Shown here: in pieces, positions 1 through 64,000 of the stretch
How the letters are laid out: the number at the start of each line of letters is the position of its first letter
Position numbering within the stretch: the stretch's first letter is position 1
Origin: an uncultured Acidobacteriota bacterium
Lineage (GTDB): Bacteria; Acidobacteriota; Vicinamibacteria; Vicinamibacterales; UBA8438
Length of the DNA stretch: 64,000 bases
NCBI GenBank assembly: GCA_913043225.1
Contig: CAJWLU010000001.1
Coordinates: forward strand, 288,001 to 352,000
Direction of reading: 5' to 3'
Made by a program: the position numbers and the translations under genes
The notes under the pieces: generated by a model
Told to the model about the DNA's origin: nothing
Seen by the model: only the letters and a program-made list of their open reading frames with translations
The model's database searches: none

Positions 1-705
1 CTGCTCGCGCTTCTCGACACTGTAGGCCTTGATGATACGGACGCCGCCCAGTGTCTCGGCTAGCCTCCCGGTCACCTCCGCATTGATCTTCCCGCGCTCC
101 CGGAACAGCGGCCGCAGCTTCGAGAAACCCTTCGCCATGCCGACACCAAAGAAGACGAGAATCAGCAGTGTCAAGGTCGTGAGGCGCCAGTTCAAATAGA
201 ACAGGACGGCCATCCCGAGTGTCGCAGTCACGAGCCCGCCGGCGAGCTGCGCCAGCCCGGTGCCCACAAGGTTGCGAATACCCTCGGCATCGCTCATCAC
301 CCGCGATATCAGGACCCCGGTCTGGGTAGAGTCGAAGTAGCCGACCGGCAGGCGCGTGATGTGCCGCTGGACACGCTTGCGCATCTCGGTGATGGCGCGC
401 TGCGCAGCAACCCCGAGCACCTGTGACAGGGCGAAGCCGGTGCTGGCCTGCACCAGGGTCGCGCCCGCCGCCACCAGCGCCAGCGGCACCAACATCTCGG
501 AACGGCCCTCGGCGATGACATCGTCGACGACGTAGCCGGACAGGCCGGGGAGCACCAGTCCGGCGAACCGGCTGACCAGCATCAAAACCATCCCCAGCAG
601 GAGCCGGTGTCGATGCTGCTGCACTAGCGCCCGGGCCTCGGCCCAGGCGACCGGCGTCACCAGAGGCTTCTTCGCCGTCGCCTTCTGAGGGGTATCGTCT
701 GCCAT
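1..705 (-). CDS. ABC transporter permease/ATP-binding protein (exporter type), N-terminal transmembrane part; runs off the window edge
   Basis: Not in the ORF track. Manual translation from ATG 705 gives MADDTPQK...LLLGMVLMLVSRFAGLVLP...RLPVGYFDSTQTGVLISRVMSDAEGIRNLVG...ETLGGVRIIKAY, typical of an ABC_membrane domain; open to position 1. Confidence 0.9.
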   Translation of the reverse strand, partial: MADDTPQKATAKKPLVTPVAWAEARALVQQHRHRLLLGMVLMLVSRFAGLVLPGLSGYVVDDVIAEGRSEMLVPLALVAAGATLVQASTGFALSQVLGVAAQRAITEMRKRVQRHITRLPVGYFDSTQTGVLISRVMSDAEGIRNLVGTGLAQLAGGLVTATLGMAVLFYLNWRLTTLTLLILVFFGVGMAKGFSKLRPLFRERGKINAEVTGRLAETLGGVRIIKAYSVEKREQ

Positions 706-729
706 CGGCCGCCTTTGAGTACAGTATAG

Positions 730-1851
730 GTGTTCACCGTGGCCTCTCACGACAAGCCTTCCACTCGGCGTATCCTGCACGTCGATATGGACGCCTTCTA
801 CGCGTCGGTCGAACAGCGAGACGATCCCTCGTTACGGGGAATGCCGGTCGCGGTCGGCGGCCGACCCGATGGGCGCGGGGTGGTCGCGGCGGCCAGCTAT
901 GAAGCACGCAGGTTCGGGGTCCGCTCGGCGATGTCCATGGCGCGGGCCGTCCGGCTATGCCCAGAGTTACGCATCGTGCGCCCTGATTTCGCCCGCTATC
1001 GGTCCATCTCGCAACAAATTTTTGGGATGTACCGGTCGGTGACCCCGCTCGTCGAACCGCTCTCGCTGGATGAGGCTTACCTAGACGTCACCGAGAACAA
1101 CTGGGGCGAACCGCTCGCAACCACGGTCGCCAAACGGCTTAAGCGCTGGATCAAGGAGGACACCGGGCTAACGGCCTCGGCCGGGGCAGCGCCGAACAAG
1201 TTCCTGGCAAAGATCGCGTCTGACTGGAACAAACCGGACGGGCTAACCGTCATCCCAACCGAACGGGTGGAAGGGTTCCTTCAGCAGCTCCCAGTGGAGG
1301 CACTCTGGGGTGTAGGACCGGTGACCGCGAAACGGCTGCGGGTGGCCGGCATCACCAGGCTGGTCGACGTGCGGGAGGTCGCCGACGACACGCTGTACGG
1401 CGCCGTTGGTAACCAAGCCGAGTGGCTGAGGCGGCTGGCCGCCGGCATCGACGACCGTCCGGTGACCCCGCACCGGGTCGTAAAATCATCGGGGTCCGAA
1501 CGCACGTTTCCCGCCGATCTGACCGACCTCGCGGTCATTCGCCACGAGGTAGATCAAATGGCTCGGCCGCTCGCCCGGTGGCTCGCTGAGCGAAAGTTCG
1601 GAGCCCGGACGGTGATCATCAAGGTACGCTACGACGACTTCACGACGGTGACTCGCAGCCACAGCGAACGGCCCGCGATTCGCGAGGAAGCGGCCCTTGC
1701 GGCGCGAGCCGTGGCTCTGCTCAGCCGCACCGAGGCCGGGGTCCGCCCTGTACGGCTCCTTGGGGTTAGCGTCCACAACCTCGAAACCGACGTCCCCGGC
1801 GACGACCCGCTGGGCCACCCGACGCTACCGCTGACGACCGACCGCGACTAG
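730..1851 (+). CDS. dinB: DNA polymerase IV (Y family)
   Basis: Motifs HVDMDAFYASVE, AASYEAR, SLDEAYLD, NKFLAKIASD and C-terminal VRLLGV. The start could be GTG 748. Confidence 0.96.
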   Translation: MFTVASHDKPSTRRILHVDMDAFYASVEQRDDPSLRGMPVAVGGRPDGRGVVAAASYEARRFGVRSAMSMARAVRLCPELRIVRPDFARYRSISQQIFGMYRSVTPLVEPLSLDEAYLDVTENNWGEPLATTVAKRLKRWIKEDTGLTASAGAAPNKFLAKIASDWNKPDGLTVIPTERVEGFLQQLPVEALWGVGPVTAKRLRVAGITRLVDVREVADDTLYGAVGNQAEWLRRLAAGIDDRPVTPHRVVKSSGSERTFPADLTDLAVIRHEVDQMARPLARWLAERKFGARTVIIKVRYDDFTTVTRSHSERPAIREEAALAARAVALLSRTEAGVRPVRLLGVSVHNLETDVPGDDPLGHPTLPLTTDRD

Positions 1852-1886
1852 GAATGTTCAGCACCAGCACATAGGATAATTCAGCC

Positions 1887-2120
1887 ATGCTCAAAGGCAC
1901 CCGCTCGGCAATCCTGCGGAAGGTCCAGCCGGTCAGTATTCACGGGCAAATCTCGTGGGACGTCTACTTTAACGATCCCGAGCAGCCGGAGGGTGCAATC
2001 GAGATGGCGCGGGTGGGCCCGGAAGCGGTCGAGGGCCAGCTCGAGCCGGGACATCGGATCACGCTGACCTACCTCCTCGGCAGCGTCACTGCAGTCCGTC
2101 GAGACACACCGAACGGGTGA
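1887..2120 (+). CDS. small hypothetical protein (77 aa), beta-rich
   Basis: Clean ORF with genome-like codon use; GATAAT -10 element 6 nt before the ATG. Confidence 0.7.
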   Translation: MLKGTRSAILRKVQPVSIHGQISWDVYFNDPEQPEGAIEMARVGPEAVEGQLEPGHRITLTYLLGSVTAVRRDTPNG

Positions 2121-2128
2121 GAACATAT

Positions 2129-2419
2129 CCCCCCGGAATCAAGCGTTAGGATTTCGGCGAGGTCGAGAAGATACAGGGTCGTGCCCACCAGCGTCGGCAC
2201 GGTCTAGGCGGTAGCCCAGACTACATCTGCATGTCCTCGACCCATGAACCTGTCTGGCGATAACCGACCGAGGACCAGCTCACTATCCTCAGCTAGCATA
2301 ACGGTCGACTCGCCCGCCTGCGGAAAGCTCGCATGACTTGTAGCCCTGATCCTGCCAGACCACCTCGCCCATGTGGACATCCATTGCGGTCAAGAAGGCG
2401 GACCGTTTCCATATATCGT
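2129..2419 (-). pseudogene. degenerate C-terminal fragment of a PQQ-binding-like beta-propeller repeat protein
   Basis: Minus-strand translation across frameshifts gives AFLTAMDVHMGEVVWQDQG / SHASF...VMLAEDSELVLGRLSP...ATA*TVPTLVGTTLYLLDLAEILTLD. TAG at 2204-2206 falls where W is expected in a WTVPTL..LY motif. Confidence 0.65.
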
Positions 2420-2502
2420 GTGCGCTTCCATCGCCGTGACTCTACCGGACCCAACGCGTTGTCGAGCCTCGGGCCGTGTGGTAGAAGGACATCAACACCT
2501 TT

Positions 2503-3612
2503 ATGACTGCGCCCGTGGACCGCGTTTCACCTTCGTCTAGCCTGGAAGCCCTTGGCTGGAACGAGGATCTCGCGCGACACTTCGCGGCCGAGACCACCGA
2601 GTGCCGGCCGGCGCGGGTTGCAGTGGCCCACAATTACCTGTTCCAGCTACTCGGCGCATCCGGCGCCCTGATGGCCGAGGTCTCGGGCCGACTCCGCCAT
2701 CAGACCGCGACGCAGGACGCGATGCCGGTCGTGGGTGACTGGGTCTCGGCCCGGATCCATTCCGACGAGGAGAAGGCCACGATCGAAACGGTGCTGCCAC
2801 GCCGTACCAGCTTCTCGAGGAAAGCGGCTGGCGAAGCCACGCGACGGCAGCTCGTCGCCGCGAACATCGACGTTATCTTTTTGGTCTGCGGGCTCGATGG
2901 CGACTTCAACCTGCGGCGGATCGAGCGCTACCTGGTGGCTATCGCTGACAGTGGAGCGCGTGCGGTCATCGTCCTCAATAAGGCCGACATGTCATCCGAG
3001 CCCGACCGGGCCAGAGCTGAGGTCGCGGCGATGACGCCGGCCTCGCCGATTCACGTGATTAGCTGCCTCGAAGAGGGGGGCGTGGAACCACTCACAGAAC
3101 ATCTTGCCCTGGGCCGTACCATCGCGCTCCTGGGCTCGTCCGGCGTCGGGAAATCCACGATCATCAACCGGATGCTCGGGACGGAGCGTCAACGGACCGG
3201 GGGCGTACGGCGGCGTGACCGCCGCGGACGCCACACCACGACCCAGCGCGAGTTGATCGTGTTACCGACTGGCGGCCTCCTCATCGACACACCGGGCATG
3301 CGGGAGCTGCAGCTCTGGGATGCCGACGTGGCCACCGATGACGCCTTCGACGATATCGAGGCACTCGCCGCCGGGTGCCGCTTCCGCGACTGCCGCCACG
3401 ACCAAGAACCACACTGCGCTGTCCGCGGAGCCGTCAAGGCGGGCACGCTGCCGGCCGCCCGACTGGCCAACTACCGAACCCTGACCCGTGAGGCCAACGA
3501 GCTACGGCGCCGACGCGAGGAACTGGCCCGGCAGGACGAGCAGCGTCGGACCAGATCGGCCTATCGCTCCATGCGCACCATGCGGCACAAACGACTCGGA
3601 TCGGAGCCATGA
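2503..3612 (+). CDS. rsgA: ribosome small subunit-dependent GTPase A
   Basis: Circularly permuted GTPase motifs NKAD, GSSGVGKS, GRHTT, DTPG, plus the zinc finger CRFRDCRHDQEPHC. Confidence 0.96.
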   Translation: MTAPVDRVSPSSSLEALGWNEDLARHFAAETTECRPARVAVAHNYLFQLLGASGALMAEVSGRLRHQTATQDAMPVVGDWVSARIHSDEEKATIETVLPRRTSFSRKAAGEATRRQLVAANIDVIFLVCGLDGDFNLRRIERYLVAIADSGARAVIVLNKADMSSEPDRARAEVAAMTPASPIHVISCLEEGGVEPLTEHLALGRTIALLGSSGVGKSTIINRMLGTERQRTGGVRRRDRRGRHTTTQRELIVLPTGGLLIDTPGMRELQLWDADVATDDAFDDIEALAAGCRFRDCRHDQEPHCAVRGAVKAGTLPAARLANYRTLTREANELRRRREELARQDEQRRTRSAYRSMRTMRHKRLGSEP

Positions 3613-4829
3613 CCTCAACGAGAACGCTGCTTGTCGCACTGGTCGGGACCGTCGTTGCCCTCACCGGGCTGACCGCCCAAGATGACCGGATCACAGTCCG
3701 GGCCGGCCGCCTCCTCGACGGCACCGGCCGGATCGTCGAGAACGCGCGGATCACCATCGACGGGTCCGAGATCGCCGGGGTCGACCGGCTCCGGGGCGCG
3801 GTCACCTATGACCTGTCCGGAATGACGGTCATGCCGGGTCTGATCGATACCCACGTCCACCTTACCTCCCATTTCGACGCTGATGGGGAGACACATGACG
3901 ACCTCGACGAGTCACCCGCCCGGACGATTCTCTATGCGGCGGAGAACGCGTACAAGACACTGCAGGGTGGGGTCACGACGATCCAGAGCCTCGGCAGCCC
4001 GCTCGACGCCGAGCTGCGGGACGCCATCGCGAGAGGCTCTCTGCCCGGTCCTAGGATCCTGAGCTCGCTCGGCGCCATCCGCGAGAGTACCGGCACGCCG
4101 GACGAGATCCGCACGGCCGTGCGACAACTGGCCAACAACGGCGCCGACGTGATCAAGATCTTCGCCTCGGCCAGCATCCGCGACGGCGGCGAACTGGTGA
4201 TGAGCCCTGAACAGCTTGAGGCCGCCTGCGGCGAAGCGACCGCCGTCGGGCTCAGGTCAGTCGTCCACGCGTACGGCACGGAAGGGGTGACGGCGGTGGT
4301 CGAGGCCGGATGTGGGGGTATCGAACACGGCACCAGATTCGACGACGAGACGATCGCGCTAATGGCCGAACGGGAAACGTATCTCGACCTGCACCTGGAG
4401 TTGCTCTGGAGCAACTACGACGAATATCGAAGCGCCTTTATCGGACGGGGCAACTACACCGAAATGGGCTACGCGCGGATGGCGGAGGCCAGGCGCGCCG
4501 GCCTCGACACCTTCCAGCGGACCGTCAGTCACGGGGACGTCAAGATGGTCTTTGGCACCGACGCGCTGGCCGGTGCCCATGGACGGAACACGGACGAGCT
4601 CGTAGCGCGGGTTCGGATCGGACGGCAACGCCCGATGGACGCCATCGTGTCGGCCACCTCACTGGCGGCCGAATCGCTCGGGCTCGGTGACCGGATCGGC
4701 ACTCTCGCACGCGGCTACGAGGCAGACCTGATCGCGGTGCCCGGGGACGCGCTCGCCGACATCGTCGCATTGCGTAACGTCAGATTCGTAATGAAGGGCG
4801 GGGTGGTATTCAAGTACGAAGCACAGTAA
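3609..4829 (+). CDS. secreted amidohydrolase family protein (Xaa-Pro dipeptidase-like)
   Basis: Signal peptide; metal-site motifs PGLIDTHVH, IKIFAS, VHAY, EHG, FGTDA; ATGA overlap with rsgA. Confidence 0.88.
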   Translation: MTSTRTLLVALVGTVVALTGLTAQDDRITVRAGRLLDGTGRIVENARITIDGSEIAGVDRLRGAVTYDLSGMTVMPGLIDTHVHLTSHFDADGETHDDLDESPARTILYAAENAYKTLQGGVTTIQSLGSPLDAELRDAIARGSLPGPRILSSLGAIRESTGTPDEIRTAVRQLANNGADVIKIFASASIRDGGELVMSPEQLEAACGEATAVGLRSVVHAYGTEGVTAVVEAGCGGIEHGTRFDDETIALMAERETYLDLHLELLWSNYDEYRSAFIGRGNYTEMGYARMAEARRAGLDTFQRTVSHGDVKMVFGTDALAGAHGRNTDELVARVRIGRQRPMDAIVSATSLAAESLGLGDRIGTLARGYEADLIAVPGDALADIVALRNVRFVMKGGVVFKYEAQ

Positions 4830-4899
4830 CGCCCTGCAGGTGGGGAGCAGTCCCGAGGGAAGAGCTTGGGCTGCCACATGGAGCAAAGCCCCATGGAGA

Positions 4900-5463
4900 C
4901 TAGTGGACGCCCCGCCCCATCTGTAACGTCGATGGGTCGGCACCGAGCCGGCGAATCGCCGTCTCCCACATGTCGGCCGGGGCGGTATCGAAAATCAGAT
5001 CGAGTTGGACGTCCGCGACGAGCCAGGCCGACGCCGCTAGCTCCTCGTCGAGCTGACCGGCGCCCCACCCGGCGTAGCCCGTCAGCAGACGTGCCCGATC
5101 GGGCGGCCGATCAACGAGCAGACAACGGAGCAGGTCAGGCGACGTCGACAGATACAGCCCGTCGCACACCTCGACCGACTCGGCATCCAGCGGCTCGTCT
5201 CCCATCAGTATCCAACCGCGCTCTGGTTCGACCGGACCGCCGATCCAGAGCTGCAATCCATTGTCGCCGTCGACCGGTGGGGTTAAACGTACCACCGACG
5301 ACGCCGGCGTCTCCGTCTGGCGATTCAGCACTAGTCCAAACGCACCCTCTTCGCCGTGTTCGCACAACAGGACCACCGTCTGCTTGAAGTTAGGATCGAC
5401 GAGCTGCGGCATCGACAGCAACAAGGTGGGAACGAGCGAACCGGGCTGCAGAGACTTGGTCAT
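4900..5463 (-). CDS. YqgE/AlgH family protein (DUF179)
   Basis: Motifs MPQLVDPNF, GAFGLVLNR, GGPV, GYAGWGAGQLDEE. ATG 5463 preferred over 5490. Confidence 0.92.
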   Translation of the reverse strand: MTKSLQPGSLVPTLLLSMPQLVDPNFKQTVVLLCEHGEEGAFGLVLNRQTETPASSVVRLTPPVDGDNGLQLWIGGPVEPERGWILMGDEPLDAESVEVCDGLYLSTSPDLLRCLLVDRPPDRARLLTGYAGWGAGQLDEELAASAWLVADVQLDLIFDTAPADMWETAIRRLGADPSTLQMGRGVH

Positions 5464-5523
5464 ACCGACGTCAACGTCTTCCCCAATCATAGTTCAGCGT
5501 CCGATATCGGGGTTCGGACGACG

Positions 5524-6606
5524 TCAGCGCGATCCACTGTCGAGCCGGTCACGCGCCCAGGCAAGGTGCTCCGCCACCAGGGGGTCACGCACGCAGTCGT
5601 CTGAAACGGCCACCTCGTCCGACTCCTCGAGCGTTCGCGCGAGCCCGGCGTCGTCGGTATTGCCAAGCGCGACCGCAACATTCCGCCGTAACCGTCGAAC
5701 CCGAGCGCGCATCATCGCGCCGCCGCGGATGGCATCCCGCAGCTCGGCGTCTGAGCGACGCCACAGCTCACCCAGATCGGGCCGGTCCAGAGCCTGTCGC
5801 GGCTGCCATGCTGGATCGTCGCTCACTGGTGGTTGCTGATTGAAGGGACAGACCTCCTGGCAGATATCGCACCCGTAGACGTGATTGCTTAGCGACGGCC
5901 GCAGCGCCTCTGGCAGGGCGCCCTTGGTCTCGATCGTGAGATAGGACAGACACCGCGTCGAGTCGAGCACCCCGGGAGTTGGGAACGCCTTGGTCGGACA
6001 GGCATCCAGACAGAGCGTGCAAGAGCCACACTGGTCGAAGCCGGGGGGATCAGCCGCGAGGTCGAGCGTGGTAACCACCACCGAGAGAAACAGCCAAGAG
6101 CCGAGCTCGGGATGGATGAGGCAAGTATTCTTCCCGACCCAGCCCAGCCCGGCGCGCTCAGCGAACGCCTTCTCCTGGATCGGACCGGTGTCAACATAGA
6201 TCCGGCACCGGGACGGCTCGTCGTGTTCGGCCGTCATCCATTCCCCCAGCGCCCGGGTACGGTCGCCGAGCACGTCGTGATAGTCGTCACCCCACGCATA
6301 GCGCGAGATCAGGGCGACCTGCGGATCGTCTACCTCCGTCGAATAGGGGCGGTCGACGTTGTAGACGGTCCCAAGCATCACCACGGCCCTCGCGCCGGGG
6401 AGAACCAGGCGGGGATCGGCTCGCCGCTCGGCGTTTCTCGCGAGATAGTGCATCTCGCCCGCATAGCCACGATCCAGCCACTCGCGCAGCACCCCGAGCC
6501 GCTCGAACGGCACAGCCGGCGCAATTCCGCACAGGTCGAAGCCGAGCTCGGCAGCACGTGCCTTAACCGCCTCGGCCGTCGCCGGTCTGGGCTGTGGTTT
6601 ACCCAT
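5524..6606 (-). CDS. queG: tRNA epoxyqueuosine(34) reductase
   Basis: Motifs ISRYAWGDDYH, VDTGP, GLGWVGKN, CGSCTLCLDACPT, YGCDICQEVCP (two 4Fe-4S clusters). Confidence 0.96.
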   Translation of the reverse strand: MGKPQPRPATAEAVKARAAELGFDLCGIAPAVPFERLGVLREWLDRGYAGEMHYLARNAERRADPRLVLPGARAVVMLGTVYNVDRPYSTEVDDPQVALISRYAWGDDYHDVLGDRTRALGEWMTAEHDEPSRCRIYVDTGPIQEKAFAERAGLGWVGKNTCLIHPELGSWLFLSVVVTTLDLAADPPGFDQCGSCTLCLDACPTKAFPTPGVLDSTRCLSYLTIETKGALPEALRPSLSNHVYGCDICQEVCPFNQQPPVSDDPAWQPRQALDRPDLGELWRRSDAELRDAIRGGAMMRARVRRLRRNVAVALGNTDDAGLARTLEESDEVAVSDDCVRDPLVAEHLAWARDRLDSGSR

Positions 6607-6659
6607 CGTGAAAACGATCCGCGCGAACAGGCCCTCCAGGCACGAGCGTCGTTTTCAAG

Positions 6660-9600
6660 CTAAAACGAATACCTCAGCCCAAACTGCATCTCGCGCGCGT
6701 TCTGCGCGCTAAAGATGCGTCCGAAGTTTGGGGTGCCGAAGATCCGGTTCGGCACGTCGAAGTTAGCCCGGTTCAAGAGGTTGAAAATCTCCCACCGGAA
6801 CTGGAGCCGTCCCTCATTCACCTGCCAGTCCTTCTGCACCGACAGGTCGACCACGGCAAACCCTGGGGCGAAGACGCTGTTTCGTGGGGCGCTCCCGAAG
6901 GTGAACGGGGCCTGGAGCGCGAACGCCGCGGTGTTAAACCACTCGGTGGCGCTACGCTGGCCCGCAGACAGGTTCGGATCGCCAATCCGGTCCGGCCGCT
7001 GGAACGGACCCGACCCGATGTTGGCGATATCCTGGGCAAGATTGACGGTGAACGGGGCACCTGACTGCACCGTCAGGATGGCGTTAAGCCGCCACCCGGC
7101 GGCAAGCAGCTCAGCCGTCCCGCCGGCACGCTCGAAGAACGGCAGCTGATAGCTGCCGCTGGCGACGAGCTGATGACGGCGGTCAAAGCTCGAAAGCGCC
7201 TCCTCTCCGGGGAAGATATTGCGCACATCCTGCGGCACATTCGACTCGAACGCAGTAGCTCCTGGGCTGGACGCATCGTCCAGCGACCGGGACAGCGTGT
7301 AGGCGGCATTGAAAGAGAATCGGCCGTCAAAGCGCCGCTCCGCCTTGAATGTCAAGGCGTGGTAGATGGACTTGCCGTCGAATCGGATCGCCCGAATGGC
7401 ACTCAGCTGCGGAATCGGCCTCCGGGCATCAATCGGCCCCGGACCAGGCTCTGGCACATTCCGGATGGTCGAGTTGTCGGCCCCGAGCGTGTACGAGCCC
7501 ATGTACAGGACCTCCAACATGGTTCGCGGAAACGCTTCTATCTGCACGCCTCCGCTCCAGGTCTGTGTGTATTCGACCTGGTAGTCGTTGTCCATAATCG
7601 TGCCGCCGATGCTACCGGTCGAGTCTGAGGAAAGGATGTTCCTCGTCTGGAGGCTCGGCACCAGCTGATCCGAGGGCGCATCAACCTGCTTCAGGAAGAA
7701 AAATGGCAGGTTGCGCGAAAATGCGGTCTGCACACTGTAGGCCCACTGGTTCAGGAAGATGCCGTAGCCCCCGCGGATCACGGCCGGTCGCTCCTCGCCC
7801 AGGGACAAGGCGAACCCCGTCCGCGGCGCCAGCCGCACCTTACTTGGGCGCAAAAGGCTCCGCTCCCAGCCGATCTCGGATGAGGTGACCCAGGGGATCG
7901 GGATGAGCGGCAGCAACGCCTGCGCGTCGGACGAAATGTTGCCCTGGTCATCGCTGGCGATGACAAACCGCCCGCCCGGCACCGAGAGGTCGATTGAGGA
8001 CAGCTCGTTATCCACGTCCTTCATATGGGCGTTGTACTCGTAGCGCAAGCCGTAGTTGATCGTCAGGTTATCTCTGACCCGCCAGTCGTCCTGGGCATAG
8101 AGATGAAGCCAGGTGGTCCGGGCATCCTCATCGCCGCCGCCCACGCCTGAGCGGGCGGAGGTGGGAAACCCGAGAAGAAGATCGGCCAACGCGTTCCCCG
8201 TCCACTGCCCCGTATAGCTGAAGGCGCCCCGCGCCGTGTCGGCATTGAGCGGCCTGAACTTCAAATGAAAAAGGTAGCCGCCGAACTTAAACCGATGGGC
8301 GCCGCGATCAATCAGGAAGTTGTTGTAGAGCTCGAGGTGTTCGTTGTCACGGGAGACGAACGTCGTTGGATCTCCCATCGTGCTGAACAATCCACCGGTC
8401 GAGATCTGAGGAAACCCGACATCCCGCGGGTTCCGGCTGACCCCTAGCAGACCGACATTGCCGGCGAAGTCGAATCCGGCGTTGGCGCTCCGCTGCCCGC
8501 CATCCACCGACATATAGCCGAACCGAAACTCGTTCAGCATGCTGACACCGAAGGTCTTGGTGTGGCTGACGCCCAGGTTCCTGGTAGTGGTGTCCAGCGA
8601 GCGTCCGAACCCTGGCACCAGGGACTCCTGCTGCACGCTTGTCCCGAAGGGCTGAATCTCGTCGGCGTCGAAGGTGCTGAACCGGACGAACATTTGCTGG
8701 GTGTCAGTCAACCGATGGTCGACGCGAACACTGAACTGATGGACGTCTTTGTCTTGTTGCTCGACGGACGTGAGATTCTGGAACTCCCCGGTGCCATTGG
8801 GCAGCGGCACGTTGGCGAGAAACGCCTGCGCGATCGGGTCTAGGCGGTCGGCGGGAATGCGGTTTCCTGGGAACGGCGCGCACGCGCCGGTGCCGGCATC
8901 GATGGTGCTCGGATCGCAGATCGAATCCCAACCAGTGAAGTCCCCTGACCGCAACGTCGACGTCGGCACCGAGAAGGTCTTGGTCAGCGAACGCTTGGTG
9001 TCCTGACGTTCGTAGCTCACGAAGAAGAAGGTTCGATCAGGCACAATCGGCCCGCCGAACGAGCCTCCGTATTGGTGCTGATCGAGCGGCGGCACCGGCA
9101 GGCTGCGATCATCGAAGAAGTTGTGCGCATCGAAACGCTCGTCACGCACGAACTCGAAGAGGCTCCCGCTGAAACGGTTAGCCCCAGACTTGGTCGCGAC
9201 ATTGATAAGCGCCGATGCCTTCCCCCCGAACTCGGGCGGATACATCGACTTCTGGATCTTGAACTCCTGGATCGAATCGACGGAGGGATTGATAACCAGG
9301 TTGTTGAACAACTCGTCAGTGACCTTGAAGCCATCAAGCAGGTAGATGTTGTGACCCGCCCGCTGCCCACCGACGTTGGGTAACGGCCCGGCCTGCTGCA
9401 GGGCAGCGCCGCGGGTGCCACCGGGCGGGATGACCACGGCGTCGCTAAGTTGGGCCAACTGGAGGAACTGCCGCCCGTTGAGCGGAATCTGCTCGACCTC
9501 GCGAGTCTCGATCACGTCACTGATTTCGGCCGTGGTGACCTGAAGCAGGGGCGCGGTCACCTCGACCACGACCTCCTCGCTCACCGCACCAAGCGTCAGG

Positions 9601-9914
9601 GCGAACTCGAGCTCCAGGGTGCGACCGATCTCAAGCGTGATACCGCGCTGCACCGCGCGCTGAAAACCGGGAAGCTCTGCCACCACTTCCCATCGACCAG
9701 TGGGCAGGGCGGGAAGAAAAAATCGGCCCTGGCTATCAGTTACGCGTTCGACCCGTAGGCCGCTGTCGGGATGACTCGCGACGATCGTCGCGCCGGGAAG
9801 CACGCCACCGCTGCCGTCGACAACCAGGCCGCCTATTTCGCCGGTGTTGGCTTGAGCGCCCAGCCCGACCGTAGCCACGCCCAGCAACCAGATCACGAAA
9901 CCCCAAATCCTCAT
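6660..9914 (-). CDS. TonB-dependent receptor with N-terminal carboxypeptidase-regulatory-like domain (Oar-like)
   Basis: Signal peptide MRIWGFVIW...; DGSGGVLPGAT; IPLNGRQFLQLA; SVDSIQEFKI; C-terminal REMQFGLRYSF. ATG 9914 preferred over 10001. Confidence 0.93.
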   Translation of the reverse strand: MRIWGFVIWLLGVATVGLGAQANTGEIGGLVVDGSGGVLPGATIVASHPDSGLRVERVTDSQGRFFLPALPTGRWEVVAELPGFQRAVQRGITLEIGRTLELEFALTLGAVSEEVVVEVTAPLLQVTTAEISDVIETREVEQIPLNGRQFLQLAQLSDAVVIPPGGTRGAALQQAGPLPNVGGQRAGHNIYLLDGFKVTDELFNNLVINPSVDSIQEFKIQKSMYPPEFGGKASALINVATKSGANRFSGSLFEFVRDERFDAHNFFDDRSLPVPPLDQHQYGGSFGGPIVPDRTFFFVSYERQDTKRSLTKTFSVPTSTLRSGDFTGWDSICDPSTIDAGTGACAPFPGNRIPADRLDPIAQAFLANVPLPNGTGEFQNLTSVEQQDKDVHQFSVRVDHRLTDTQQMFVRFSTFDADEIQPFGTSVQQESLVPGFGRSLDTTTRNLGVSHTKTFGVSMLNEFRFGYMSVDGGQRSANAGFDFAGNVGLLGVSRNPRDVGFPQISTGGLFSTMGDPTTFVSRDNEHLELYNNFLIDRGAHRFKFGGYLFHLKFRPLNADTARGAFSYTGQWTGNALADLLLGFPTSARSGVGGGDEDARTTWLHLYAQDDWRVRDNLTINYGLRYEYNAHMKDVDNELSSIDLSVPGGRFVIASDDQGNISSDAQALLPLIPIPWVTSSEIGWERSLLRPSKVRLAPRTGFALSLGEERPAVIRGGYGIFLNQWAYSVQTAFSRNLPFFFLKQVDAPSDQLVPSLQTRNILSSDSTGSIGGTIMDNDYQVEYTQTWSGGVQIEAFPRTMLEVLYMGSYTLGADNSTIRNVPEPGPGPIDARRPIPQLSAIRAIRFDGKSIYHALTFKAERRFDGRFSFNAAYTLSRSLDDASSPGATAFESNVPQDVRNIFPGEEALSSFDRRHQLVASGSYQLPFFERAGGTAELLAAGWRLNAILTVQSGAPFTVNLAQDIANIGSGPFQRPDRIGDPNLSAGQRSATEWFNTAAFALQAPFTFGSAPRNSVFAPGFAVVDLSVQKDWQVNEGRLQFRWEIFNLLNRANFDVPNRIFGTPNFGRIFSAQNAREMQFGLRYSF

Positions 9915-10049
9915 CTTCCTACAGTCCTCTTCTGACAATGCCCACAATCCAGTCCACGGCCGCTGACTGTAGTTTGAACCCAAGACGAACACAACAGACA
10001 CGGAAAATACAGTTACCGCCGGCCAAGCATAAATCCCATGGAGATAGAT

Positions 10050-11216
10050 TTACGCCGGTGACCGCAACGAAACCAGTAGGCGCTCTCCCACCAGATCACG
10101 CCGCCAGCCGAGCCACTCCGGCGGAGGCTCGCCGGAGTGGACATGCACCTGTACCACCAGCGATTCGAGGGCACGTCTAGAAGCCAGCAGTTCGGGAGGA
10201 AGCTCGAGCTGCGCCGCAGCCTCCACGACAATCCGCTTCAACGCGTCGACACGACGGGCCAACGGTCGCATGTCGACCTGCCGATCGAGAGTTCCTGGGC
10301 CCTCTTCCCGACCGGTCCGGACGACCGCGTCCAACTCCTCGCCGTAGCGATCCAACACCGCCCTTGACAGACCTCGCACCCCTCGCGAGGGCGCCTTCCC
10401 GGTACACCGGGCAAGCGCCACCAACGCGGTATCCCCAACGAGATGACGACGGGGCAGGTTCCGGGCCTGAGCCTCGCGCTCACGCCATCCGGCCAGAGCC
10501 CGAAGCACGGCGTGGTCAGGGGCCGTCAGCCCCCCCCTGCCCTTCACCCGGAGATAAGCAGCGTCCGCTCCGGCATCAGTCGCTCGCGTCCGGCGGAAGC
10601 GCTCTTGATCCTCGCGCAACCAAGCCAGTCGGCCCAACGCGGCCAGCGACGCAGACAGCCGCTCCCGAAGCTGATGGAGGTAGGCCACGTCGAGCGCTGC
10701 ATAGCTGAGCTGGGACGGGGTCAGCGGTCGTCGGCGCCAGTCTGACCTCGTCTCCCCTTTGTCCAGCTCGACACCGAGCAGGGAGGCCACGAGCCCTCGG
10801 TATCCGACCCCCATGCCGAGACCAGCAAAGGCTGCCGCGCGCTGGGTGTCGAAGAGCGATGCGGGAACGATGCCGACCAGCCGCTCGAACAGGTCGAAGT
10901 CCTCACCTGGAGCGTGCATAACGAACTCCACGCCCGGATCGGTGAGCAGACGCCCCAACGGGGCGAAGTCGCTCACCGCGAGCGGGTCAATGAGGACGAC
11001 CCCATCCCCGGCGTCGGCCTGAAGCAGTCCGGGGAGTGGGTAGTACGTCCGCTCCCGTACGAACTCGGTATCTAGGGCGAGCTGACCGGCCCGGAGCCAC
11101 CGATCGCAGACCGACGCCAGCTCGGCGTCAGTGGTCACGAAGGTGGGCTGGACGAAGGCTGGGCCAGGCAAGGTGGCACAGCTTACCTTGCCTACGGGGT
11201 GCGGCAACGCCTCCAA
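10050..11216 (-). CDS. rnd: ribonuclease D (DEDDy exonuclease plus HRDC domain)
   Basis: Motifs ALDTEFVRERTYYP, FDTQ, SDWRRRPL, YAALDV, WREREA. Start codon uncertain. Confidence 0.93.
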   Translation of the reverse strand: MEALPHPVGKVSCATLPGPAFVQPTFVTTDAELASVCDRWLRAGQLALDTEFVRERTYYPLPGLLQADAGDGVVLIDPLAVSDFAPLGRLLTDPGVEFVMHAPGEDFDLFERLVGIVPASLFDTQRAAAFAGLGMGVGYRGLVASLLGVELDKGETRSDWRRRPLTPSQLSYAALDVAYLHQLRERLSASLAALGRLAWLREDQERFRRTRATDAGADAAYLRVKGRGGLTAPDHAVLRALAGWREREAQARNLPRRHLVGDTALVALARCTGKAPSRGVRGLSRAVLDRYGEELDAVVRTGREEGPGTLDRQVDMRPLARRVDALKRIVVEAAAQLELPPELLASRRALESLVVQVHVHSGEPPPEWLGWRRDLVGERLLVSLRSPA

Positions 11217-11330
11217 TAGAGCTTGCGGGTGACCTTGAACCCGAGGAACCAGGTATTCTCATCACCGCTCTGGGGGAGCCGATTCGGCGTGGAACCGAGG
11301 TTATTCGACACGTTCAGCTGAAATCCAGAA

Positions 11331-12488
11331 TCAGCGATCCGGGATCCGGGCATCCAGATCAGACCGCCGAGCCACCTCCAAGATTCGCTGGGCTACCCGA
11401 GCACTTGCGCCGGGACCGCCCAAGGCGTCCCGCACCGACCGGAGATCGGCACGGGTGGCCGCCGCATGGGCGTCGTCGCTCAGAAAGCGCACCGCCTCGG
11501 CGGCAACGGCTTCAGGCGTGAACTCTTGCTGGAGGAGCTCCGGCACGACCTTGCGCCCGGTCACCAGATTGACCATGCCAAAAGCATCGACCCGTACGAA
11601 CCGCCGACCGATCCAGTAGCTAAGCCGGGACAGCCGATACACCACGACCATCGGCCGACCATGTATGGCGGTCTGCACCGTAGCCGTCCCAGACGCCGTG
11701 AGCACCACGTCGGCCGCATTGAGTACATCGTCACTCGAGGAGGCCACCAGCAGCGGCTGGGGGGTCAGCTCCGCCAGCGGACGAAACAGCTCGTCGGAGA
11801 GCGCTGGCGCACGCGCGACGACGAACTGCGCTCGCGGCACTTGGTCTCGAATCAAGCGGGCGGCACCGATCAGGTCTGGCAGGATGGCCCGCAGCTCGTT
11901 GGGCCGGCTGCCAGGCAGCAATGCTACAAGCGGCGCCGTCTGATCGAGGCCAGTCGCCTCCCGAAACGCCTCACGGTCGCGGGCAGGTCTGGCGAGTTCC
12001 AGCAACGGATGCCCTACGAACGAGACCGGGATGTCGGCCTCCTCGTAGATCGACGTCTCGAAGGGAAAAATCACCAGGGCCCGCGACACGAACCGCCGCA
12101 TGGTCGCGAGCCGGCTGGCCCGCCACGCCCAGACCTGCGGGCAGATGTAATAGACCACCGGTACACCGAGCCCGGCCACGGCCTGACCAAGCCGAAAATT
12201 GAAGTCAGGATAGTCAATGAGGACGAGCACGTCCGGCCGCTCGGACCGAGCGGTGGCAACCAAACTCCGATACACACGCCACGAGTGAGGCAACACCGAG
12301 AGCACCTCGGCCAACCCGGTCACGGTCAGCCCCTTATAGCTGGCGACCAACCGTCCGCCTGCGGCCTCAAACCGCTCACCGCCCAGGCCGAACACCTGCA
12401 CCTCCGGCTCAAGATCCCGGAGCTCGGTGGTTAGGGCGCCGGCATACAGGTCGCCCGAGGGCTCCCCGCAGGAGAGCATGACCTTCAC
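11331..12488 (-). CDS. lpxB: lipid-A-disaccharide synthase
   Basis: Motifs GEPSGD, IDYPDFN, PQVWAW, FVGHPL, LLPGSR, SGTAT. Confidence 0.96.
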   Translation of the reverse strand: MKVMLSCGEPSGDLYAGALTTELRDLEPEVQVFGLGGERFEAAGGRLVASYKGLTVTGLAEVLSVLPHSWRVYRSLVATARSERPDVLVLIDYPDFNFRLGQAVAGLGVPVVYYICPQVWAWRASRLATMRRFVSRALVIFPFETSIYEEADIPVSFVGHPLLELARPARDREAFREATGLDQTAPLVALLPGSRPNELRAILPDLIGAARLIRDQVPRAQFVVARAPALSDELFRPLAELTPQPLLVASSSDDVLNAADVVLTASGTATVQTAIHGRPMVVVYRLSRLSYWIGRRFVRVDAFGMVNLVTGRKVVPELLQQEFTPEAVAAEAVRFLSDDAHAAATRADLRSVRDALGGPGASARVAQRILEVARRSDLDARIPDR

Positions 12489-12539
12489 GCTCGACCTCGC
12501 TGGGCGCTCATCGATAGCGGATGGTGGTTCGGCTTCGGC

Positions 12540-14024
12540 TCAGGGGGCGGCCGCGACTCCGGCGGCCGAGGACGGGCTCGGCTCCCAGGTCTCGAGATCG
12601 GCGACAGAGAGCACTTCGTAGTCGTCGAAACCGACCCGCGACAGGTCATTCAGGAAAGTGCGGGCTTCACCTACCAGCACGATCGAAAGCGCCTGCGGCC
12701 GAAGATACTCGCGCGACACCCGCTGGATGTCGTCCACGGTAACCGCGTTGATCCGGTTGGGATAGGTGGGCAGTTCCTCGAGATCGAGACCATAGACGAG
12801 AGCTTCCAGTACCTGGGCGGCAATGGCGTTGGGCGCCTCGATAGTCAACGGAAAACTTCCCGCCAGATAGGCCTGAGCGTTCTGCAACTCGAACGGCCGG
12901 ACACGCTCGCGCTGCAACCGAGCCACCTCTTCCACCATCAACCGGAGCGCTTCAGCCGTGGCATCCGAGCGGGTGTCGGTCTTGGCCATGAAATCGCCCC
13001 CGAACCTGCGACTGGCCACGTCGGCTGACGCGGAGTAGGTCAACGACCGCTCGGTACGCAGCACGCCGCCTAACCGGTTCCCACCTTCACCGCCGAGAAT
13101 CTTCATCGCGACATCGAAGGCTAGAAAGTCGGGACTGGTACGGGCCAATCCAAGATGACCGACTCGGATCGCAGTTTGGGTTGACCCCGGCTTGTCGACG
13201 ATCACCAGCCGCTGAGTTGGCTCGGGTAGCGACGGTGACGCCGGCTCGGGTACGACCTTCCGCTCCCAGTCACCGAAGACCCGCTCTGCCATGGCAAAAA
13301 CGGTCTCGGCATCGATGTCTCCAACGATGCCCAGCAACGCATTATTCGGCGCGTAGTGCGCCTCGTGAAACGCCTGGAGGTCCTGGCGGGTGATCGCCCG
13401 CACTGTGCGCTCATTACCGTTATGCGGCAGACCGTAGGCATGCGAGCCGTAGACCAGCCGACCAAACACGATGCTGGCCAGATAGGTCGGGTCGTCATAG
13501 CTAACTTGCAGCCCCGACAGCACCTGCTGGCGTTGACGCTCGATCTCCTGCGGCGCGAACGACGGCCGGCGGACGATGTCGGCCACGAGCTCGGCGGCCA
13601 GGTCGAAGCTGTCGCGCATCACGAGCACATTGACGAAGCTCAGATCCGTGCCGGCGCCAACGTCCAGGATCCCGCCGACGTAGTCGATGGTTTCCGCGAT
13701 CTCGGTGGCAGTGCGGGTGGTCGTGCCCTGTCCCAACAACTGAGCCGCAAGCGCCCCCACCCCCTTCTTGTCGAGCGGATCTGAGGCCGCGCCGGCGGCC
13801 GTGATGAACCGTAGGTTAACCGCCGGCTGCTCGTGGTGCATGACCACGACCACCTGGAGCCCGTTCGAGAGCGTCCGGATCTCATAGGGTGGGAACGTGG
13901 CCTGACGCGCCGGCAGTGGCGGTGGCGGGCTTTCCCTGGGCCAGTCAGCCGCAGGCTGAGCGACCGCCACATGCGCCATACCGATAACAAGAGCACCCAA
14001 CACCGCGAACCTGAACCTCCGCAT
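12540..14024 (-). CDS. M16 family peptidase, non-catalytic partner subunit
   Basis: M16 fold motifs (LSNGLQV, YAPNNA, ILGG...RL...LRTERSLTY) but no HXXEH; signal peptide; abuts the catalytic partner. Confidence 0.9.
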   Translation of the reverse strand: MRRFRFAVLGALVIGMAHVAVAQPAADWPRESPPPPLPARQATFPPYEIRTLSNGLQVVVVMHHEQPAVNLRFITAAGAASDPLDKKGVGALAAQLLGQGTTTRTATEIAETIDYVGGILDVGAGTDLSFVNVLVMRDSFDLAAELVADIVRRPSFAPQEIERQRQQVLSGLQVSYDDPTYLASIVFGRLVYGSHAYGLPHNGNERTVRAITRQDLQAFHEAHYAPNNALLGIVGDIDAETVFAMAERVFGDWERKVVPEPASPSLPEPTQRLVIVDKPGSTQTAIRVGHLGLARTSPDFLAFDVAMKILGGEGGNRLGGVLRTERSLTYSASADVASRRFGGDFMAKTDTRSDATAEALRLMVEEVARLQRERVRPFELQNAQAYLAGSFPLTIEAPNAIAAQVLEALVYGLDLEELPTYPNRINAVTVDDIQRVSREYLRPQALSIVLVGEARTFLNDLSRVGFDDYEVLSVADLETWEPSPSSAAGVAAAP

Positions 14025-15433
14025 CAGTCGTCGCCTCCGGGACGAAGAAACGACCGACCCGTCGGCGCCGGCGGGGGCATGATAGTCAGCACCAGACGGC
14101 TCTCATCGGTGAAGTAGGTCTGCGCCACCCGCTGGACATCCTCTTTGCTGATGTTCTGGAAGATGTCGAACTCAGCGTCGGCGGTCGTGATGTCGTCGTG
14201 AATCACGGCCGCGTGCGACAGATGACTGGCCTTCTGCTCGACGGTGGCCCGCGAGAAGACATAGTCGCGGGCGAACTGGTTCTTGGCCCGCTGAAGCTCC
14301 CGGTCGGACACGAACTCCGTCTTCAGGAGCTCCAGCTCGGCGATCAGCGCCGTCTCGGCCTCCTCGGTCGTTCGCCCGGGCTGGACGACCGCCACCGCAT
14401 AGAAGAGGTTCGGATCGTCGATCAGGGTACCGCTGCCAAAGGCCGAGACTGCCACCTGGTCGTCGTAGATGAGACGCCTGAAGATCCGGGAGCTCTCTCC
14501 GTCGGACAGGACCTTGGTGGCGATGTGCAGCGGATAGGCGTCGGGGTGACCGTCATAGGTGATGTGATGCGCCACCACGACCACCGGGAGCGGCCAGTTC
14601 TCGCTTTGCGACAAGGTGATGCGTCGCTCACCGGTGGGCCGCGGCTCCCGCGGGATGTCCCGCGGCACGGGGTGCTTCGCCTTCGGCACACGACCGAAGT
14701 ACTGCTTCACCAGCGCCAACGCTTCGGCTGACTCAAAATCGCCGACCAGGGTCAGGAAGGCGTTCTCAGGGACGTAGTAGGTCTCGAAGAACTCACGCAC
14801 GTCGTCGATCGATGCCGCCTCCAGATCCTCCATACTTCCGATGGCCGTGTGCTTGTACGGATGCACGTTGTAGGCTTGGTCGTACATGATTTCGGTGAGC
14901 AGCCCGAACGGCGTATCCTCGTAGCGCCAGCGGCGCTCTTCCTTCACCACTTGCCGCTCGGCTTCGAACGTCTCTTCATCAATCCGGAGGGTGGCCATTC
15001 GATCGGCCTCAAGCCAGAGCGCCAGCGGAAGATACTGCGCCGGAAACGTCTCGTGGTACTCAGTCGTGTCTTCGGTGGTAAACGCGTTCCCGGCCCCGCC
15101 GACACGCGAAATCAGCGTCAGGTGCGAATCGGGGAGAACGTTCTTGGACCCCTTGAACATCATGTGTTCGAAGAGATGAGCGAATCCGGTCCGTCCGGGG
15201 CGCTCATTCTTTGACCCGACCTTATAGACCAGCCTCGAGTGCACGATCGGCGTGGAGTGGTCCTCGGAGAGGATCACGGTAAGGCCGTTGTCGAGCGTGT
15301 GAAGCTCGTACTGGAACTTCGGGGGACGGACCGCGGTCTCGACACGCGACGTCGCGGCCAGCACACTAAGAACTGCGGCGGCGACACCCACCAAGGGGAG
15401 CCGACGGCCGAGGACGGACGGCATTCGACGCAT
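14024..15433 (-). CDS. M16 family zinc peptidase, catalytic subunit
   Basis: GRTGFAHLFEHMMF (HXXEH), NAFT, VKEERR; signal peptide. ATG 15433 preferred because a TGcCATAAT promoter lies 6 nt upstream. Confidence 0.93.
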   Translation of the reverse strand: MRRMPSVLGRRLPLVGVAAAVLSVLAATSRVETAVRPPKFQYELHTLDNGLTVILSEDHSTPIVHSRLVYKVGSKNERPGRTGFAHLFEHMMFKGSKNVLPDSHLTLISRVGGAGNAFTTEDTTEYHETFPAQYLPLALWLEADRMATLRIDEETFEAERQVVKEERRWRYEDTPFGLLTEIMYDQAYNVHPYKHTAIGSMEDLEAASIDDVREFFETYYVPENAFLTLVGDFESAEALALVKQYFGRVPKAKHPVPRDIPREPRPTGERRITLSQSENWPLPVVVVAHHITYDGHPDAYPLHIATKVLSDGESSRIFRRLIYDDQVAVSAFGSGTLIDDPNLFYAVAVVQPGRTTEEAETALIAELELLKTEFVSDRELQRAKNQFARDYVFSRATVEQKASHLSHAAVIHDDITTADAEFDIFQNISKEDVQRVAQTYFTDESRLVLTIMPPPAPTGRSFLRPGGDD

Positions 15434-15474
15434 GGCCGAATTATGGCACAGCGAGTGCGGTCGCACCGCGGCAG

Positions 15475-16287
15475 TCAGTGGCTTAGGAATCGGAAGCCGA
15501 GCATGGTGAAGGTCGTCGGCTCGAGGTCGAAAGGGTCCTGGTCGATGCGCCGTTCGCGGGCGAGGAACACCTCGCCAGCGCCGGCCAGACCGGGGAACCG
15601 GGCCCCGATCTCGATCCGGCTGCCAACCTGCCGCTCCCTTCCGAAGTCGCCGACGTCGACCGGGACAACCGTCACCTCGCCGCCCAACAGCAGCGACACC
15701 CGGGGATGCACCGGTCGATAGGCGGTGGCGCTCCCGCCAAACTCACCCAGGTAATCGACAAAGGACCGGCGGACGGTACCCATCGCGCGGTAGCTGAAAT
15801 CGAAATTCCAACCCCAGTACGACATTACCGCGGTGGATTGCAGCCCGAGCATGTTCCAAGCGATGGCGAGTTCCTTATCACGATCGGTTAGATGCCGTGA
15901 CACGTGATGGAAGACCGCGCCGACTTCCAGATGCTCGCTGATCGGGCGCCACCAGGCCGACAGGGTGATGACATAGTTGCCCTGGTTGGGGTCGATGGCC
16001 CGGATCTGCTCACCGATGATCCCCTCGTAGTTCAAGAGAAGATTGCCCCGGAAGTGCTCCAGGTCGAAGATGTCGATATCGCCGCCGAAATCAGTATCCC
16101 AGACGAAGTCCTCTTCGCCAGAGACCACGCCAAAGGCGTTCAGATGAAACCGATAGTTGGTCAGAAATCCTAGCTTGGGATCCGTCTGGCGGGCCGTCGA
16201 TGCCGCGCTGCTCGTCTGGGCCCAGGCCAGCCCTGGCCAGAAAAGCAGCACGACCGCCAGGACGAGAACCACGCGATCTCGATGCAT
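15475..16287 (-). CDS. hypothetical outer-membrane beta-barrel-like protein
   Basis: Signal peptide (AWA-Q), alternating amphipathic strands, FHHVSRHLTD motif, C-terminal strand MLGFRF. Confidence 0.7.
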   Translation of the reverse strand: MHRDRVVLVLAVVLLFWPGLAWAQTSSAASTARQTDPKLGFLTNYRFHLNAFGVVSGEEDFVWDTDFGGDIDIFDLEHFRGNLLLNYEGIIGEQIRAIDPNQGNYVITLSAWWRPISEHLEVGAVFHHVSRHLTDRDKELAIAWNMLGLQSTAVMSYWGWNFDFSYRAMGTVRRSFVDYLGEFGGSATAYRPVHPRVSLLLGGEVTVVPVDVGDFGRERQVGSRIEIGARFPGLAGAGEVFLARERRIDQDPFDLEPTTFTMLGFRFLSH

Positions 16288-16398
16288 CTCGTCGGTGACG
16301 CTCTGGAGTCGTTGAGCCGTGAAGCCGCTGAAAGTCGGGTCGAACCGGGCGAACTGCGCGGTGAGTGTAGCACGCTGACCGCTCGCCCCCGGCGTTGG

Positions 16399-17076
16399 TC
16401 AGCAACTTTCGGGCAGGGTGCGCTCAACGAACCTGGACAGATGTTCGAGCTGGAGTTGGTCGGCGATCGCGCGTAGCCGCCCCTGGCGTTCGGCCGGCGG
16501 CAACGATAGCACCTGGCGCACTTCACGGAGCGGCTCCGATGACTGCACTGACCACTCGACCGCCGTCAGCCCACGCCGGGCGCCGCGAAACGCCAGCCAG
16601 TGACCGCCCATCTTCCCGGCGAAGTACCAAGAAATAAGGTTCGGGCCCGGCACGAAGAAGAACAGTGGACCGAACACCAGCACCGCTAGTCCGTCGACCA
16701 CCATCCAGACGCGGTGGTGGTCCTGGTCCCGCTGCAACATCCCGTTTGCGATCGACCAGGCTCGGTTGGAAGGCAGGTCGGCGGGGTGGATCAAACTCGC
16801 GGTCTGCTGATGACGCAGATGCCACAGCAGCCGCTGCTCCGCCACCCACTCGGCCAGGCCGCGGATGAGACTCGCCTTCGCCCGAGCCACCCACCCCGTC
16901 TGCGCCTCGGAAAGCCGGGCGCCGGACTCGCGCTCGGCCTGCTCGGAGGCCATCAGCTCACGAAGCCGGCGGAGCAACCGGCTGGCAAACCCGCCACGTT
17001 CAGCCTGCTCTACCTCTCGTGGCTCGCAGTAGAGCTCGTAGCGGCCTTCTCCGCCCGGCACCAGAAAGACGTCCAT
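16399..17076 (-). CDS. hypothetical membrane protein with a VPGPN motif (possible Mit_KHE1-like family)
   Basis: Hydrophobic hairpin followed by FFFVPGPNLISWYF...H...A..G; SD AGGAGAGG upstream. Confidence 0.7.
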   Translation of the reverse strand: MDVFLVPGGEGRYELYCEPREVEQAERGGFASRLLRRLRELMASEQAERESGARLSEAQTGWVARAKASLIRGLAEWVAEQRLLWHLRHQQTASLIHPADLPSNRAWSIANGMLQRDQDHHRVWMVVDGLAVLVFGPLFFFVPGPNLISWYFAGKMGGHWLAFRGARRGLTAVEWSVQSSEPLREVRQVLSLPPAERQGRLRAIADQLQLEHLSRFVERTLPESC

Positions 17077-17161
17077 GATCGGCTATCCAGCCTCTCCTTA
17101 GTACTTAGCGATGGCTCCCCGTACTTGACGATGGCTCCGCCGGGAAAATCCCCATTACCGG

Positions 17162-17824
17162 GTGGTCAGCCTGACGCCCCTCCGATACCATGCCGATCTA
17201 CCGATGCCCCAGCTGGCCAAACGCTCCTGTATGTGCCTCTGTGCCCTAGCGACGCTGGCGCTGCTCTCTGTCGCCTCGACGCGCGCCCAGCCCCCGGCGG
17301 TGACCCTGCAGGTACGGGTATTCGACGGCGTCGACGAGGTCACCGCCGACAGCGAGGTCACCGCCTACGTCACTGACGACCGTACGTCGGCGCTGGTGGC
17401 CACCTTCGCGAGTGAATCCCACTCGCTCGAACTGCAGCCGGGCATATACGACCTGCAGATCACCATGGACGGGATCGACGACACAGCCAGCGTCAAATGG
17501 TACAAGCATCTCTGGATTCAGCACTATCCGGATGAGTTAGCCGGGCACCTGGAGGTGCTGAACCTCCAAGCGGTTTTCGGCGCACTGCTGGTCCGTCCAC
17601 CGGCGGAATGGCTGGATAACGGACGGCCCTGGCATGTCGGCGCCTTCCTGACCGAAGGCGAAGGACGATCCGGATTCGAACCGGTCGAGTCCGAAGATCT
17701 GCGCCTTTTCATTCTGCCCGCCGGACACTATGACCTGAGAGCGCGCCACGGCGCGCGGGAACTAACCCGCGAGGCGGTCGAAGTACCGGCCGGCCGCACC
17801 CGCCTGATCCACCTCATTCCCTAA
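17162..17824 (+). CDS. hypothetical secreted protein with two Ig/PEGA-like repeats
   Basis: Hydrophobic signal segment ending TRA-Q; repeated LQPGIYDL and LPAGHYDL. The true start is probably ATG 17204 or 17231. Confidence 0.65.
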   Translation: MVSLTPLRYHADLPMPQLAKRSCMCLCALATLALLSVASTRAQPPAVTLQVRVFDGVDEVTADSEVTAYVTDDRTSALVATFASESHSLELQPGIYDLQITMDGIDDTASVKWYKHLWIQHYPDELAGHLEVLNLQAVFGALLVRPPAEWLDNGRPWHVGAFLTEGEGRSGFEPVESEDLRLFILPAGHYDLRARHGARELTREAVEVPAGRTRLIHLIP

Positions 17825-17905
17825 AAGGAATGGGCGCCGGAGACCAAGTCCCCGACGCCCAAGACTTTGTCCATCCACGGGGGATGGACCGGTGGTTCGG
17901 TTGGC

Positions 17906-20107
17906 CTAGCGGGCCAGCGGATCTGGCCGGAGCTGGAAGTGCACGATCTTGCTCTTCGTGCCCTTGCCGCCTTCGGTGTGCCAGATATAGTTCGAACCGT
18001 AGTTGGCCCAGAGCCCACGGCCCTTCCATCCAGCGTCTGGGTCGTCGATACGACCGTCGAGACCGCGGGAGTAGAACGCCATCGGATACGGCACCCGCAG
18101 GACCAGCCACTCGCCGGTGTCTGGGTCGAGAGCCAGCAGCGAGTCCGACGTCGACCCGTTGGCAATCGGGATGTTCTCGCCCATCCCAAGAGTGTTGTAC
18201 TGATCAACCCAGCTGTAGTAGTGGAAATCGGCACCGACATTGCCTTCCACGCCACGCATCTTCGGACCCGGCATCGGGTAGAGAGTCCATCCCTCTGGGC
18301 AGTGCTGACCGGTTGCGGTCGGCCCGTTCGTCACCGCGCACTTGCTGCGGTCGAAGCTGGCCATGTGGCTGCTGCCTGAAAGAGCGGCCCAGATGATGCC
18401 GTCGCGATCCACGTCGATGCCGCGAGGCGAGAACCCGGTCTCCATCGACCCGAGGTCCCCGTTCTCGATGGATGGCGGCTGATACATCTCGGCGATACAG
18501 GTCTCGGGCGGACTATCCCCTCGGTCAAGCCTGACAATCGCCCCTGGGAACGGTCCAGTCCTACTGATCCACGCGGCGTGGTCAGTCGGGTGCGCGATGA
18601 TGCCGTAGCCGAATCCGGCCACCCGACTATCCAGTGACGGGTCTGGGTTCTCTTCCCGCGGCTCGTTCCACGGCTTGGTGATCACACCGTCCCCGTTGGT
18701 GTCGAGCACGGTCGGGCACCAGCCCTGAGAGAATCGCTCGTCGCCAGTCTCATCGTACAGCTCCGTGTTCAGCCAGCCCACGACGTTGCCGTCGCCGCTG
18801 AACCAGAGGGTGTGCTCCTCGTCCTCACCGAACTGCAGGTGGTGTGTTCCGTAGCAAGTGTCCACCAGCACGAACCGCTCGCGCTCCGGGTCGTAATAGG
18901 ATGCGTGACGGCCGGAACGACCGACGGAGTAGTACTGGGCGTACGGATTGTCTGACCCCTCGCGGCACCAGTCGTCGTTCTGGAAGGGACGGATCGTCGA
19001 GGTCATCCAGAGACGGCCCTGGTGGTCCATCATCGGATTGTGCGGATCAGAACGCTCATTCGCACCCACACCCCAGAGCTCCTGATCGCCCCAGTAGTAC
19101 GACGGCGTGATCACGTCCGGGAAACGGGTGGGCATGACCTCGGGGTCGGGACGCACCGGAATGGTAAGTTCGGTCGCCGTATTGGCCACCGGGTCCACCA
19201 TCGTGATGGTGCCGTGCCCCGCCGAGACGCCGTAGACCGGCCCGTCCCCATTGAGCCGCGGGTCGCGCTTGTCGGTGACGATCTCATCGTGGATGAAGGA
19301 CGTGTCCTGGCCCCAGTCCCACAACGTCACCACAACGTTCCGCTCTGCGCCTGCCGGCCGAGGCGGCGCCTCCGGAACCTCACCCGCGGCGATACGGTCG
19401 GTCCAGTCCGCGAACATCTCGAGCGCAGGCTCACGCCCGAACCGATTCATAGCGTTACTCATCTGATTACCGCGCTGCCCGGTCTGGACGCGGTGGTCCC
19501 AGGCGGCTACGGTCGAGTCGAACTGGTCGCGCTCCTGCACGACACGGGTCGCCTCGTTCCCGAGCTGATGACACAGCTGGCACCCCTGCTTCATGTTGTC
19601 CACGAAGTGCGACTGCCTGCTCATGGCAGGGTTGATGCCGTTGCCACCGTTACCGGTACCCGGGAACTCGGAGGCCGGCGGCGGCTCGAGCAGCGAATAC
19701 CAGTAGTTGCCCGGATAGACCTGTGCCGCCGCCCGCGCGTCAGGCGCGATGACGGCGGTCAGCTCGACCCCTTCGGCCCCGGTAGTCAGCTGGACCTTCT
19801 CGGAGTCGACGAGCCCGTAGCCACGCACCCACACGTCGTAGGTGGCCTCCGGCATCTCGGGCAACACGAATCGTCCCCGGTCGTCGGTCACGACGATCTT
19901 GACGAACTTAGTCTCGAGCTCTTCGGTCTCGGCGATGACCCAGACCCCAGCCTCAGGCCCGTTGTCGCTGGCCACGGCCCCGGCGATTACGCCATCGGAC
20001 ATCGACGCGCCCTGACGAGCGGACGCGGTTGCGGTCCAAATGGCGACACCGAGCACCAGCACGAGCATCGGCACGAGCGAATAACGCTGGCGGATTGCGG
20101 TGCGCAT
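17906..20107 (-). CDS. large secreted heme-c protein of unknown function (carboxypeptidase-regulatory-like N-domain, CxxCH domain, putative beta-propeller); paralog of 42805-44991
   Basis: Signal peptide; GPEAGVWVIAET; CQLCH at 19568-19582; His-rich motifs HDEI, PHNPM, GTHHLQF, FHYY; DTNGDG. SD GGAGGAG upstream of ATG 20107. Confidence 0.88.
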   Translation of the reverse strand: MRTAIRQRYSLVPMLVLVLGVAIWTATASARQGASMSDGVIAGAVASDNGPEAGVWVIAETEELETKFVKIVVTDDRGRFVLPEMPEATYDVWVRGYGLVDSEKVQLTTGAEGVELTAVIAPDARAAAQVYPGNYWYSLLEPPPASEFPGTGNGGNGINPAMSRQSHFVDNMKQGCQLCHQLGNEATRVVQERDQFDSTVAAWDHRVQTGQRGNQMSNAMNRFGREPALEMFADWTDRIAAGEVPEAPPRPAGAERNVVVTLWDWGQDTSFIHDEIVTDKRDPRLNGDGPVYGVSAGHGTITMVDPVANTATELTIPVRPDPEVMPTRFPDVITPSYYWGDQELWGVGANERSDPHNPMMDHQGRLWMTSTIRPFQNDDWCREGSDNPYAQYYSVGRSGRHASYYDPERERFVLVDTCYGTHHLQFGEDEEHTLWFSGDGNVVGWLNTELYDETGDERFSQGWCPTVLDTNGDGVITKPWNEPREENPDPSLDSRVAGFGYGIIAHPTDHAAWISRTGPFPGAIVRLDRGDSPPETCIAEMYQPPSIENGDLGSMETGFSPRGIDVDRDGIIWAALSGSSHMASFDRSKCAVTNGPTATGQHCPEGWTLYPMPGPKMRGVEGNVGADFHYYSWVDQYNTLGMGENIPIANGSTSDSLLALDPDTGEWLVLRVPYPMAFYSRGLDGRIDDPDAGWKGRGLWANYGSNYIWHTEGGKGTKSKIVHFQLRPDPLAR

Positions 20108-20170
20108 ATTCCTTATATCCTCTCCTCCGGGACGCACTTGACCCGGTCTATGGATGCGGTACCCGCGTAC

Positions 20171-20200
20171 ACTGTACCTGAGGCTCGGGAGGGGGGTCAA
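20171..20200 (-). promoter_or_regulatory. putative sigma70 promoter for the heme-c protein gene
   Basis: Minus strand TTGACC-18 nt-TACAGT. Confidence 0.5.
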
Positions 20201-20224
20201 CGCCCCGGAGCATCGTTCTAGTGC

Positions 20225-20253
20225 TTGGCGCGGCGGATTCTGACCTGTATGAT
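20225..20253 (+). promoter_or_regulatory. putative sigma70 promoter for the act operon
   Basis: TTGGCG-17 nt-TATGAT, 85 nt upstream of actA. Confidence 0.55.
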
Positions 20254-20337
20254 CTTGGGCTTGTTTGCACTCTTGATGCCCGCCTTTGTCCACGGCACAG
20301 CACTGACGCCGCCCTGTAGGAACGACGAATTTCCGTC

Positions 20338-20904
20338 ATGAACCCGCAGTCCAGGAGTACACGACCGGCCCTCATGGCCCTACTGTCCGCCCTTGCCATC
20401 TGGCTGGGCGGCGGCGCCTATGTAATGCTCGGGGCGCAGCCGGAAGCACCGGAGGAGCCGCCCAGCGCCGAGACCGAAACGGTGGCCGATGCCACCGAGC
20501 AACCGATCGCCTTCAGTCACGAGCACCACGTCACCGAGATAGGCATCGAGTGCCAGTTCTGTCACGCCTACGCACGGCGAGGACCGGTCGCCGGGATCCC
20601 GCCGGTGCAGACGTGCGCTGGCTGTCACGAGGTTGTGCTGAACGAAGAACCAGAGATCCTCAAGGTCCTCGACTACTGGGAGAACGAGGAACCGATCCCT
20701 TGGGTGCGGGTACACAACCTCCCGGACTATGTGCGGTTCTCACACAAACCCCATATCCGCGCCGGCGTGAACTGCGCCGACTGCCATGGCGACGTGGGGT
20801 CGATGGAGGCGGCGGTGCAGGTCGAATCGCTCAGTATGGGCTGGTGCGTCACCTGTCACGAAGAGCAAGACGCCAACAAGGATTGCCTGGTGTGCCACTA
20901 CTGA
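20338..20904 (+). CDS. actA: alternative complex III pentaheme cytochrome c subunit
   Basis: N-terminal anchor; QPIAFSHEHH; five CxxCH motifs (CQFCH, CAGCH, CADCH, CVTCH, CLVCH); WVRVHNLPDYVRFSH; SMGWC. Confidence 0.93.
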   Translation: MNPQSRSTRPALMALLSALAIWLGGGAYVMLGAQPEAPEEPPSAETETVADATEQPIAFSHEHHVTEIGIECQFCHAYARRGPVAGIPPVQTCAGCHEVVLNEEPEILKVLDYWENEEPIPWVRVHNLPDYVRFSHKPHIRAGVNCADCHGDVGSMEAAVQVESLSMGWCVTCHEEQDANKDCLVCHY

Positions 20905-20971
20905 CCTGTCGACCGACCGGTTGGGTGCACGACATCAGGATGCGCGGATGGGCCGCGCGGGGAAGGACTCC

Positions 20972-23900
20972 TTGAACAAGGGCAACGACAGTCTGATCGA
21001 GGTCGTCGAACGGCGGACGTTCCTAAAGGTCCTTGGCAGTGCCGGACCAGCCGCGGCGGTAGCGGCCTGCTCGCCGGTCCCGCCCGAAAAGATCATCCCC
21101 ATGGTGGTGCCGCCCGAGGACGTCATCCCCGGGATCGCGACCTGGTACGCCTCGGTCTGCGGCGAGTGCCCGTCGGGGTGCGGGATCCAGGTGCGGACCC
21201 GGGAGGGTCGCGCGGTCAAGATCGAGGGCAACCCCGAGCACCCCGTCAATCAGGGTGGTCTGTGCATCCGGGGCCAGTCGTCGCTGCAAGGACACTACAA
21301 CCCCGACCGGATTGCGGGACCGCAGGCGCGCCGGGTGACCAACGAGGCGGCGGGTCAGAGCGTCCTGGAGCCGACAACCTGGGAAGAGGGGCAGCAGGCG
21401 CTCGTCGATCGTCTGCAGGCGCTCCGGGACGCCGGTCAGGGAGATCGGGTGGCGCTCATCACCCCACCCCTCACCGGCACGATGGCCTCGCTGCTCGACA
21501 CCTGGGCCTCGGTGGCTGGCGGCGTCCGCTGGGTGCAGTACGAACCGTTCGGCTACGAGGCGGTCCGCGACGCGCATCAGCGGCTGTTCGGTCGTGCGGA
21601 ACTCCCCCACTACGATTTCAGCCGTCCGGACCTGGTCATCTCCTTCGGCACTGATTTCCTGGAGACCTTCGGTTCGCCGGTGGGCTACGCCAAGGCGCAC
21701 GCCAACCGCCGCCGGCTCGACGGCGGCGACGCGGCGCGGTTCGTCCAGATCGAGTCGCGGTTCTCGATGACCGGCTCGAACGCCGACGCCTGGCATGCGG
21801 TCACGCCCGGCACCGAGGGGCTGATCGCCGCCGCGATGGTGCAGACGATACTGGCCGAAGACCGCGCCCAGGGCATCGCCCCAGAGGCACTGACGCAGAT
21901 CGGCGATCTCGTCGCCGAGACCACGCCGGAAAGCGCGGCCGCCGCCAGCGGTCTGTCGGCCGACACCATTCGCGAGCTCGCGCGCGAGTTCTCGGATTCG
22001 GCCACCGGCGCCGGACGCAGCCTCGCGGTTGGCGGCGGCGTCGGCGCCTCGGGCGAGACCGGTGCGGACGGACAACTGGCCATCACCTTGCTGAACTACG
22101 TGGCGGGCAACATCGGGGAAACGGTCGACTTCGACCGCGCCTCCACGCTGGGTTCGTCGACCTACGCCGACATGGTCGAGCTGGGCGACGCGATGCGATC
22201 GGGCGACATCGAGCTGGCCATCGTCGTCAACACCAACCCCGTGTTCGCGATGCCGGCCGCAGCCGACTTCGGCGGCGCCCTGGCGGCGGTGCCCTACGTG
22301 GTCAGCCTGTCGACGCTGCCCGACGAAACGTCGGCGCTCGCGGATCTACTGCTGCCGACCCATAGCTCGCTGGAGTCCTGGGGCGACAGCCACCCACGCC
22401 AGGGCGTCTGGGGACTGATGCAGCCGGTGATGCAACCGGTGTTCGACACCCGGCCGCTTGGCGATCTGCTGCTCGACGTGGGTCGAGCGCTCGGTCCGCT
22501 CGACGCCGAGGACGAAAACGCGCCGGCGTTGCCGGCACGGGGCGACTTCTACCGGTATCTGCGGGACGCGTGGGAAGCCCGTATGCCGGTACCGGAGTCG
22601 GACCCCGACGACGAAGAAGCCGAGGCAGAGGCGCCCGACTTCGAGGAATACTGGGAAGCGGCGCTCCGTCGCGGCGGCGTTACGACGCCGGTCGCCTCGA
22701 ACCCGGTCGAGCTCGACCCGACCCTCTTCGAGACGCCACTTTCGGGCCTGTCTCCCGAGTCCACCTCTCGCGCCTTGCGTCTGGTGGCGTACCCGTCCCT
22801 CCACTTCTTTGACGGACGTGGCGCCAACAGGCCCTGGCTACAGGAGATCCCTGAACCGCTGCTCAAGACCACCTGGGGCACCGGGCTCGAGATGACCCCG
22901 GCCACCGCCGAAGGCCTCGGCGCCGACGAGGGCCAGCTGGTGTCGGTCGAGTCCGACCACGGTCAGGTCGATGCGAGCGTCATCCTCAATCCGCATCTCG
23001 CCGACGGCGTGGTCGCCATGGCCATCGGCCAGGGCCACACCAACTTCGGCCGCTACGCCACCGACCGTGGCGTCAGTCCGATGACGATTCTCGCCGCCGC
23101 TCCGGCGCCCGGCGGCGGACCGCGCTGGACCGGAACGGGCGTCGACGTCGCGACGCGAGACGTCGTCAGGCCGATCCCGCGGCTGCAGCGCACCTTCGAC
23201 CAGGAACACCGCGAGCTGGCGCAATCGGCCTCGCAGACGGCGCTCGACGCCGGCGAGGTCCACCCGGAAGAGCACCATTTTAGCCTGTACCCCGAGCACG
23301 AGCATCCCGTGCATCACTGGGGCATGGCGATCGACCTCGATGCCTGCAACGGCTGCAACGCCTGCGTTGCCGCCTGCTACTCCGAGAACAACATCCCGGT
23401 CATGGGCGCCGATCGGATGCGCCGCGGCCGGACCATGTCGTGGCTTCGGATCGAACGCTTCGAGGAACCGCCCCTGGAAGGATCGTCGGGGCCGGACAAC
23501 CGGTTTCTCCCGATGCTCTGTCAGCAGTGCGACCACGCGCCGTGCGAAACGGTCTGCCCGGTGTATGCCACCTACCACACCGACGAAGGCTTGAACGCGC
23601 AGGTCTACAACCGCTGCGTCGGCACCCGGTACTGCGCGAACAACTGCCCCTACAAGGTGCGCCGGTTCAACTGGTTCATGCCGGAATTCGAGTCGCCGCT
23701 CAACCTCCAGCTCAACCCGGACGTGACCGGCCGCAGCGACGGCGTCATGGAGAAGTGCACGTTCTGCGTGCAGCGGATCGCCGACGGGAAGGAAGCCGCC
23801 AAGGACGAAGAACGGCCGGTCCGGGACGGCGACATCTCGCCCGCCTGTGCGCAGAGTTGCCCGGCCGAGGCGATCGTGTTCGGCGACATGAACGACCCGT

Positions 23901-24010
23901 CCAGCCGGGTGACCGAGCTCGGCAATGACAATCGCGCGTATCACGCCCTGGCCGAGTTCAACACCCGACCAGCGGTGACGTACCTGAAGAAGGTGACCCG
24001 GGACGCATGA
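20972..24010 (+). CDS. actB: alternative complex III molybdopterin-oxidoreductase-like/Fe-S fusion subunit
   Basis: Tat motif ERRTFLK with lipobox-like AVAAC; KIEGNPEHP; C-terminal ferredoxin Cys groups (CNGCNACVAAC, CQQCDHAPCETVCP, CVGTRYCANNCP, CTFC...CAQSCP). TTG 20972 follows SD GGAAGGA. Confidence 0.92.
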   Translation: MNKGNDSLIEVVERRTFLKVLGSAGPAAAVAACSPVPPEKIIPMVVPPEDVIPGIATWYASVCGECPSGCGIQVRTREGRAVKIEGNPEHPVNQGGLCIRGQSSLQGHYNPDRIAGPQARRVTNEAAGQSVLEPTTWEEGQQALVDRLQALRDAGQGDRVALITPPLTGTMASLLDTWASVAGGVRWVQYEPFGYEAVRDAHQRLFGRAELPHYDFSRPDLVISFGTDFLETFGSPVGYAKAHANRRRLDGGDAARFVQIESRFSMTGSNADAWHAVTPGTEGLIAAAMVQTILAEDRAQGIAPEALTQIGDLVAETTPESAAAASGLSADTIRELAREFSDSATGAGRSLAVGGGVGASGETGADGQLAITLLNYVAGNIGETVDFDRASTLGSSTYADMVELGDAMRSGDIELAIVVNTNPVFAMPAAADFGGALAAVPYVVSLSTLPDETSALADLLLPTHSSLESWGDSHPRQGVWGLMQPVMQPVFDTRPLGDLLLDVGRALGPLDAEDENAPALPARGDFYRYLRDAWEARMPVPESDPDDEEAEAEAPDFEEYWEAALRRGGVTTPVASNPVELDPTLFETPLSGLSPESTSRALRLVAYPSLHFFDGRGANRPWLQEIPEPLLKTTWGTGLEMTPATAEGLGADEGQLVSVESDHGQVDASVILNPHLADGVVAMAIGQGHTNFGRYATDRGVSPMTILAAAPAPGGGPRWTGTGVDVATRDVVRPIPRLQRTFDQEHRELAQSASQTALDAGEVHPEEHHFSLYPEHEHPVHHWGMAIDLDACNGCNACVAACYSENNIPVMGADRMRRGRTMSWLRIERFEEPPLEGSSGPDNRFLPMLCQQCDHAPCETVCPVYATYHTDEGLNAQVYNRCVGTRYCANNCPYKVRRFNWFMPEFESPLNLQLNPDVTGRSDGVMEKCTFCVQRIADGKEAAKDEERPVRDGDISPACAQSCPAEAIVFGDMNDPSSRVTELGNDNRAYHALAEFNTRPAVTYLKKVTRDA

Positions 24011-25326
24011 GCTTCTCGAAGATCAACGACGACATCCTGCGGACGCTGCACGCGCCAGGGCGGTGGTGGTATGTCGGGCTCCTCGCGGCGCTCTCCGCCC
24101 TGTCGTTCGGCGCCTACGCGTTCATGATCCAGGCCACGACCGGCCTGGGAGTCGCCGGTTACGAGCACCCGATCCTCTGGGGCATCTACATCACCGACTT
24201 CGTCTTCTGGGTCGGGATCGCACATTCGGGCACGCTGATCTCGGCGGTGCTGTTCCTGTTCCGGGCCAGATGGCGAACCGCGGTGGCGCGCGCATCGGAG
24301 GCGATGACCGTCTTCGCGGTGTGCACCGCGGGGCTCTTCCCGATCATCCACATCGGTCGCCCGTGGTTCTTCTACTGGCTCATCCCGTATCCGAACGAAC
24401 GTCAGCTCTGGGTCAACTTCCGGTCGCCGCTGGTGTGGGACGTCTTCGCCATCACGACGTATCTGACCGTCAGCGCGATGTTCCTGTATCTGGGCCTGAT
24501 GCCGGACATCGCGGCGGCCCGAGACAAGATCAAGGACTGGCGTCGACCGATCTACAAGCTGCTGTCGTTCGGCTGGCTCGGCACGAGCAAGCAGTGGCGC
24601 CATTACACAGCGCTCTACGGGTTCTTCGCCGCGCTGGCGACGCCGCTCGTCATCTCGGTCCACAGCGTCGTCTCGTGGGACTTCGCGGTGTCGATCCTGC
24701 CGGGCTGGCATAGCACCATCTTCGCGCCCTACTTCGTGGCCGGCGCCATCTTCTCCGGTCTCGCCATGGTGATCACCCTGCTTGTCCCCATGCGCAAGAT
24801 CTTCAAGCTCGAGAGCTACATCACCGTCCATCACTTCGAGAACCTCGCGAAGCTGATGCTGACCACCTCGCTCATCGTCGGCTATGCCTACATGGTCGAG
24901 TTCTTCGTCGCGTGGTACAGCGGCAGCCGGTTCGAGCAGGGCACCTTCTACGACCGGATGTTCGGCCAGTACTGGGCCTACAGCTGGATGATGTTCTTCT
25001 GTAACGTCATCCTGCCGCTGAGCCTGTTCTTCAAGGCGGTCCGCGGCAATCTGGCGCCCCTGTTCATCGTGTCGATCTTCGTGAACATCGGCATGTGGCT
25101 CGAACGCTACGTCATCATCGTGACCTCGCTGTCACACGACTTCGACCCGGCCAACTGGGCCGGCGTCTATCAGCCGACCTGGATCGAGGGCGCGATCACG
25201 ATCGGGTCCTTCGGCATGTTCTTCACCCTGTTCCTGCTGTTCGTGAAGAACTTCCCGGCGGTCTCCATCACCGAGATGAAGGAAGCGGAAACGCTGGACC
25301 GACCGCACGAGGCCACCTCGGCCTGA
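24007..25326 (+). CDS. actC: alternative complex III NrfD/PsrC-type quinol-site membrane subunit
   Basis: Motifs FVFWVGIAHSGTLISA, IIHIGRPW, FRSPLVWDV, VHSVVSWDF, GWHSTIFAPYFVAGAIFSG. Confidence 0.95.
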   Translation: MSFSKINDDILRTLHAPGRWWYVGLLAALSALSFGAYAFMIQATTGLGVAGYEHPILWGIYITDFVFWVGIAHSGTLISAVLFLFRARWRTAVARASEAMTVFAVCTAGLFPIIHIGRPWFFYWLIPYPNERQLWVNFRSPLVWDVFAITTYLTVSAMFLYLGLMPDIAAARDKIKDWRRPIYKLLSFGWLGTSKQWRHYTALYGFFAALATPLVISVHSVVSWDFAVSILPGWHSTIFAPYFVAGAIFSGLAMVITLLVPMRKIFKLESYITVHHFENLAKLMLTTSLIVGYAYMVEFFVAWYSGSRFEQGTFYDRMFGQYWAYSWMMFFCNVILPLSLFFKAVRGNLAPLFIVSIFVNIGMWLERYVIIVTSLSHDFDPANWAGVYQPTWIEGAITIGSFGMFFTLFLLFVKNFPAVSITEMKEAETLDRPHEATSA

Positions 25327-25335
25327 CGAGTGACC

Positions 25336-25839
25336 ATGGCGACTGAGGCAACGGTGCTCGGCATCTTCGACGACGGCAGGCCGGCCGCGAATGCGGCCAA
25401 GGCGCTGCGTGAGGCTGGGCTCGGACAGATCACGGCCTATTCACCCGTGCCCGACCACAACGTGGAGCACGCGATGCACGACTCGGTCAGCCCGGTCCGG
25501 ACATTCGTCCTGGTCGGCGGCCTCGTCGGCTGTTTTCTGGGTTTCGCGTTCCCGATCTACACCGTCCTCGACTGGCCGATGATCACGGGCGGCAAACCGC
25601 TCATCTCGATCCCCGCCTTCGTGGTGATCGCCTTCGAGCTGACCATCCTGATCGGCGCCATCAGCGGCATGCTGTCGTTCCTGGGCATGGCGGGGCTGCC
25701 CCGGTTGACTGGCCAACCGGCGCCAGACCCTAGCTTCACGAACGACAAGTTCGGGTTGAGCGTGGTCTGCGACGCCGGGCAGGCGGCCGCGGTGCGTGAG
25801 CAGCTCGAGCAGTATGGGGCTACCGAGATCCGGGAGTAG
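25336..25839 (+). CDS. actD: alternative complex III subunit D (DUF3341)
   Basis: Motifs AYSPVP, DWPMITGGKP, PAFVVIAFELTIL, DPSFTNDKF; position after actC. Confidence 0.92.
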   Translation: MATEATVLGIFDDGRPAANAAKALREAGLGQITAYSPVPDHNVEHAMHDSVSPVRTFVLVGGLVGCFLGFAFPIYTVLDWPMITGGKPLISIPAFVVIAFELTILIGAISGMLSFLGMAGLPRLTGQPAPDPSFTNDKFGLSVVCDAGQAAAVREQLEQYGATEIRE

Positions 25840-25841
25840 GC

Positions 25842-26363
25842 ATGACTGGAATGAGAGCGCTCGTCGGTCACGGACTCCGCGCGGGAATGCTCGTCGTCCT
25901 GGCGACCGCCATGGCCTCGGCGCAGCCGGCCATCATGCGAAACATGTGGGAAGGCCCGGTCGTGCTGCCCGGGACAGACCCGCGCGCCCCGGTTGAGGAC
26001 ACCATTGCCGTGGACGGGGTCCGTCTCCGCGACCGGATCGAATCGCAAGATCTTCCGAATCCGCTCGAGCCCACTCCTGACGTGCTGGCGGACGGAGAGC
26101 AACTCTACGGCACCTATTGCGCGGTGTGCCACGGCCAGGCCGGCCAGGGCGATGGCCAGATCGCCAGCCATTTTCGTCGGATGCCCGACCTGCGGCTGCC
26201 GCACATCCAAGAGAACTACACCGACGGCTGGATCTACGCCATCATCCGCGAGGGTGGCTTCAACATGCCTCCGCTCGCCTCACAGCTCAGCCCCGAGGAA
26301 CGGTGGGCGGTCGTGCTCTACGTGAAGTCGTTCGAGACCGTCCGGCCCCAGAGACGCCAATGA
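25842..26363 (+). CDS. actE: alternative complex III monoheme cytochrome c subunit E
   Basis: GEQLYGTYCAVCHG, distal MP, ERWAVVLYV; position after actD. Confidence 0.87.
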   Translation: MTGMRALVGHGLRAGMLVVLATAMASAQPAIMRNMWEGPVVLPGTDPRAPVEDTIAVDGVRLRDRIESQDLPNPLEPTPDVLADGEQLYGTYCAVCHGQAGQGDGQIASHFRRMPDLRLPHIQENYTDGWIYAIIREGGFNMPPLASQLSPEERWAVVLYVKSFETVRPQRRQ

Positions 26364-27604
26364 TCGCGGTCGGAACCCCCATCGTGCCCGACGGCACACG
26401 CCGTCTCTGTCTGGGCGCCGGCCTGGTCGGCGCCTTGTCGTTCGTGGCAGGACTGTTCATCGGCGACAGCATCCGGGCCTGGCAGTCGCTGCTGGTGAAT
26501 TTCCTGTTCTTCGGCGGATTGGCGCAGGCAGGCGTGGTCCTCTCGGCGATCATGCAGGTCACCTCCTCTCGTTGGGGGCGTGGTCTCAAGCGCACGGCGG
26601 AAGCCACCTCCGCGTTCTTCCCCATCTCGTTCGTGCTGCTCGTCGTGCTCCTGCTCGGCACGAGCGCGTGGATGCCCTGGGTGCACCATCCGGTCGAAGC
26701 GAAGACGCCGTGGCTCAACATCCCGTTCTTCGTGAGCCGGCAACTCGTCGGATTCTTCCTGCTCTCCGGACTGAGCGCCCTCTATGTCTACCGGTCGCTC
26801 CGGGCGGACATCGGTCAGCTCGATGAGTCGGCCGAGGTGAAGGCCACCGGCATCAGCCGACGCCTGATCGAGGGGTGGCAGGGAACCGACGCCGAGCGCG
26901 ACGCCTCACAACGGTCCCAGAGCCGGCTGGCCCCCGCGATCCTGATCGCCTACGGGTGGATCTTCACCCTAGTGGGTTTCGACTTCTTCATGTCGCTCGA
27001 ACCGCACTGGTTCTCCACTCTGGCTGGCGGCTACTACTTCATCGGCAATCTCTTCATCGGGATCGCGTTCCTCAGCGTGATCGCCGTGTGGTCGCGCGAC
27101 AAGCTACAGCTGGCCCACTACATCGGCTCGCATCAGCTCCACGACATCGGGAAGCTCCTGTTCGGCTTCTGTATTCTGTGGGCATACATGTTCTGGTCGC
27201 AGTATCTCGTCATCTGGTACGGCGACCTGGCCGAAGAGACCGAGTTCATCTATCACCGCATGCACGGCGCCTGGGCGCCGGTCGCCTGGATCGTGTTCGC
27301 GATGGCGTTCGTCATCCCGTTCGTGGTGCTCCTGAGCCGGGCGGTCAAGACGAATGCCCGTGGCCTGACCATCATCGCGCTCGTGGCCTTCGTCGGGATG
27401 TGGCTCGAGCGGTTCATTCTGGTGTCACCGTCTCTCTGGCAGGGTGACGGCGTTCCCCTCGGTCTGGTCGAGTTGCTGGTCACGGTTGGCGTCGGCGGGT
27501 TGTTCGCCTGGTGCTACCTGACCTTCCTGCAGACGTTCCCGGTAATCCCGGTGGCCGATCCCCGATTGGAACCAGCCTCCGCACATCCCAACGCTCACCA
27601 TTGA
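26360..27604 (+). CDS. actF: alternative complex III membrane subunit F
   Basis: Motifs DFFMSLEPHWFST, HDIGKLLFGF, YMFWSQYLVIWYG; about 10 TM segments. ATGA overlap at 26360; the ORF-track start 26117 is too far upstream. Confidence 0.9.
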   Translation: MIAVGTPIVPDGTRRLCLGAGLVGALSFVAGLFIGDSIRAWQSLLVNFLFFGGLAQAGVVLSAIMQVTSSRWGRGLKRTAEATSAFFPISFVLLVVLLLGTSAWMPWVHHPVEAKTPWLNIPFFVSRQLVGFFLLSGLSALYVYRSLRADIGQLDESAEVKATGISRRLIEGWQGTDAERDASQRSQSRLAPAILIAYGWIFTLVGFDFFMSLEPHWFSTLAGGYYFIGNLFIGIAFLSVIAVWSRDKLQLAHYIGSHQLHDIGKLLFGFCILWAYMFWSQYLVIWYGDLAEETEFIYHRMHGAWAPVAWIVFAMAFVIPFVVLLSRAVKTNARGLTIIALVAFVGMWLERFILVSPSLWQGDGVPLGLVELLVTVGVGGLFAWCYLTFLQTFPVIPVADPRLEPASAHPNAHH

Positions 27605-27616
27605 CGGGGATCCTCG

Positions 27617-28312
27617 ATGGCTCGCACTCACGAGTTCATCACGGGGCCCGATTCGGGTTCCGCTCCGTTCACGAAAGAGTGGCGGGTCCGGCGCCGTTTT
27701 GACCGGCGCCTGCGTCTCCTCGGTATTCCGGAGGATCTGACTGGCTGGAGCGTCCTGGATGTCGGAGCCTGGCACGGCTACTTCTCGTTCGAATGTGAAC
27801 GCCGTGGTGCCGACCGGGTCCTCGCCGTCGATCGGTTCGCATGGGACAAGTTCGGGATGGACGAGTTCCTGGCGGCACACGAGCGCTATCAGTCGCGGGT
27901 CGAATACCAGCACCTGGATGCCCACGAGCTCGACGTGGACCAGATCGGGAAGTTCGATTTGGTGCTAGTGCTCGGAGTGTTCTACCATCTGCGCAACCCG
28001 GTGGCGGCGCTGGAGCGGATGGCTCGACTGACCCGTCGCTTGCTCATCTGCGAGACTCACGTGCTGCTGCCGTTCATCCACGAACGCTATCCTCTGGTCC
28101 CGTTTTTTCCGGGCGACGAGCGGACGGACGAACAGACCTACGATCTTTGCGGCATCCCGACAATGACCGCGTTAACCGAGATGCTCCGCTTCTCCGGATT
28201 CAATGAAGTGGATATCCGCTACCGGCCATCGTTTCGCTACTGGAAGAAGCTGATGGCGCTCGTAACGATGCGACCGCAGTCGGGACGTGGCATCGTGCAT
28301 GCGAGACCCTAG
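27617..28312 (+). CDS. class I SAM-dependent methyltransferase (DUF1698/CmoB-like)
   Basis: Motifs VLDVGAWHGYFSF and FDLVLVLGVFYHLRNP. Confidence 0.85.
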   Translation: MARTHEFITGPDSGSAPFTKEWRVRRRFDRRLRLLGIPEDLTGWSVLDVGAWHGYFSFECERRGADRVLAVDRFAWDKFGMDEFLAAHERYQSRVEYQHLDAHELDVDQIGKFDLVLVLGVFYHLRNPVAALERMARLTRRLLICETHVLLPFIHERYPLVPFFPGDERTDEQTYDLCGIPTMTALTEMLRFSGFNEVDIRYRPSFRYWKKLMALVTMRPQSGRGIVHARP

Positions 28313-28419
28313 AACTGCACTCCAAGGAAACAGGTGTCAGCAGGAAACCGGTGGGCTTCGCCGGCTGACGATTTATACGCACCCCCCCTGCGACCAGGCG
28401 GGATGAAAGAGAGGACGAC

Positions 28420-29325
28420 ATGAACATTGCGGTGATCGGGATGGGGACCATGGGCGCCCCGATGGCACGGAATCTGTTGAAGGCAGGCCACAGCGTGGTG
28501 GTGCACAACCGCACCCGCGAGCGCGAGGAACCGCTGGTGGCTGACGGCGCGTCCCGGGCAGACACGCCGGCCGCTGCGGCCTCCGGCGTCGAAGTCGTCC
28601 TAACCTGTGTTTCCGATACGCCCGATGTGCAGCGGGTGCTGCTCGACCCAAAGATCGGCGTAATCAATGGTCTGACCAGCGGCTCGCTCATCATTGACTG
28701 CTCATCGATCGCACCCGCCGCCACCCGCGAAATTGCGGCGACGTTCGCCGACAAGGGCATCGGCTTTGTCGACGCCCCCGTATCCGGCGGTTCCGAAGGC
28801 GCGATCAAGGGCACCCTGGCCATTATGTGCGGCGGCACCGTGGACAACTTCGCACGCGCCACCCCGCTGCTCGAGGTACTGGGCTCGAAGGTTACCCACA
28901 TCGGCGACGTCGGCGCTGGCCAGGTCGCCAAAGTCGCCAACCAAATCGTTATTGCCGGCACCTATCTGGCCCTCGGTGAAGCACTGACGCTCGCCGCCAA
29001 AGCGGGCGCGGATCCGCAGAAGGTCGTCGAAGCGATCGGTGGTGGAGTGGCCGGCTCGTGGATCATGCAGAACCGGTCAAGCAACGTCCTCAACGACACC
29101 TATCCGCTCGGCTTCCGTACCAGGCTCCATCGCAAGGATCTCGGCATCGCCCTCGATACGGCGCGCACATTCGAGGTGCCGGTGCCCGTCGCTAGCCTGG
29201 TCGCCACCATCGAGGACGGTCTGATTGCTCAGGGACTCGGTGACGAAGATATGTCCAACCTGGCCAGATTCATTCGACGCGGCGCCGGCGTACCGGACGG
29301 CCCGCTCTCTGCCGGCGACTCGTAG
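28420..29325 (+). CDS. beta-hydroxyacid dehydrogenase (3-hydroxyisobutyrate dehydrogenase/tartronate semialdehyde reductase family)
   Basis: GMGTMG, DAPVSGG, catalytic K in KVANQ, KDL. Confidence 0.92.
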   Translation: MNIAVIGMGTMGAPMARNLLKAGHSVVVHNRTREREEPLVADGASRADTPAAAASGVEVVLTCVSDTPDVQRVLLDPKIGVINGLTSGSLIIDCSSIAPAATREIAATFADKGIGFVDAPVSGGSEGAIKGTLAIMCGGTVDNFARATPLLEVLGSKVTHIGDVGAGQVAKVANQIVIAGTYLALGEALTLAAKAGADPQKVVEAIGGGVAGSWIMQNRSSNVLNDTYPLGFRTRLHRKDLGIALDTARTFEVPVPVASLVATIEDGLIAQGLGDEDMSNLARFIRRGAGVPDGPLSAGDS

Positions 29326-29338
29326 CACGGACAACGAC

Positions 29339-30040
29339 ATGCGTAGGAAGGTATATCCAAGCTCCGCCGCCGCCCTCGACGGGTTGCTCAATGACGGCCT
29401 GACCCTGATGGTCGGAGGATTCGGACTCTGCGGGGTGCCGCAGAGCCTCGTCCGGGCGCTTAGAGATTCGGGCGTCAGGGCGCTCACCTGCATCAGTAAC
29501 AACGCGGGCATCGACGGCGATGGTCTCGGGCTGCTGCTTGAAACCAGACAGATCGACAAGATGATTGCCAGCTACGTCGGCGAAAACAAGCTGTTCGAAA
29601 AGCAGTTCCTCGACGGTATTCTCGAGGTCGAGCTGAATCCGCAAGGCACGCTCGCCGAGCGAATACGGGCCGGTGGCGCTGGTATCGCGGCGTTCTTCAC
29701 CCCGACCGGCTATGGCACGCCACTGACCGAGGGCAAGGAGGCCCGGAAGTTCGACGGGAAGCCCTACGTGCTGGAAACCGCGCTCCATGCCGACGTCTCG
29801 CTGGTGAAGGCCTGGCAGGCAGACGAGGAGGGCAACCTGGTCTACCGGATGACCGCGCGGAACTTCAACCCACCGATGGCCGAAGCCGGTGCGGTGACGG
29901 TGGCGGAAGTCGAAGAAATCGTACCCGTAGGCGAGATCGACCCGCACCACGTGCACACCCCAGGAATCTACGTCGACCGGATCGTGGTAGGCGAGTACAC
30001 CGAGAAGAGCATCGAGCGTCGCACGACGCGCGAAGGATAG
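29339..30040 (+). CDS. scoA: 3-oxoacid CoA-transferase subunit A
   Basis: Motifs [33 protein letters not shown]. Start ATG 29339. Confidence 0.93.
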
Positions 30041-30044
30041 CAGC

Positions 30045-30701
30045 ATGGCCCTGACCCGTGAGGAGATGGCGGCCCGCGCCGCCCAGGAGATCAAGGACGG
30101 CTTCTACGTCAACCTCGGCATCGGCATCCCCACGCTGTGCGCGAACTACATTCAGGACGGCGTCGATGTAAAGTTGCAGAGTGAGAACGGCCTGCTGGGG
30201 ATCGGCCCCTACCCCACCGAGGCGGAGATTGACGCGGATCTCATCAACGCCGGCAAGGAAACGGTGACCACGGTACCCGGGGCGAGCTTCTTCAGCAGCG
30301 CGCAGAGCTTTGCCATGATCCGGGGAGGCCACATCGACCTGGCGATCCTCGGCGCGATGCAGGTGTCGCGCACGGGAGATCTGGCCAACTGGATGATTCC
30401 GGGCGCGGTCGTTAAAGGCCCCGGAGGGGCCATGGATCTGGTGAGCGGTGCCAAGCAGGTGCTGATCGTCATGGATCACCTGTCGAAGCGCGGCGACAAG
30501 AAGATCCTCAATGAATGCAGCCTGCCGCTGACCGGCAAGCAAGTGGTCAATAAAGTGATCACGTCCCTGGCCGTGATCGGGGTAACCAGCGACGGCCTCA
30601 GGCTGCTGGAACGTGCGCCTGGCGTCGAGGTTGACGAAATACGCGCCGCAACCGAACCCGCACTCCTCACACACGGAGACATCCCAGAGATTAGCGTCTA
30701 G
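30045..30701 (+). CDS. scoB: 3-oxoacid CoA-transferase subunit B
   Basis: VNLGIGIP, catalytic SENG, GGAMDL. Confidence 0.93.
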
Positions 30702-30723
30702 TGGTATCGGTGTTGTAGCACGG

Positions 30724-31082
30724 CTAGGCTTCCGTCGGTGCGGCCGATCTGCCGCACCGAACCGCAATAGCGATGCGGGTTCTCTGATTGACGATTTTGG
30801 CCGCCGGGTGCAGCTTCGTACCCCACAGCCCGAACGACTCGGCGAATCCCAGTAGGGTGTCTTCCTGCATGGTCATCTTGAGGCGCCAAATCACGGTGGC
30901 GCCCTGTTGGCCGGTCTCGGCGAGACCGGCCTCGAGCGGGACGTTAAATATCCCAACATAATTGCCTTCGACAACTGGAACTTGTCGGCCAAGTCTCCGG
31001 CTAACAGCGGTCGGTCGCGAAGGAGCTACAACACCCGCCGGCGCCTCGGACCTGAGAACGCCTTGAATGCGTCTCGGCTCAT
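30724..31082 (-). pseudogene. ArsR/SmtB (SdpR-like) transcriptional repressor pseudogene
   Basis: MSRDAFKAFSGPRRRRVL*LLRDRPLLAGDLADKFQLSKAIM, then a frameshift near 30945, then FNVPLEAGL...VIWRLKMTMQEDTLLGFAESFG. In-frame TAG at 31026-31028. Confidence 0.75.
30735..30760 (+). terminator. GC-rich hairpin after scoB, possible terminator
   Basis: Perfect 10-bp stem TCGGTGCGGC/GCCGCACCGA with a 6-nt loop; no U-tract. Confidence 0.4.
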
Positions 31083-31211
31083 GTCCTGCTAATTTGCTTA
31101 CTGGGAAAATACTGGTCGAATGCCGACCGGGATACGCAACGCGTTGAGGGGCGTCGTCGTATCATTAATGCTTCGTTACGCTGAGAAGATTTCACCGGAG
31201 GCCAGAGCCCT

Positions 31212-32810
31212 ATGCCGACCCTGAGCCAGTGCACCTGCTGCGCCGCCCTTGTCACGCTGCTACTGAGCGCACCGATTGCCATCGCACAGGATCCGCCCGA
31301 GTTACCGGAGCAGTATCGCGATCCGATCGACCTGATGGCCGAAGTGCTCGGCACCTACGCCTTCGAGATCTCCTCGGAGTCCGCCGAGGCGCAAGACTTC
31401 TTCAACCAGGGGATGCAACTGATGTTCGCCTTTGCCAAGGCGGACGCGGTACGGTCGTTCCGTGAGGCGTGGAAGCGGGATCCAAACTGCGCCATCTGCT
31501 ACTGGGGCGAGGCGTGGGCCTGGGGCTCGTATCTGAACGGGCCAATGCGACCGCCCGAGGCACCGCACGCCTACTCCGCCGCACAGCAGGCTAGACGGCT
31601 GTCAGAAGTGCACGCCAACGCGAAAGAGCGGGCCTACATCGATGCGCTGTCGGTGCGCTATGTCGAGAACTTCGAAGTCGACAAACGGCGCGATCAGGAC
31701 GAGGCCTACGCCGAAGCGATGCGACTACTGGTGGACCGGTTCCCGGACGACCTCGACGCGACCACGCTCTATGGCGATGCGCTCTTTCTGCTGGAGCCCA
31801 GGCGTGGCACCCGCGACCTCAACGACCCCAGGGTTCAGCGACTGCATGCGGTGCTCGAGAGCGTGCTCGAACGGGACATCAAACATCCCGGCGCCTGTCA
31901 CCTCTATATCCACGCCACCGAGTCGACCTCACGACCGGACAAGGCCGAGGCCTGTGCGGAGCATCTTGGGCTGGCCATCCCCGGAGCAAGCCATATCAAC
32001 CACATGCCGTCGCACACCTGGAACGAGGTGGGCCGTTGGGGTGATGGCGTCCGCTCGAACCTGCGCGCCTGGCACTCGGACCAGATGTCCGAGTTCGGAA
32101 CCGGGATCGCCATTTACCCAACCCACAACCTGCACATGCTGCTCTTCGCCGCGTCGATGGACGGGCAAGGCGCGATCGCCATCCAGGCAGGCAAGGATTT
32201 CCACAAGCTGACCGGCAACAGCGTGCATCATGCCCTAACCCTAATCCGCTTCGGAAGATTCGACGAAGTCCTCAAGGTTACCGAGCGCCCTGACAGTGAG
32301 GTGGCCGGCGGGCTGTGGGACTTCGCGCAGGGCTACGCGCACCTGCGTGAGGGCGACGTCGACTTCGCGGAGGTCTATCTGAATCGGGTGAAGGAGCTAG
32401 CGGCGACCTCTGAGGCGCAGATGCGGTTCCACCCGGCAGAGACCCTGCTCGGCGTAGCCGCAGGCATCCTCGAGGGCGAGCTCCATCGTGAGGCAAGCGA
32501 CCTGAACGCCGCCGAATCCGCGTTTGAGCAAGCCGTTGAGCTTGAGGACAGCCTGGCCTACGACGAACCTGAGCCGCTGCCCTTTGCCGCCAGACACTGG
32601 CTGGGGGCGCTCCTCCTCGAACGGGAACGATGGGCCGAGGCGGAGCAGGTGTTCAGAGCTGAGCTCGATGACCACCCCCACAACGGGTGGTCCCTGTTCG
32701 GCCTGAAGACGGCGATCGAAGCCCAGGGTCGCACCGACGCCGACGTGGATGCCGACCTCGAACAGAGCTGGGCGCGCGCCGACACCTGGCTGTACACGCC
32801 GCGTTATTGA
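31212..32810 (+). CDS. secreted TPR-repeat protein
   Basis: Signal peptide; AQDFFNQG, HPGACHLYIH, HMPSH, PHNGWSLFGL; helical repeats. Confidence 0.85.
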   Translation: MPTLSQCTCCAALVTLLLSAPIAIAQDPPELPEQYRDPIDLMAEVLGTYAFEISSESAEAQDFFNQGMQLMFAFAKADAVRSFREAWKRDPNCAICYWGEAWAWGSYLNGPMRPPEAPHAYSAAQQARRLSEVHANAKERAYIDALSVRYVENFEVDKRRDQDEAYAEAMRLLVDRFPDDLDATTLYGDALFLLEPRRGTRDLNDPRVQRLHAVLESVLERDIKHPGACHLYIHATESTSRPDKAEACAEHLGLAIPGASHINHMPSHTWNEVGRWGDGVRSNLRAWHSDQMSEFGTGIAIYPTHNLHMLLFAASMDGQGAIAIQAGKDFHKLTGNSVHHALTLIRFGRFDEVLKVTERPDSEVAGGLWDFAQGYAHLREGDVDFAEVYLNRVKELAATSEAQMRFHPAETLLGVAAGILEGELHREASDLNAAESAFEQAVELEDSLAYDEPEPLPFAARHWLGALLLERERWAEAEQVFRAELDDHPHNGWSLFGLKTAIEAQGRTDADVDADLEQSWARADTWLYTPRY

Positions 32811-33961
32811 GACACACCGAAGTCGAGGGGACGACCACGCCAGGTGCTCGTCTTCAGCTCCAGCACGTGGCGATCGGGATCACGCAAATAGAGACTGCGA
32901 CCTCCCTCCGGCCAGTCGACTACGCTCTCGATCTCGATACCCGCGTCGTGAAGACGCGACCGCCAGCGGTCCAGATCGGCCGGGCGGATACCGAACGCTA
33001 GATGCTGCTGCCCGCGACCGTCCGAGGACGGAATCGTTCCATGTGGCGTCACCGTCGGTTCGACCGACGCGCCCTGCTTGAATAACAGCAGCACTTGATT
33101 CTCGGCCACGTCGAGGGCCGCCATCCGCTCCATCGGCTCCATCGCGCGGGTGAAGCCCAGCACGCGCTGATAGAACTCAACCGACCGACCGAGATCGGCG
33201 ACGTAAAGCGCCGTCTCGGTCACCGCAACTACCTTCTCCTCGGCTGCCAGAGCCCGCTTCTCTGCCTGCTCCTCCTCACGCACGCGCGTGAGCGCGGACG
33301 CGATGAGCCCGGTCGGCACCGCCACCACCCCCAGCCCCGCCATCAGAACCAGGAACGTGAACATACGCCCGCCCGCCGTCACGGGGAAGGCGTCTCCGTA
33401 GCCGACTGTAGTTAGGGTGACCACCGCCCACCAGAGACTGTCGAAGACCGACGCAAATGTCTCCGGCTGAGCGGCGTTCTCGAAGTAATGGATGCCCACC
33501 GCGGACAGATAGATGAGCACCATGGCGGTGCCCAGAAAGGCGATCAGTTCCTCGCGCACGAGGACGGCAGCCCGTCGGAACCTAGCCATCGCGTCGCCGT
33601 AGCGGGCCAGTTTGAGGATGCGGGCCAGACGGAACAGCCGCAGCGCGCGGATCGAACGCAAGTCGACCCCCAGCGCCACATAGAACGGCAAGATCGCCAG
33701 CAAGTCGACCACGCCGAAGAAGCTGAAGACGAACGTGAGCTTCCGGTCCGCCACCAGTAACCGGAGCAGATATTCAATGGTAAACACGACCACCGAGAAC
33801 ACTTCCAGGCGGCGAAGGAGTTCTAGGGTCTCCGGTGACAGATCCGGCAGGGTCTCGATCGAGAACGCGGCAATGGTGAGAAGGATGACCCCCACCACGA
33901 CGGCGTCGAAGAGACGACCGGCGAAGGTATCGGTATCCTCGACGATGCGCTTCAGACTCAC
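32804..33961 (-). CDS. voltage-gated-type potassium channel (6TM) fused to a C-terminal VOC/glyoxalase domain
   Basis: S4 LRSIRALRLFRLARILK; filter TTVGYGD; then with no stop ETALYVADL...HLAF...SLYLRDPDRHVLEL. GTG 33961 lies 6 nt after TACACT. Confidence 0.88.
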   Translation of the reverse strand: MSLKRIVEDTDTFAGRLFDAVVVGVILLTIAAFSIETLPDLSPETLELLRRLEVFSVVVFTIEYLLRLLVADRKLTFVFSFFGVVDLLAILPFYVALGVDLRSIRALRLFRLARILKLARYGDAMARFRRAAVLVREELIAFLGTAMVLIYLSAVGIHYFENAAQPETFASVFDSLWWAVVTLTTVGYGDAFPVTAGGRMFTFLVLMAGLGVVAVPTGLIASALTRVREEEQAEKRALAAEEKVVAVTETALYVADLGRSVEFYQRVLGFTRAMEPMERMAALDVAENQVLLLFKQGASVEPTVTPHGTIPSSDGRGQQHLAFGIRPADLDRWRSRLHDAGIEIESVVDWPEGGRSLYLRDPDRHVLELKTSTWRGRPLDFGVSQ

Positions 33962-34010
33962 GCCGGAAGTGTATCGCGGGCAAGCTGGCCCGAGACGCGA
34001 ACGGAGGGGA

Positions 34011-35099
34011 TCAATACAGGAGCATGGCGACGACAAACATCAGGATGGCCAGCATCACCACCCACTGCCAGACCTCCTGCTTATCGTCGGACGGGATGAG
34101 CTGGAACGAGATACTGCGGTGGCTGTCGACCACGTTGCGGAGGAAGTTGGCTGATTCGAGCTGCTGGCTGTCCATAGAAAAGGTGCGCCCGCCAGTGCGC
34201 TGCACCACCATGTTGATGCCATCCTGCTCCAGCCGGGTCCGCTGCCCGTCGAGGTCGGCCTCCAACGTCTCGTCATAGTCGACACCACGAATGTAGTCGA
34301 GCAGCACGGTGTCCACGTTGACCCCAGTCCGGCTCCCGATCCCGATCGGGTAGATCGCGAGCCCCCGGCGGTTGAACTCACCGAGAGCGATATCCAGACG
34401 GCTCCGCTGTTCGGCGTCGATCAGAAAGTCTCCGTCGGTGAACAGCAGGACCAGACGGTCGCTCCGCTCCTCGGGCTGCCAGTCGTCCTCACCCGACTCG
34501 AACCGATCCTGATTGTCGAGCGACAGATAGATCGACTCGAACGCGGTCGCGATGTCGCTGTCCCAGGGAAACGCATCGCCAGACAGTGTCAACGGCGGAC
34601 CGATCCGCCCCACCTCTTCCACGAACCGTTCAGCGTTGGACGACAGGTGGACCCGACGTAGTGCCGTGGTGCCCCAAACGAACACGGCGGTACGGTCGCC
34701 CGGCGTCAGCAGGTCTTGCGTGTACAGACTCAGCGCCTCCCGCACGGCGAGGTCGAGTCGCGATGGACCAAGGTCCTTGACCCACATGGAGGCCGAGGCG
34801 TCGACCGCCACGATGACGTCCACGTCGCCCCGCTTGAAGCTCGACGCACCGTAGACCCAGAACGGCCTCGCGGCGGCCACCGCCACGAGCGTGAGTGCTG
34901 CAATCGCGAAGAACCAGAACTTAATGTGACCGAACAGGGGGTAGTTCGACCCTTCGCTGCGGGCCGGTCTCAATTGCAAGCGGAGCGCAAAGACGACCAG
35001 TCCGAAGGCCAGCAGCAGCCCAGCGATCGGCACGATAGCCAGATACTCCGGGTTGGCGAACTCGACACTGTCCCGGAACAGGCTGGTGATGGCGTCCAC
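34011..35099 (-). CDS. vWA domain membrane protein (MxaL/BatB-like)
   Basis: N-terminal TM pair, MIDAS VDASASM, LFTDGD, C-terminal TM; last gene of the moxR module. Confidence 0.8.
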   Translation of the reverse strand: MDAITSLFRDSVEFANPEYLAIVPIAGLLLAFGLVVFALRLQLRPARSEGSNYPLFGHIKFWFFAIAALTLVAVAAARPFWVYGASSFKRGDVDVIVAVDASASMWVKDLGPSRLDLAVREALSLYTQDLLTPGDRTAVFVWGTTALRRVHLSSNAERFVEEVGRIGPPLTLSGDAFPWDSDIATAFESIYLSLDNQDRFESGEDDWQPEERSDRLVLLFTDGDFLIDAEQRSRLDIALGEFNRRGLAIYPIGIGSRTGVNVDTVLLDYIRGVDYDETLEADLDGQRTRLEQDGINMVVQRTGGRTFSMDSQQLESANFLRNVVDSHRSISFQLIPSDDKQEVWQWVVMLAILMFVVAMLLY

Positions 35100-35134
35100 C
35101 GCTCGGCTTCCTCAGACTGCAGTCCGTCTCAAGG

Positions 35135-35800
35135 TCAGCCGCGGCGGCGGCGGACCGGGGTGCCCTCGCCCTTCATCTGCTCGAGCTCGGGCGGCTCGAT
35201 CTCGCGGGGCGCCTCAAGGGCCCGACGCACCGCCTCGGGGTTGCTGGTCAAGTCGTAGTTCCACTTGTAGTCGAACCGGTCGGTGAGGTCGCTCCGGAGC
35301 GCCCGCTCGTAGTCCGGGTTGATGGTCTCCATCACCTCCACGATGATGGCTTCCTTGAGACGCGCGGCATCCGGGTCTTCACCGTCGATGGCGCGATAGC
35401 GCTCCCGTGCCAGCAGGAACTTCGCGTTCGCGAGCAGATGCGACGCCCGCGCATCGTCCACTTCATCAGACAGATCGTCCACGACCGTCTGGAGGTCGCC
35501 AGTCAGATAGCTGTAAGACGCCTGCTGCAAGAAAGCATCCTGAAAGAGATAGGAGTCAACCAGCTGCTGGACACCCCAGGCGCGGCTCCCTTCGTAGAAC
35601 GCTGACACCTCGGCGAGTTGCTGCTCGGCGGTCTCGTAGTCGGCGCGCTGCACGCTATCGCTGAGCCCCTCCAGGTTGTCGTAGAACACAGCCAGGCTGC
35701 GGGACGGCACCCACACGGCGACGAAGAACGCCACCGCCAGCACGAGGCCGATGAGATAACGGAAGGAATGTTCCTTGTCGAGCAGGTCTGTCAGTCGCAT
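35135..35800 (-). CDS. MxaK-like membrane-anchored helical/TPR protein
   Basis: One N-terminal TM; YERALR...DYKWNYDL resembles the MxaK/BatC C-terminal motif; position between two vWA genes. Confidence 0.6.
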   Translation of the reverse strand: MRLTDLLDKEHSFRYLIGLVLAVAFFVAVWVPSRSLAVFYDNLEGLSDSVQRADYETAEQQLAEVSAFYEGSRAWGVQQLVDSYLFQDAFLQQASYSYLTGDLQTVVDDLSDEVDDARASHLLANAKFLLARERYRAIDGEDPDAARLKEAIIVEVMETINPDYERALRSDLTDRFDYKWNYDLTSNPEAVRRALEAPREIEPPELEQMKGEGTPVRRRRG

Positions 35801-35846
35801 GTCGTCTGTTCAGGACCGGCCGCTGAGCCGGCCTGACTCCTCGATT

Positions 35847-36977
35847 CTAGGGGGTCGTCCCCCAGAGCAGCTCCGAAACGAATCCGAGCGGTATCCCGAC
35901 TACCAGTAGTCCCATAGCCACGAGTAGGAATCTGGAATAGATGGGCACTCTCAGAGCACGGTGCTTCAGTTCGACCCGCACCGCTTCACGCTCGTCGATC
36001 GCCTGGTAAGCGCGCAGCAGGCTGTCCTCGCTGGTGACGTCGAAGTAGTCGCCGCCATACTCCTGAATCTGGGCCACCAGCTGCGGCACACTCGGATTCA
36101 GGAAGCTCGCGGTACGGGCATCACTCGTGTTGATGTAGATCAAATACGGGACGATGTTGCGCTTGCTAAGCTCTTCGAACTCCGCATCCGGGAACTCGTC
36201 GACCGCGGCATCGGTGATGATGAGCACGGCACGATTCTGATTCCGTCCGCGCCCTTGAACCGCTTCGTCCCGGTCAAAGTGCTTCACGATGTCCTGCAGC
36301 GGCCGGATGATGTTGGTGTCCCCTTCGGCGGGAATAATCCGCACCTTGTCCCGCGGCACCACCATCGCCTTATCGAGCCGCTGGGTCATCACATACGGCG
36401 CATCCCAGACCTGGTAGTAGTAGAGCTCGTCGTCCATGACGAAGTCATCCACCATGTAGGGATAGGTCGAGAACAACCAGAGCGACACACGGTCGTTCTT
36501 CTCACGACGCATCTCGAGAAACTCGAGGTGCGCGTCTCGAGCCACCTCGGCCTTCGACTTGTTCGTATCAGGGAACTCCCATGCCATCGAACCCGACGTG
36601 TCGACGAGATCGATCCGCACACGCGACTCGACCGACCCACTCACTTCCTCAGTCGCAGTAAGAAACGGATCGGCCACCGAGACGACGAGCATGACGAGCG
36701 CAGCTGCGAGCAAGACCTTCGGCGCCGTGTGCAGCACGCGGACCCAAAGCCGTTTCCGGTGCCTCGCCTCGATGAGATGGCCAGAGTGCTGTCGCGCATG
36801 CCGCTTGCGGGTCGAGGCTAGCCGCACCAGCGTCAGAGCGAGAACCACACCGACCGCCACCGCCAGCGCCACGGCCATACCGACATCGCCGTACCGCACT
36901 TGGGCATAGTCGGTCTCGAGCAGCTCGCGAAAGCCGCTATCGAGGAAGGCGACCAGCTCGTTCCATGGCATCAACAT
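35847..36977 (-). CDS. vWA domain membrane protein (MxaC/BatA-like)
   Basis: MIDAS VDTSGSM, DRVSLWLFS, LIITD, AIDERE, TM segments at both ends. Confidence 0.82.
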   Translation of the reverse strand: MLMPWNELVAFLDSGFRELLETDYAQVRYGDVGMAVALAVAVGVVLALTLVRLASTRKRHARQHSGHLIEARHRKRLWVRVLHTAPKVLLAAALVMLVVSVADPFLTATEEVSGSVESRVRIDLVDTSGSMAWEFPDTNKSKAEVARDAHLEFLEMRREKNDRVSLWLFSTYPYMVDDFVMDDELYYYQVWDAPYVMTQRLDKAMVVPRDKVRIIPAEGDTNIIRPLQDIVKHFDRDEAVQGRGRNQNRAVLIITDAAVDEFPDAEFEELSKRNIVPYLIYINTSDARTASFLNPSVPQLVAQIQEYGGDYFDVTSEDSLLRAYQAIDEREAVRVELKHRALRVPIYSRFLLVAMGLLVVGIPLGFVSELLWGTTP

Positions 36978-36993
36978 GAGATCGCTCGCAGGT

Positions 36994-38088
36994 CTAGCCG
37001 CCGAACATGCCCTTCACCGAGTTGAGCAGCCGGACGTGCGGCCGCAGGTCGGCGAGGGCTCCCGAGATTGCGTCCGCGTCGGCCGACGGGTTGTCGACCG
37101 ACGGCGCGCCTAACTCCAATCCTCGCTGGTACGTCACCAGGAAGTCGGTGAGCACGGCCAGTGCCTCCTTACGGTGGCCATCATCGAGACCGGCCACGAA
37201 CCGCTGGATGCCGAGCGCCGTGTCCCCCGAATTGAGGTCCGACAGGTCGGCCTGCAGGTAGTCGCGAAGCGCCAACACCAACCCTCGCTGGACCTCGCGG
37301 ACTCGGTCCCCTTCGGCGCCGGACGGCAGATCCTGCAACCCCCCCAGCGCCCGGCCCACGGCCCGCCGCGCCTCCCAGATCGATGGCTGGATCGGAATCT
37401 GCGCCTCGATCTGGGCAAGCTCGTCCTCTTCCTGCTGCTTCTCGACCGACAAACCCTTCGGCTTGCGGGCCAAGCGAACCAGCATGACGAGCCAGAGCAC
37501 CAGCGGCAGCGGCGCGACGGTCCAGGCCATTGTCCGGAAGAAGGTCGCTTGATTGGCGAAGCTGCCCAGCTCGATCGTGTCGCGGATGTCGAGCAGTGGC
37601 TCGTCGGTCACCGAGGTGACATACCGCACTAGCCCCTGTCCACCGTCCACCTGCTGCACCTCGGCGTCCTCGATATCTTCACCGAGGTCGCGCACCAGGT
37701 AGTAGAAGCTGAAGTTCGGGAGCACGTAGGTCATCTTGTTCGGGTCAACCAGCCTGAACCCGTAGATGAAGTCCCAGATGTGCTCGTCCTCGACGCGGGT
37801 CTTCTCCACCGTCAGCGAAACGCCCTCGAAGGGATGCACCGGCAGGGTCTCTGGTGCCACCCGATCCTCCAGCACGATGATCTCCTGCCCATCGTCGATC
37901 AGGTCGGGGAACCGCACCCGATACCGCTGGGTGATGAGGTCGCCGGTCTTCACCACCGTCGGTTCCAGCTCGAGCGTCTCGACCCGCACCGGGCCCATGG
38001 GCGCATCGATCGCGTCAGGCGGCTGGGCCAGCAGGCTGGTCGGAAGCAACAGAGCGAAGGCAAGTGCGAACGCCGACGTGCGTGTCAT
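36994..38088 (-). CDS. MxaA/BatD-like exported protein with one TM segment
   Basis: Signal peptide; GDLITQR motif; beta-rich domain, TM, helical tail; position after DUF58. The start could be 38115. Confidence 0.6.
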   Translation of the reverse strand: MTRTSAFALAFALLLPTSLLAQPPDAIDAPMGPVRVETLELEPTVVKTGDLITQRYRVRFPDLIDDGQEIIVLEDRVAPETLPVHPFEGVSLTVEKTRVEDEHIWDFIYGFRLVDPNKMTYVLPNFSFYYLVRDLGEDIEDAEVQQVDGGQGLVRYVTSVTDEPLLDIRDTIELGSFANQATFFRTMAWTVAPLPLVLWLVMLVRLARKPKGLSVEKQQEEDELAQIEAQIPIQPSIWEARRAVGRALGGLQDLPSGAEGDRVREVQRGLVLALRDYLQADLSDLNSGDTALGIQRFVAGLDDGHRKEALAVLTDFLVTYQRGLELGAPSVDNPSADADAISGALADLRPHVRLLNSVKGMFGG

Positions 38089-38126
38089 GTTCACCGGTTG
38101 TCCATCCCTGGTCATCGATGTCCGAT

Positions 38127-39044
38127 CTAGCGAGCCGTGCGAGAAATCAGGAACTTGGGCAACTCCTCGATGTGGTTCTCTGGCGTCAGCACGACCGAGT
38201 CGATCCCCGCCCAATACTTCAACTTGTATTGCAGCGTTTCGCGTGACTCCTCGATCCGACGACGGATCGCTCCAGCCTTCCTGGCAGAGATCACCGTCTG
38301 TTTGCCGGTCTCCATATCCGAGATCCGGATGTAACCCAGGCGGCTCTTGACCGAGAACTCCTCGGGGTCGTCCAGAATGAGCACGATCATATCGTGCTTC
38401 GCCGCCACGGTGCTGAGGAGCTTGAAGTCGATTGCGTCGTGGTCGTTGACGAGATCGACCAGGTCGGTGAGCACCACGACCGAGTGCCGCATCTTCAGTC
38501 TAGCCAGCATGAAATCGATGGCCACCTTGAGATTCGCCGGACGCCGCGACGGGAACTCCCGCTCGAGCTTCAGCTTCTCGAAGATCTGATGCGCCATGTA
38601 AAAGACCTGCGAGCTGCCCATCTTGGGCTTCATGTAGAGCTCGATCCGATCCGAGTAGCCGAGCAACCCGACCGGGTCACGCACGTTGGACCGGGTCAAC
38701 CCGATGTTGCCCAGCAGATCCAACATCAACAGTGCCTTGTTGGACCGTTGGGATACCTGAAACAGCGTCGAGTAGGAGAGGTCGCAGATGATGAGCGTCC
38801 GCATCTCCTTGGGCTCCATCCGCTCGATCCGGAACAGCTTCTCCGGATACGTGCGCATGCTCAGGTTCCAGGCCACGTCCTTGAGTGGCTGGCCCGGCCG
38901 CCACTGATCGACGCCGACGATGTCGTAGCCGGCCCCCTTGAACCCGCTCTTGTGCTCGCCGAAGTGGATGCTCGTGGAGGGCTTGCGCGCTCGGATCCCG
39001 TGCTTGATGTCACGAAACCTGGCGTAGACCTCCTCTACTTCCAA
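38127..39044 (-). CDS. DUF58 family protein (MxaS-like)
   Basis: GEHKSGFKGAGYD, WRPG..LKDVAW, DLSYST, ISDMETG; overlaps the moxR 3' end. Confidence 0.88.
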   Translation of the reverse strand: MEVEEVYARFRDIKHGIRARKPSTSIHFGEHKSGFKGAGYDIVGVDQWRPGQPLKDVAWNLSMRTYPEKLFRIERMEPKEMRTLIICDLSYSTLFQVSQRSNKALLMLDLLGNIGLTRSNVRDPVGLLGYSDRIELYMKPKMGSSQVFYMAHQIFEKLKLEREFPSRRPANLKVAIDFMLARLKMRHSVVVLTDLVDLVNDHDAIDFKLLSTVAAKHDMIVLILDDPEEFSVKSRLGYIRISDMETGKQTVISARKAGAIRRRIEESRETLQYKLKYWAGIDSVVLTPENHIEELPKFLISRTAR

Positions 39045-40150
39045 GGAGGAACCTCCATGTCGCGGACGATCTGTTGCAAGAGTTCGTCCTTGTCGACGGA
39101 GAACTCCATACCTTCGCGCAGGACCAGCCGGTGGGCGAGCACCGGCCCCGCGACCTCCTTAATGTGATCCGGCGTGACCTGCAGGTCGCCGTTGAAGAAG
39201 GCGAACGTCCGCGCCACGGCCTCAAGGTGAAAATGGACACGAGGCGAGATCCCGACGCGGATATACTCCTTCACCGCCCGGGCGGCCCGTCCCTGGACCC
39301 GATGGGGACGCGTGTTCCGGATGAGCCGGACCTTGTACTGCGCCCCGTATTCAGACATCGTGACGTTGTCGTAGATATAACGGGCAATATCGAGCACCTC
39401 GTAAAGATCGGTCAGCTTCTCGACCTTCCGTCCCACGACGTTGCCGGCGGTGATGTTGTACTCGTCCTCTTCCCTCTCCGGGTCCATCATATTGATGGAG
39501 ATGGTGGTGCGGTCGAGCTGCGCGACAGGGTTGGCGAAGGTGCCTTCTTCCTCGCCGAAGATATTCTCGGTGCAAATGACCATGAAGAACCGGGGTCCCG
39601 TGATGTCACTGAAGTCACAGGACAGCGGGAAGAGGGGCAAGACCTTACCCTCGGCCAGGTTCCCGTAGTCCGAGCTAAGAGTGGCCGAGCTCTCCTCCAT
39701 GCCCTCGAGCACGGCCGCCTTGGTTTTGCCTGACAACCGGTTGTCCTCGTCAATGAGGACGATGTGGGCCATCAGCTTGCCCGGTTTGAAGACGAGCTTG
39801 CGGCTGCCGTCGGTCTCCTCGACGATCGTCTCGTAGCCGAGGATGTCCTCGGGCATGTAGGTCGGCAGCCCCTGGATCCGTTCGAACTTCGCGTCGATCG
39901 CCATGGCGCAGGCGCTAACCAGGTCGGTCTTCCCGGTGCCGGTCGGCCCCCTGAACATGACGTGCGGCTGCCTGAGCAGCTTGCTCTGGCTAAGCTTGTC
40001 CGTGTAGGGGAGCAGCGTAAAGAACGCCCAGGACAGGATGCGCGCGGCATCGTCGAGACCATAGAGCCACTTGGTCGACTCCTTCTGGAACCGCTGGACC
40101 ACTTCATTGGCGCGGTCGAAGTCGATAGTGCGTGTCGGTTGAACGGCCAT
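39035..40150 (-). CDS. moxR: MoxR family AAA+ ATPase (divergent)
   Basis: Walker A GPTGTGKT, RIQG..MPEDILG, Walker B IDEDNR, AQLDR, GISPR, VLAHRL; SD GAGAGG before ATG 40150. Confidence 0.9.
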   Translation of the reverse strand: MAVQPTRTIDFDRANEVVQRFQKESTKWLYGLDDAARILSWAFFTLLPYTDKLSQSKLLRQPHVMFRGPTGTGKTDLVSACAMAIDAKFERIQGLPTYMPEDILGYETIVEETDGSRKLVFKPGKLMAHIVLIDEDNRLSGKTKAAVLEGMEESSATLSSDYGNLAEGKVLPLFPLSCDFSDITGPRFFMVICTENIFGEEEGTFANPVAQLDRTTISINMMDPEREEDEYNITAGNVVGRKVEKLTDLYEVLDIARYIYDNVTMSEYGAQYKVRLIRNTRPHRVQGRAARAVKEYIRVGISPRVHFHLEAVARTFAFFNGDLQVTPDHIKEVAGPVLAHRLVLREGMEFSVDKDELLQQIVRDMEVPPWK

Positions 40151-40282
40151 GTAATCCTCTCGCGCTCCGGGCGCCTCGAACATGGCAGGCGGCCGCTCGC
40201 ACGACCGGCCCCTGCCGGCGGTAAGTGTGGCCGCGTGCGACCACACCGTCAAGATAGGTATTGGGTGTCCGACACCGGGTGC

Positions 40283-42643
40283 CTAGCGGGGGCCCCCACC
40301 CACGGTGAAGCCGACATAGAACTCACGCCCCGGCGACGGCTCGAAGTAGCGGCCACCCCATGCGTTGGTAATCCCCGAAGAGTTGTAGCGCTCATCGAAG
40401 ATGTTGTCGAAGCCGACGAACGGCCGCACATCGACGTCACCGATCTGCGCGTCCCAGCCGAAGCGGAGGTCGACTACCGTATAGGCCCAGTTGAACACCG
40501 TGTTGGCGTTGTTCAGAGCGTAGTCGTCGTTCCAGCGCACGGTCGCGCCAGAGCGCAAACCGAAGGGCGCGGTGTAGTTGAACCCTGCGAATAAACGGTG
40601 GGGCACCGCACCCGGCTCGAGCATGCCGGAGAAGTCGTTCCCCTCGGGCGTGAAGTTCTCGAACACGAAGTCCTGATAGGTGTAGGCGACGCGAACGTCG
40701 AAGCTAGAGGTCGGCACCCAGTCAAGCGCCAGTTCGAACCCGTCGCGCGAGGTCTCTCCGGCGTTGCGGAAAAACGTTTCTTCGGTGATCGGGCTCTGGA
40801 ACGGCACCAGGGCACTATCGACGGTCGAGAAATAAACGGCCACCTCGTAGCGAAGCCGAGCCGCCTCGGCGAGACCGCGGACACCCACCTCGAAGCTCTG
40901 GAGATCCTGCGGCTCCAGATTCTGGTTGAATCCCCCCGAGCCGTCCTCGGTGTTCGACAGCTCGACGGTGGTCGGCGTCTCGTAGGCGGTCGAGAAGTTC
41001 CCGAACAAGTTCACCCCGGGCGCAGCAGCGAACGTAATGCCCACCGAGGGGCTCACCGCATTCATGGTGCGCTCGCCAGACTGGTCGCCATCGTCCAGCT
41101 TCCGGTCTCCGGCCTGGAAATCGTAGTAGTCCCAGCGCACGCCGGCACTGAGGCGGACCCGGTCTGTCGGCGAGATGCCGATCTGGGCGAACGGACCGGC
41201 CGACATTACTTCCTCGGTCTGGTCCACGAGCAGACTGCCGCTGGTAGCTCGCCCCCCGGCTGTAGTCGGCGCGACCTGCCTAAACTCCATTCGGTCGTCG
41301 TTCTGTGAGGCCACGTCGAGGCCGGCAGCCCAATCGATGCCGGTGCCGCCGCGTTGCGTGCTGCCGATGTACTCGGAACGGAACCCGAATCCGTTCCGAC
41401 CGAGGTCGACGTTCCGAAACGCACCGACGGCGCCCAGATCCCGCCACATGCCCCAACCAGTGGCACGAAACACCTGGGTTCCGCTCAGCCGGTGCTCGAG
41501 GGTGATGCCGCCTTGTCCCTGGGTCGCGGCCTCGCCCCAGTTCCGAGACGCGGCGACGCCTCGGGCCAAACACGCGCCAGACAGGCAGTTTCCGTCGCTA
41601 CCGCGGACCGGATCCCCGCGCGCATCAGACTCGTTAAGGAAACTCGGACTCTCGGCAAAAGGCGAATCGTAGAGGTTGAAGATGCCCCGGATTTCGGTGT
41701 CGGCGCCTAGTTCATGCCGCATGACGAAATTGGCCTGTGTAATCTCGGCCGCGCCATTGTCCCGAAAACCGTCAGTTCCAAAACGGCTGGCACTCAACAT
41801 GAACTGCGTACTCGCGCTGCCGCCGTCGACCCGCAGTTGCTGGCGGTTGTAGCCATAGCTACCGAACTGTACGTCGGGGCGAATGGTCAGGGCCCTCGAC
41901 TCGTCAAACGTGGTCTGTAGATTGATCACGCCGCCCGCCGCGTTGCCATAGAGTACCGAGCTCGGCCCACGGATGACGTCGATCCGGCCCACCGACCCGA
42001 GGTCCACGTTGCCCGGCTCAGTCGTCCCGTCCGCGGTCGTGATCGGAATGCCGTCCTGGATGATCGCCACCCCGCGTAGGCCGAAGCGAGGCTGCGGAGC
42101 GCGGATGCTGAGTCCAATGCCCCCAGACAACCCGTAGTTGCGACGGTTCTGCACGTAGAGCCCGGGAATACCGCGGAGCGCCTCGTCGAGCGACGATCGG
42201 CGCTGAGCAAACTCGATCTGGTCCCTGGACACGACGGCAACTGAATTCGGGACGCCTGAGAGATCCTGGTCGGTCCGGGTAACAATGACCGTCTCATCAA
42301 GCGGCGCCAGCCCGAGGGTCATATCGACCGTCACGGCCACGTTTGCCACGGTCGTGGGCTGCTCTTCGCTCCCGAACCCAGGCAGCACGCCCCGCACGGC
42401 ATAGGTACCGGCCGGCAGATTCAGGATCTCGTAGCGGCCAAGACCGTCGCTCACACCCAAGTGGACCGATCCAGTCGAGGTCGCGGTCGCCGTCACGGTG
42501 ACCCCGGGCAGCACGGCGCCGCTCTCGTCACGCGTGACTCCTTCGATTCGTCCTGACTGCGCAGCTACCTCTGAGACCAACACAACAACCAGCAGCATGG
42601 CCACCCATGCCCCCAACTTCAACAAGTGCCAAACGGTACTCAT
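40283..42643 (-). CDS. TonB-dependent receptor, YncD/PqqU-like
   Basis: Plug PGLYVQNRRNY...FGLRG...DGIP.T.ADG...RGPSSVLYGNAAGGVI; AYETPT..EL; C-terminal GRYFEPSPGR; N-terminal carboxypeptidase-regulatory-like domain. Start 42643 or 42598. Confidence 0.9.
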   Translation of the reverse strand: MSTVWHLLKLGAWVAMLLVVVLVSEVAAQSGRIEGVTRDESGAVLPGVTVTATATSTGSVHLGVSDGLGRYEILNLPAGTYAVRGVLPGFGSEEQPTTVANVAVTVDMTLGLAPLDETVIVTRTDQDLSGVPNSVAVVSRDQIEFAQRRSSLDEALRGIPGLYVQNRRNYGLSGGIGLSIRAPQPRFGLRGVAIIQDGIPITTADGTTEPGNVDLGSVGRIDVIRGPSSVLYGNAAGGVINLQTTFDESRALTIRPDVQFGSYGYNRQQLRVDGGSASTQFMLSASRFGTDGFRDNGAAEITQANFVMRHELGADTEIRGIFNLYDSPFAESPSFLNESDARGDPVRGSDGNCLSGACLARGVAASRNWGEAATQGQGGITLEHRLSGTQVFRATGWGMWRDLGAVGAFRNVDLGRNGFGFRSEYIGSTQRGGTGIDWAAGLDVASQNDDRMEFRQVAPTTAGGRATSGSLLVDQTEEVMSAGPFAQIGISPTDRVRLSAGVRWDYYDFQAGDRKLDDGDQSGERTMNAVSPSVGITFAAAPGVNLFGNFSTAYETPTTVELSNTEDGSGGFNQNLEPQDLQSFEVGVRGLAEAARLRYEVAVYFSTVDSALVPFQSPITEETFFRNAGETSRDGFELALDWVPTSSFDVRVAYTYQDFVFENFTPEGNDFSGMLEPGAVPHRLFAGFNYTAPFGLRSGATVRWNDDYALNNANTVFNWAYTVVDLRFGWDAQIGDVDVRPFVGFDNIFDERYNSSGITNAWGGRYFEPSPGREFYVGFTVGGGPR

Positions 42644-42804
42644 TTTCACGAATCCCCCCCCCCAAATTATTTTCGATACACGCATGCACCGACGGCATCC
42701 TCGAAAAACAAACACCGACGGAACACGGGCCTTGATCGAAGCACTCCTCGAAGCCCCTTGTGTCGTACTCTTCCGAGCAACTCAACTACCTACCAGCAGA
42801 CCGG

Positions 42805-44991
42805 TCAGTTCGCCAGCGGGTCGGGACGCATCTGGAACTTCACGATGCCCGGCTTCACGCCCTGGCCACCCTCGATATGCCAGGTTGCCGCTTCGCCGTA
42901 GGTGGCCCACAAGCCACGTCCCTTCCAGCCGGCGTCTGGATCATCAATCCGACCATCGAGCCCACGAGTGAAGAACCCTTGCGGGTACGGCACCCGGAGG
43001 ACAGTCCACTCACCGGAGTCAGGATCAAGAGCCAGCAACGAGTCGGAGTTGGAGCCGGTCGCAATCGGCACGTCGGCACCCAGGCCAAGGACATTCCACT
43101 GGTCCACCCAGTTGTAGTAGTGGAAGTCAGCTCGCACCGGTGGGTCGGTGCCCGCAATGATCGGGCCCGGCGTTTCATAGAGGGTCCATCCTTCGACACA
43201 GTGCCTCCCCTGGGACGTCTCTGGCCCGTTGTGCACCTCGCACTTCGTGCGGTCGAAGCTGGCCAGATGGCTACTTCCGGACAACGCCGTCCAGATCACG
43301 CCATCGCGGTCTATGTCGACACCCCGCGCCCCGAAGCCCCGCTTCTCGGGCGGCACGCTCGAGTCGAATACCGAAGGCACCTCGAAGATCTCAGTCGCGC
43401 ACGTCTCCGGCGGATTGTCGCCGATGTCGAGACGCGCCAGCGTACCGGGGAACCGATTGGCGCTAATCCACACCACCCGATCGTCGGTCGGATCGCCGAT
43501 GACCCCGTAGCTCCCCACGATCACGCGGGTATCGAGGCTCAGGTCGGGCGTGGCCTCCTGGCCGCGTCGCGCCGGCTCATTCCACGGCTTGGTGATACGG
43601 CCATCGCCATTGGTGTCGATGACCGTGGGGCACCAACCCTGCGACGCGCGCTCGTCACCCGTCTCATCGTAGAGCTTGGTGTCAATCCAGCCGACGACCT
43701 GACCGCCGCCGCTGAAATACAGCGTGTCGTTCTCGTCCTCGGCAAACTGAAGATGGTGGGTCCCGAAGCAGGTGTCCACCATGACGAACTTCTGAGTCGG
43801 CGGGTCGTAGTACACGGCTGAGCGGAACCCGTTGTCGAGCGGGAAGTACTGGGCGAACGCGTTGTCCGACCCCTCGCGGCAATAGTCCGGATTCGCGCGA
43901 TTTCGGATCGCCGAGGTCATCCAGACCCGCCCCTTCTGGTCCATCATCGGATTGTGTGGGTTGGCTGGGTCGTTCCAGATGAGTTCATCGCCAAAGAAGC
44001 GCGATGGCACGGGCATCGACTGGGCGATCATGCCGGGCACCGTGGCCGGATCGACCCGCAACGGCACCTTCAGATTCGTGGCTAGGTGCGTGGTCGGGTC
44101 GAGCATGGTCAGCTCATCGTTCGAGATGTTGACGCCGTAGATCGGCCCATTGGCGTTGACCTGCGGATTCCGCTTGTCGGTGGCGATCTCGTCGTGGACG
44201 TAGTCGATCTCAGTACCCCACTCCCACATCGAGATAACGACGTTGCGTTCGATTCCCTGGGGACGCGGCGGTGCGCTCGGAACCGCACCTGACGCGATAC
44301 GCTCGCTCCAGTCGGCGAACATCTGCAGCCCGCGCTGACGACCGAAGCGATTCATGGCGTTGGTCATCTGCGAGCCGCGCTGCCCCATCTGCACCCGGTG
44401 GTCCCAGGCGGCCAAGGTGGAGTCGAACTGGTCGAGGTTGTCGATCTCGCGGATGATGCGGTTCCCCAGCTGGTGACAGAGCATGCAGCCCTGCTTCTGG
44501 ATGTCGACCCACTGCTCCTGGTGCTCGAGCGTGGCAGCGATGCCGTTCCCGTCGTCGCCTGTACCGGGAAACTCTCTCGCCAACGGCGGCTGGATCAGCG
44601 AATACCAGTAGTTGGCCGGGTAAACGCGGGCAGCATCGACCGGATCGGTAGCGACCGTGACCTCAAGCTCAATGCTGTCCCCGGGCGATGCAGTGACGCC
44701 CGCCGAATCGAGTAGCCCGTAGCCACGGACCCACACCTTGTAGCTGGCCGCCGGAAGCTCGGGGATCAGGAAACGACCACCGTCGGTGGTCACCACGCTC
44801 TTGATGAGCTTCGTGGGGAGGTCGGTGGTCTCGGCGATGACCCAGACGCCCGCTTCGGGCCCCAGGGAACTGGTCACCGTACCGGCGATGTCCCCTTCCG
44901 CCGCCCGACCGGGTACGCTAGCCCACACCAACGAGAGACCGACGAGCGCCGACGTCGCCAGCGCTCCAGCGATACGATTCGTTTTCGTCAT
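42805..44991 (-). CDS. large secreted heme-c protein of unknown function; paralog of 17906-20107
   Basis: Signal peptide; GPEAGVWVIAET; CMLCH at 44473-44487; HDEI, PHNPM, DTCFGTHHLQF, DTNGDG, FHYY; ends RPDPLA like its paralog. Confidence 0.88.
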   Translation of the reverse strand: MTKTNRIAGALATSALVGLSLVWASVPGRAAEGDIAGTVTSSLGPEAGVWVIAETTDLPTKLIKSVVTTDGGRFLIPELPAASYKVWVRGYGLLDSAGVTASPGDSIELEVTVATDPVDAARVYPANYWYSLIQPPLAREFPGTGDDGNGIAATLEHQEQWVDIQKQGCMLCHQLGNRIIREIDNLDQFDSTLAAWDHRVQMGQRGSQMTNAMNRFGRQRGLQMFADWSERIASGAVPSAPPRPQGIERNVVISMWEWGTEIDYVHDEIATDKRNPQVNANGPIYGVNISNDELTMLDPTTHLATNLKVPLRVDPATVPGMIAQSMPVPSRFFGDELIWNDPANPHNPMMDQKGRVWMTSAIRNRANPDYCREGSDNAFAQYFPLDNGFRSAVYYDPPTQKFVMVDTCFGTHHLQFAEDENDTLYFSGGGQVVGWIDTKLYDETGDERASQGWCPTVIDTNGDGRITKPWNEPARRGQEATPDLSLDTRVIVGSYGVIGDPTDDRVVWISANRFPGTLARLDIGDNPPETCATEIFEVPSVFDSSVPPEKRGFGARGVDIDRDGVIWTALSGSSHLASFDRTKCEVHNGPETSQGRHCVEGWTLYETPGPIIAGTDPPVRADFHYYNWVDQWNVLGLGADVPIATGSNSDSLLALDPDSGEWTVLRVPYPQGFFTRGLDGRIDDPDAGWKGRGLWATYGEAATWHIEGGQGVKPGIVKFQMRPDPLAN

Positions 44992-45038
44992 GGCGAACTC
45001 CCTCGTCCCTACCCCCAAGCGTCCTAGGTTCCGTGCCT

Positions 45039-45410
45039 CTACTTGCGTGAGGCGATCCAGTCTCCGGTGCCATACCAGGAGAAGCTTCCGCTCGCGCCCT
45101 GGATGAAGCCTCCGCTCACTTCGCCCTCGAAACTGATCGGCTGATCGCCGTCAAGGTCCGGTACGACCACAGTGAAGGTTAGTGCCGAACCGTCGAGGGT
45201 CCCGTCCACCGAAAGGATCTCTCGATCACCGATGTCGATCTCTCCGCCGATACCGGTGCCGTTCTGCTCGAACCGCGCCTGCCAAGTGGTCTCACCCGTC
45301 TGGGTCCGCAAGGTCATCTCCCACTCACCGGTGAGACCACCCTGACCCAACAACGGTGCACCAAGCACCGCGGTGGCCGCCAAGACGACCATCGCCAGAC
45401 GTTGGACCAT
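45039..45410 (-). CDS. small secreted beta-rich protein
   Basis: SD GGAGGAG, signal peptide, LTGEW...LTFTV pattern; 47 nt upstream of the heme-c gene on the same strand. Confidence 0.75.
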   Translation of the reverse strand: MVQRLAMVVLAATAVLGAPLLGQGGLTGEWEMTLRTQTGETTWQARFEQNGTGIGGEIDIGDREILSVDGTLDGSALTFTVVVPDLDGDQPISFEGEVSGGFIQGASGSFSWYGTGDWIASRK

Positions 45411-45443
45411 TGTCACTCCTCCACTTTGACAACGAAAACGGTC

Positions 45444-45472
45444 ATTCTATGCGTCACCCTGTTGAGGGTCAA
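45444..45472 (-). promoter_or_regulatory. putative sigma70 promoter for the 45410/44991 transcript
   Basis: Minus strand TTGACC-17 nt-TAGAAT, near consensus. Confidence 0.65.
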
Positions 45473-45619
45473 GAAGGCAAGCCTCTGTCGCTCAATAGAT
45501 TAGCCGTAGTTTGGCGGACGCTGGCGAGAGCTACTCGTCCACCCCAGGGGGCGGACGTCGAACCCGCGACGCCACGGCGCTTGACGCCGACCCGAATCCG
45601 AACGATCCTACGCGCCCCA

Positions 45620-47128
45620 ATGACGACAGAAACGACTGTTGCGAACGTTCCCTACTGGATCAACGGCCGTCAGGCGACCCCCAAAGACGCCCGGCGACTT
45701 CCGGTCACCGACTCGGCAACCGGCGAGGTGGTCCGTAAGGTCCCCTGCGCAGACGCCACCGACATCGACCTGGCGGTGGAAAGCGCAAAGGCGGCCTTCG
45801 CCGGCTGGCGCGCCACGCCTCCGTTACGGCGAGCGCGCATCCTCATGCGGTTCCGGGACCTCCTAGTACAGCACAAGAGCCAGATAGCCGCGGTCGTGAC
45901 CGAGGAACACGGCAAGACCCTCGAGGACGCCGAAGGCTCAGTGCAGCGCGGTCTCGAGGTGGTCGAGTTCGCCACCGGCATCCCGCACCTCCTCAAGGGC
46001 GAGCACTCGGAGGACGTGGGCGCCGGGATCGACTCGCACACCGTGCGACAGCCTCTCGGGGTGTGCGCCGGCATCACGCCATTTAACTTCCCGGTAATGT
46101 GCCCACTCTGGATGATTCCGGTTGCGCTGGCCTGCGGAAACACGTTCATCCTCAAGCCGTCTGAGAAAGACCCGTCGGCCAGTGTGATGCTCGCGCACCT
46201 GTTAAAGGAGGCTGGACTACCAGACGGCGTGCTAAATGTGGTTCAGGGTGACAAGGAGGCCGTGAACGCGCTGCTCCAGCATCCCGGCATCGCCGCAGTC
46301 TCCTTTGTTGGCTCGACCCCGATCGCCCGCCACGTCTACGAAACCGGAACGGCCGCGGGCAAGCGCGTGCAGGCGCTCGGCGGCGCCAAGAACCATGCAG
46401 TAGTACTCCCAGACGCCGACCTCGACGGAGCAGCAGATGCGCTGATCGGGGCCGGGTACGGTTCGGCCGGCGAGCGCTGCATGGCGATCTCGGCCATCGT
46501 GGCGGTCGGCGAAGCGGGCGACGCACTTGTGTCGAAGCTGTCCGAGCGTGCCCAGGCGCTCTCGGTCGGCCCTGGCGACCGAGAAGGCGTGCAGATGGGC
46601 CCGCTCATCACCGCCGAACACGCAGCCCGGGTCACGGGCTACATCGACACCGGCGCTGACGAAGGCGCCAAGGTGATTGTAGACGGGCGCGGTCTGGTCG
46701 TGGCCGGCCATGAAAAGGGACACTTCGTCGGCCCCACCCTGTTCGACCAGGTGACCGACGAGATGACGATCTACCGGGACGAGATCTTCGGTCCGGTGCT
46801 GGTCGTGCTGCGGACCGAGACCCTCGGCGAGGCGATCGACCTGATCAACCGGAACCCCTACGGGAACGGCACCGCAGTCTTTACCCGGTCGGGCGCCGCC
46901 GCGCGGCGGTTCGCCAATGAGATCCAGGTAGGCATGGTGGGCGTTAATGTTCCGATCCCGGTACCGATGGCGTTCTTCTCGTTCGGCGGCTGGAAGAGCT
47001 CGCTCTTCGGCGACCTCCACGTGCACGGTCCGGAGGGCGTAAAGTTCTACACCAGGACCAAGGTGGTCACGACTCGCTGGCCCGTCCATCAGGACGGGGT
47101 CAGCCTGACCATGCCGACCATGAAGTAG
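45620..47128 (+). CDS. mmsA: CoA-acylating (methyl)malonate-semialdehyde dehydrogenase
   Basis: Motifs ITPFNFP, KPSEKDP, SFVGST, GGAKNH, GSAGERCMA, GVNVPIPVP. ATG 45620 preferred. Confidence 0.94.
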   Translation: MTTETTVANVPYWINGRQATPKDARRLPVTDSATGEVVRKVPCADATDIDLAVESAKAAFAGWRATPPLRRARILMRFRDLLVQHKSQIAAVVTEEHGKTLEDAEGSVQRGLEVVEFATGIPHLLKGEHSEDVGAGIDSHTVRQPLGVCAGITPFNFPVMCPLWMIPVALACGNTFILKPSEKDPSASVMLAHLLKEAGLPDGVLNVVQGDKEAVNALLQHPGIAAVSFVGSTPIARHVYETGTAAGKRVQALGGAKNHAVVLPDADLDGAADALIGAGYGSAGERCMAISAIVAVGEAGDALVSKLSERAQALSVGPGDREGVQMGPLITAEHAARVTGYIDTGADEGAKVIVDGRGLVVAGHEKGHFVGPTLFDQVTDEMTIYRDEIFGPVLVVLRTETLGEAIDLINRNPYGNGTAVFTRSGAAARRFANEIQVGMVGVNVPIPVPMAFFSFGGWKSSLFGDLHVHGPEGVKFYTRTKVVTTRWPVHQDGVSLTMPTMK

Positions 47129-47134
47129 GACAAA

Positions 47135-48352
47135 ATGGCTGATACCCCCGCCGGCAATCGCTGGAGACCTCTGATCGGTGGCACCCTGCTCAACCTGGTG
47201 CTCGGGTCGTTCTACGCTTGGAGCGTGTTCGTCCTGCCTCTCGAGCAAGAATTCGGATGGGCTCGGTCCGAGACATCGCTGACTTTCAGCATCGGCATCC
47301 TCACGATGGCGGTGACCTTCGTCTTCGCCGGGCGACTGCACGCGACGGTCGGTTTCCGTCCGCTAGCGGCGATCGGAGGCATCCTATTTAGCATCGGATT
47401 CTTCCTGGCCAGCTTCACGTCGTCGCTGACCGTGCTCTATGTCGCCTATGGCCTGATCGCGGGAGCTGGCAACGGCATCGGCTATTCGATTGCGACCCCG
47501 GTCGTGACCAAGTGGTTCCCCGACAAGAGAGGCCTGGCCATTGGGATCGCGGTCGGCGGCTACGGCGCTGGGTCTGGCGTCTTCGGGCCGATCGCCGACG
47601 AGATCCTGATCCCACGGATGGGATGGGAGACCACCTTCCGGATCTACGGCGTGGTGTTCCTGGCGATCGCGCTGGTAGCCGCCTGGATGCTGAAACCTGC
47701 GCCAGATGGGTATGCCCCGGAGGGCTGGGACCCGAGCCAGCTGAAGGCGGCCGTCACCCCGGTCGGTCGCGACATCACGCCCGGCGAGATGCTCCGCGGC
47801 AACAGCTTCTACTTCCTGTTCCTGGCCTATTTCTTCGGAGCGATCGCCGGACTGGGTCTCATCAGTCAACTGGTGCCGTTCGGCACCTCGGTAGGCATCG
47901 GGAGCGTGGCCCTGATTGGCCTGGTGGTGGGCGCGATCGGCAACACCACTGGACGGGTGCTATCGGGCGCCATGTCCGACAACATAGGCCGTCTGAACGT
48001 CCTTCGCCTCATGGTCGTCGTCTCGGCGGTGGCCATGCCGCTCCTCTATCTCCTCGGGTCCAACGTGCTGTTCTTCGTGGTCGGCGTCTTCGCGGTCTAC
48101 TACTGCTACGGCACCCTGCTCGCCGTCTTCGCGGCAACATCGGCCGACTTCTACGGCACCAAGCACTTCGGCGTAAACTACGGCCTGTTGTTCCTCGCCT
48201 GGGGCATCGCGGCGGTGGCCGGTTCGCAGCTCGCAGGCTTCGTCTTCGACACTTTCGGCAACTATCAGTACGCGTTCTTCGGCGCGGCGGTACTGTCCAT
48301 CATGTCACTAGGCTGCCTCTACAAGGCAAAGAGCCCAGCCCGCGCCGCTTAG
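47135..48352 (+). CDS. MFS transporter, oxalate/formate antiporter (OFA) family
   Basis: YAWSVF, KWFPDKRGLA.G...GYG, DFYGTKHFGVNYG; about 12 TM segments. Confidence 0.9.
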   Translation: MADTPAGNRWRPLIGGTLLNLVLGSFYAWSVFVLPLEQEFGWARSETSLTFSIGILTMAVTFVFAGRLHATVGFRPLAAIGGILFSIGFFLASFTSSLTVLYVAYGLIAGAGNGIGYSIATPVVTKWFPDKRGLAIGIAVGGYGAGSGVFGPIADEILIPRMGWETTFRIYGVVFLAIALVAAWMLKPAPDGYAPEGWDPSQLKAAVTPVGRDITPGEMLRGNSFYFLFLAYFFGAIAGLGLISQLVPFGTSVGIGSVALIGLVVGAIGNTTGRVLSGAMSDNIGRLNVLRLMVVVSAVAMPLLYLLGSNVLFFVVGVFAVYYCYGTLLAVFAATSADFYGTKHFGVNYGLLFLAWGIAAVAGSQLAGFVFDTFGNYQYAFFGAAVLSIMSLGCLYKAKSPARAA

Positions 48353-48373
48353 GCGCTTCGAGTCTCGGAAACC

Positions 48374-49762
48374 ATGTCTTCAATCATTCGTCTCGTCGGC
48401 AACCTCGGTGACTCTCTGTCGCGCTTCACCCAGCGCTGGATTCCAGACTCGTGGGTCGTCTGCATGATGTTGACGGTCCTGGCGATGCTGCTAGCCGTGG
48501 CCGGCGCCGGAGCCGGGGTCAACGAAACGGTGCTCGCCTGGGGCGGCGGCATGTGGTCCCTGCTCACCCTGGCGATGCAGTTCACCATCGCTATGATCGC
48601 GGCGCACGCCTGCGTGTCATCCGGGCCGGCCTTCCGCTTTCTCGACTGGCTGGCCAGCCGCCCAGACGTGGAGCGACCCGTTCAGGCCGTGGTACTGCTC
48701 GGGCTCTACTCGATCATCATCGCCTACTTCAACTGGGCGGCCAGTGTCGTCGCATCGGCGCTCTTTGTCCCCTTCATAGCGCGGCGAAATCCGAAAGCCG
48801 ACATCCGCCTGCTGATCGCCGCGGCCTATCTGGGCATGGGCACGGTGTGGCACGGTGGACTATCTGGATCGGCGCCGCTCATCATGGCCACCTCCGGCAA
48901 CCCGATCACAACGGCCACCGGCGGTAACCCGGCGCTCGTCGACCGACTGTATCCAGTTACCGAGACGCTGTTCAACGCCTTCAACCTCACCTATCTGGTC
49001 ATCGTCGCAGCCGTCGGCCTTGGCATGGTCGCCATCCTGCATCCACGCCAAAACGCACGGACCCTGACCCCCGAAGAGATCGACCGGATGATGCCAGTCA
49101 TGCCGACTGAGGAGGAACCGACGACCCCCGCGGCGTCGATGGAGGCGTTCCGGGGCTGGACCCTGCTGGCCGTGGTACTGATCGGATACCCACTCGGCCA
49201 CTCCATCGTGACCCAGGGCTTCGGCGCCAGTTGGACCATCAACGCCTACAACGCGGTGTTCCTGATCGGCGCCCTGCTGCTCCAGGGCAGCCCGGCAAAT
49301 CTAGTCCGCGCCTTCGCCAACGGCGCCCGGACCGCCTCCGGGGTCATCTTGCAGTTCCCGTTCTATGCCGGGATCTTCGGGGTCATCAACGGCACGGGAC
49401 TGGGCGACTGGCTGGGCGACATCTTCGTCACTATCGCCACCACCGAGACTTACCCGCTGATCGTCTATGTCTACTCAGGCATCGTGAACGTGTTCGTGCC
49501 GTCAGGCGGATCGAAGTGGCTGATCGAGGCGCCCTATCTGCTGCCGGCTGCGCGGGAGTTGGCGGTGTCGCCGACCACCACCGTGCTGGCCTATGCCTAC
49601 GGCGACTCGACGAGTAACCTCATCCAGCCGTTCTGGGCGATCCCGATCCTGACCGTCACCCGGATGAAGTTCGGGGACGTGCTCGGCTACACCGGCCTGG
49701 TTGCGCTCGCGCTGTTCGCGGTAACGGTGATCGCCATGTTCCTCATCCCACCGATGCTCTAG
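48374..49762 (+). CDS. short-chain fatty acid transporter (AtoE family)
   Basis: Motifs RWIPD, GGLSGSAPL, QFPFYAGI, FVPSGG, AYGD..SNLIQPFWA. Confidence 0.9.
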   Translation: MSSIIRLVGNLGDSLSRFTQRWIPDSWVVCMMLTVLAMLLAVAGAGAGVNETVLAWGGGMWSLLTLAMQFTIAMIAAHACVSSGPAFRFLDWLASRPDVERPVQAVVLLGLYSIIIAYFNWAASVVASALFVPFIARRNPKADIRLLIAAAYLGMGTVWHGGLSGSAPLIMATSGNPITTATGGNPALVDRLYPVTETLFNAFNLTYLVIVAAVGLGMVAILHPRQNARTLTPEEIDRMMPVMPTEEEPTTPAASMEAFRGWTLLAVVLIGYPLGHSIVTQGFGASWTINAYNAVFLIGALLLQGSPANLVRAFANGARTASGVILQFPFYAGIFGVINGTGLGDWLGDIFVTIATTETYPLIVYVYSGIVNVFVPSGGSKWLIEAPYLLPAARELAVSPTTTVLAYAYGDSTSNLIQPFWAIPILTVTRMKFGDVLGYTGLVALALFAVTVIAMFLIPPML

Positions 49763-49768
49763 GAGTCC

Positions 49769-50935
49769 GTGCTCGGTTTCTCACGCTTCAGGCCCCGGGC
49801 CATCCCAGACCGTCGCAGCCTGCACATGGACGGCCGGCGGGGCACGCTGCCGTTCCGCTATGCGGTTGGGACCGGTGACGACTACATCTTCACCGTCGAC
49901 ATCTGGGCCTACCTGGACAAGCGGGACCCGGACCAGCACCTCGGCTGGTGGCGGTTCGAGCTCCCATCTGGGGACCGGCAGGCAGAGCTCGCACTCGACT
50001 TCGACCAGATCAGCATGGCGTCGGTCACGCTCCAAGTCGACGGCACAAGCTATCAGGCCCTCGATGGATGGCAGAACCCAGACTATCCGTTCGACCCGCT
50101 CGCCGATCTCGAACTGGTGTTCCGGAATGCCCAGGGCGAGGTGCAGCGGATCGAACCGACGCTGCTTAAATTTAGCGACCGTGACGGGCTGCGGCGGTTC
50201 TACGCGCGACACTTCGCGACCGACGGGTATACCTCGGCGGAAGAAGCCCCGTTTCTGCCGAACCTCCACGCCTACAAGCTGGACCGGCTCGAACGCCTGT
50301 TCACGAAACACATCCCCGTGGGAGGGTGGGTCGTCGACGTTGGCTGTGGACGGTCGCTGTTCTCGGACATCGATACGACCTTTCCCTTCACGGTGTTTGC
50401 TGGCGACCTGAACTACGACTCGGTGCACACCCGGGCGCTCGAAGTGCCGTCTCAACGGTGGAGCGTGTTCGACGCGGCAGCCGTGCCGCTCGCCGACGCC
50501 AGCGTCGACGCGCTCTTCGCCGGTGAAGTGATCGAGCACCTCACCGACGTCGAAGCCACACTCCGCGAATGGGGCCGGGTGTTGAAGCCCGGAGGAGTCG
50601 CCATCATCACCACTCCGAACCGCGACCGTCTGGTCTCGGTGGTGGGCGGAATGGAGCGCCCCTACAGCCGGGACCACCTCCGAGAACTGTCGTATCGGGA
50701 ACTGACGGGCGAGCTGCTCCCTGCGAGCGGTTTCCGGGTCGTGGAGCAGTCGGGGCTCTATCTCGAGCTGTGGCTCAAGAACCTGTTCAGCGCCGAACCG
50801 GTCCACGACCACCTGCAACGGGGCGGCAACACGAAAGAGCACCTGTCGCTCATGCGGCGCTTGTATCCGTTGGGCCGCTGGCTACCTCGGTGGGCGCTCG
50901 GCATCGTGGTCGTCGCGCGAAAATGGGATACGTAG
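49769..50935 (+). CDS. class I SAM-dependent methyltransferase with an unrecognised N-terminal domain
   Basis: VVDVGCG and EVIEHL...RVLKPGG..IITTPN in the C-terminal two thirds. Confidence 0.8.
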   Translation: MLGFSRFRPRAIPDRRSLHMDGRRGTLPFRYAVGTGDDYIFTVDIWAYLDKRDPDQHLGWWRFELPSGDRQAELALDFDQISMASVTLQVDGTSYQALDGWQNPDYPFDPLADLELVFRNAQGEVQRIEPTLLKFSDRDGLRRFYARHFATDGYTSAEEAPFLPNLHAYKLDRLERLFTKHIPVGGWVVDVGCGRSLFSDIDTTFPFTVFAGDLNYDSVHTRALEVPSQRWSVFDAAAVPLADASVDALFAGEVIEHLTDVEATLREWGRVLKPGGVAIITTPNRDRLVSVVGGMERPYSRDHLRELSYRELTGELLPASGFRVVEQSGLYLELWLKNLFSAEPVHDHLQRGGNTKEHLSLMRRLYPLGRWLPRWALGIVVVARKWDT

Positions 50936-50957
50936 AAGCATCAGCGCAGCGAATCGC

Positions 50958-52616
50958 TCAGCGCCTTGATTGAGTGGGCGTGACCCGAACGACCTGACCG
51001 CCGGAGGCGTGCTCGAGCAGCAGGTAGAGCTCGCCAGTCGGGCCGATCTCGACGTCTCTGATCCGTGCCACGTTCTCGATCAGGATCTCCCGCTCGAGCA
51101 GCTGACCATCCTCGATTCGCAGCCGGATGAGGTCTGCTGCCTTGAGCGAGCCGACCAGCAGATCCCCGCGCCAGGCGGCAAGAGCGTCACCCTCATAGAC
51201 CACGAATGACGACACGGCCACCGACGGGGTGAAATCCACGACAGGTTGGGCAACATCCTCGAGCGACACCTCGGTACCGTGGCGCCCGTCCCAGTTGACC
51301 TCTGTCCCATCGTAGTTCTGTCCGTTCGAGAAGAGCGGCCAGCCGTAGTTGCGTCCAGGCAGCAGTAGATTCAGCTCGTCGCCGCCCCGGGGTCCGTGCT
51401 CGGTTCCCCACAGGCGATCGGTGCGGGCATCGAACTCGAGGCCCTGCGGGGACCTGTGGCCATAACTCCAGATGCTCGGCACCGCGCCGGGCAGATCGAC
51501 GAAGGGATTATCAGCCGGGACTCGGCCATCGTCGTGGATCCGGTGGATCTTGCCGTGCGGCGAGGCGAGGTCCTGAATCCCGTCGTCGCTCTTGTAGCCC
51601 ACGCTCAGAAACACGTACCCGTCCGGGTCGAACGCGATTCGACCACCGGCCACCGAGTCGCTCGAGGGCGAGTAGGATTCGAGCGGCGGCTGCCAGATCA
51701 CTTGCTCGTCTGTCCAGCGGCCGTCTTCAATGCGACCACGGACGAGCTTGACCATGGACACCGGACGCTCTGAGACTCGACTGGCCTCGTTGCAGCCTCC
51801 ACAGCGGTCGGTGTAGGCCAGGTAGATCCAACCATTCTCCGGATAGCGCGGATGCAGAGCAACGTCCAGGAGCCAGCCGATGCCCTCCTCGACACCACCC
51901 AGACCGAGCTGGCTGTCGTCGTAGACCGCCGGCGTACCTTCGATAAGCGTCGAGCGTTCTCCCTCCGGCGTGACGAGCCGAAGGCCGCGCTTCTTCTCGG
52001 TGACCAACACATATCCATCGGGCAGCACCGCGAGGGAGTATGGAAGTGGGTCGAGCCCCGCGATCAGCACGTCGATCTCGAGGTCGTACGCCTGGGTTCG
52101 GATCTCGCCCTCCGGGATGGTGAGCTCGTCCATATAGTTGAACTGCGAGTAGACCAACCCGTCCCGAACCTCGGCTATCCAGAGCGCCAGGGTCTTGATC
52201 TGGTCGGCGCTCATGATAGCGGACCAGGCCGGCATGTCGCGTTCCGGGACGCCGTTGCTGATGCTCGCCACCAGTTCGTCGACAGACGCGCCGCCGGCGA
52301 GCGCGGCCCCGACGAGCGGCGTGCCCTGGGCCGCCCCCTCCATGCGCTCGCCGTGGCAGACGGCGCAGTGCTCGCTGAACAACTCCGCGCCAGCTTCGAG
52401 CATGAAGCGCTCGCCCTCCACATCCCGGTTCCTGGTGTACGTGCCAGTCCCTCTCCCGGGCTCTTCACCACCATCTCGGTCCGTGGAAGGGGCAGCACAG
52501 GCGACGGCGGCCAGGGGCACGATGAGCAGTGCTGCCGCCAGCCAGCGCCACGGGCCGCCCGTACGGCGAAACGCCGAGTACAGCGGCAATGAAGAGGGAG
52601 GGAGCGAAGCGGCCAT
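50958..52616 (-). CDS. PQQ-dependent sugar dehydrogenase (GSDH/aldose type) with N-terminal cytochrome c; lipoprotein
   Basis: Lipobox AVAC; CAVCHG...MPAW; GKIHRI..DG..PADNPF, SYGHRSPQG, EHGPRGGDELN, NYGWP, RIRDV. Confidence 0.9.
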   Translation of the reverse strand: MAASLPPSSLPLYSAFRRTGGPWRWLAAALLIVPLAAVACAAPSTDRDGGEEPGRGTGTYTRNRDVEGERFMLEAGAELFSEHCAVCHGERMEGAAQGTPLVGAALAGGASVDELVASISNGVPERDMPAWSAIMSADQIKTLALWIAEVRDGLVYSQFNYMDELTIPEGEIRTQAYDLEIDVLIAGLDPLPYSLAVLPDGYVLVTEKKRGLRLVTPEGERSTLIEGTPAVYDDSQLGLGGVEEGIGWLLDVALHPRYPENGWIYLAYTDRCGGCNEASRVSERPVSMVKLVRGRIEDGRWTDEQVIWQPPLESYSPSSDSVAGGRIAFDPDGYVFLSVGYKSDDGIQDLASPHGKIHRIHDDGRVPADNPFVDLPGAVPSIWSYGHRSPQGLEFDARTDRLWGTEHGPRGGDELNLLLPGRNYGWPLFSNGQNYDGTEVNWDGRHGTEVSLEDVAQPVVDFTPSVAVSSFVVYEGDALAAWRGDLLVGSLKAADLIRLRIEDGQLLEREILIENVARIRDVEIGPTGELYLLLEHASGGQVVRVTPTQSRR

Positions 52617-52620
52617 AGAG

Positions 52621-53640
52621 TCAGGGCGTCCTGGCCACGCGAAATCCTACGCTGTTGTACGTTCTCGTGGTGTCGTCGTTGCTCCGCTTGGCAGACCGCA
52701 CGCCCATGGGTCCGTAGAACCAGGAGCCGCCGCGAACCACACGCCTCGAACAGTCGCCCGCGTCCCGCCAGACGTCGCCGCCGATCGGGGCGTCAGCATA
52801 GGACTCGTGCCAGCAATCTGCCGTCCACTCCCAGACATTGCCCAGCATGTCGTACAGGCCGAACGCGTTCGGTCGATAGCTCGCCACCGGGGCCGAGACC
52901 ACATGGCCGTCAGCACAATCTACGGTCGACCGCTCCCTGAGCCGCGGCTGGGCGTCCTCGTCGGCGCCATTGGCGAAATCGCACGGGCTTGCGGACCCCT
53001 CGACCTCCCAATGGCGTGCGGTGGTCGTGCGAGCGCGCGCGGCGTACTCCCACTCGGCTTCCGTGGGTAACCGGTAGTGCTGACCCGTGCGCGCGGCGAG
53101 CCACTCGGTGTAGGCCAGCGCATCGTCGAAGGACACGCACACGACTGGCATCGAGGCGACCTGGGCAACGTCCAGGTAGCGTGGATCCCGCCAGGACGCG
53201 TCCACGCCGTCGACAAAGGTGATGCCAGCGTCGTTCAACGCGCGACAGTTCCCGCTGTCGGCCGTCGCGACATACCCCGAGTCCTCCACGAAGACCGAGA
53301 ACTCCGCCACGGTGACTTCGCAGCGACCGAGGGCAAACGACTTCACCGTAACCGTGTGCACTGGCTTCTCGTTACTGTCACCGTCGAGCGAGCCCATCCT
53401 GAAATGACCGCCCTCGATGACGACCATCTCCGGGCCCATCGCCGGGTCGCTGCGACAGACGTTCGGGTCCCGCTCGGGGAGTTGGATGGTCACCTCCCTG
53501 GCAGTCTCGCTTCCGCTGCCGCTGGCTACTCCTCGGCTGAAGAGGCCACCACAGACCAGCAAGGCCAGGCAGACCGCAATCCCCCGCGTCAGTCGCGCGC
53601 CAAGCCGTGTGCCCCTCGCGAGTTGAGACTCTGCAGCCAC
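52621..53640 (-). CDS. formylglycine-generating-enzyme (SUMF1/FGE-sulfatase) domain protein, lacking the catalytic Cys pair
   Basis: Motifs F.MGS, RLPTEAEWEYAAR, PNAFGLYDMLGNVWEW, RGGSW, GFRVAR; SD AAGGAG. Confidence 0.9.
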   Translation of the reverse strand: MAAESQLARGTRLGARLTRGIAVCLALLVCGGLFSRGVASGSGSETAREVTIQLPERDPNVCRSDPAMGPEMVVIEGGHFRMGSLDGDSNEKPVHTVTVKSFALGRCEVTVAEFSVFVEDSGYVATADSGNCRALNDAGITFVDGVDASWRDPRYLDVAQVASMPVVCVSFDDALAYTEWLAARTGQHYRLPTEAEWEYAARARTTTARHWEVEGSASPCDFANGADEDAQPRLRERSTVDCADGHVVSAPVASYRPNAFGLYDMLGNVWEWTADCWHESYADAPIGGDVWRDAGDCSRRVVRGGSWFYGPMGVRSAKRSNDDTTRTYNSVGFRVARTP

Positions 53641-53892
53641 ATCACTCTCCTTCTTGGCCGAGCACTGCGCGGCTCAGTCGCCGCACCACATCCACACGCA
53701 GATGGAGCATGGCGGCCGTACGGCTGTGAGCCGCTGCCACGACGCCTCGAAGACGATAGCAGTTCTCGGAGCCCCCCGGTCGGTGGGGGTTGTTCGGAGG
53801 CGGGGGCGTCACCGTGTGACGGTCGCCCTGCTGACGTGGCGCGGCGACTGACAGCGGACCGAGGCTCCTCGTGCCCGCTTTGGCCCTCGCCA

Positions 53893-54060
53893 TCAACAGA
53901 CTGGAAGCGTGTCTTCGTCGCCAGTGGGGTCACCGCTCCGCGCGAACGAGATGACGGTTGTTCGACCGGCGTTGGCCAGCGCTCGTACCGCAGGATCGTC
54001 GGCGTCATACAGATTCATACGATCGACGCCTCTGGCAAAGCGATTGAAAGTGACTGCTGG
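53893..54060 (-). pseudogene. possible C-terminal remnant of a type-B carboxylesterase
   Basis: PAVTFNRF...YDADDPAVRALANAGRTTVISFARSGDP resembles the family's FARTGDP motif; short and unverified. Confidence 0.35.
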
Positions 54061-54125
54061 GTTTGCCGCGCTCTCGTCGTTTGGAGATTACCTCGCCACG
54101 AGGGTCCCCCCTCGAGCGGTCTAGC

Positions 54126-56015
54126 CTAGTTCCCCTGCCGATCCAAGATCTCCTCGATCCGGTCCATGACCCTGTCCATGCGGGCGATGAGGGCGTCGTA
54201 GGGAGCGTCGATGGCCAGGTCGATGCCGTATTCCTGGAGCAGCTCGTAGGCGTAGCGTGAGCCGCCGGCGGAGAGGACGGCGAGATAGTCGTCGCGCGCC
54301 TGCTCGTCACCGTTGAGAAAGCGCTCGGCGAACATCGTGCCGCCGGCGATCGAGGTGGCGTACTGGAACACGTAGAAGTTCCGGTAAAAGTGCGGGATGA
54401 AGGCCCACTCCACGGCGTAGGCCGGATCGATGTTCATCACCCCTTCATCGGCGCCGTGATACTGACGGAGGAGCTGCTCGTAGACCGAGGTCATCTTCTC
54501 GCCCGAGAGCGCTTCGCCCGCTTCCACCATCTCGTGGATGCGCAGCTCGAACTCGGCGAACATGGTCTGGCGGAAGAAGGTACCACGAGCGGCCTCGAGC
54601 GCCGTGCCCAGATAAAACAGCCGCTCCTCGTCCGAGATGTCCTGGCCGAGCATGTGCTCCTGGAGCAGCACCTCATTGGTGGTCGACGCGATCTCGGCCG
54701 TGAACGTCGCGTAGCTCGAGGTCTCGTAGGGATTGTGCTCGGTCGACAGCAGCGTGTGCACGGCGTGTCCCCACTCGTGGGTGAACGTCGACACGTCGTT
54801 GAACTGGCCGTTGTGGTTCAGCAGCAGATACGGGTGCACGTCGTAGACGCTGCCGTACATGTAGGCGCCGGGTGCCTTGCCCGCTTGCGGATAGACGTGC
54901 ATCCAGTCGCCGGCGAACCCGCGTTCGAGCAGCGACAGGTAGTGGCCGCCCAGAGGCGCCGCCGAGGCCAGCGTCAGCGCCTTCGACTCTTCGATGTCGA
55001 AGGACCGATCCGACGCCACCAGCGGCGGATAGATGTCGTAGTAGTGCAGGTCGTCGAGCCCGAGCATCCGCTGTCGCAAACGGAAATATCGATAGAGCGA
55101 GGGCAGATGCCGATGGGTCGCCTCGATGAGCTTGCGATACACGGCCGTCGGGATGTTGGGCCCGGACAAGGCCGCGTCGAGCGCGTTCTCGTACTTGCGG
55201 GTCTTGGCCTGGAACACGTGCGACTTCACGTGCGTGTCGAGGGTCTGCCCGATCGAGTTCTGGTACGCGTTCCAGGTCCCCCAGAACGCGTCGAACACCT
55301 TCTTGCGGTCGTCTCGATTCTGAGAGGCCCGGTGCAGCGAGTAGCCAGCCTGGTCGAGGGTGACCTCGTCGCCCGTCGACAGCGTGAGGACCGGCCATGT
55401 GATGTCCGAGCTGGTCAGCAGCGCATAGATCCGCTCGGGGCCCTGGACGACCGGACCGGTGGCCGCGAGGATCTGCTCGGCCTCGTCGGAGAGGGTGTGC
55501 GGCTCCTGCCGCAGGGTGTTCTGAATGTTGAACGCGTGCTTCTCGAGGCCGGGGTCCTCGCCCAGATACCGCTCGATGGTGGCCGAACCGACACGCAGCA
55601 GCTCCGGTGACACCCACGACACGGCTTCGCCGAACTCGGACAACAGCGCGGCGGCGAGTCCCCGCCGCTCCTGGTCTGCAGACACGCGACGGTCTTCGTC
55701 AGCCTTCAGGAACGCAAAAACGTAGAGTCGGGCCAGCTCCTTCTCTGTGTCGGAGATCTCGTCGTACGCCTCGCGCAGCACGGCGGCGCTCTCGCCCAAT
55801 CGGCCACGGAAGGCGGCCAGCCCATCGACGCGGGTCTCGAGGCGGGCCTTCGCCGCGTCCCATGCGTCGAAACTCGGGTAGATCTCGCTCAGATCCCAGA
55901 CGATCTGTTCGAGGGGCGTCTCCTGGGCTTCCGCGACCGCTGTCGTCATCATCATCGTCGTCACCATCGTCAGTGCCCCGCCGAGCGCGGGGCAGACACC
56001 GCGTGGCCATCTCAT
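54126..56015 (-). CDS. pepF: oligoendopeptidase F (M3B), exported
   Basis: Motifs WDLSEIY, GAYM, HPYLLLN, HEWGH, AEIAST, FRQTMFAEFE, IPHFY..FYVFQYA; SD AGGAGG before ATG 56015; signal peptide (AEA-Q). Confidence 0.93.
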   Translation of the reverse strand: MRWPRGVCPALGGALTMVTTMMMTTAVAEAQETPLEQIVWDLSEIYPSFDAWDAAKARLETRVDGLAAFRGRLGESAAVLREAYDEISDTEKELARLYVFAFLKADEDRRVSADQERRGLAAALLSEFGEAVSWVSPELLRVGSATIERYLGEDPGLEKHAFNIQNTLRQEPHTLSDEAEQILAATGPVVQGPERIYALLTSSDITWPVLTLSTGDEVTLDQAGYSLHRASQNRDDRKKVFDAFWGTWNAYQNSIGQTLDTHVKSHVFQAKTRKYENALDAALSGPNIPTAVYRKLIEATHRHLPSLYRYFRLRQRMLGLDDLHYYDIYPPLVASDRSFDIEESKALTLASAAPLGGHYLSLLERGFAGDWMHVYPQAGKAPGAYMYGSVYDVHPYLLLNHNGQFNDVSTFTHEWGHAVHTLLSTEHNPYETSSYATFTAEIASTTNEVLLQEHMLGQDISDEERLFYLGTALEAARGTFFRQTMFAEFELRIHEMVEAGEALSGEKMTSVYEQLLRQYHGADEGVMNIDPAYAVEWAFIPHFYRNFYVFQYATSIAGGTMFAERFLNGDEQARDDYLAVLSAGGSRYAYELLQEYGIDLAIDAPYDALIARMDRVMDRIEEILDRQGN

Positions 56016-56080
56016 GCTGGCTCCTCCTGAGACGATCCTCCGCCGAAAACCGAACGGCGTCGCCATTTGCCCGAACTCGG

Positions 56081-58747
56081 TCAACTCTGAGGGTTGACCA
56101 GCTGACGCAGCACGTAAGGCAGGATCCCGCCGTGCCGGTAATAGCTCAGCTCGTCGGGGGTATCGATACGCACGTCGACCGCAAACGACCGGCGGTTACC
56201 GTCGGCGGCCACGGCTTCGACTGTCGCCTGGCTCCGGGGAACTAGCCCGCTGCCGATCCCGGTCACCTGGAACGCTTCCTGCCCGGTCAGCCCCAGCGAC
56301 GCCACCGTCTCGCTGTCCCGGAACTGGAGCGGCAAGACGCCCATGAAGACGAGGTTGCTCCGGTGGATCCGTTCAAAGCTCTCTGCGATCACCGCCAGAA
56401 CCCCGAGCAACATCGTGCCCTTGGCGGCCCAGTCCCGTGACGACCCCGAGCCGTACTCCTTGCCGGCCAGGACGAGCAGGCCGACGCCAGCCTCGCGATA
56501 CCGCATCGCGGCGTCGTAGATGCTCATCTCTTCGCCGTCGGGCTGATAGCGTGTCCATCCGCCCTCGGTGCCCGGCGCGAGCTGGTTGCGCAGGCGGATG
56601 TTGGCGAACGTCCCCCTCATCATGACCTCGTGGTTGCCGCGCCGGCTGCCAAACGAGTTGAAGTCGCCCGGGGCGACCCCACACGAGACCAGATAGCGGC
56701 CCGCCGGGCCATCGGCGGGGATCGTTCCGGCCGGAGAGATGTGGTCGGTGGTCACGCTATCGCCCAGCAGCGCCAGCACCCGAGCGTCGATAATCTCCCC
56801 CGGGGGCGACGGCTCTGGCGAGAGCGCCTCGAAGAACGGCGGATTGCGCACGTAGGTCGAGTCGTCGTCCCAGGCGAACCGCTGCCCCGTGGGGGCCGGC
56901 AGGCCCTGCCATCGATCGTCGCCGTCGAACACGCCGGCATACTTGGAGGTGAACTGTTCGGTCCGCACGGCGCTGGCCATGGCCGACTGGATCTCGGCCG
57001 CAGTCGGCCAGATGTCGGACAGGAATACGTCCCTGCCCTCGGCGTCCTGCCCTAGCGCCTCGGTGGTCAGATCGGTACTCATCCACCCGGCCAGCGCGTA
57101 GGCAACGACCAGCGGCGGCGAGGCCAGATAGTTAGCACGCACCTGCTGCTGCACACGGCCCTCGAAGTTTCGGTTGCCGCTGAGCACGGAGGTCACCACC
57201 AGGTTGCGCTCTCTCACCTCGGCGGACACGTCTTCGGGGAGCGGACCACTGTTGCCGATGCAGGTCGTACACCCGTAGCCGACCAGACCAAAGCCCAGCT
57301 CGGCCAGCGGCGCCATCAACCCCGCCGCCTCGAGATACTCGGTCACCACGAGGGAACCGGGCGCCAGACTGGTCTTCACCCACGGCTTCGGTCTGAGCCC
57401 GCGCTCGGCCGCCTTCTTCGCCAACAAGCCGGCCGCAATCATGACGCTGGGGTTTGACGTGTTGGTACAGCTCGTGATCGCAGCGATTACGACCGCGCCA
57501 TGGTCGAGGGTCTCGCTGCCGCCGTTCCCGGCCGCGGCGTCGCCGGCCAAGTCGCTCAGGACATCGCCAAACGCCGTCTTGGCGCTGGCGAGCGCCACCC
57601 GGTCCTGGGGGCGCTTCGGGCCCGCGATGCTCGGCTCGACCTCGGCAAGATCGAATTCCACCACGGCGGCATACACCGGCTCATCCGCATCGCCGCCAAA
57701 CACACCCTGGGCCCGGGCGTAGGCGTCGACCAACGCCACCTGGCTCTTGTCACGGCCGGTCAACACCAGATAGTCAATCGTCATCTGGTCGATCGGGCAG
57801 ATCGCCACCGTCGAACCGTATTCGGGCGACATGTTGCCCAGCGTGGCGCGGTCGGCCAGGGTCAACGAGGCCAACCCAGGACCGAAGAACTCAACGAACT
57901 TGCCCACCACACCGTGCTGCCGCAGACGCTCGGTGATGGTCAGCACGAGATCAGTTGCCGTCGTGCCTTCCGGTAGTCGTCCGGTGAGCTTGAAACCGAC
58001 GACATCGGGAATCAGCATCGACACCGGCTGGCCGAGCATGGCCGCCTCGGCCTCAATCCCACCGACACCCCAACCCACAACGCCGAGCCCGTTGACCATG
58101 GTGGTGTGCGAGTCGGTGCCCACCAGCGTGTCGGGATAGGCGATCAAACCGTCCCGATGTGGCTCGGTGCAGACGACGCGCGCCAAATACTCGAGGTTCA
58201 CCTGGTGCACGATGCCGGTATCAGGCGGCACCACCCTGAAGTTATCGAAGGCCTGCTGACCCCATTTCAGGAACGCGTAGCGCTCCTTGTTACGCGAGAA
58301 TTCGAGTTGAGCGTTGAGGTCGAAGGCGTTCGCCTCGCGGAAGTGATCGACCTGCACCGAGTGGTCAATGACGAGTTCGGCCGGCTGCAGCGGGTTGATG
58401 CGATCCGGATCACCGCCGAGCCGTACCACGCCGTCCCGCATCGCGGCCAGATCGACCACCGCGGGCACGCCGGTGAAATCCTGCAAGAGCACGCGGGCCG
58501 GCATAAAGGCGATCTCCTTGGTCACTCCCGCCTGCGGATCCCAATTCGCCAGGGCCTGGATGTCGTCGGCTGTCACCCGCGAGCCGTCTTCGCGGCGAAG
58601 CAGGTTCTCGAGCAGTACCTTGAGCGAATACGGGAGTCGCGACACGGAGGGAAACCGCGCCGCCAGGGTCGCCAGACTGTGATACGAGACTGTCGCGCCG
58701 TCGACCAGGAGGGTGGCAAGAGTACCGAAGCTGTTCTGCGTGCTCAT
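56081..58747 (-). CDS. acnA: aconitate hydratase A
   Basis: Motifs [59 protein letters not shown]. Confidence 0.97.
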
Positions 58748-58871
58748 GGAATACCCGTGTTCTCAGCGAGACGTTGGGGGTCAGGGCGACCCTGGAACCA
58801 CCCATTGTCCGTCAGCCGCGAGAGGTCACGCAACCCGGCACGCGCAGCGCCTCTGACACAATTAGCCCCCT

Positions 58872-59756
58872 ATGCCACGCCTCGGAGCCCACATGTCGAT
58901 CACGGGCGGCCTGCCTCTCGCGATCGAACGCGCCAACGCGGCCGGGTGTGAGTGCCTGCAGATCTTCACCAAATCGTCTGGCCAATGGCGGGCACGCCCG
59001 CTGCCACCGGCCGAGATCTCGGCATTCCGCGAAGGGATGGACGTCACGGACGTTCGGCCCGTCTTCGCCCACGCGAGCTACTTGATCAACCTCGCCTCGC
59101 CGGACGACACCCTCCGTGACCGCTCGATGGCCGCGCTGGGCGAGGAGATGGACCGGGCCGAGGCGCTGGGGCTGGCCGGTGTCGTGCTGCACCCAGGGTC
59201 GTTCACGACCGCGACCCCGGAGCAAGGCTTGCGCCGGATCGCTGACGCGACCGTCTCCGTCCTCCGCCCTCGGGCAACCTTCGACACCCGGCTCCTGCTC
59301 GAGCACACCGCGGGCCAGGGCACGAATCTGGGTCACACGTTCGAACAGCTCGAGGTGATCATCAAAGAGGCCGAAGGGGCAGGTGCACCCGTCCTCGGTC
59401 TCTGCTTGGACACCTGCCATCTGGTAGCCGCTGGCTACGAGCTTAGCGAGCAGGCCGGCTACGACGACACCCTGGGCGAGTTGGACACCAGGATCGGACT
59501 CGAACGGGTCAGCCTGTGGCATCTAAATGACTCCAAAACCCCGCGCGGCAGTCGGGTCGACCGCCACACCCACATCGGGGCCGGACACGTGGGACTGGAC
59601 GGATTCCGGCACGTGCTGACCGACCCGAGATTCGCCGACCACCCGATGGTGCTCGAAACCCCGAAGGCGGGAAACCGACGTGCCGGCGGGGTGGAAGCTG
59701 ACGAAATGGACCTCGAGAATCTCCGAACTCTCCGTCAACTACTGGCGGACCGCTAA
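58872..59756 (+). CDS. nfo: endonuclease IV
   Basis: Motifs GAHMS, HASYLINL, HPG, EHTAGQG, DTCH, HLNDSK, DRH, LETP. Confidence 0.95.
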   Translation: MPRLGAHMSITGGLPLAIERANAAGCECLQIFTKSSGQWRARPLPPAEISAFREGMDVTDVRPVFAHASYLINLASPDDTLRDRSMAALGEEMDRAEALGLAGVVLHPGSFTTATPEQGLRRIADATVSVLRPRATFDTRLLLEHTAGQGTNLGHTFEQLEVIIKEAEGAGAPVLGLCLDTCHLVAAGYELSEQAGYDDTLGELDTRIGLERVSLWHLNDSKTPRGSRVDRHTHIGAGHVGLDGFRHVLTDPRFADHPMVLETPKAGNRRAGGVEADEMDLENLRTLRQLLADR

Positions 59757-59911
59757 GCTGGACCTCGTTCAACGAAGACAAACGCCTCGAACCGGTACCG
59801 GGTCGCGGCGGCATCATGCAGGTACCCCTTCACAGCCTCGATGAGCGCCTCGGCATCTCCGGGATACCACTGACCGACGACCGCAACCGGCCGGACACCG
59901 CCGACGCTCAC
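59753..59911 (-). pseudogene. truncated AmmeMemoRadiSam protein B (MEMO1 family), N-terminus only
   Basis: The GTG overlaps the stop of the upstream gene (GTGA) and gives MSVGGVRPVAVVGQWYPGDAEALIEAVKGYL, matching R.PAVAG.(W/F)YP; stops after 52 aa. Confidence 0.65.
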
Positions 59912-60168
59912 GGTCTGTCCTCGACCTGAGGTTCGGTCTCGTCGAGCGGAGATTCATCCGACTCCAAGCCAGGCGGGGTTGCGATAGCTTGTCGAAGCAG
60001 CACGAGCCGCACGCCTATGAAGACGAGTAGGGTGAGGATGGCCGGGCTGCCCATGACGAGCCAGAACGGGTCGAGCGCGAGCCCGACCACGAGCGACAGC
60101 ACCCCCAGGATGAGCATGATGCCTACCATCCACGGCGGATGTTGAAACACCGGACGCTGGTCAGTCAT
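59908..60168 (-). CDS. small two-TM membrane protein
   Basis: Two hydrophobic segments and an acidic tail. Confidence 0.7.
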   Translation of the reverse strand: MTDQRPVFQHPPWMVGIMLILGVLSLVVGLALDPFWLVMGSPAILTLLVFIGVRLVLLRQAIATPPGLESDESPLDETEPQVEDRP

Positions 60169-60242
60169 TGGCGGTTGCTCGATTGTGGCACAGTCGGCAC
60201 ACGGTCGTTGACCGACTCGGGGTGGTGTGGTTCGATAGCCCC

Positions 60243-61130
60243 ATGCGGAACCTGATGCGCCACGCGCCGATGGTCGTCCTGCTCGGCACGCTCGGAACCA
60301 CGGCGATCCTCGCCAACGACTACGTGACCGAGATCGAGGCCTGGCGGGTTGAACGAGAAGCCGGACTCGCCGCCGACGACGGGTGGCTCACCGTGTCGGC
60401 ACTCTTCTTCCTGCGAGATGGAGAGACCACGTTCGGCTCGAGCCCGCGCAACGACCTGGTCGTCCCCGGCCTCCCGGCGGACGCCGGCGTCCTGACGCTC
60501 GAAGACGGTCGCGTGACCGTCCGGGCCCATGCGGGCGACACTCTGACCATCGACGACCAAGAGTCCGAAGGGGCACAACTGTACCCATCAGAAAAACGGG
60601 TCGCGGTGCGCTCCGGACCGGTCTCATTCTGGGTCCACCTAAGTGGAGCCCGCCTGGCCATCCGGGTGCGCGACACTGACGCAGAGCTGAGGAAAGAATT
60701 CACCGGGCTGGAGTGGTTTCCTGTCGACGACCGCTACCGTGTGCGCGGCCGGTTCACGCCGCACAGCGAACCGATCACCGTGAAGACGATGAACATCCTG
60801 GGCGACGTCGAGACCTACACCAGCAGCGGCTACGTGACCCTGTCGGTGGAAGGCCGTGAGGTCCGCATGCTTCCGGTCAACTCAGGCCAGCGCCTCTGGT
60901 TCATCATGCGAGACCTTACGAGCGGAGAAGAGACTTACGGGGCCGCGCGCTTCCTGTACGCCGATGTCCCGGACGACGATGGCTGGACGACGGTCGACTT
61001 CAACAAAGCCTACAACCCGCCGTGCGCGTTCAACCCTCACACGACGTGCCCGCTTCCGCCCCCAGACAACCGTCTCGACATGAGGATCGAGGCAGGTGAG
61101 AAGAACTACCTTGGGCCGGGTGCCCACTAG
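60243..61130 (+). CDS. DUF1684 family protein
   Basis: Motifs DGWL, DLTSGEETYGAARFL, DFNKAYNPPCAF...TCPLPP..N.L..IEAGEK; signal peptide. Confidence 0.92.
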   Translation: MRNLMRHAPMVVLLGTLGTTAILANDYVTEIEAWRVEREAGLAADDGWLTVSALFFLRDGETTFGSSPRNDLVVPGLPADAGVLTLEDGRVTVRAHAGDTLTIDDQESEGAQLYPSEKRVAVRSGPVSFWVHLSGARLAIRVRDTDAELRKEFTGLEWFPVDDRYRVRGRFTPHSEPITVKTMNILGDVETYTSSGYVTLSVEGREVRMLPVNSGQRLWFIMRDLTSGEETYGAARFLYADVPDDDGWTTVDFNKAYNPPCAFNPHTTCPLPPPDNRLDMRIEAGEKNYLGPGAH

Positions 61131-61309
61131 CCCTCGGCGTGGCGCGGAGTTGGCTCGCCCGAAGGCGGTCACGCTGGACGAGGGACTGCCCGGTCTGTCC
61201 CTACTCCCGCCCACCGATGATGAACAGGTGCACTAACCATGGCTGTTCATCACGGCTCTCCTTACTGCTAGATTGTCTCGGTCGGTGACGCGAGAACTGA
61301 AGGAGCGCC

Positions 61310-62221
61310 TCAACGCTCTCGCGCGTAGAGGTCCAGGATGCCGCCGGTCCGCAGCCACTCAACTAGACGGTGATAGGTGAGACGCAGACCGCGAGAGAGC
61401 GCCAGGACAGGGGTCTCCCAGTGCAAAACCTCGAACCCAGCCGTCTCAACCAATCGCGAGAGCGTGGCCGGGGTGAAGAACCACAAGTGATGCAACGCCG
61501 CATAGTGCCGCCACCGTTTGCCCTTCAGACCCAGCCGGCTCTGCCAGCTCTTCGCCCTCAGGCTCGCACCTGCCAGATTGGGCACGCCGATGAGCAACAC
61601 GCCGCCAGGTGCAAGGACGGAGCGGGCGGCCCGCAGCTCCGTAAGTGGATCGCGCGTGTGCTCGAGCACATGGTTAAACCGCACAACGTCGAACCGCGCG
61701 CCGCCGAACTCAATCGCCGGAAGCTCTCCCTCCCACACCCGCGCACCGCTATCGCGGGCCCAGGAGGTCACGACGTAGTCGGTGCCTTCCACGTCCCAGC
61801 CACGCTCGCGGCCGAAGCGGAGAAACGCCCCGGCACCGCAGCCGACATCCAGCAGGCGCCGCCCGCCCGGCTGCAACCACTCGAGCCGGTCACACTGACG
61901 GCCATACTGGCGACGATGGCGGGCATCGGCGTTGGCCTCGTCCGCACGGTGGTAATGCGCGCCATACACAGCGGTCGCCATCTGCTCAAGGGTCGGACGA
62001 GGGCTGTGCAGTTCCAGACGGCACGTTGGGCAACGCGCGAGGGAAAACCCCTGAAAATCCAAAGCGAACGGGTGCGGATCCACCCGACAAATGGGGCAAA
62101 CAGCAGATTCTCTATCTGGGAGCGCCGCGTCGACCTCGGCCCTAGGGCGCCCGAAAAGCGACCCAGTCAGCTCCCGGCTGGTTTGCTTCCCGCCCTCGAC
62201 ACCCTGGGCCGGCTCGCACAT
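61310..62221 (-). CDS. class I SAM-dependent methyltransferase with an N-terminal zinc ribbon
   Basis: CPIC...CPTC; LLDVGCGAG; HVLEH..DP; PGG...GVPN; HLWFF. Confidence 0.87.
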   Translation of the reverse strand: MCEPAQGVEGGKQTSRELTGSLFGRPRAEVDAALPDRESAVCPICRVDPHPFALDFQGFSLARCPTCRLELHSPRPTLEQMATAVYGAHYHRADEANADARHRRQYGRQCDRLEWLQPGGRRLLDVGCGAGAFLRFGRERGWDVEGTDYVVTSWARDSGARVWEGELPAIEFGGARFDVVRFNHVLEHTRDPLTELRAARSVLAPGGVLLIGVPNLAGASLRAKSWQSRLGLKGKRWRHYAALHHLWFFTPATLSRLVETAGFEVLHWETPVLALSRGLRLTYHRLVEWLRTGGILDLYARER

Positions 62222-62294
62222 GGCTCACATCATGACGGACCCGATCGCGCAAGGCAAAGGCACCCGGATCGCCACATGGTAGGATTTTGGCGCC

Positions 62295-62588
62295 GTGACC
62301 GAGCGACTCACCCGCACCGAGGTCGAGCGAATCGCCCGCCTGGCCCATCTCGAACTCGACGATGCGGAGGCTGACCGCCTGACCCGCCAGCTGGGTGACA
62401 TCCTCACCTACTTCGAACGCCTGCGCGAAGTCGATACGTCGGGCGTCGAAGCCACCACCCACCCGGTCTCGGCCGGGCCCCGCATGCGCGACGACCAGAG
62501 CCGCGAGTCGCTCCCGCGCGACGAGGCGGTCGCGGGGGCACCAGATGCCGCCGACGGGCTCTTCCGGGTCCCGAAGGTCATCGGATGA
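62295..62588 (+). CDS. gatC: Asp/Glu-tRNA amidotransferase subunit C
   Basis: IARLAHLEL, VDTSGVE, FRVPKVI; directly upstream of gatA. Confidence 0.95.
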   Translation: MTERLTRTEVERIARLAHLELDDAEADRLTRQLGDILTYFERLREVDTSGVEATTHPVSAGPRMRDDQSRESLPRDEAVAGAPDAADGLFRVPKVIG

Positions 62589-64000
62589 CGGACGCCTCCG
62601 CGATCGAGACCATAGCAGACGTTCGCGCGGCGCTCGCAGGCGTCGGGTCGGCAGTCGATGTCTGCACTATCTTCCTTGAGCGGATCCAGGAGCGAGACGC
62701 CGCACTGGGCGCGTTCACGCATGTCGCGTCCGACACTGCCCTGGAGGAGGCTGCGACGGTCGACGCCAGGGGCGCCGACGATCCAAGCCAGCCGCTGGCA
62801 GGCGTGCCGATCGCGATCAAGGACAACATCTGCACCCGCGGCCTGCCGACCACGGCCGCCTCGCGCATCCTGACAGACTACCGGCCCCCCTACGACGCCA
62901 CCGTCGTCGAGCGTCTCCGCGCCGCCGGCGCCGTCATCCTCGGTAAAACGAACTGCGATGAATTCGCGATGGGGTCAACGACCGAGCATTCGTGCTACGG
63001 GATCACGCGTAACCCCTGGGATCACGATCGCGTGCCTGGCGGGTCAAGCGGAGGCTCGGCCGCGGCGGTCGCGGCACGGCTGGCGCCAGTCGCGCTTGGT
63101 TCGGATACCGGAGGCTCGATCCGACAACCGGCTGCGTTCTGCGGGCTCGTCGGTCTGAAACCAACCTACGGTCGGGTCTCACGCTACGGCCTCCTAGCCT
63201 TCGCATCGTCACTCGATCAGATCGGACCCCTCGGGTTGACGGTGGCTGACGTGGCAGCCGTCTTTCGAGTGATCGCAGGCCACGATCCTGCCGATGCCAC
63301 GTCCGCGGCCGAGGCCGTACCCGAGTGGCCATCTGGCACGGCGAACGAAACTCCGGCGATTGGGGTCCCGTGGACCTTGTTGAACGACGGCATCGACGAC
63401 GACGTACTTGCTTCATTCCGGACCGCGCTCGACACCCTTCGCTCGTCCGGAGCGACGCTCGTGGACATCGAGCTTCCTCACGCAACCTACGCCGTCCCGA
63501 CCTACTACGTGGTCGCGCCAGCCGAGGCCAGTTCAAACCTAGCCCGCTATGACGGTGTCCGGTATGGCGTCCGAGCCCCGCTCGCCGAAACCGCGGACCT
63601 CACCGCCATGTACGACCGCACTCGCGAAAGCGGCTTTAGCGATGAGGTTAAACGACGGATCATGCTGGGCACCTACGCCCTCAGTGCCGGCTACTACGAT
63701 GCCTACTATCTGCGGGCTCAGCAGATCCGGACCCTGATCCGGCGGGACTACGACACCGTGTTCTCGACCGTCGACGCGGTAGCCCTCCCAACCACTCCGA
63801 CCACCGCGTTCCCGCTCGGCCAGCACGCCGACGATCCGTTGCAGCTGTATGTGGGCGACATCTTTACCGCCAGCGCCAACCTGACCGGGCTCCCCGCGCT
63901 GAGCGTACCGTCCGGAAACGACAGTAGCGGACTTCCGATCGGCCTGCAGTTGGTGGGACGGGCCTTCGACGAAGTCACGATCCTCGATCTGGCGGCGCGG
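62585..64000 (+). CDS. gatA: Asp/Glu-tRNA amidotransferase subunit A (3' end beyond the window)
   Basis: Not in the ORF track. From ATG 62585 (ATGA overlap): [71 protein letters not shown]. Confidence 0.96.

Follow-up and report, generated by a model that had tools for sequence, protein, structure and literature searches.

The window, a 64,000-nt stretch of DNA from an uncultured Acidobacteriota bacterium, carries on its minus strand a gene in which a potassium channel, a short charged linker and a VOC (glyoxalase/Fos-like) domain are read in a single frame. The features of this gene are listed below.

32804..33961, minus strand: entire gene of 385 codons and a TGA stop, starting with GTG; channel, linker and VOC in a single frame
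33599..33925, minus strand: voltage-sensor domain S1-S4 (residues 13-121), placed by the helices of the full-length model, the Kv4.3 alignment and invariant columns
33599..33658, minus strand: S4 (residues 102-121), seven basic residues at each third position from R102 to R120
33479..33595, minus strand: S4-S5 linker helix and S5 (residues 123-161), from the full-length model
33392..33448, minus strand: pore helix and selectivity filter (residues 172-190), with TVGYGD at 185-190 (33392-33409)
33287..33376, minus strand: S6 (residues 196-225) with an invariant P216/G218 hinge, from alignments and the full-length model
33233..33286, minus strand: charged linker (residues 226-243, 18 residues), modelled as continuing the S6 helix up to residue 242
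32846..33232, minus strand: VOC domain (residues 244-372), two beta-alpha-beta-beta-beta modules, from PF00903, AF2 and Foldseek
33215..33217, minus strand: codon of E249, candidate metal ligand 1, in beta-1, seven residues past the S6-linker helix; aligns with FosA His7
33002..33004, minus strand: codon of H320, candidate metal ligand 2; aligns with FosA His67
32858..32860, minus strand: codon of E368, candidate metal ligand 3; aligns with FosA Glu113
32807..32845, minus strand: C-terminal tail (residues 373-385), modelled with low confidence

The frame stays open upstream as far as a TTG at 34036; homologues begin with MSLKRIVE, matching the GTG start rather than this TTG. The end of a convergent TPR gene (31212-32810, plus strand) overlaps the stop codon region of the fused gene by 7 nt. 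A promoter and terminator scan of 32500-34300 returned no promoter-like sites, and two terminator-like sites against 1.3 expected. An operon with the MoxR, DUF58 and VWA genes was rejected as a conserved feature, since in relatives the channel is separated from the last VWA gene by extra genes, one of which lies on the opposite strand. As for RNA, the junction was not covered in run X18, and run X4 (an oligo-dT RNA library) gave a single 151-nt contig (33203-33353) that spans the entire linker and only 30 nt of the VOC part; DNA carry-over is possible in this run, so the contig does not establish transcription across the junction.

The N-terminal part had been described in the earlier note as a voltage-gated-type K+ channel holding S1-S4, an Arg-rich S4, the TVGYGD filter and S6 in one ORF, and Pfam profiles and alignments bear this out. 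Ion_trans (PF00520) matches residues 16-231 of the 385-aa protein with 115.4 bits against a cut-off of 25, and Ion_trans_2 matches the same protein with 59 bits. Among 59 relatives, the S4 basic residues (R102, R105, R108, R111, R114, K117 and R120) are invariant save R114; R114 and Y188 of the filter are each conserved in 90% or more, and the remaining filter residues T185, V186, G187, G189 and D190 are invariant. In the Kv4.3 alignment, F60 and E63 of S2 and D86 of S3 correspond to the charge-transfer residues of Kv channels. The combination of an Ion_trans profile, a K+ filter and S4 basic residues with S2/S3 counter-residues classes the protein, as far as its sequence tells, as a voltage-gated K+ channel.

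The charged linker that had been noticed between S6 and the VOC domain is present in the ORF and reads RVREEEQAEKRALAAEEK. In the full-length model, which was built on an alignment (A3) with only five rows over the VOC, one helix spans residues 196-242 and beta-1 starts at 249; because pLDDT falls below 50 at residues 241-249, a rigid coupling between S6 and the VOC is unsupported. Channel-only orthologues terminate inside the first ~10 residues of the linker. It was also pointed out that a GAGGAG in the linker might allow the VOC part to be made separately from an internal GTG. The motif is indeed there, 12 nt ahead of an in-frame GTG (V247), and a second product from this codon would retain beta-1, so that the gene would yield both a fused protein and a free VOC; MthK, which also makes a free RCK, is a precedent for two products from one gene. 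This reading is nonetheless quite improbable. The arrangement GAGGAG-N12-GTG occurs in G000, G001 and L023, but L024 has GAAGAG, a synonymous change, and L026-L028 have GTC at the V247 codon without GAGGAG, and the signal is thus not conserved among relatives. Moreover, the 12-nt spacer is long, GAG GAG merely codes for the linker Glu-Glu, and the tetramer itself already provides partners for two VOC dimers.

The in-frame joining of channel and VOC, on which the earlier description depended, holds up in independent copies. The frame is open in a same-genus genome and in five metagenome contigs of two lineages (G001, L023, L024 and L026-L028), and the fused form also appears in four protein clusters. 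No stop or chimera at the junction was found in seven DNA copies or in the contigs of two studies: contigs from DNA runs X2 and X3, which belong to different studies and were compared at the level of contigs, bridge the junction, the X3 contig with 35 differences and a net 6-nt deletion. Relative to G001, dN/dS is 0.084 for the channel, 0.025 for the linker (seven synonymous changes and one non-synonymous) and 0.112 for the VOC; judged from these codon changes, channel, linker and VOC are each under purifying selection. That two genes were joined by chimeric assembly or by loss of a stop codon is therefore highly improbable, given that the same frame recurs in seven DNA copies and four protein clusters of different sources, that the junction is bridged in two studies and that selection acts on the linker. 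Even in G009, where the gene is split over two contig ends, the pieces match fused P0005 and L028. The gene product is one polypeptide: a 6TM voltage-sensor K+ channel of canonical layout whose S6 leads, via a short charged linker modelled as a helix, into a complete VOC domain on the cytoplasmic side.

Five of the 120 best matches are fused homologues, four of them with identities of 98, 88, 75 and 68% and the fifth partial, and in word-index searches, on which the count of fused forms rests, fused proteins make up four of the nine longer proteins bearing a VOC of this family. In a search of representatives, the fused cluster itself was absent from the best 150; fused forms can hide behind channel-only representatives, so the lack of Ion_trans in all 22 longer matches is weak evidence. 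An ESM Atlas search returned Ion_trans clusters only, with scores of 0.79, under the counting level. The fusion is rare, being found in three of 104 genomes of the family. In two sister-genus genomes (G015 and G018), which retain the synteny VWA-221aa-VWA-channel-<TPR, the syntenic orthologues encode channels of 241 and 236 aa without a VOC. In the channel tree, seven fused rows form one clade (SH-aLRT 97) nested in a 24-row clade that is otherwise unfused. Together with the VOC-less orthologues, this looks like a single, recent gain of the domain, by which a channel gene already present in a lineage of uncultured marine Acidobacteriota was extended at its 3' end by a VOC. Two separate origins were considered and rejected: the tree of free VOCs splits the fused VOCs, with the free-standing G094 grouping with the P0005 lineage (SH-aLRT 96), but a tree that keeps the fused VOCs together is not rejected (p-AU 0.30). 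A K+ channel adjoins free VOC genes at one of 21 distinct loci (G047), which on a rough estimate is compatible with chance.

The C-terminal part had been called a complete VOC domain with E/H/E candidate metal ligands in TETALY, QHLAF and VLELK, and this description proves sound. Glyoxalase (PF00903) matches residues 250-369 of 385 with 47 bits against a cut-off of 20.6, and the AF2 model of the domain (pLDDT 96) shows the paired beta-alpha-beta-beta-beta modules that, with the profile, place it in the VOC superfamily. With this model, Foldseek returned 399 PDB matches at E <= 0.001; all 38 chains listed are VOC-fold entries, the best being 3r4q_A (TM 0.83/0.87, rmsd 1.9-2.6 A). In a 64-sequence alignment of the family, E249, H320 and E368 are three of the four invariant columns (E, G, H, E), and they occupy the beta-1, beta-5 and beta-8 positions typical of VOC metal residues, making them putative ligands. 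A further alignment (A4), combining channel, fused and free VOC proteins, was discarded as the free VOCs were misaligned (26-38% identity versus 35-56% in alignment A2).

A homodimer of the VOC domain was predicted with a score of 0.89 in three of three runs, while the best of three controls scored 0.00; at least 96% of the roughly 220 contacts agree between runs and partner pLDDT is at least 90. Among proteins of solved structure, 20 of 30 same-chain pairs and one of 23 single chains attained the mark used, and the pass may reflect the predictor's memory of solved structures, since VOC dimers of this kind are among them. Within the prediction, E10 of one copy contacts residues 81-85 and 129 of the other, and the pair is predicted to be an intertwined FosA-like dimer with inter-subunit metal sites. 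Such a strong predicted dimer could also point to a structural role only, in which VOC dimers would stabilize or assemble the tetramer in the manner of T1 or C-terminal bundles, with no response to a ligand. This seems unlikely: the channel-only orthologues (236-241 aa) at the same locus manage without such a domain, and a purely structural domain would not need the E/H/E triad, which stays invariant among fused sequences down to 56% identity over linker and VOC.

The earlier note had further proposed a ligand- or electrophile-gated channel with an unusual sensor domain, by analogy with the methylglyoxal response of Kef systems. Of this proposal, the fusion itself stands, and gating by the sensor domain is a matter of interpretation; the electrophile analogy is weakened because the VOC is no glyoxalase I and a search of the 96%-complete genome turned up none of the genes for glutathione synthesis (gshA, gshB or GCS2). 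At E <= 0.001, the glyoxalase I model TIGR00068 matches five places in the genome, but not this gene, and stays below its cut-off at each; it is also absent from the best 25 of 35 NCBIfam matches of the fused protein. In addition, the beta-4 position (LLLF) has neither E nor H, and the fourth metal ligand of glyoxalase I is thus missing. The domain is nearer to the Fos-type three-ligand VOCs, and a ligand, if there is one, is probably not a glutathione adduct.

PMC10779102 describes FosA as an Mn2+- and K+-dependent fosfomycin:glutathione transferase of the VOC superfamily, a domain-swapped dimer with sites built from both chains, which requires K+ bound in a loop beside the active site. The VOC domain here shares the fold and, by alignment, a candidate metal site whose three ligands fall where those of FosA do; a dimer with shared sites is likewise predicted, and the equivalent loop retains residues aligning with FosA Glu98, Gly99 and Ser101. 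It differs in that its first ligand is Glu rather than His, its Foldseek TM to FosA is only about 0.66, and it is channel-fused in a genome in which glutathione synthesis genes were not found.

This resemblance lends weight to another explanation, considered possible though somewhat unlikely, that the VOC is still a family-type metalloenzyme, possibly a Fos-like transferase or hydrolase that depends on a thiol or on water, and that fusion only anchors it to the channel or ensures co-expression; the link to K+ would then run through the enzyme, not the gate. Consistent with this, the nearest named relatives are Fos enzymes, the five fused sequences keep, of the residues conserved in the family, all four that are invariant and 13 of the 14 that are near-invariant, and the VOC evolves under constraint (dN/dS 0.11). 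Members of the family, mostly free-standing proteins of ~140 aa, are also fused to DinB/MST, SnoaL, cytidine deaminase, GNAT, NTPase_I-T or a second VOC, and other enzymes are the partners in 10 of the 22 longer members checked; such a range would be more in keeping with a catalytic module for detoxification than with a dedicated sensor. On the other side, no enzyme activity is known for the family, and all Fos models score far under their cut-offs (36.1 bits versus 180 for Fos_GSH, 35.3 versus 171 for FosB and 33.5 versus 170 for FosX). Furthermore, the linker is short and helical, varies by one codon in length across DNA copies and is strongly conserved in sequence within the genus, none of which a mere tether needs.

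The reading favored here, at somewhat less than an even chance, is that the VOC dimers form a cytoplasmic regulatory module in which occupancy of the E/H/E sites biases the S6 gate of the fused channel. As the VOC dimerizes and the channel is tetrameric, two VOC dimers are expected per channel, and each would link the S6 extensions of two subunits, with E249 of one chain completing the H320/E368 site of the other in the modelled pair. These inter-subunit sites might be occupied by a divalent metal, either alone or together with a small-molecule substrate, and beta-1 would then shift; since beta-1 starts seven residues past the S6-linker helix, such a shift would bias the gate, and voltage-gated K+ conductance could thereby be tuned by a chemical or metal signal. 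We infer a role as gating sensor as a plausible one, against which it must be weighed that orthologues of 236 aa evidently function with no cytoplasmic domain at all and that the retention of family-conserved residues would fit a retained enzyme equally well. A more far-reaching form of this proposal, which is doubtful, regards the protein as a bacterial "chanzyme" with a new ligand-gating module: two FosA-like VOC dimers under a Kv pore, whose inter-subunit metal or substrate sites, including E249, would drive or bias the S6 gate and convert a metal, a small electrophile or, via the FosA-like K+ loop, cytoplasmic K+ into an electrical signal. If so, a single evolutionary step would have turned a free-standing detoxification enzyme into a channel sensor.

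The locus offers a clean system, as the ancestral (236-241-aa channel, same locus) and derived (channel plus VOC) states both occur in sister genera, the linker is short and a free-standing form of the VOC domain is known. If the VOC modulates gating, the protein would represent a compact natural case of an enzyme fold turned channel sensor, with a two-fold module coupled to a four-fold pore, and a possible scaffold on which chemically gated K+ channels could be engineered; otherwise, the gene would be a lineage-specific Rosetta-stone fusion of modest interest. In the literature searched, no paper was found that describes a VOC or glyoxalase domain on a K+ channel or any other ion channel.

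Compared with known systems, the channel part shares S1-S6, the spacing of S4 basic residues, the F/E/D charge-transfer residues, TVGYGD and the P-x-G hinge with KvAP and the eukaryotic Kv1, Kv2 and Kv4, and its PDB sequence matches include Kv4.3 (E 3e-27) and KvAP (E about 1e-15 to 1e-16). Unlike Kv channels, it has no T1 domain, and ~235 aa of channel are followed by the VOC; no VOC domain occurs on solved channels among the matches listed (60 of 204 PDB matches). The closest solved relative of the VOC by both sequence (E 1e-10) and fold, PDB 3r4q, is a structural-genomics entry from Agrobacterium tumefaciens with which it has the H and E motifs in common; 3r4q, however, is a free-standing 160-aa protein, its name of "lactoylglutathione lyase" is the depositors', and no paper on it was found in the literature searched, where the matches were sodium-channel mutants of that name.

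K+ efflux under an electrophile-derived ligand, the logic once suggested for the fused channel, is exemplified by KefGB and KefFC; according to PMC3412212, KefGB is closed by GSH and opened by S-lactoylglutathione, the product of glyoxalase I. Kef proteins are, in contrast, of the CPA2 antiporter type with a KTN domain and have their enzyme as a separate protein, and neither CPA2 Na_H_Exchanger nor KTN/TrkA_N is among the seven Pfam matches (E <= 0.1) of the 385-aa protein. In prokaryotic K+ channels, the cytoplasmic domains known to control gating are of the RCK/KTN and cyclic-nucleotide-binding kinds; no TrkA_N/TrkA_C or cNMP_binding is among the same matches, and the VOC fold fills the whole C-terminus. 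In the ligand-gated prokaryotic K+ channels MthK (RCK) and MloK1 (CNBD), the ligand-binding domain is joined to S6, and the aldo-keto reductase Kv-beta and the NUDT9-H domain of TRPM2 are channel regulators with enzyme folds. In each of these cases, gating is tuned by a cytoplasmic domain that binds a ligand or derives from an enzyme and is either attached to S6 or docked below the channel; the VOC differs from these domains in fold, and as a dimer beneath a four-fold pore it implies a dimer-of-dimers arrangement.

A single open frame on the minus strand (32804..34036) contains the gene, whose start was placed at the GTG at 33961, where homologues begin MSLKRIVE and where all seven DNA copies read carry GTG. 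Its product of 385 residues (P0001) is one polypeptide in which the voltage sensor and K+ pore, both canonical, are followed by a conserved short linker (modelled as helical) and an intact VOC domain of a metal-site family. The gene, its surroundings and the Pfam matches of its product are as follows:

31212-32810, plus strand, convergent TPR protein gene
32804-33961, minus strand, channel-VOC gene
P0001 channel part, Ion_trans, 115 bits against a cut-off of 25
P0001 channel part, Ion_trans_2, 59 bits
P0001 residues 250-369 (275-394 of the 410-aa version that was scanned), Glyoxalase PF00903, 47 bits against a cut-off of 20.6
33962-34010, 49-nt spacer between the channel gene and the last VWA gene
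34011-42715, minus strand, all in one direction: TonB-dependent receptor, MoxR-type AAA_3 ATPase, DUF58 protein, 406-aa ORF, VWA, 221-aa ORF, VWA

The S1-S4 segments with an Arg-rich S4, the TVGYGD filter and S6 described in the earlier note were borne out by Pfam, solved structures and alignment, and by sequence the channel part belongs to the canonical Kv type. Its matches among solved structures include Kv4.3, Kv4.2, Kv2.1, Kv1.3, Shaker and Kv1.2 (E 1e-27 to 1e-22) as well as KvAP (E about 1e-15 to 1e-16). Across 59 aligned relatives, the S4 charges R102, R105, R108, R111, R114, K117 and R120, the S2/S3 residues F60, E63 and D86, the filter T185-V-G-Y-G-D190 and the S6 hinge residues P216 and G218 were all invariant or nearly so. 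No RCK, KTN, CNBD or CPA2 domain was found in P0001 by the Pfam scan. In the full-length AlphaFold2 model (mean pLDDT 72.7), S6 is an unbroken helix (196-242) and therefore spans the charged linker RVREEEQAEKRALAAEEK; beta-1 of the VOC domain begins at E249, and pLDDT falls below 50 at residues 241-249.

The in-frame fusion recurs well beyond this contig. Both PF00520 and PF00903 were present in five of the 120 best of 7235 protein-database matches, namely P0002 (98% identity), P0003 (88%), P0004 (75%), P0005 (68%) and the truncated P0006, while the remaining 115, about 218-332 aa long, have the channel alone and share at most 77% identity across it. One channel-only relative, P0007 (332 aa), contains a tandem repeat of about 94 residues covering S3-S4-S5 (alignment columns 145-238), which may be a genuine duplication within the gene or a product of misassembly. 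A search for longer proteins with the VOC part returned nine matches, four of them with a channel (P0002-P0005 again), and the P0003 cluster comprises five full-length 384-aa members from several sources. Comparison with related genomes, as the earlier note had proposed, revealed the fused gene at 89% identity in a genome of the same genus (G001) and, in another genus (G009), a gene broken across two contig ends whose pieces match fused P0005 and L028. Metagenome contigs supplied five further full fused genes (L023 and L024, 384 aa; L026-L028, 379 aa), and linker length varies by just one codon across the fused DNA copies. The junction is bridged with identical sequence by a 4486-nt contig of the public DNA run X2, and also by a 1312-nt contig of run X3 from another study, which differs from the window at 35 positions and by a net 6-nt deletion in a VOC loop. 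By Nei-Gojobori estimates against G001, dN/dS is 0.084 in the channel, 0.025 in the linker (seven synonymous changes, one non-synonymous) and 0.112 in the VOC domain. Because databases, genomes, metagenome contigs, two DNA runs and selection all agree, a chimeric assembly or a hidden stop codon is excluded for practical purposes, and the probability that an artefact joins two separate genes is negligible.

An additional free VOC product from an internal start at V247 was also considered. The linker does contain the GAGGAG that had been pointed out, followed after 12 nt by GTG, in the source genome, G001 and L023. L024 has GAAGAG through a synonymous change, and in the L026-L028 lineage GAGGAG is missing and GTC stands in place of the GTG. 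The motif simply represents the codons for the linker Glu-Glu, and a separate product, although conceivable, is unsupported and very unlikely.

The VOC part, used as query against 1.84 billion representatives, had 1210 matches at E <= 0.001, mostly free-standing proteins of about 135-150 aa among the matches listed. None of the 22 matches checked against Pfam (mostly longer ones) carries a channel, and in ten of them another enzyme or fold lies N-terminal to the VOC domain: DinB/MST, SnoaL (2), cytidine deaminase, GNAT (2), NTPase_I-T, a second VOC (2) and an NADH dehydrogenase fragment (1). Just four columns are invariant in an alignment of 64 VOC sequences (E249, G317, H320 and E368), and five fused sequences retain all of these together with 13 of 14 near-invariant positions. 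Modelled alone, the domain reaches a pLDDT of 96; its top structural match is 3r4q (TM 0.83/0.87), followed by FosA, FosX, FosB, integron-cassette VOCs and ChaP, and its sequence matches include 3r4q (E 1e-10), FosX (2.5e-6) and FosA (9e-6). H320 and E368 align by HMMER with His67 and Glu113 of Klebsiella pneumoniae FosA, and E249, one residue ahead of the aligned stretch, corresponds to His7 by extrapolation; these three FosA residues are Mn2+ ligands (PMC10779102). Both the completeness of the domain and its E/H/E candidate ligands, as originally proposed, hold up. Assignment as a Fos enzyme by NCBIfam was rejected (its highest score, 36 bits, falls far below the cut-off of 180), as was glyoxalase I: TIGR00068 has no match at the fused gene and five weak ones elsewhere in the genome, and the fourth ligand is absent, with LLLF at the beta-4 position. 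Glutathione synthesis genes (PF04262, PF02955, PF04107) gave no match in this 96%-complete genome, control genomes being positive. The suggested parallel with Kef and methylglyoxal is sound for Escherichia coli KefGB, which is opened by S-lactoylglutathione, the product of glyoxalase I (PMC3412212), but probably does not transfer to the channel-VOC protein.

Only a small clade of uncultured marine Acidobacteriota carries the fusion. In two other genera of the family (G015, G018), the channel at exactly this locus is 241 or 236 aa long and stops no more than ten residues into the stretch that forms the linker in P0001. Conserved upstream neighbours, on the strand of the channel gene, encode VWA proteins of 376 and 362 aa with a 221-aa protein between them; downstream lies the convergent gene for the 532-aa TPR protein. 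The seven fused rows of a 64-row channel-domain tree form one clade (SH-aLRT 97), nested in an otherwise unfused 24-row clade (SH-aLRT 95). Among 104 genomes of the family, three have the fusion (one split over two contigs), ten a channel-only match and six a free-standing VOC of the same subfamily (52-60% identity). The nearest free forms are those of G094 (58-61%) and L025 (159 aa, 61%), together with the C-terminal half of P0122, a VOC-VOC protein (62%). In the VOC tree, the free G094 protein joins the P0005-lineage fused VOCs (SH-aLRT 96); a topology with all fused VOCs monophyletic is not rejected (p-AU 0.30). These comparisons are read most simply as a single acquisition of a VOC gene at the 3' end of the channel gene.

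At the G094 locus (L031, G094:C34:1-4000; ORFs at 1236-1697, 2350-3435 and 3445-3753), the free VOC adjoins a transposase-like ORF and a small antitoxin-like ORF, so labelled by eye from translations, which suggests mobility of the VOC gene. The N-terminal PRIGGVIET of this free VOC is similar to PRVKGVIET in the distal linker of the P0005 lineage. Only one of 21 free VOC loci has a channel beside it (L030, G047:C9:811500-815500): there, K+-channel-like ORFs with a TVGFGD filter (3130-3925), seemingly split over two frames (3130-3522, 3248-3925), follow a VOC of the same subfamily (2162-2584, 60% identity) on the same strand after about 0.55 kb.

Upstream of the channel gene, the genes at 34011-42715 constitute a Bat/MoxR-VWA-like cluster; in G015 and G018, too, its 3' part (VWA, 221-aa ORF, VWA) adjoins the channel gene. 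Co-transcription of channel and VWA genes as a conserved feature was rejected because the relatives' spacers hold other genes: in G001 (L016 1757-2547) one of about 255 aa, GNAT-like by eye; in L024 (2378-3219) an apparent frameshifted copy of it, split over two frames; and in L026 (2217-3020) an ArfB-like peptidyl-tRNA hydrolase gene (GGQ motif) plus an opposite-strand gene resembling a 2Fe-2S ferredoxin by eye. At the other end, the channel-VOC and TPR genes overlap by 7 nt at their 3' ends (32804-32810); in channel-only orthologues the two lie 35-100 nt apart.

The VOC domain was predicted to form a homodimer: all three runs scored 0.89 and the best of three controls 0.00, the runs shared at least 96% of contacts, and partner pLDDT was at least 90. 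In the calibration, 20 of the 30 proteins whose structures are pairs of one chain passed the dimer mark, as did 1 of the 23 with single-chain structures; since VOC dimers of this type are in the PDB, the pass indicates resemblance and could reflect structures that the predictor had learnt. In the prediction, the N-terminal strands of the two copies are adjacent, and E10 (E249) of one copy contacts residues 81-85 and 129 (H320, E368) of the other, so that dimers would carry inter-subunit E/H/E sites. Because the domains are predicted to dimerise, a tetramer would hold two VOC dimers, each linking two subunits through their S6 extensions. Metal occupying the inter-subunit sites, with or without substrate, could then reposition beta-1 and, since beta-1 begins seven residues past the S6-linker helix, bias the S6 gate. 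A voltage-gated K+ channel modulated in this way by a chemical signal is our tentative reading, plausible but short of probable. The earlier proposal of a ligand-gated channel with a sensor domain is thus supported in part: the fusion is real and kept and the VOC intact, but gating by it is only inferred. The main competitor, unlikely but serious, is a VOC that is simply a tethered enzyme, which the family's promiscuity in fusion and the domain's fully retained conserved residues suit equally well; a purely structural role for the domain is very improbable.

No description of a VOC domain as a cytoplasmic domain of ion channels was found in the literature searched; to that extent, the protein is a Kv-type K+ channel with a domain type new to channels. 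FosA is a 3D-domain-swapped dimer in which both chains contribute to the active sites, and it is activated about 100-fold by K+ bound in a loop adjoining the active site (PMC10779102). The FosA loop NRSEGAS corresponds to DWPEGGRS of P0001, with the positions of Glu98, Gly99 and Ser101 kept, and by this analogy K+ itself might, speculatively, be a ligand of the VOC domain.

Follow-up and report, generated by a model that had tools for sequence, protein, structure and literature searches.

We analyzed a window of 64,000 nt, i.e., the whole stretch of DNA under study, with coordinates counted from its start, from an uncultured Acidobacteriota bacterium (GCA_913043225.1 CAJWLU010000001.1:288001-352000). 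Our analysis confirmed a row of nine co-directional minus-strand ORFs spanning 34011-45410, with the domain types assigned to them in an earlier note made from the sequence, and with intergenic spacing, from the first gene onward, of 47, 161, 132, -10, 38, 16, 46, and 35 nt. The features of this row, and others in the window, are as follows:

45444-45472, minus strand: sigma70-type promoter candidate, TTGACC-17-TAGAAT
45039-45410, minus strand: small exported acidic protein, 123 aa, with a signal peptide and no Pfam or NCBIfam match; variable operon member
42805-44991, minus strand: exported heme-c protein, 728 aa, with one CxxCH and prealbumin-like, mono-heme c, and propeller domains; variable operon member
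40283-42643, minus strand: TonB-dependent receptor, 786 aa, with a PqqU signature and an N-terminal prealbumin-like extension
39035-40150, minus strand: MoxR AAA+ ATPase, 371 aa, cytoplasmic (MxaR position; Pfam AAA_3 and AAA_lid_2)
38127-39044, minus strand: DUF58/vWA-like protein, 305 aa, with a DxSxS motif (MxaS position)
36994 to about 38094, minus strand: exported protein, 364-366 aa, with a single TM helix and a helical C-terminal part (MxaA position)
35847-36977, minus strand: vWA protein (vWA1), 376 aa, with three TM helices, an intact MIDAS, and a vWA domain predicted to be periplasmic (MxaC/BatA position)
35135-35800, minus strand: membrane-anchored helical protein, 221 aa (MxaK position, from a partly transitive HH comparison)
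34011-35099, minus strand: vWA protein (vWA2), 362 aa, with three TM helices and a MIDAS (MxaL/BatB position)
32804-33961, minus strand, co-directional: K+ channel-VOC domain fusion, a tenth gene 49 nt past the ninth
50958-52616: GSDH-family dehydrogenase containing a cytochrome c domain
20374-27604, ActC in the opposite direction to the nine genes: ACIII operon

The membrane topology of these proteins was predicted from hydropathy and loop charge. The K+ channel-VOC gene is present at just 6 of 80 related loci, and the gene for the small 123-aa protein at 45 of 80; the latter protein has three weak paralogs in the same genome, and its best matches in an Atlas search are unnamed, with an avidin-like cluster scoring only 0.84. 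An Rfam search of 32000-47000 gave no match. Gene content at the related loci was grouped by k-mer clustering; the gene caller used for this overlooks genes where GC content is low, and counts therefore come from tblastn or HMM calls where so indicated.

The near-consensus promoter claimed for the row is present as a site; taken alone it is not above chance, since 2.5 such matches were expected in 16 kb and this was the only one. It gains support because such sites are found more often in front of the first-gene orthologs of relatives (10 of 43, within 200 nt upstream) than in front of five other genes (2 of 36, 0 of 52, 0 of 73, 0 of 75, and 1 of 79). Small parts of the region were represented in eight RNA runs, and four of them gave short contigs, mostly 90-99% alike and scattered over the genes; among the pieces listed, none spans the gap between the heme-c and receptor genes or that between the receptor and MoxR genes. 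A divergent HpaB-like gene lies directly before the MoxR gene in 23 loci, so the last six genes (hereafter the cassette) can be transcribed separately from the receptor.

The cassette had been likened to the mxaRSACKL module, and profile comparisons of its proteins with Mxa and Bat proteins bear this out in part. MoxR matched MxaR with an HH probability of 99, the DUF58 protein matched MxaS at 98, and vWA1 matched MxaC at 97, while vWA2 gave 81 to MxaL, 92 to MxaC, and 98 to a BatB-like protein on contig C10 of the same genome. For the helical protein, the direct value to MxaK was 39; it reached 91 to the K protein of a second cassette elsewhere in the genome, itself at 96 to MxaK, with a C-terminal motif shared along this transitive comparison, and in an hmmsearch of 640 mxa-locus ORFs its top matches were mostly MxaK-position proteins, with weak E-values. 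The exported TM protein gave only 12 to MxaA and 81 to its counterpart by position in the second cassette, which itself gave 1 to MxaA. Walker A and B motifs are intact in 40 of 40 MoxR sequences, and the DxSxS motif of the DUF58 protein is likewise found in 40 of 40. In a tree, MoxR falls in a long-branch clade that joins weakly to the second cassette's MoxR (80/61); the tree does not join MoxR to MxaR, and a constraint uniting the two was not rejected (p-AU 0.43). By these comparisons, the cassette and mxaRSACKL are homologous in gene order and, for five of the six proteins, in sequence (directly for R, S, C, and L, and via an intermediate for K).

Bat proteins matched equally well or better. 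The generic Bat-type operon on C10 resembles MxaR, S, C, and L more closely than the cassette does, and matches the cassette's MoxR, DUF58, and vWA2 proteins at HH 98-99; the NF047508 BatA family scored 20 (cut-off 380), and the TM protein, the K protein, and the two vWA proteins all have their closest relatives in the second cassette. Bat operons have adjacent batA and batB genes, followed by the TPR gene batC, batD, and batE, whereas here the two vWA genes are kept apart by a K-type gene, and no BatD/BatE-like genes follow the cassette within the window, the downstream genes being variable. Shared with Bat/MoxR-proper operons (Bacteroides BatI; Borrelia BB0170-0176, PMC5700661) are a MoxR with intact Walker motifs, a DUF58 protein, and two three-TM MIDAS vWA proteins, and Borrelia BB0173 has been shown to have a periplasmic vWA domain (PMC5700661). 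With MxaRSACKL, all six genes of which are required for Ca2+ insertion into MxaFI (PMC12276312), the cassette shares six genes in identical order, including MoxR and three vWA-type proteins; it differs in having no mxaF and no mxaJ homolog, and in that its neighbor is a putative PQQ importer or pqq genes rather than one enzyme.

The receptor was described as PqqU-like, and this held. Its best PDB match, and by far its closest structural relative, is PqqU/YncD (9c4o and 6v81; E = 1.7e-70 with a single sequence and 7.8e-101 with a profile), and it carries the published PqqU signature of Y/F/W99, R304, and R365 (PMC12124388, which also reports PqqU in Vicinamibacteria) as F187, R401, and R451, of which F187 and R451 align in the HMMER output and R401 was set by eye via an ungapped shift. 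At the position of PqqU K274, placed by eye like that of R304 where the HMMER alignment is of low confidence, the receptor has E371, i.e., K274E, a change proposed to serve PQQ-metal co-import. All four residues are invariant in 50 of 50 sequences. The receptor differs from PqqU in its N-terminal extension, in Q84 to L and Q121 to E as well as K274 to E, and in R536, which is mostly lost; it scores 287.4 bits against NCBIfam NF041535 (cut-off 1200), which is still the best of 26 families. The signature makes it a likely PQQ importer. Synteny of PqqU with pqq genes was found to be rare (PMC12124388), whereas here some genomes show the receptor in synteny with pqq genes, and pqqC is encoded in 50 of the 94 genomes of the family. 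A lanthanide-receptor and cargo model from a preprint (10.64898/2026.07.10.737718) was considered for this protein and set aside, since the preprint's receptors are without the PQQ residues found here.

For the 728-aa protein, structure prediction (pLDDT 94.7) gave a prealbumin-like domain, a helical mono-heme c domain, and a seven-bladed Vgb-like propeller. The heme motif is C169/C172/H173, conserved in 49 of 53, 49 of 52, and 50 of 52 full-length rows, respectively, with a distal M209 conserved in 48 of 52, from which we infer an exported c-type cytochrome whose His/Met heme is probably ligated by M209. The propeller's top fold match is Vgb (virginiamycin B lyase; PDB 2z2n and 2qc5), with Z 25.1 and rmsd 2.5 over 289 of 293 residues, and later matches score about 21. 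The Vgb propeller, which has seven blades, shares the fold at 10% identity, and the fold alone shows no function; unlike Vgb, the protein is exported and fused to prealbumin-like and heme c domains. Type II quinohemoprotein alcohol dehydrogenases have an eight-bladed PQQ propeller and a cytochrome c, and so resemble it in combining a propeller with a single c-type heme in the periplasm; here, however, the best matches are seven-bladed and the heme domain is N-terminal to the propeller. With no PQQ-family match in Pfam or NCBIfam, and Vgb as the top fold, we rejected an eight-bladed PQQ (quinohemo)protein identity. Sequence searches against solved structures gave weak matches to the N-terminal domain alone, and residues 30-245 folded separately (pLDDT 96) matched the prealbumin-like domain alone, a search that barely probed the heme domain; a complex prediction with the periplasmic vWA1 domain scored 0.00, which is uninformative either way. 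Its family is uncharacterized and has the anatomy of a redox enzyme, and conserved His, Asp, Tyr, and Arg residues in the family suggest a metal site.

Its proposed role as the cassette's client, in the place of MxaF, is not supported. The genome holds nine copies of the heme-protein family, one of them beside the cassette. The heme gene is present at 36 of 80 cassette loci and absent from 44; the loci of G040, G014, G016, G013, G021, and G059 lack it, and our survey of gene neighborhoods placed an ortholog within 12 kb of the cassette in just 33 of 92 cassette genomes. In nine genomes the ortholog (75-80% identical) lies more than 1.2 Mb away, and for 33 of 92 no ortholog of at least 1100 bits is among the matches listed. 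G059, a 100% complete genome, contains the cassette and no family member at E ≤ 1e-20. Because of the nine copies, the scarcity of nearby orthologs, and G059, we conclude that the heme protein is not the cassette's dedicated target.

The cassette itself is present in 92 of 94 genomes of one Vicinamibacterales family, with invariant gene order among the loci that hold it. It is highly divergent, and at E ≤ 1e-30 it was detected in 9 of 401 phylum genomes, in two families of one order only; a tblastn search of plasmids with vWA1 gave no match. RSACKL order is also found in the second cassette and in 17 other retrieved regions, including ones from other families, and is therefore not diagnostic, nor specific to methanol dehydrogenase. 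These second-type cassettes have no constant neighbors, no pqq gene, and no receptor ortholog. PQQ-dehydrogenase-like ORFs occur in 6 of the 17 regions, which is about the chance density (80 in 3.85 Mb), and were left uncounted.

The steadiest neighbor of the cassette is the receptor, whose ortholog lies no more than 12 kb away in 70 of 92 genomes, and directly upstream of and co-directional with MoxR in 39 of about 70 loci with a called upstream gene (spacing -4 to 504 nt). Either the receptor or pqqC lies within 12 kb in 85 of 92; of the remaining seven, six involve split contigs, and in G111 a split copy of pqqC lies at a distance of 8 kb. Ten cassette genomes are without a receptor ortholog, and of these seven have pqqC within 12 kb, two have it on another contig, and the last is G111, so that, with this split copy included, all 92 possess a receptor ortholog or pqqC. 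In G040, a genome of the sister family, pqqB-C-D-E all score above cut-off and lie just upstream of a whole cassette that contains the genome's only AAA_3 match at E ≤ 1e-15. In G021, pqqBCDE, the receptor, the cassette, and a PQQ dehydrogenase share a strand, interrupted by a single antisense gene. These counts are non-independent through shared ancestry, and the region is an ancestral gene block: where both are on the same contig, pqqC lies within 40 kb of the cassette in 36 of 42 genomes, and our controls, ActC of ACIII and scoB, lie within 60 kb in 63 of 67 and 60 of 64, respectively. The pqq link may thus be one inherited event, and we weighed pqqC linkage as weaker evidence for this reason.

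The window contains no mxaF/xoxF-type gene, as previously noted, with no TIGR03075 match there among 150 listed of 153 genome-wide; the window does hold the GSDH-family dehydrogenase at 50958-52616. Extending the search to the genome (96% complete) also recovered no mxaF, the best identity to MxaF being 35%, no match to 45 MxaJ-position ORFs by tblastn, and no pqqB, pqqC, or pqqD, with a best pqqE match of 27%. It did reveal 80 PQQ-dehydrogenase-like ORFs, which are candidate clients other than the heme protein, and 59 of them have a D-x-D motif of lanthanide type, as the pattern was defined in this analysis.

Our preferred reading, held tentatively and at somewhat below even confidence, is that a family-specific cassette of the MxaRSACKL/Bat kind, normally behind a PQQ importer, helps to mature a large set of periplasmic PQQ dehydrogenases, i.e., that this is a PQQ-supply and metal-loading operon. 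The receptor, from its signature residues, would import PQQ, perhaps with a metal ion, and relatives without it make PQQ through the pqqBCDE genes that lie next to the cassette. Cytoplasmic MoxR, whose motifs and family suggest this activity, would hydrolyze ATP and act on its DUF58 vWA partner; the four membrane proteins, as their predicted topology allows, would relay this work to two periplasmic MIDAS domains, which, by homology with MxaRSACKL acting on MxaF, may open folded apo-enzymes and let in Ca2+ or a lanthanide. The heme-c propeller protein would be a passenger periplasmic redox enzyme, and at most one client of many. Against this reading stand the ancestral synteny, the second cassette without constant neighbors, the closer likeness of C10 to Mxa, the MoxR tree, the lack of MxaJ, the placement of R304 and K274 by eye, and the 23 HpaB-like loci, together with the 59 D-x-D candidate clients, given that XoxF-type enzymes do not need the six mxa genes (PMC12276312). 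In addition, G030 has at least 36 PQQ-dehydrogenase matches and a second-type cassette but gave no match to this one, and G014 keeps the cassette with only three PQQ-dehydrogenase matches at E ≤ 1e-40.

Several of these points would fit a divergent generic Bat/MRP-type envelope chaperone in a conserved block, with a client unrelated to PQQ such as ACIII or another respiratory or envelope complex, an explanation that we consider rather unlikely. The linkage of ActC and scoB is about as tight as that of pqqC, an ACIII operon lies in the window, the TM, K, and vWA proteins are closest to the second cassette, and MoxR/vWA pairs (RavA-ViaA and NorQD) are reported to act on respiratory complexes. 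However, ActC is within 12 kb in just 11 of 92 genomes and runs in the opposite direction in the window, whereas the receptor is that close in 70; G014 and G016 keep receptor and cassette with no ActC match at E ≤ 1e-120; and all 92 cassette genomes have a receptor ortholog or pqqC, counting the split copy in G111. That the cassette instead serves the receptor, assembling or unloading it or passing on imported PQQ or metal, possibly via the small exported protein and with no enzyme remodeling, appears improbable: receptor and MoxR adjoin, sometimes nearly abutting, the small-protein gene immediately precedes the receptor in eight loci without the heme gene, and small periplasmic lanthanide cargo proteins have been proposed beside PqqU-like receptors (10.64898/2026.07.10.737718), but 10 of 92 cassette genomes, and G040, keep the whole cassette without a receptor ortholog, and the receptors of that preprint lack the PQQ residues.

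Two further explanations make the heme protein the client. In the broader of these, to which we give little credence, the cassette matures all paralogs of the heme-c propeller family, placing a metal or a quinone at the mouth of the propeller. The lineage that has the cassette also shows an expansion of this family (members in 91 of 94 genomes, and at least 11 in many), the conserved residues suggest a metal site, and ortholog and cassette, when on a shared contig, lie no more than 20 kb apart in 37 of 46 genomes. G059 argues against it, as do G034, G035, and G038, which have members and no match to this cassette (G034 and G038 hold other RSACKL-type cassettes), and the family is far wider (892 clusters at 50% identity, E ≤ 1e-30) than the cassette. 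The original proposal of this one protein as dedicated client is very improbable and largely refuted by G059; the heme gene follows the same candidate promoter in the same direction and lies no more than 12 kb away in 33 of 92 genomes, but its distant or missing orthologs, its absence from six named loci, and a fold other than that of an eight-bladed quinoprotein all count against it.

A bolder form of the PQQ-dehydrogenase reading, which we regard as unlikely, is a PQQ-metal loading line: the K-to-E PqqU receptor would co-import PQQ with Ca2+ or a lanthanide, and dozens of quinoproteins, mainly lanthanide-type ones, would have the metal loaded by an MxaRSACKL-type ATP machine. One client class might then be the seven-bladed heme-c propeller family, as periplasmic dehydrogenases in which a metal or PQQ site lined by His, Tyr, and Arg is wired to a His/Met heme, i.e., a third kind of PQQ/metal propeller beside the six- and eight-bladed ones.

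In the literature searched, which excludes most subscription papers, we found no description of a MoxR/vWA/DUF58 cassette with PQQ in Acidobacteria, of a seven-bladed cytochrome c PQQ propeller, of a carboxypeptidase regulatory-like domain combined with heme and propeller, or of the locus itself, and a search for Vgb with cytochrome c had no paper on Vgb among the matches listed. Since ancestral synteny weakens the neighborhood evidence, the PQQ-dehydrogenase reading is a well-framed hypothesis rather than a demonstration. For MxaRSACKL and the Bat cassettes related to it, few of which have an assigned client, a very conserved cassette with PQQ import or synthesis, in a lineage with about 80 PQQ-dehydrogenase genes, offers a concrete candidate client class, and the reconstitution of MxaFI assembly in E. 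coli puts an assay at hand. The receptor, as a natural K274E PqqU, makes the proposed PQQ-metal co-import testable, and the heme-c propeller proteins form a very large and apparently uncharacterized family. If the loading line were true, the cassette would be an insertion chaperone for lanthanide-type quinoproteins, for which none has been thought necessary.

Our analysis confirmed that all nine minus-strand genes described in the earlier note are present, with the domains it named. Six of these, encoding MoxR, DUF58, a transmembrane (TM) protein, a vWA protein (vWA1), a helical (K-type) protein and a second vWA protein (vWA2), form a MoxR/vWA cassette, of MxaRSACKL/Bat type and specific to its lineage, that is coupled to PQQ supply. 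The features discussed are listed here, with positions in the window unless a contig is named.

17906-20107, minus strand: the window's other heme-c propeller family member (60% identical), transcribed away from the ACIII operon
20374-27604, plus strand: alternative complex III (ACIII)-like operon, named from sequence features, in the same conserved block as the cassette
32804-33961, minus strand: fusion of a voltage-gated K+ channel-like protein with a glyoxalase/VOC domain, following the cassette after 49 nt
34011-40150, minus strand: the cassette
40283-42643, minus strand: receptor
42805-44991, minus strand: heme protein (728 aa)
45039-45410, minus strand: small gene (123 aa)
50958-52616, minus strand: cytochrome c fused to a GSDH-family (soluble glucose/sorbosone dehydrogenase) domain, by its domains a further likely PQQ enzyme
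G000:C20:13785-19848 (locus L230, elsewhere in the source genome): second cassette, MoxR-DUF58-A-vWA-K-vWA, in the same order as the window cassette

The candidate promoter proposed upstream of these genes is no more frequent in the window than chance would give (1 seen versus 2.5 expected), but among 43 first-gene orthologs 10 have a similar site upstream, compared with at most 2 orthologs for each of five other genes.

Among the 80 loci that we fetched around relatives of vWA1, each of the six cassette genes is found in 77 to 80, in constant order throughout, and with the missing genes falling at contig ends. Fewer of these loci contain the receptor (56), the small gene (45) or the heme gene (36), and 6 contain a homolog of the downstream K+ channel. 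The cassette TM gene is present in 92 of 94 genomes of the source family (completeness ≥85%), and the vWA1 profile (E≤1e-30) matches 9 of 401 genomes of a phylum sample, all from this family or one sister family. Around a third of the loci (L089:5220-6650 and 27 others) carry, just upstream of MoxR and antisense, an HpaB-like gene (4-hydroxyphenylacetate 3-monooxygenase-like, below cut-off). In 23 of the 80 loci (L052:89-709 and 22 others) the small gene is preceded by a gene for a conserved exported protein of 205 aa without an NCBIfam match, which in one genome, G014, lies directly upstream of the receptor. The source genome also encodes an orphan vWA1 paralog (G000:C21:15831-16994, 58% identical) without other cassette genes, and a second vWA1 copy is found in all seven family genomes sampled.

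For comparison with the cassette, true mxa clusters were retrieved using an mxaF primer (of 80 loci listed, the 56 of ≥9 kb were used) and converted to profiles of 15-39 sequences each. HH-suite probabilities were 99 for MoxR-MxaR, 98 for DUF58-MxaS and 97 for vWA1-MxaC, in agreement with the likeness claimed previously. For vWA2 the values were 92 against MxaC and 81 against MxaL; the TM protein reached 12 against MxaA, and the helical protein 39 against MxaK directly, but 91 and then 96 when bridged by the K protein of the second cassette. Proteins of the Bat-type operon of the source genome (contig C10) match MxaR, S, C and L better than the cassette does. The closest relatives of the TM, K and both vWA proteins are those of the second cassette, which is present in 21 of 401 phylum genomes and widespread in Vicinamibacterales; the 17 such regions fetched (16 of the C20 type, one more divergent) contain no constant neighbor, no pqq gene and no receptor ortholog. 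In a tree of 35 MoxR proteins the window-cassette clade sits on a very long branch, weakly joined to the second cassette, and a clade with MxaR is not rejected. We therefore describe the cassette as MxaRSACKL-like in anatomy and at most a putative ortholog. The Walker and MIDAS motifs are preserved in all 40 sequences examined for each protein, and hydropathy and a basic loop predict that both vWA domains are periplasmic, a placement demonstrated for Borrelia BB0173 (PMC5700661). PMC12276312 shows that Ca2+ insertion requires every one of the six mxa genes, but states that XoxF-type enzymes can do without them.

The coupling to PQQ is seen in the flanks of the cassette. Receptor or pqq genes are present in 71 of 80 loci (pqq genes in 19, with pqqB, C, D and E confirmed over cut-off in flanks of relatives), and in 92 genomes, whose counts are not independent because the genomes are kin, a receptor ortholog lies within 12 kb in 70, pqqC in 20 and either in 85. 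Of ten genomes without a receptor ortholog, seven contain pqqC within 12 kb; in sister-family genome G040, which has neither receptor nor heme gene at its cassette locus, pqqBCDE and a MATE gene are transcribed away from the cassette. Over cut-off, pqqC occurs in 50 of 94 genomes, ≤40 kb from the cassette in 36, far away in 6 and on a different contig in 8. The source genome (3.85 Mb, 96% complete) has no pqqB, C or D. In one genome, pqqC occurs as two overlapping pieces (G111:C3:1879187-1879866), 8 kb from the cassette. The PqqU-like nature of the receptor is borne out by E. coli PqqU being by far its best relative among solved structures and by signature residues, although its score falls below the NCBIfam PqqU cut-off. 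PMC12124388 reports PqqU in Vicinamibacteria, defines its signature as Y/F/W99, R304 and R365, and proposes that a Lys274-to-Glu change allows Ca2+/lanthanide co-import with PQQ. The directly aligned counterparts of Y99 and R365 in the receptor are F187 and R451, and its R401 and E371 are matched to R304 and K274 by an ungapped shift made by eye, in a region of low HMMER confidence. All 50 of 50 receptor orthologs keep these four receptor residues, whereas PqqU Q84, Q121 and R536 are not kept.

The heme protein was modeled with AlphaFold2 from 120 sequences (mean pLDDT 94.7) as a prealbumin-like domain, a CxxCH-bearing helical domain, and a propeller that matches the fold of virginiamycin B lyase best (Z 25.1 and rmsd 2.5 over 289 residues, with the next matches at Z ~21). 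C169, C172, H173 and M209 are conserved across 53 full-length rows, as are H266, D267, H413, Y495, D622, Y625 and R676 (each ≥85%), which suggests a His/Met electron-transfer heme and a putative second site, metal or quinone, at the mouth of the propeller. This is a very large family: E≤1e-10 is passed by all 8000 candidates scored, and E≤1e-30 by 892 clusters at 50% identity. Our literature searches found no description of it. Three paralogs (G000:C36, C44 and C46) adjoin Tat-like proteins, putatively of DUF1552/cytochrome-module type. In favor of the proposal that the heme protein is the dedicated client of the cassette, the ortholog is within 20 kb in 37 of the 46 genomes with both on one contig. 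We nevertheless consider this proposal highly improbable: the source genome has nine family members, only one adjoining the cassette; the ortholog (a match of ≥1100 bits among the best 150 of 786, which reach down to 1019 bits) is within 12 kb in only 33 of 92 genomes, and >1.2 Mb away in 9; and G059, a complete single-contig genome with receptor, cassette and 38 PQQ-dehydrogenase matches, has no family member at E≤1e-20. This genome also makes it improbable, if less so, that the cassette serves heme proteins of this family in general. Of five genomes that we tested from outside the source family, three encode family members and gave no match to the cassette, two of the three carrying other RSACKL-type cassettes.

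The cassette may instead serve an unrelated client and merely sit in a conserved gene block, which is unlikely but a real possibility. The block includes the ACIII-like operon (penta-heme cytochrome, molybdopterin/FeS subunit, NrfD-like subunit, further membrane subunits and mono-heme protein), and in same-contig genomes ActC (alternative complex III) is found ≤60 kb from the cassette in 63 of 67, and scoB in 60 of 64. The block in its entirety is thus ancestral, and linkage of pqqC, taken alone, is nothing unusual. The receptor is linked more tightly and co-directionally, but a divergent gene lies directly upstream of MoxR in 23 loci. That the cassette works on the receptor or its cargo is improbable. 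As for PQQ enzymes, the source genome has 8 TIGR03075 matches over cut-off, and the whole-genome MxaF search suggested in the earlier note returned 80 ORFs matching the MxaF profile, none with >35% identity to MxaF. Weighing against this class as clients, 59 of the 80 candidates have a D-x-D motif (our own pattern) and 19 have no match, whereas MxaF has D-x-A in 39 of 40; a preprint (10.64898/2026.07.10.737718) predicts that D-x-D denotes lanthanide use in glucose-dehydrogenase-like clades. Nor does dehydrogenase number follow the cassette cleanly, with at least 36 in G030, which lacks it, and 3 in G014, which has it. We tentatively favor the reading that the cassette, coupled to PQQ supply, would mature the PQQ-dehydrogenase repertoire of the genome.
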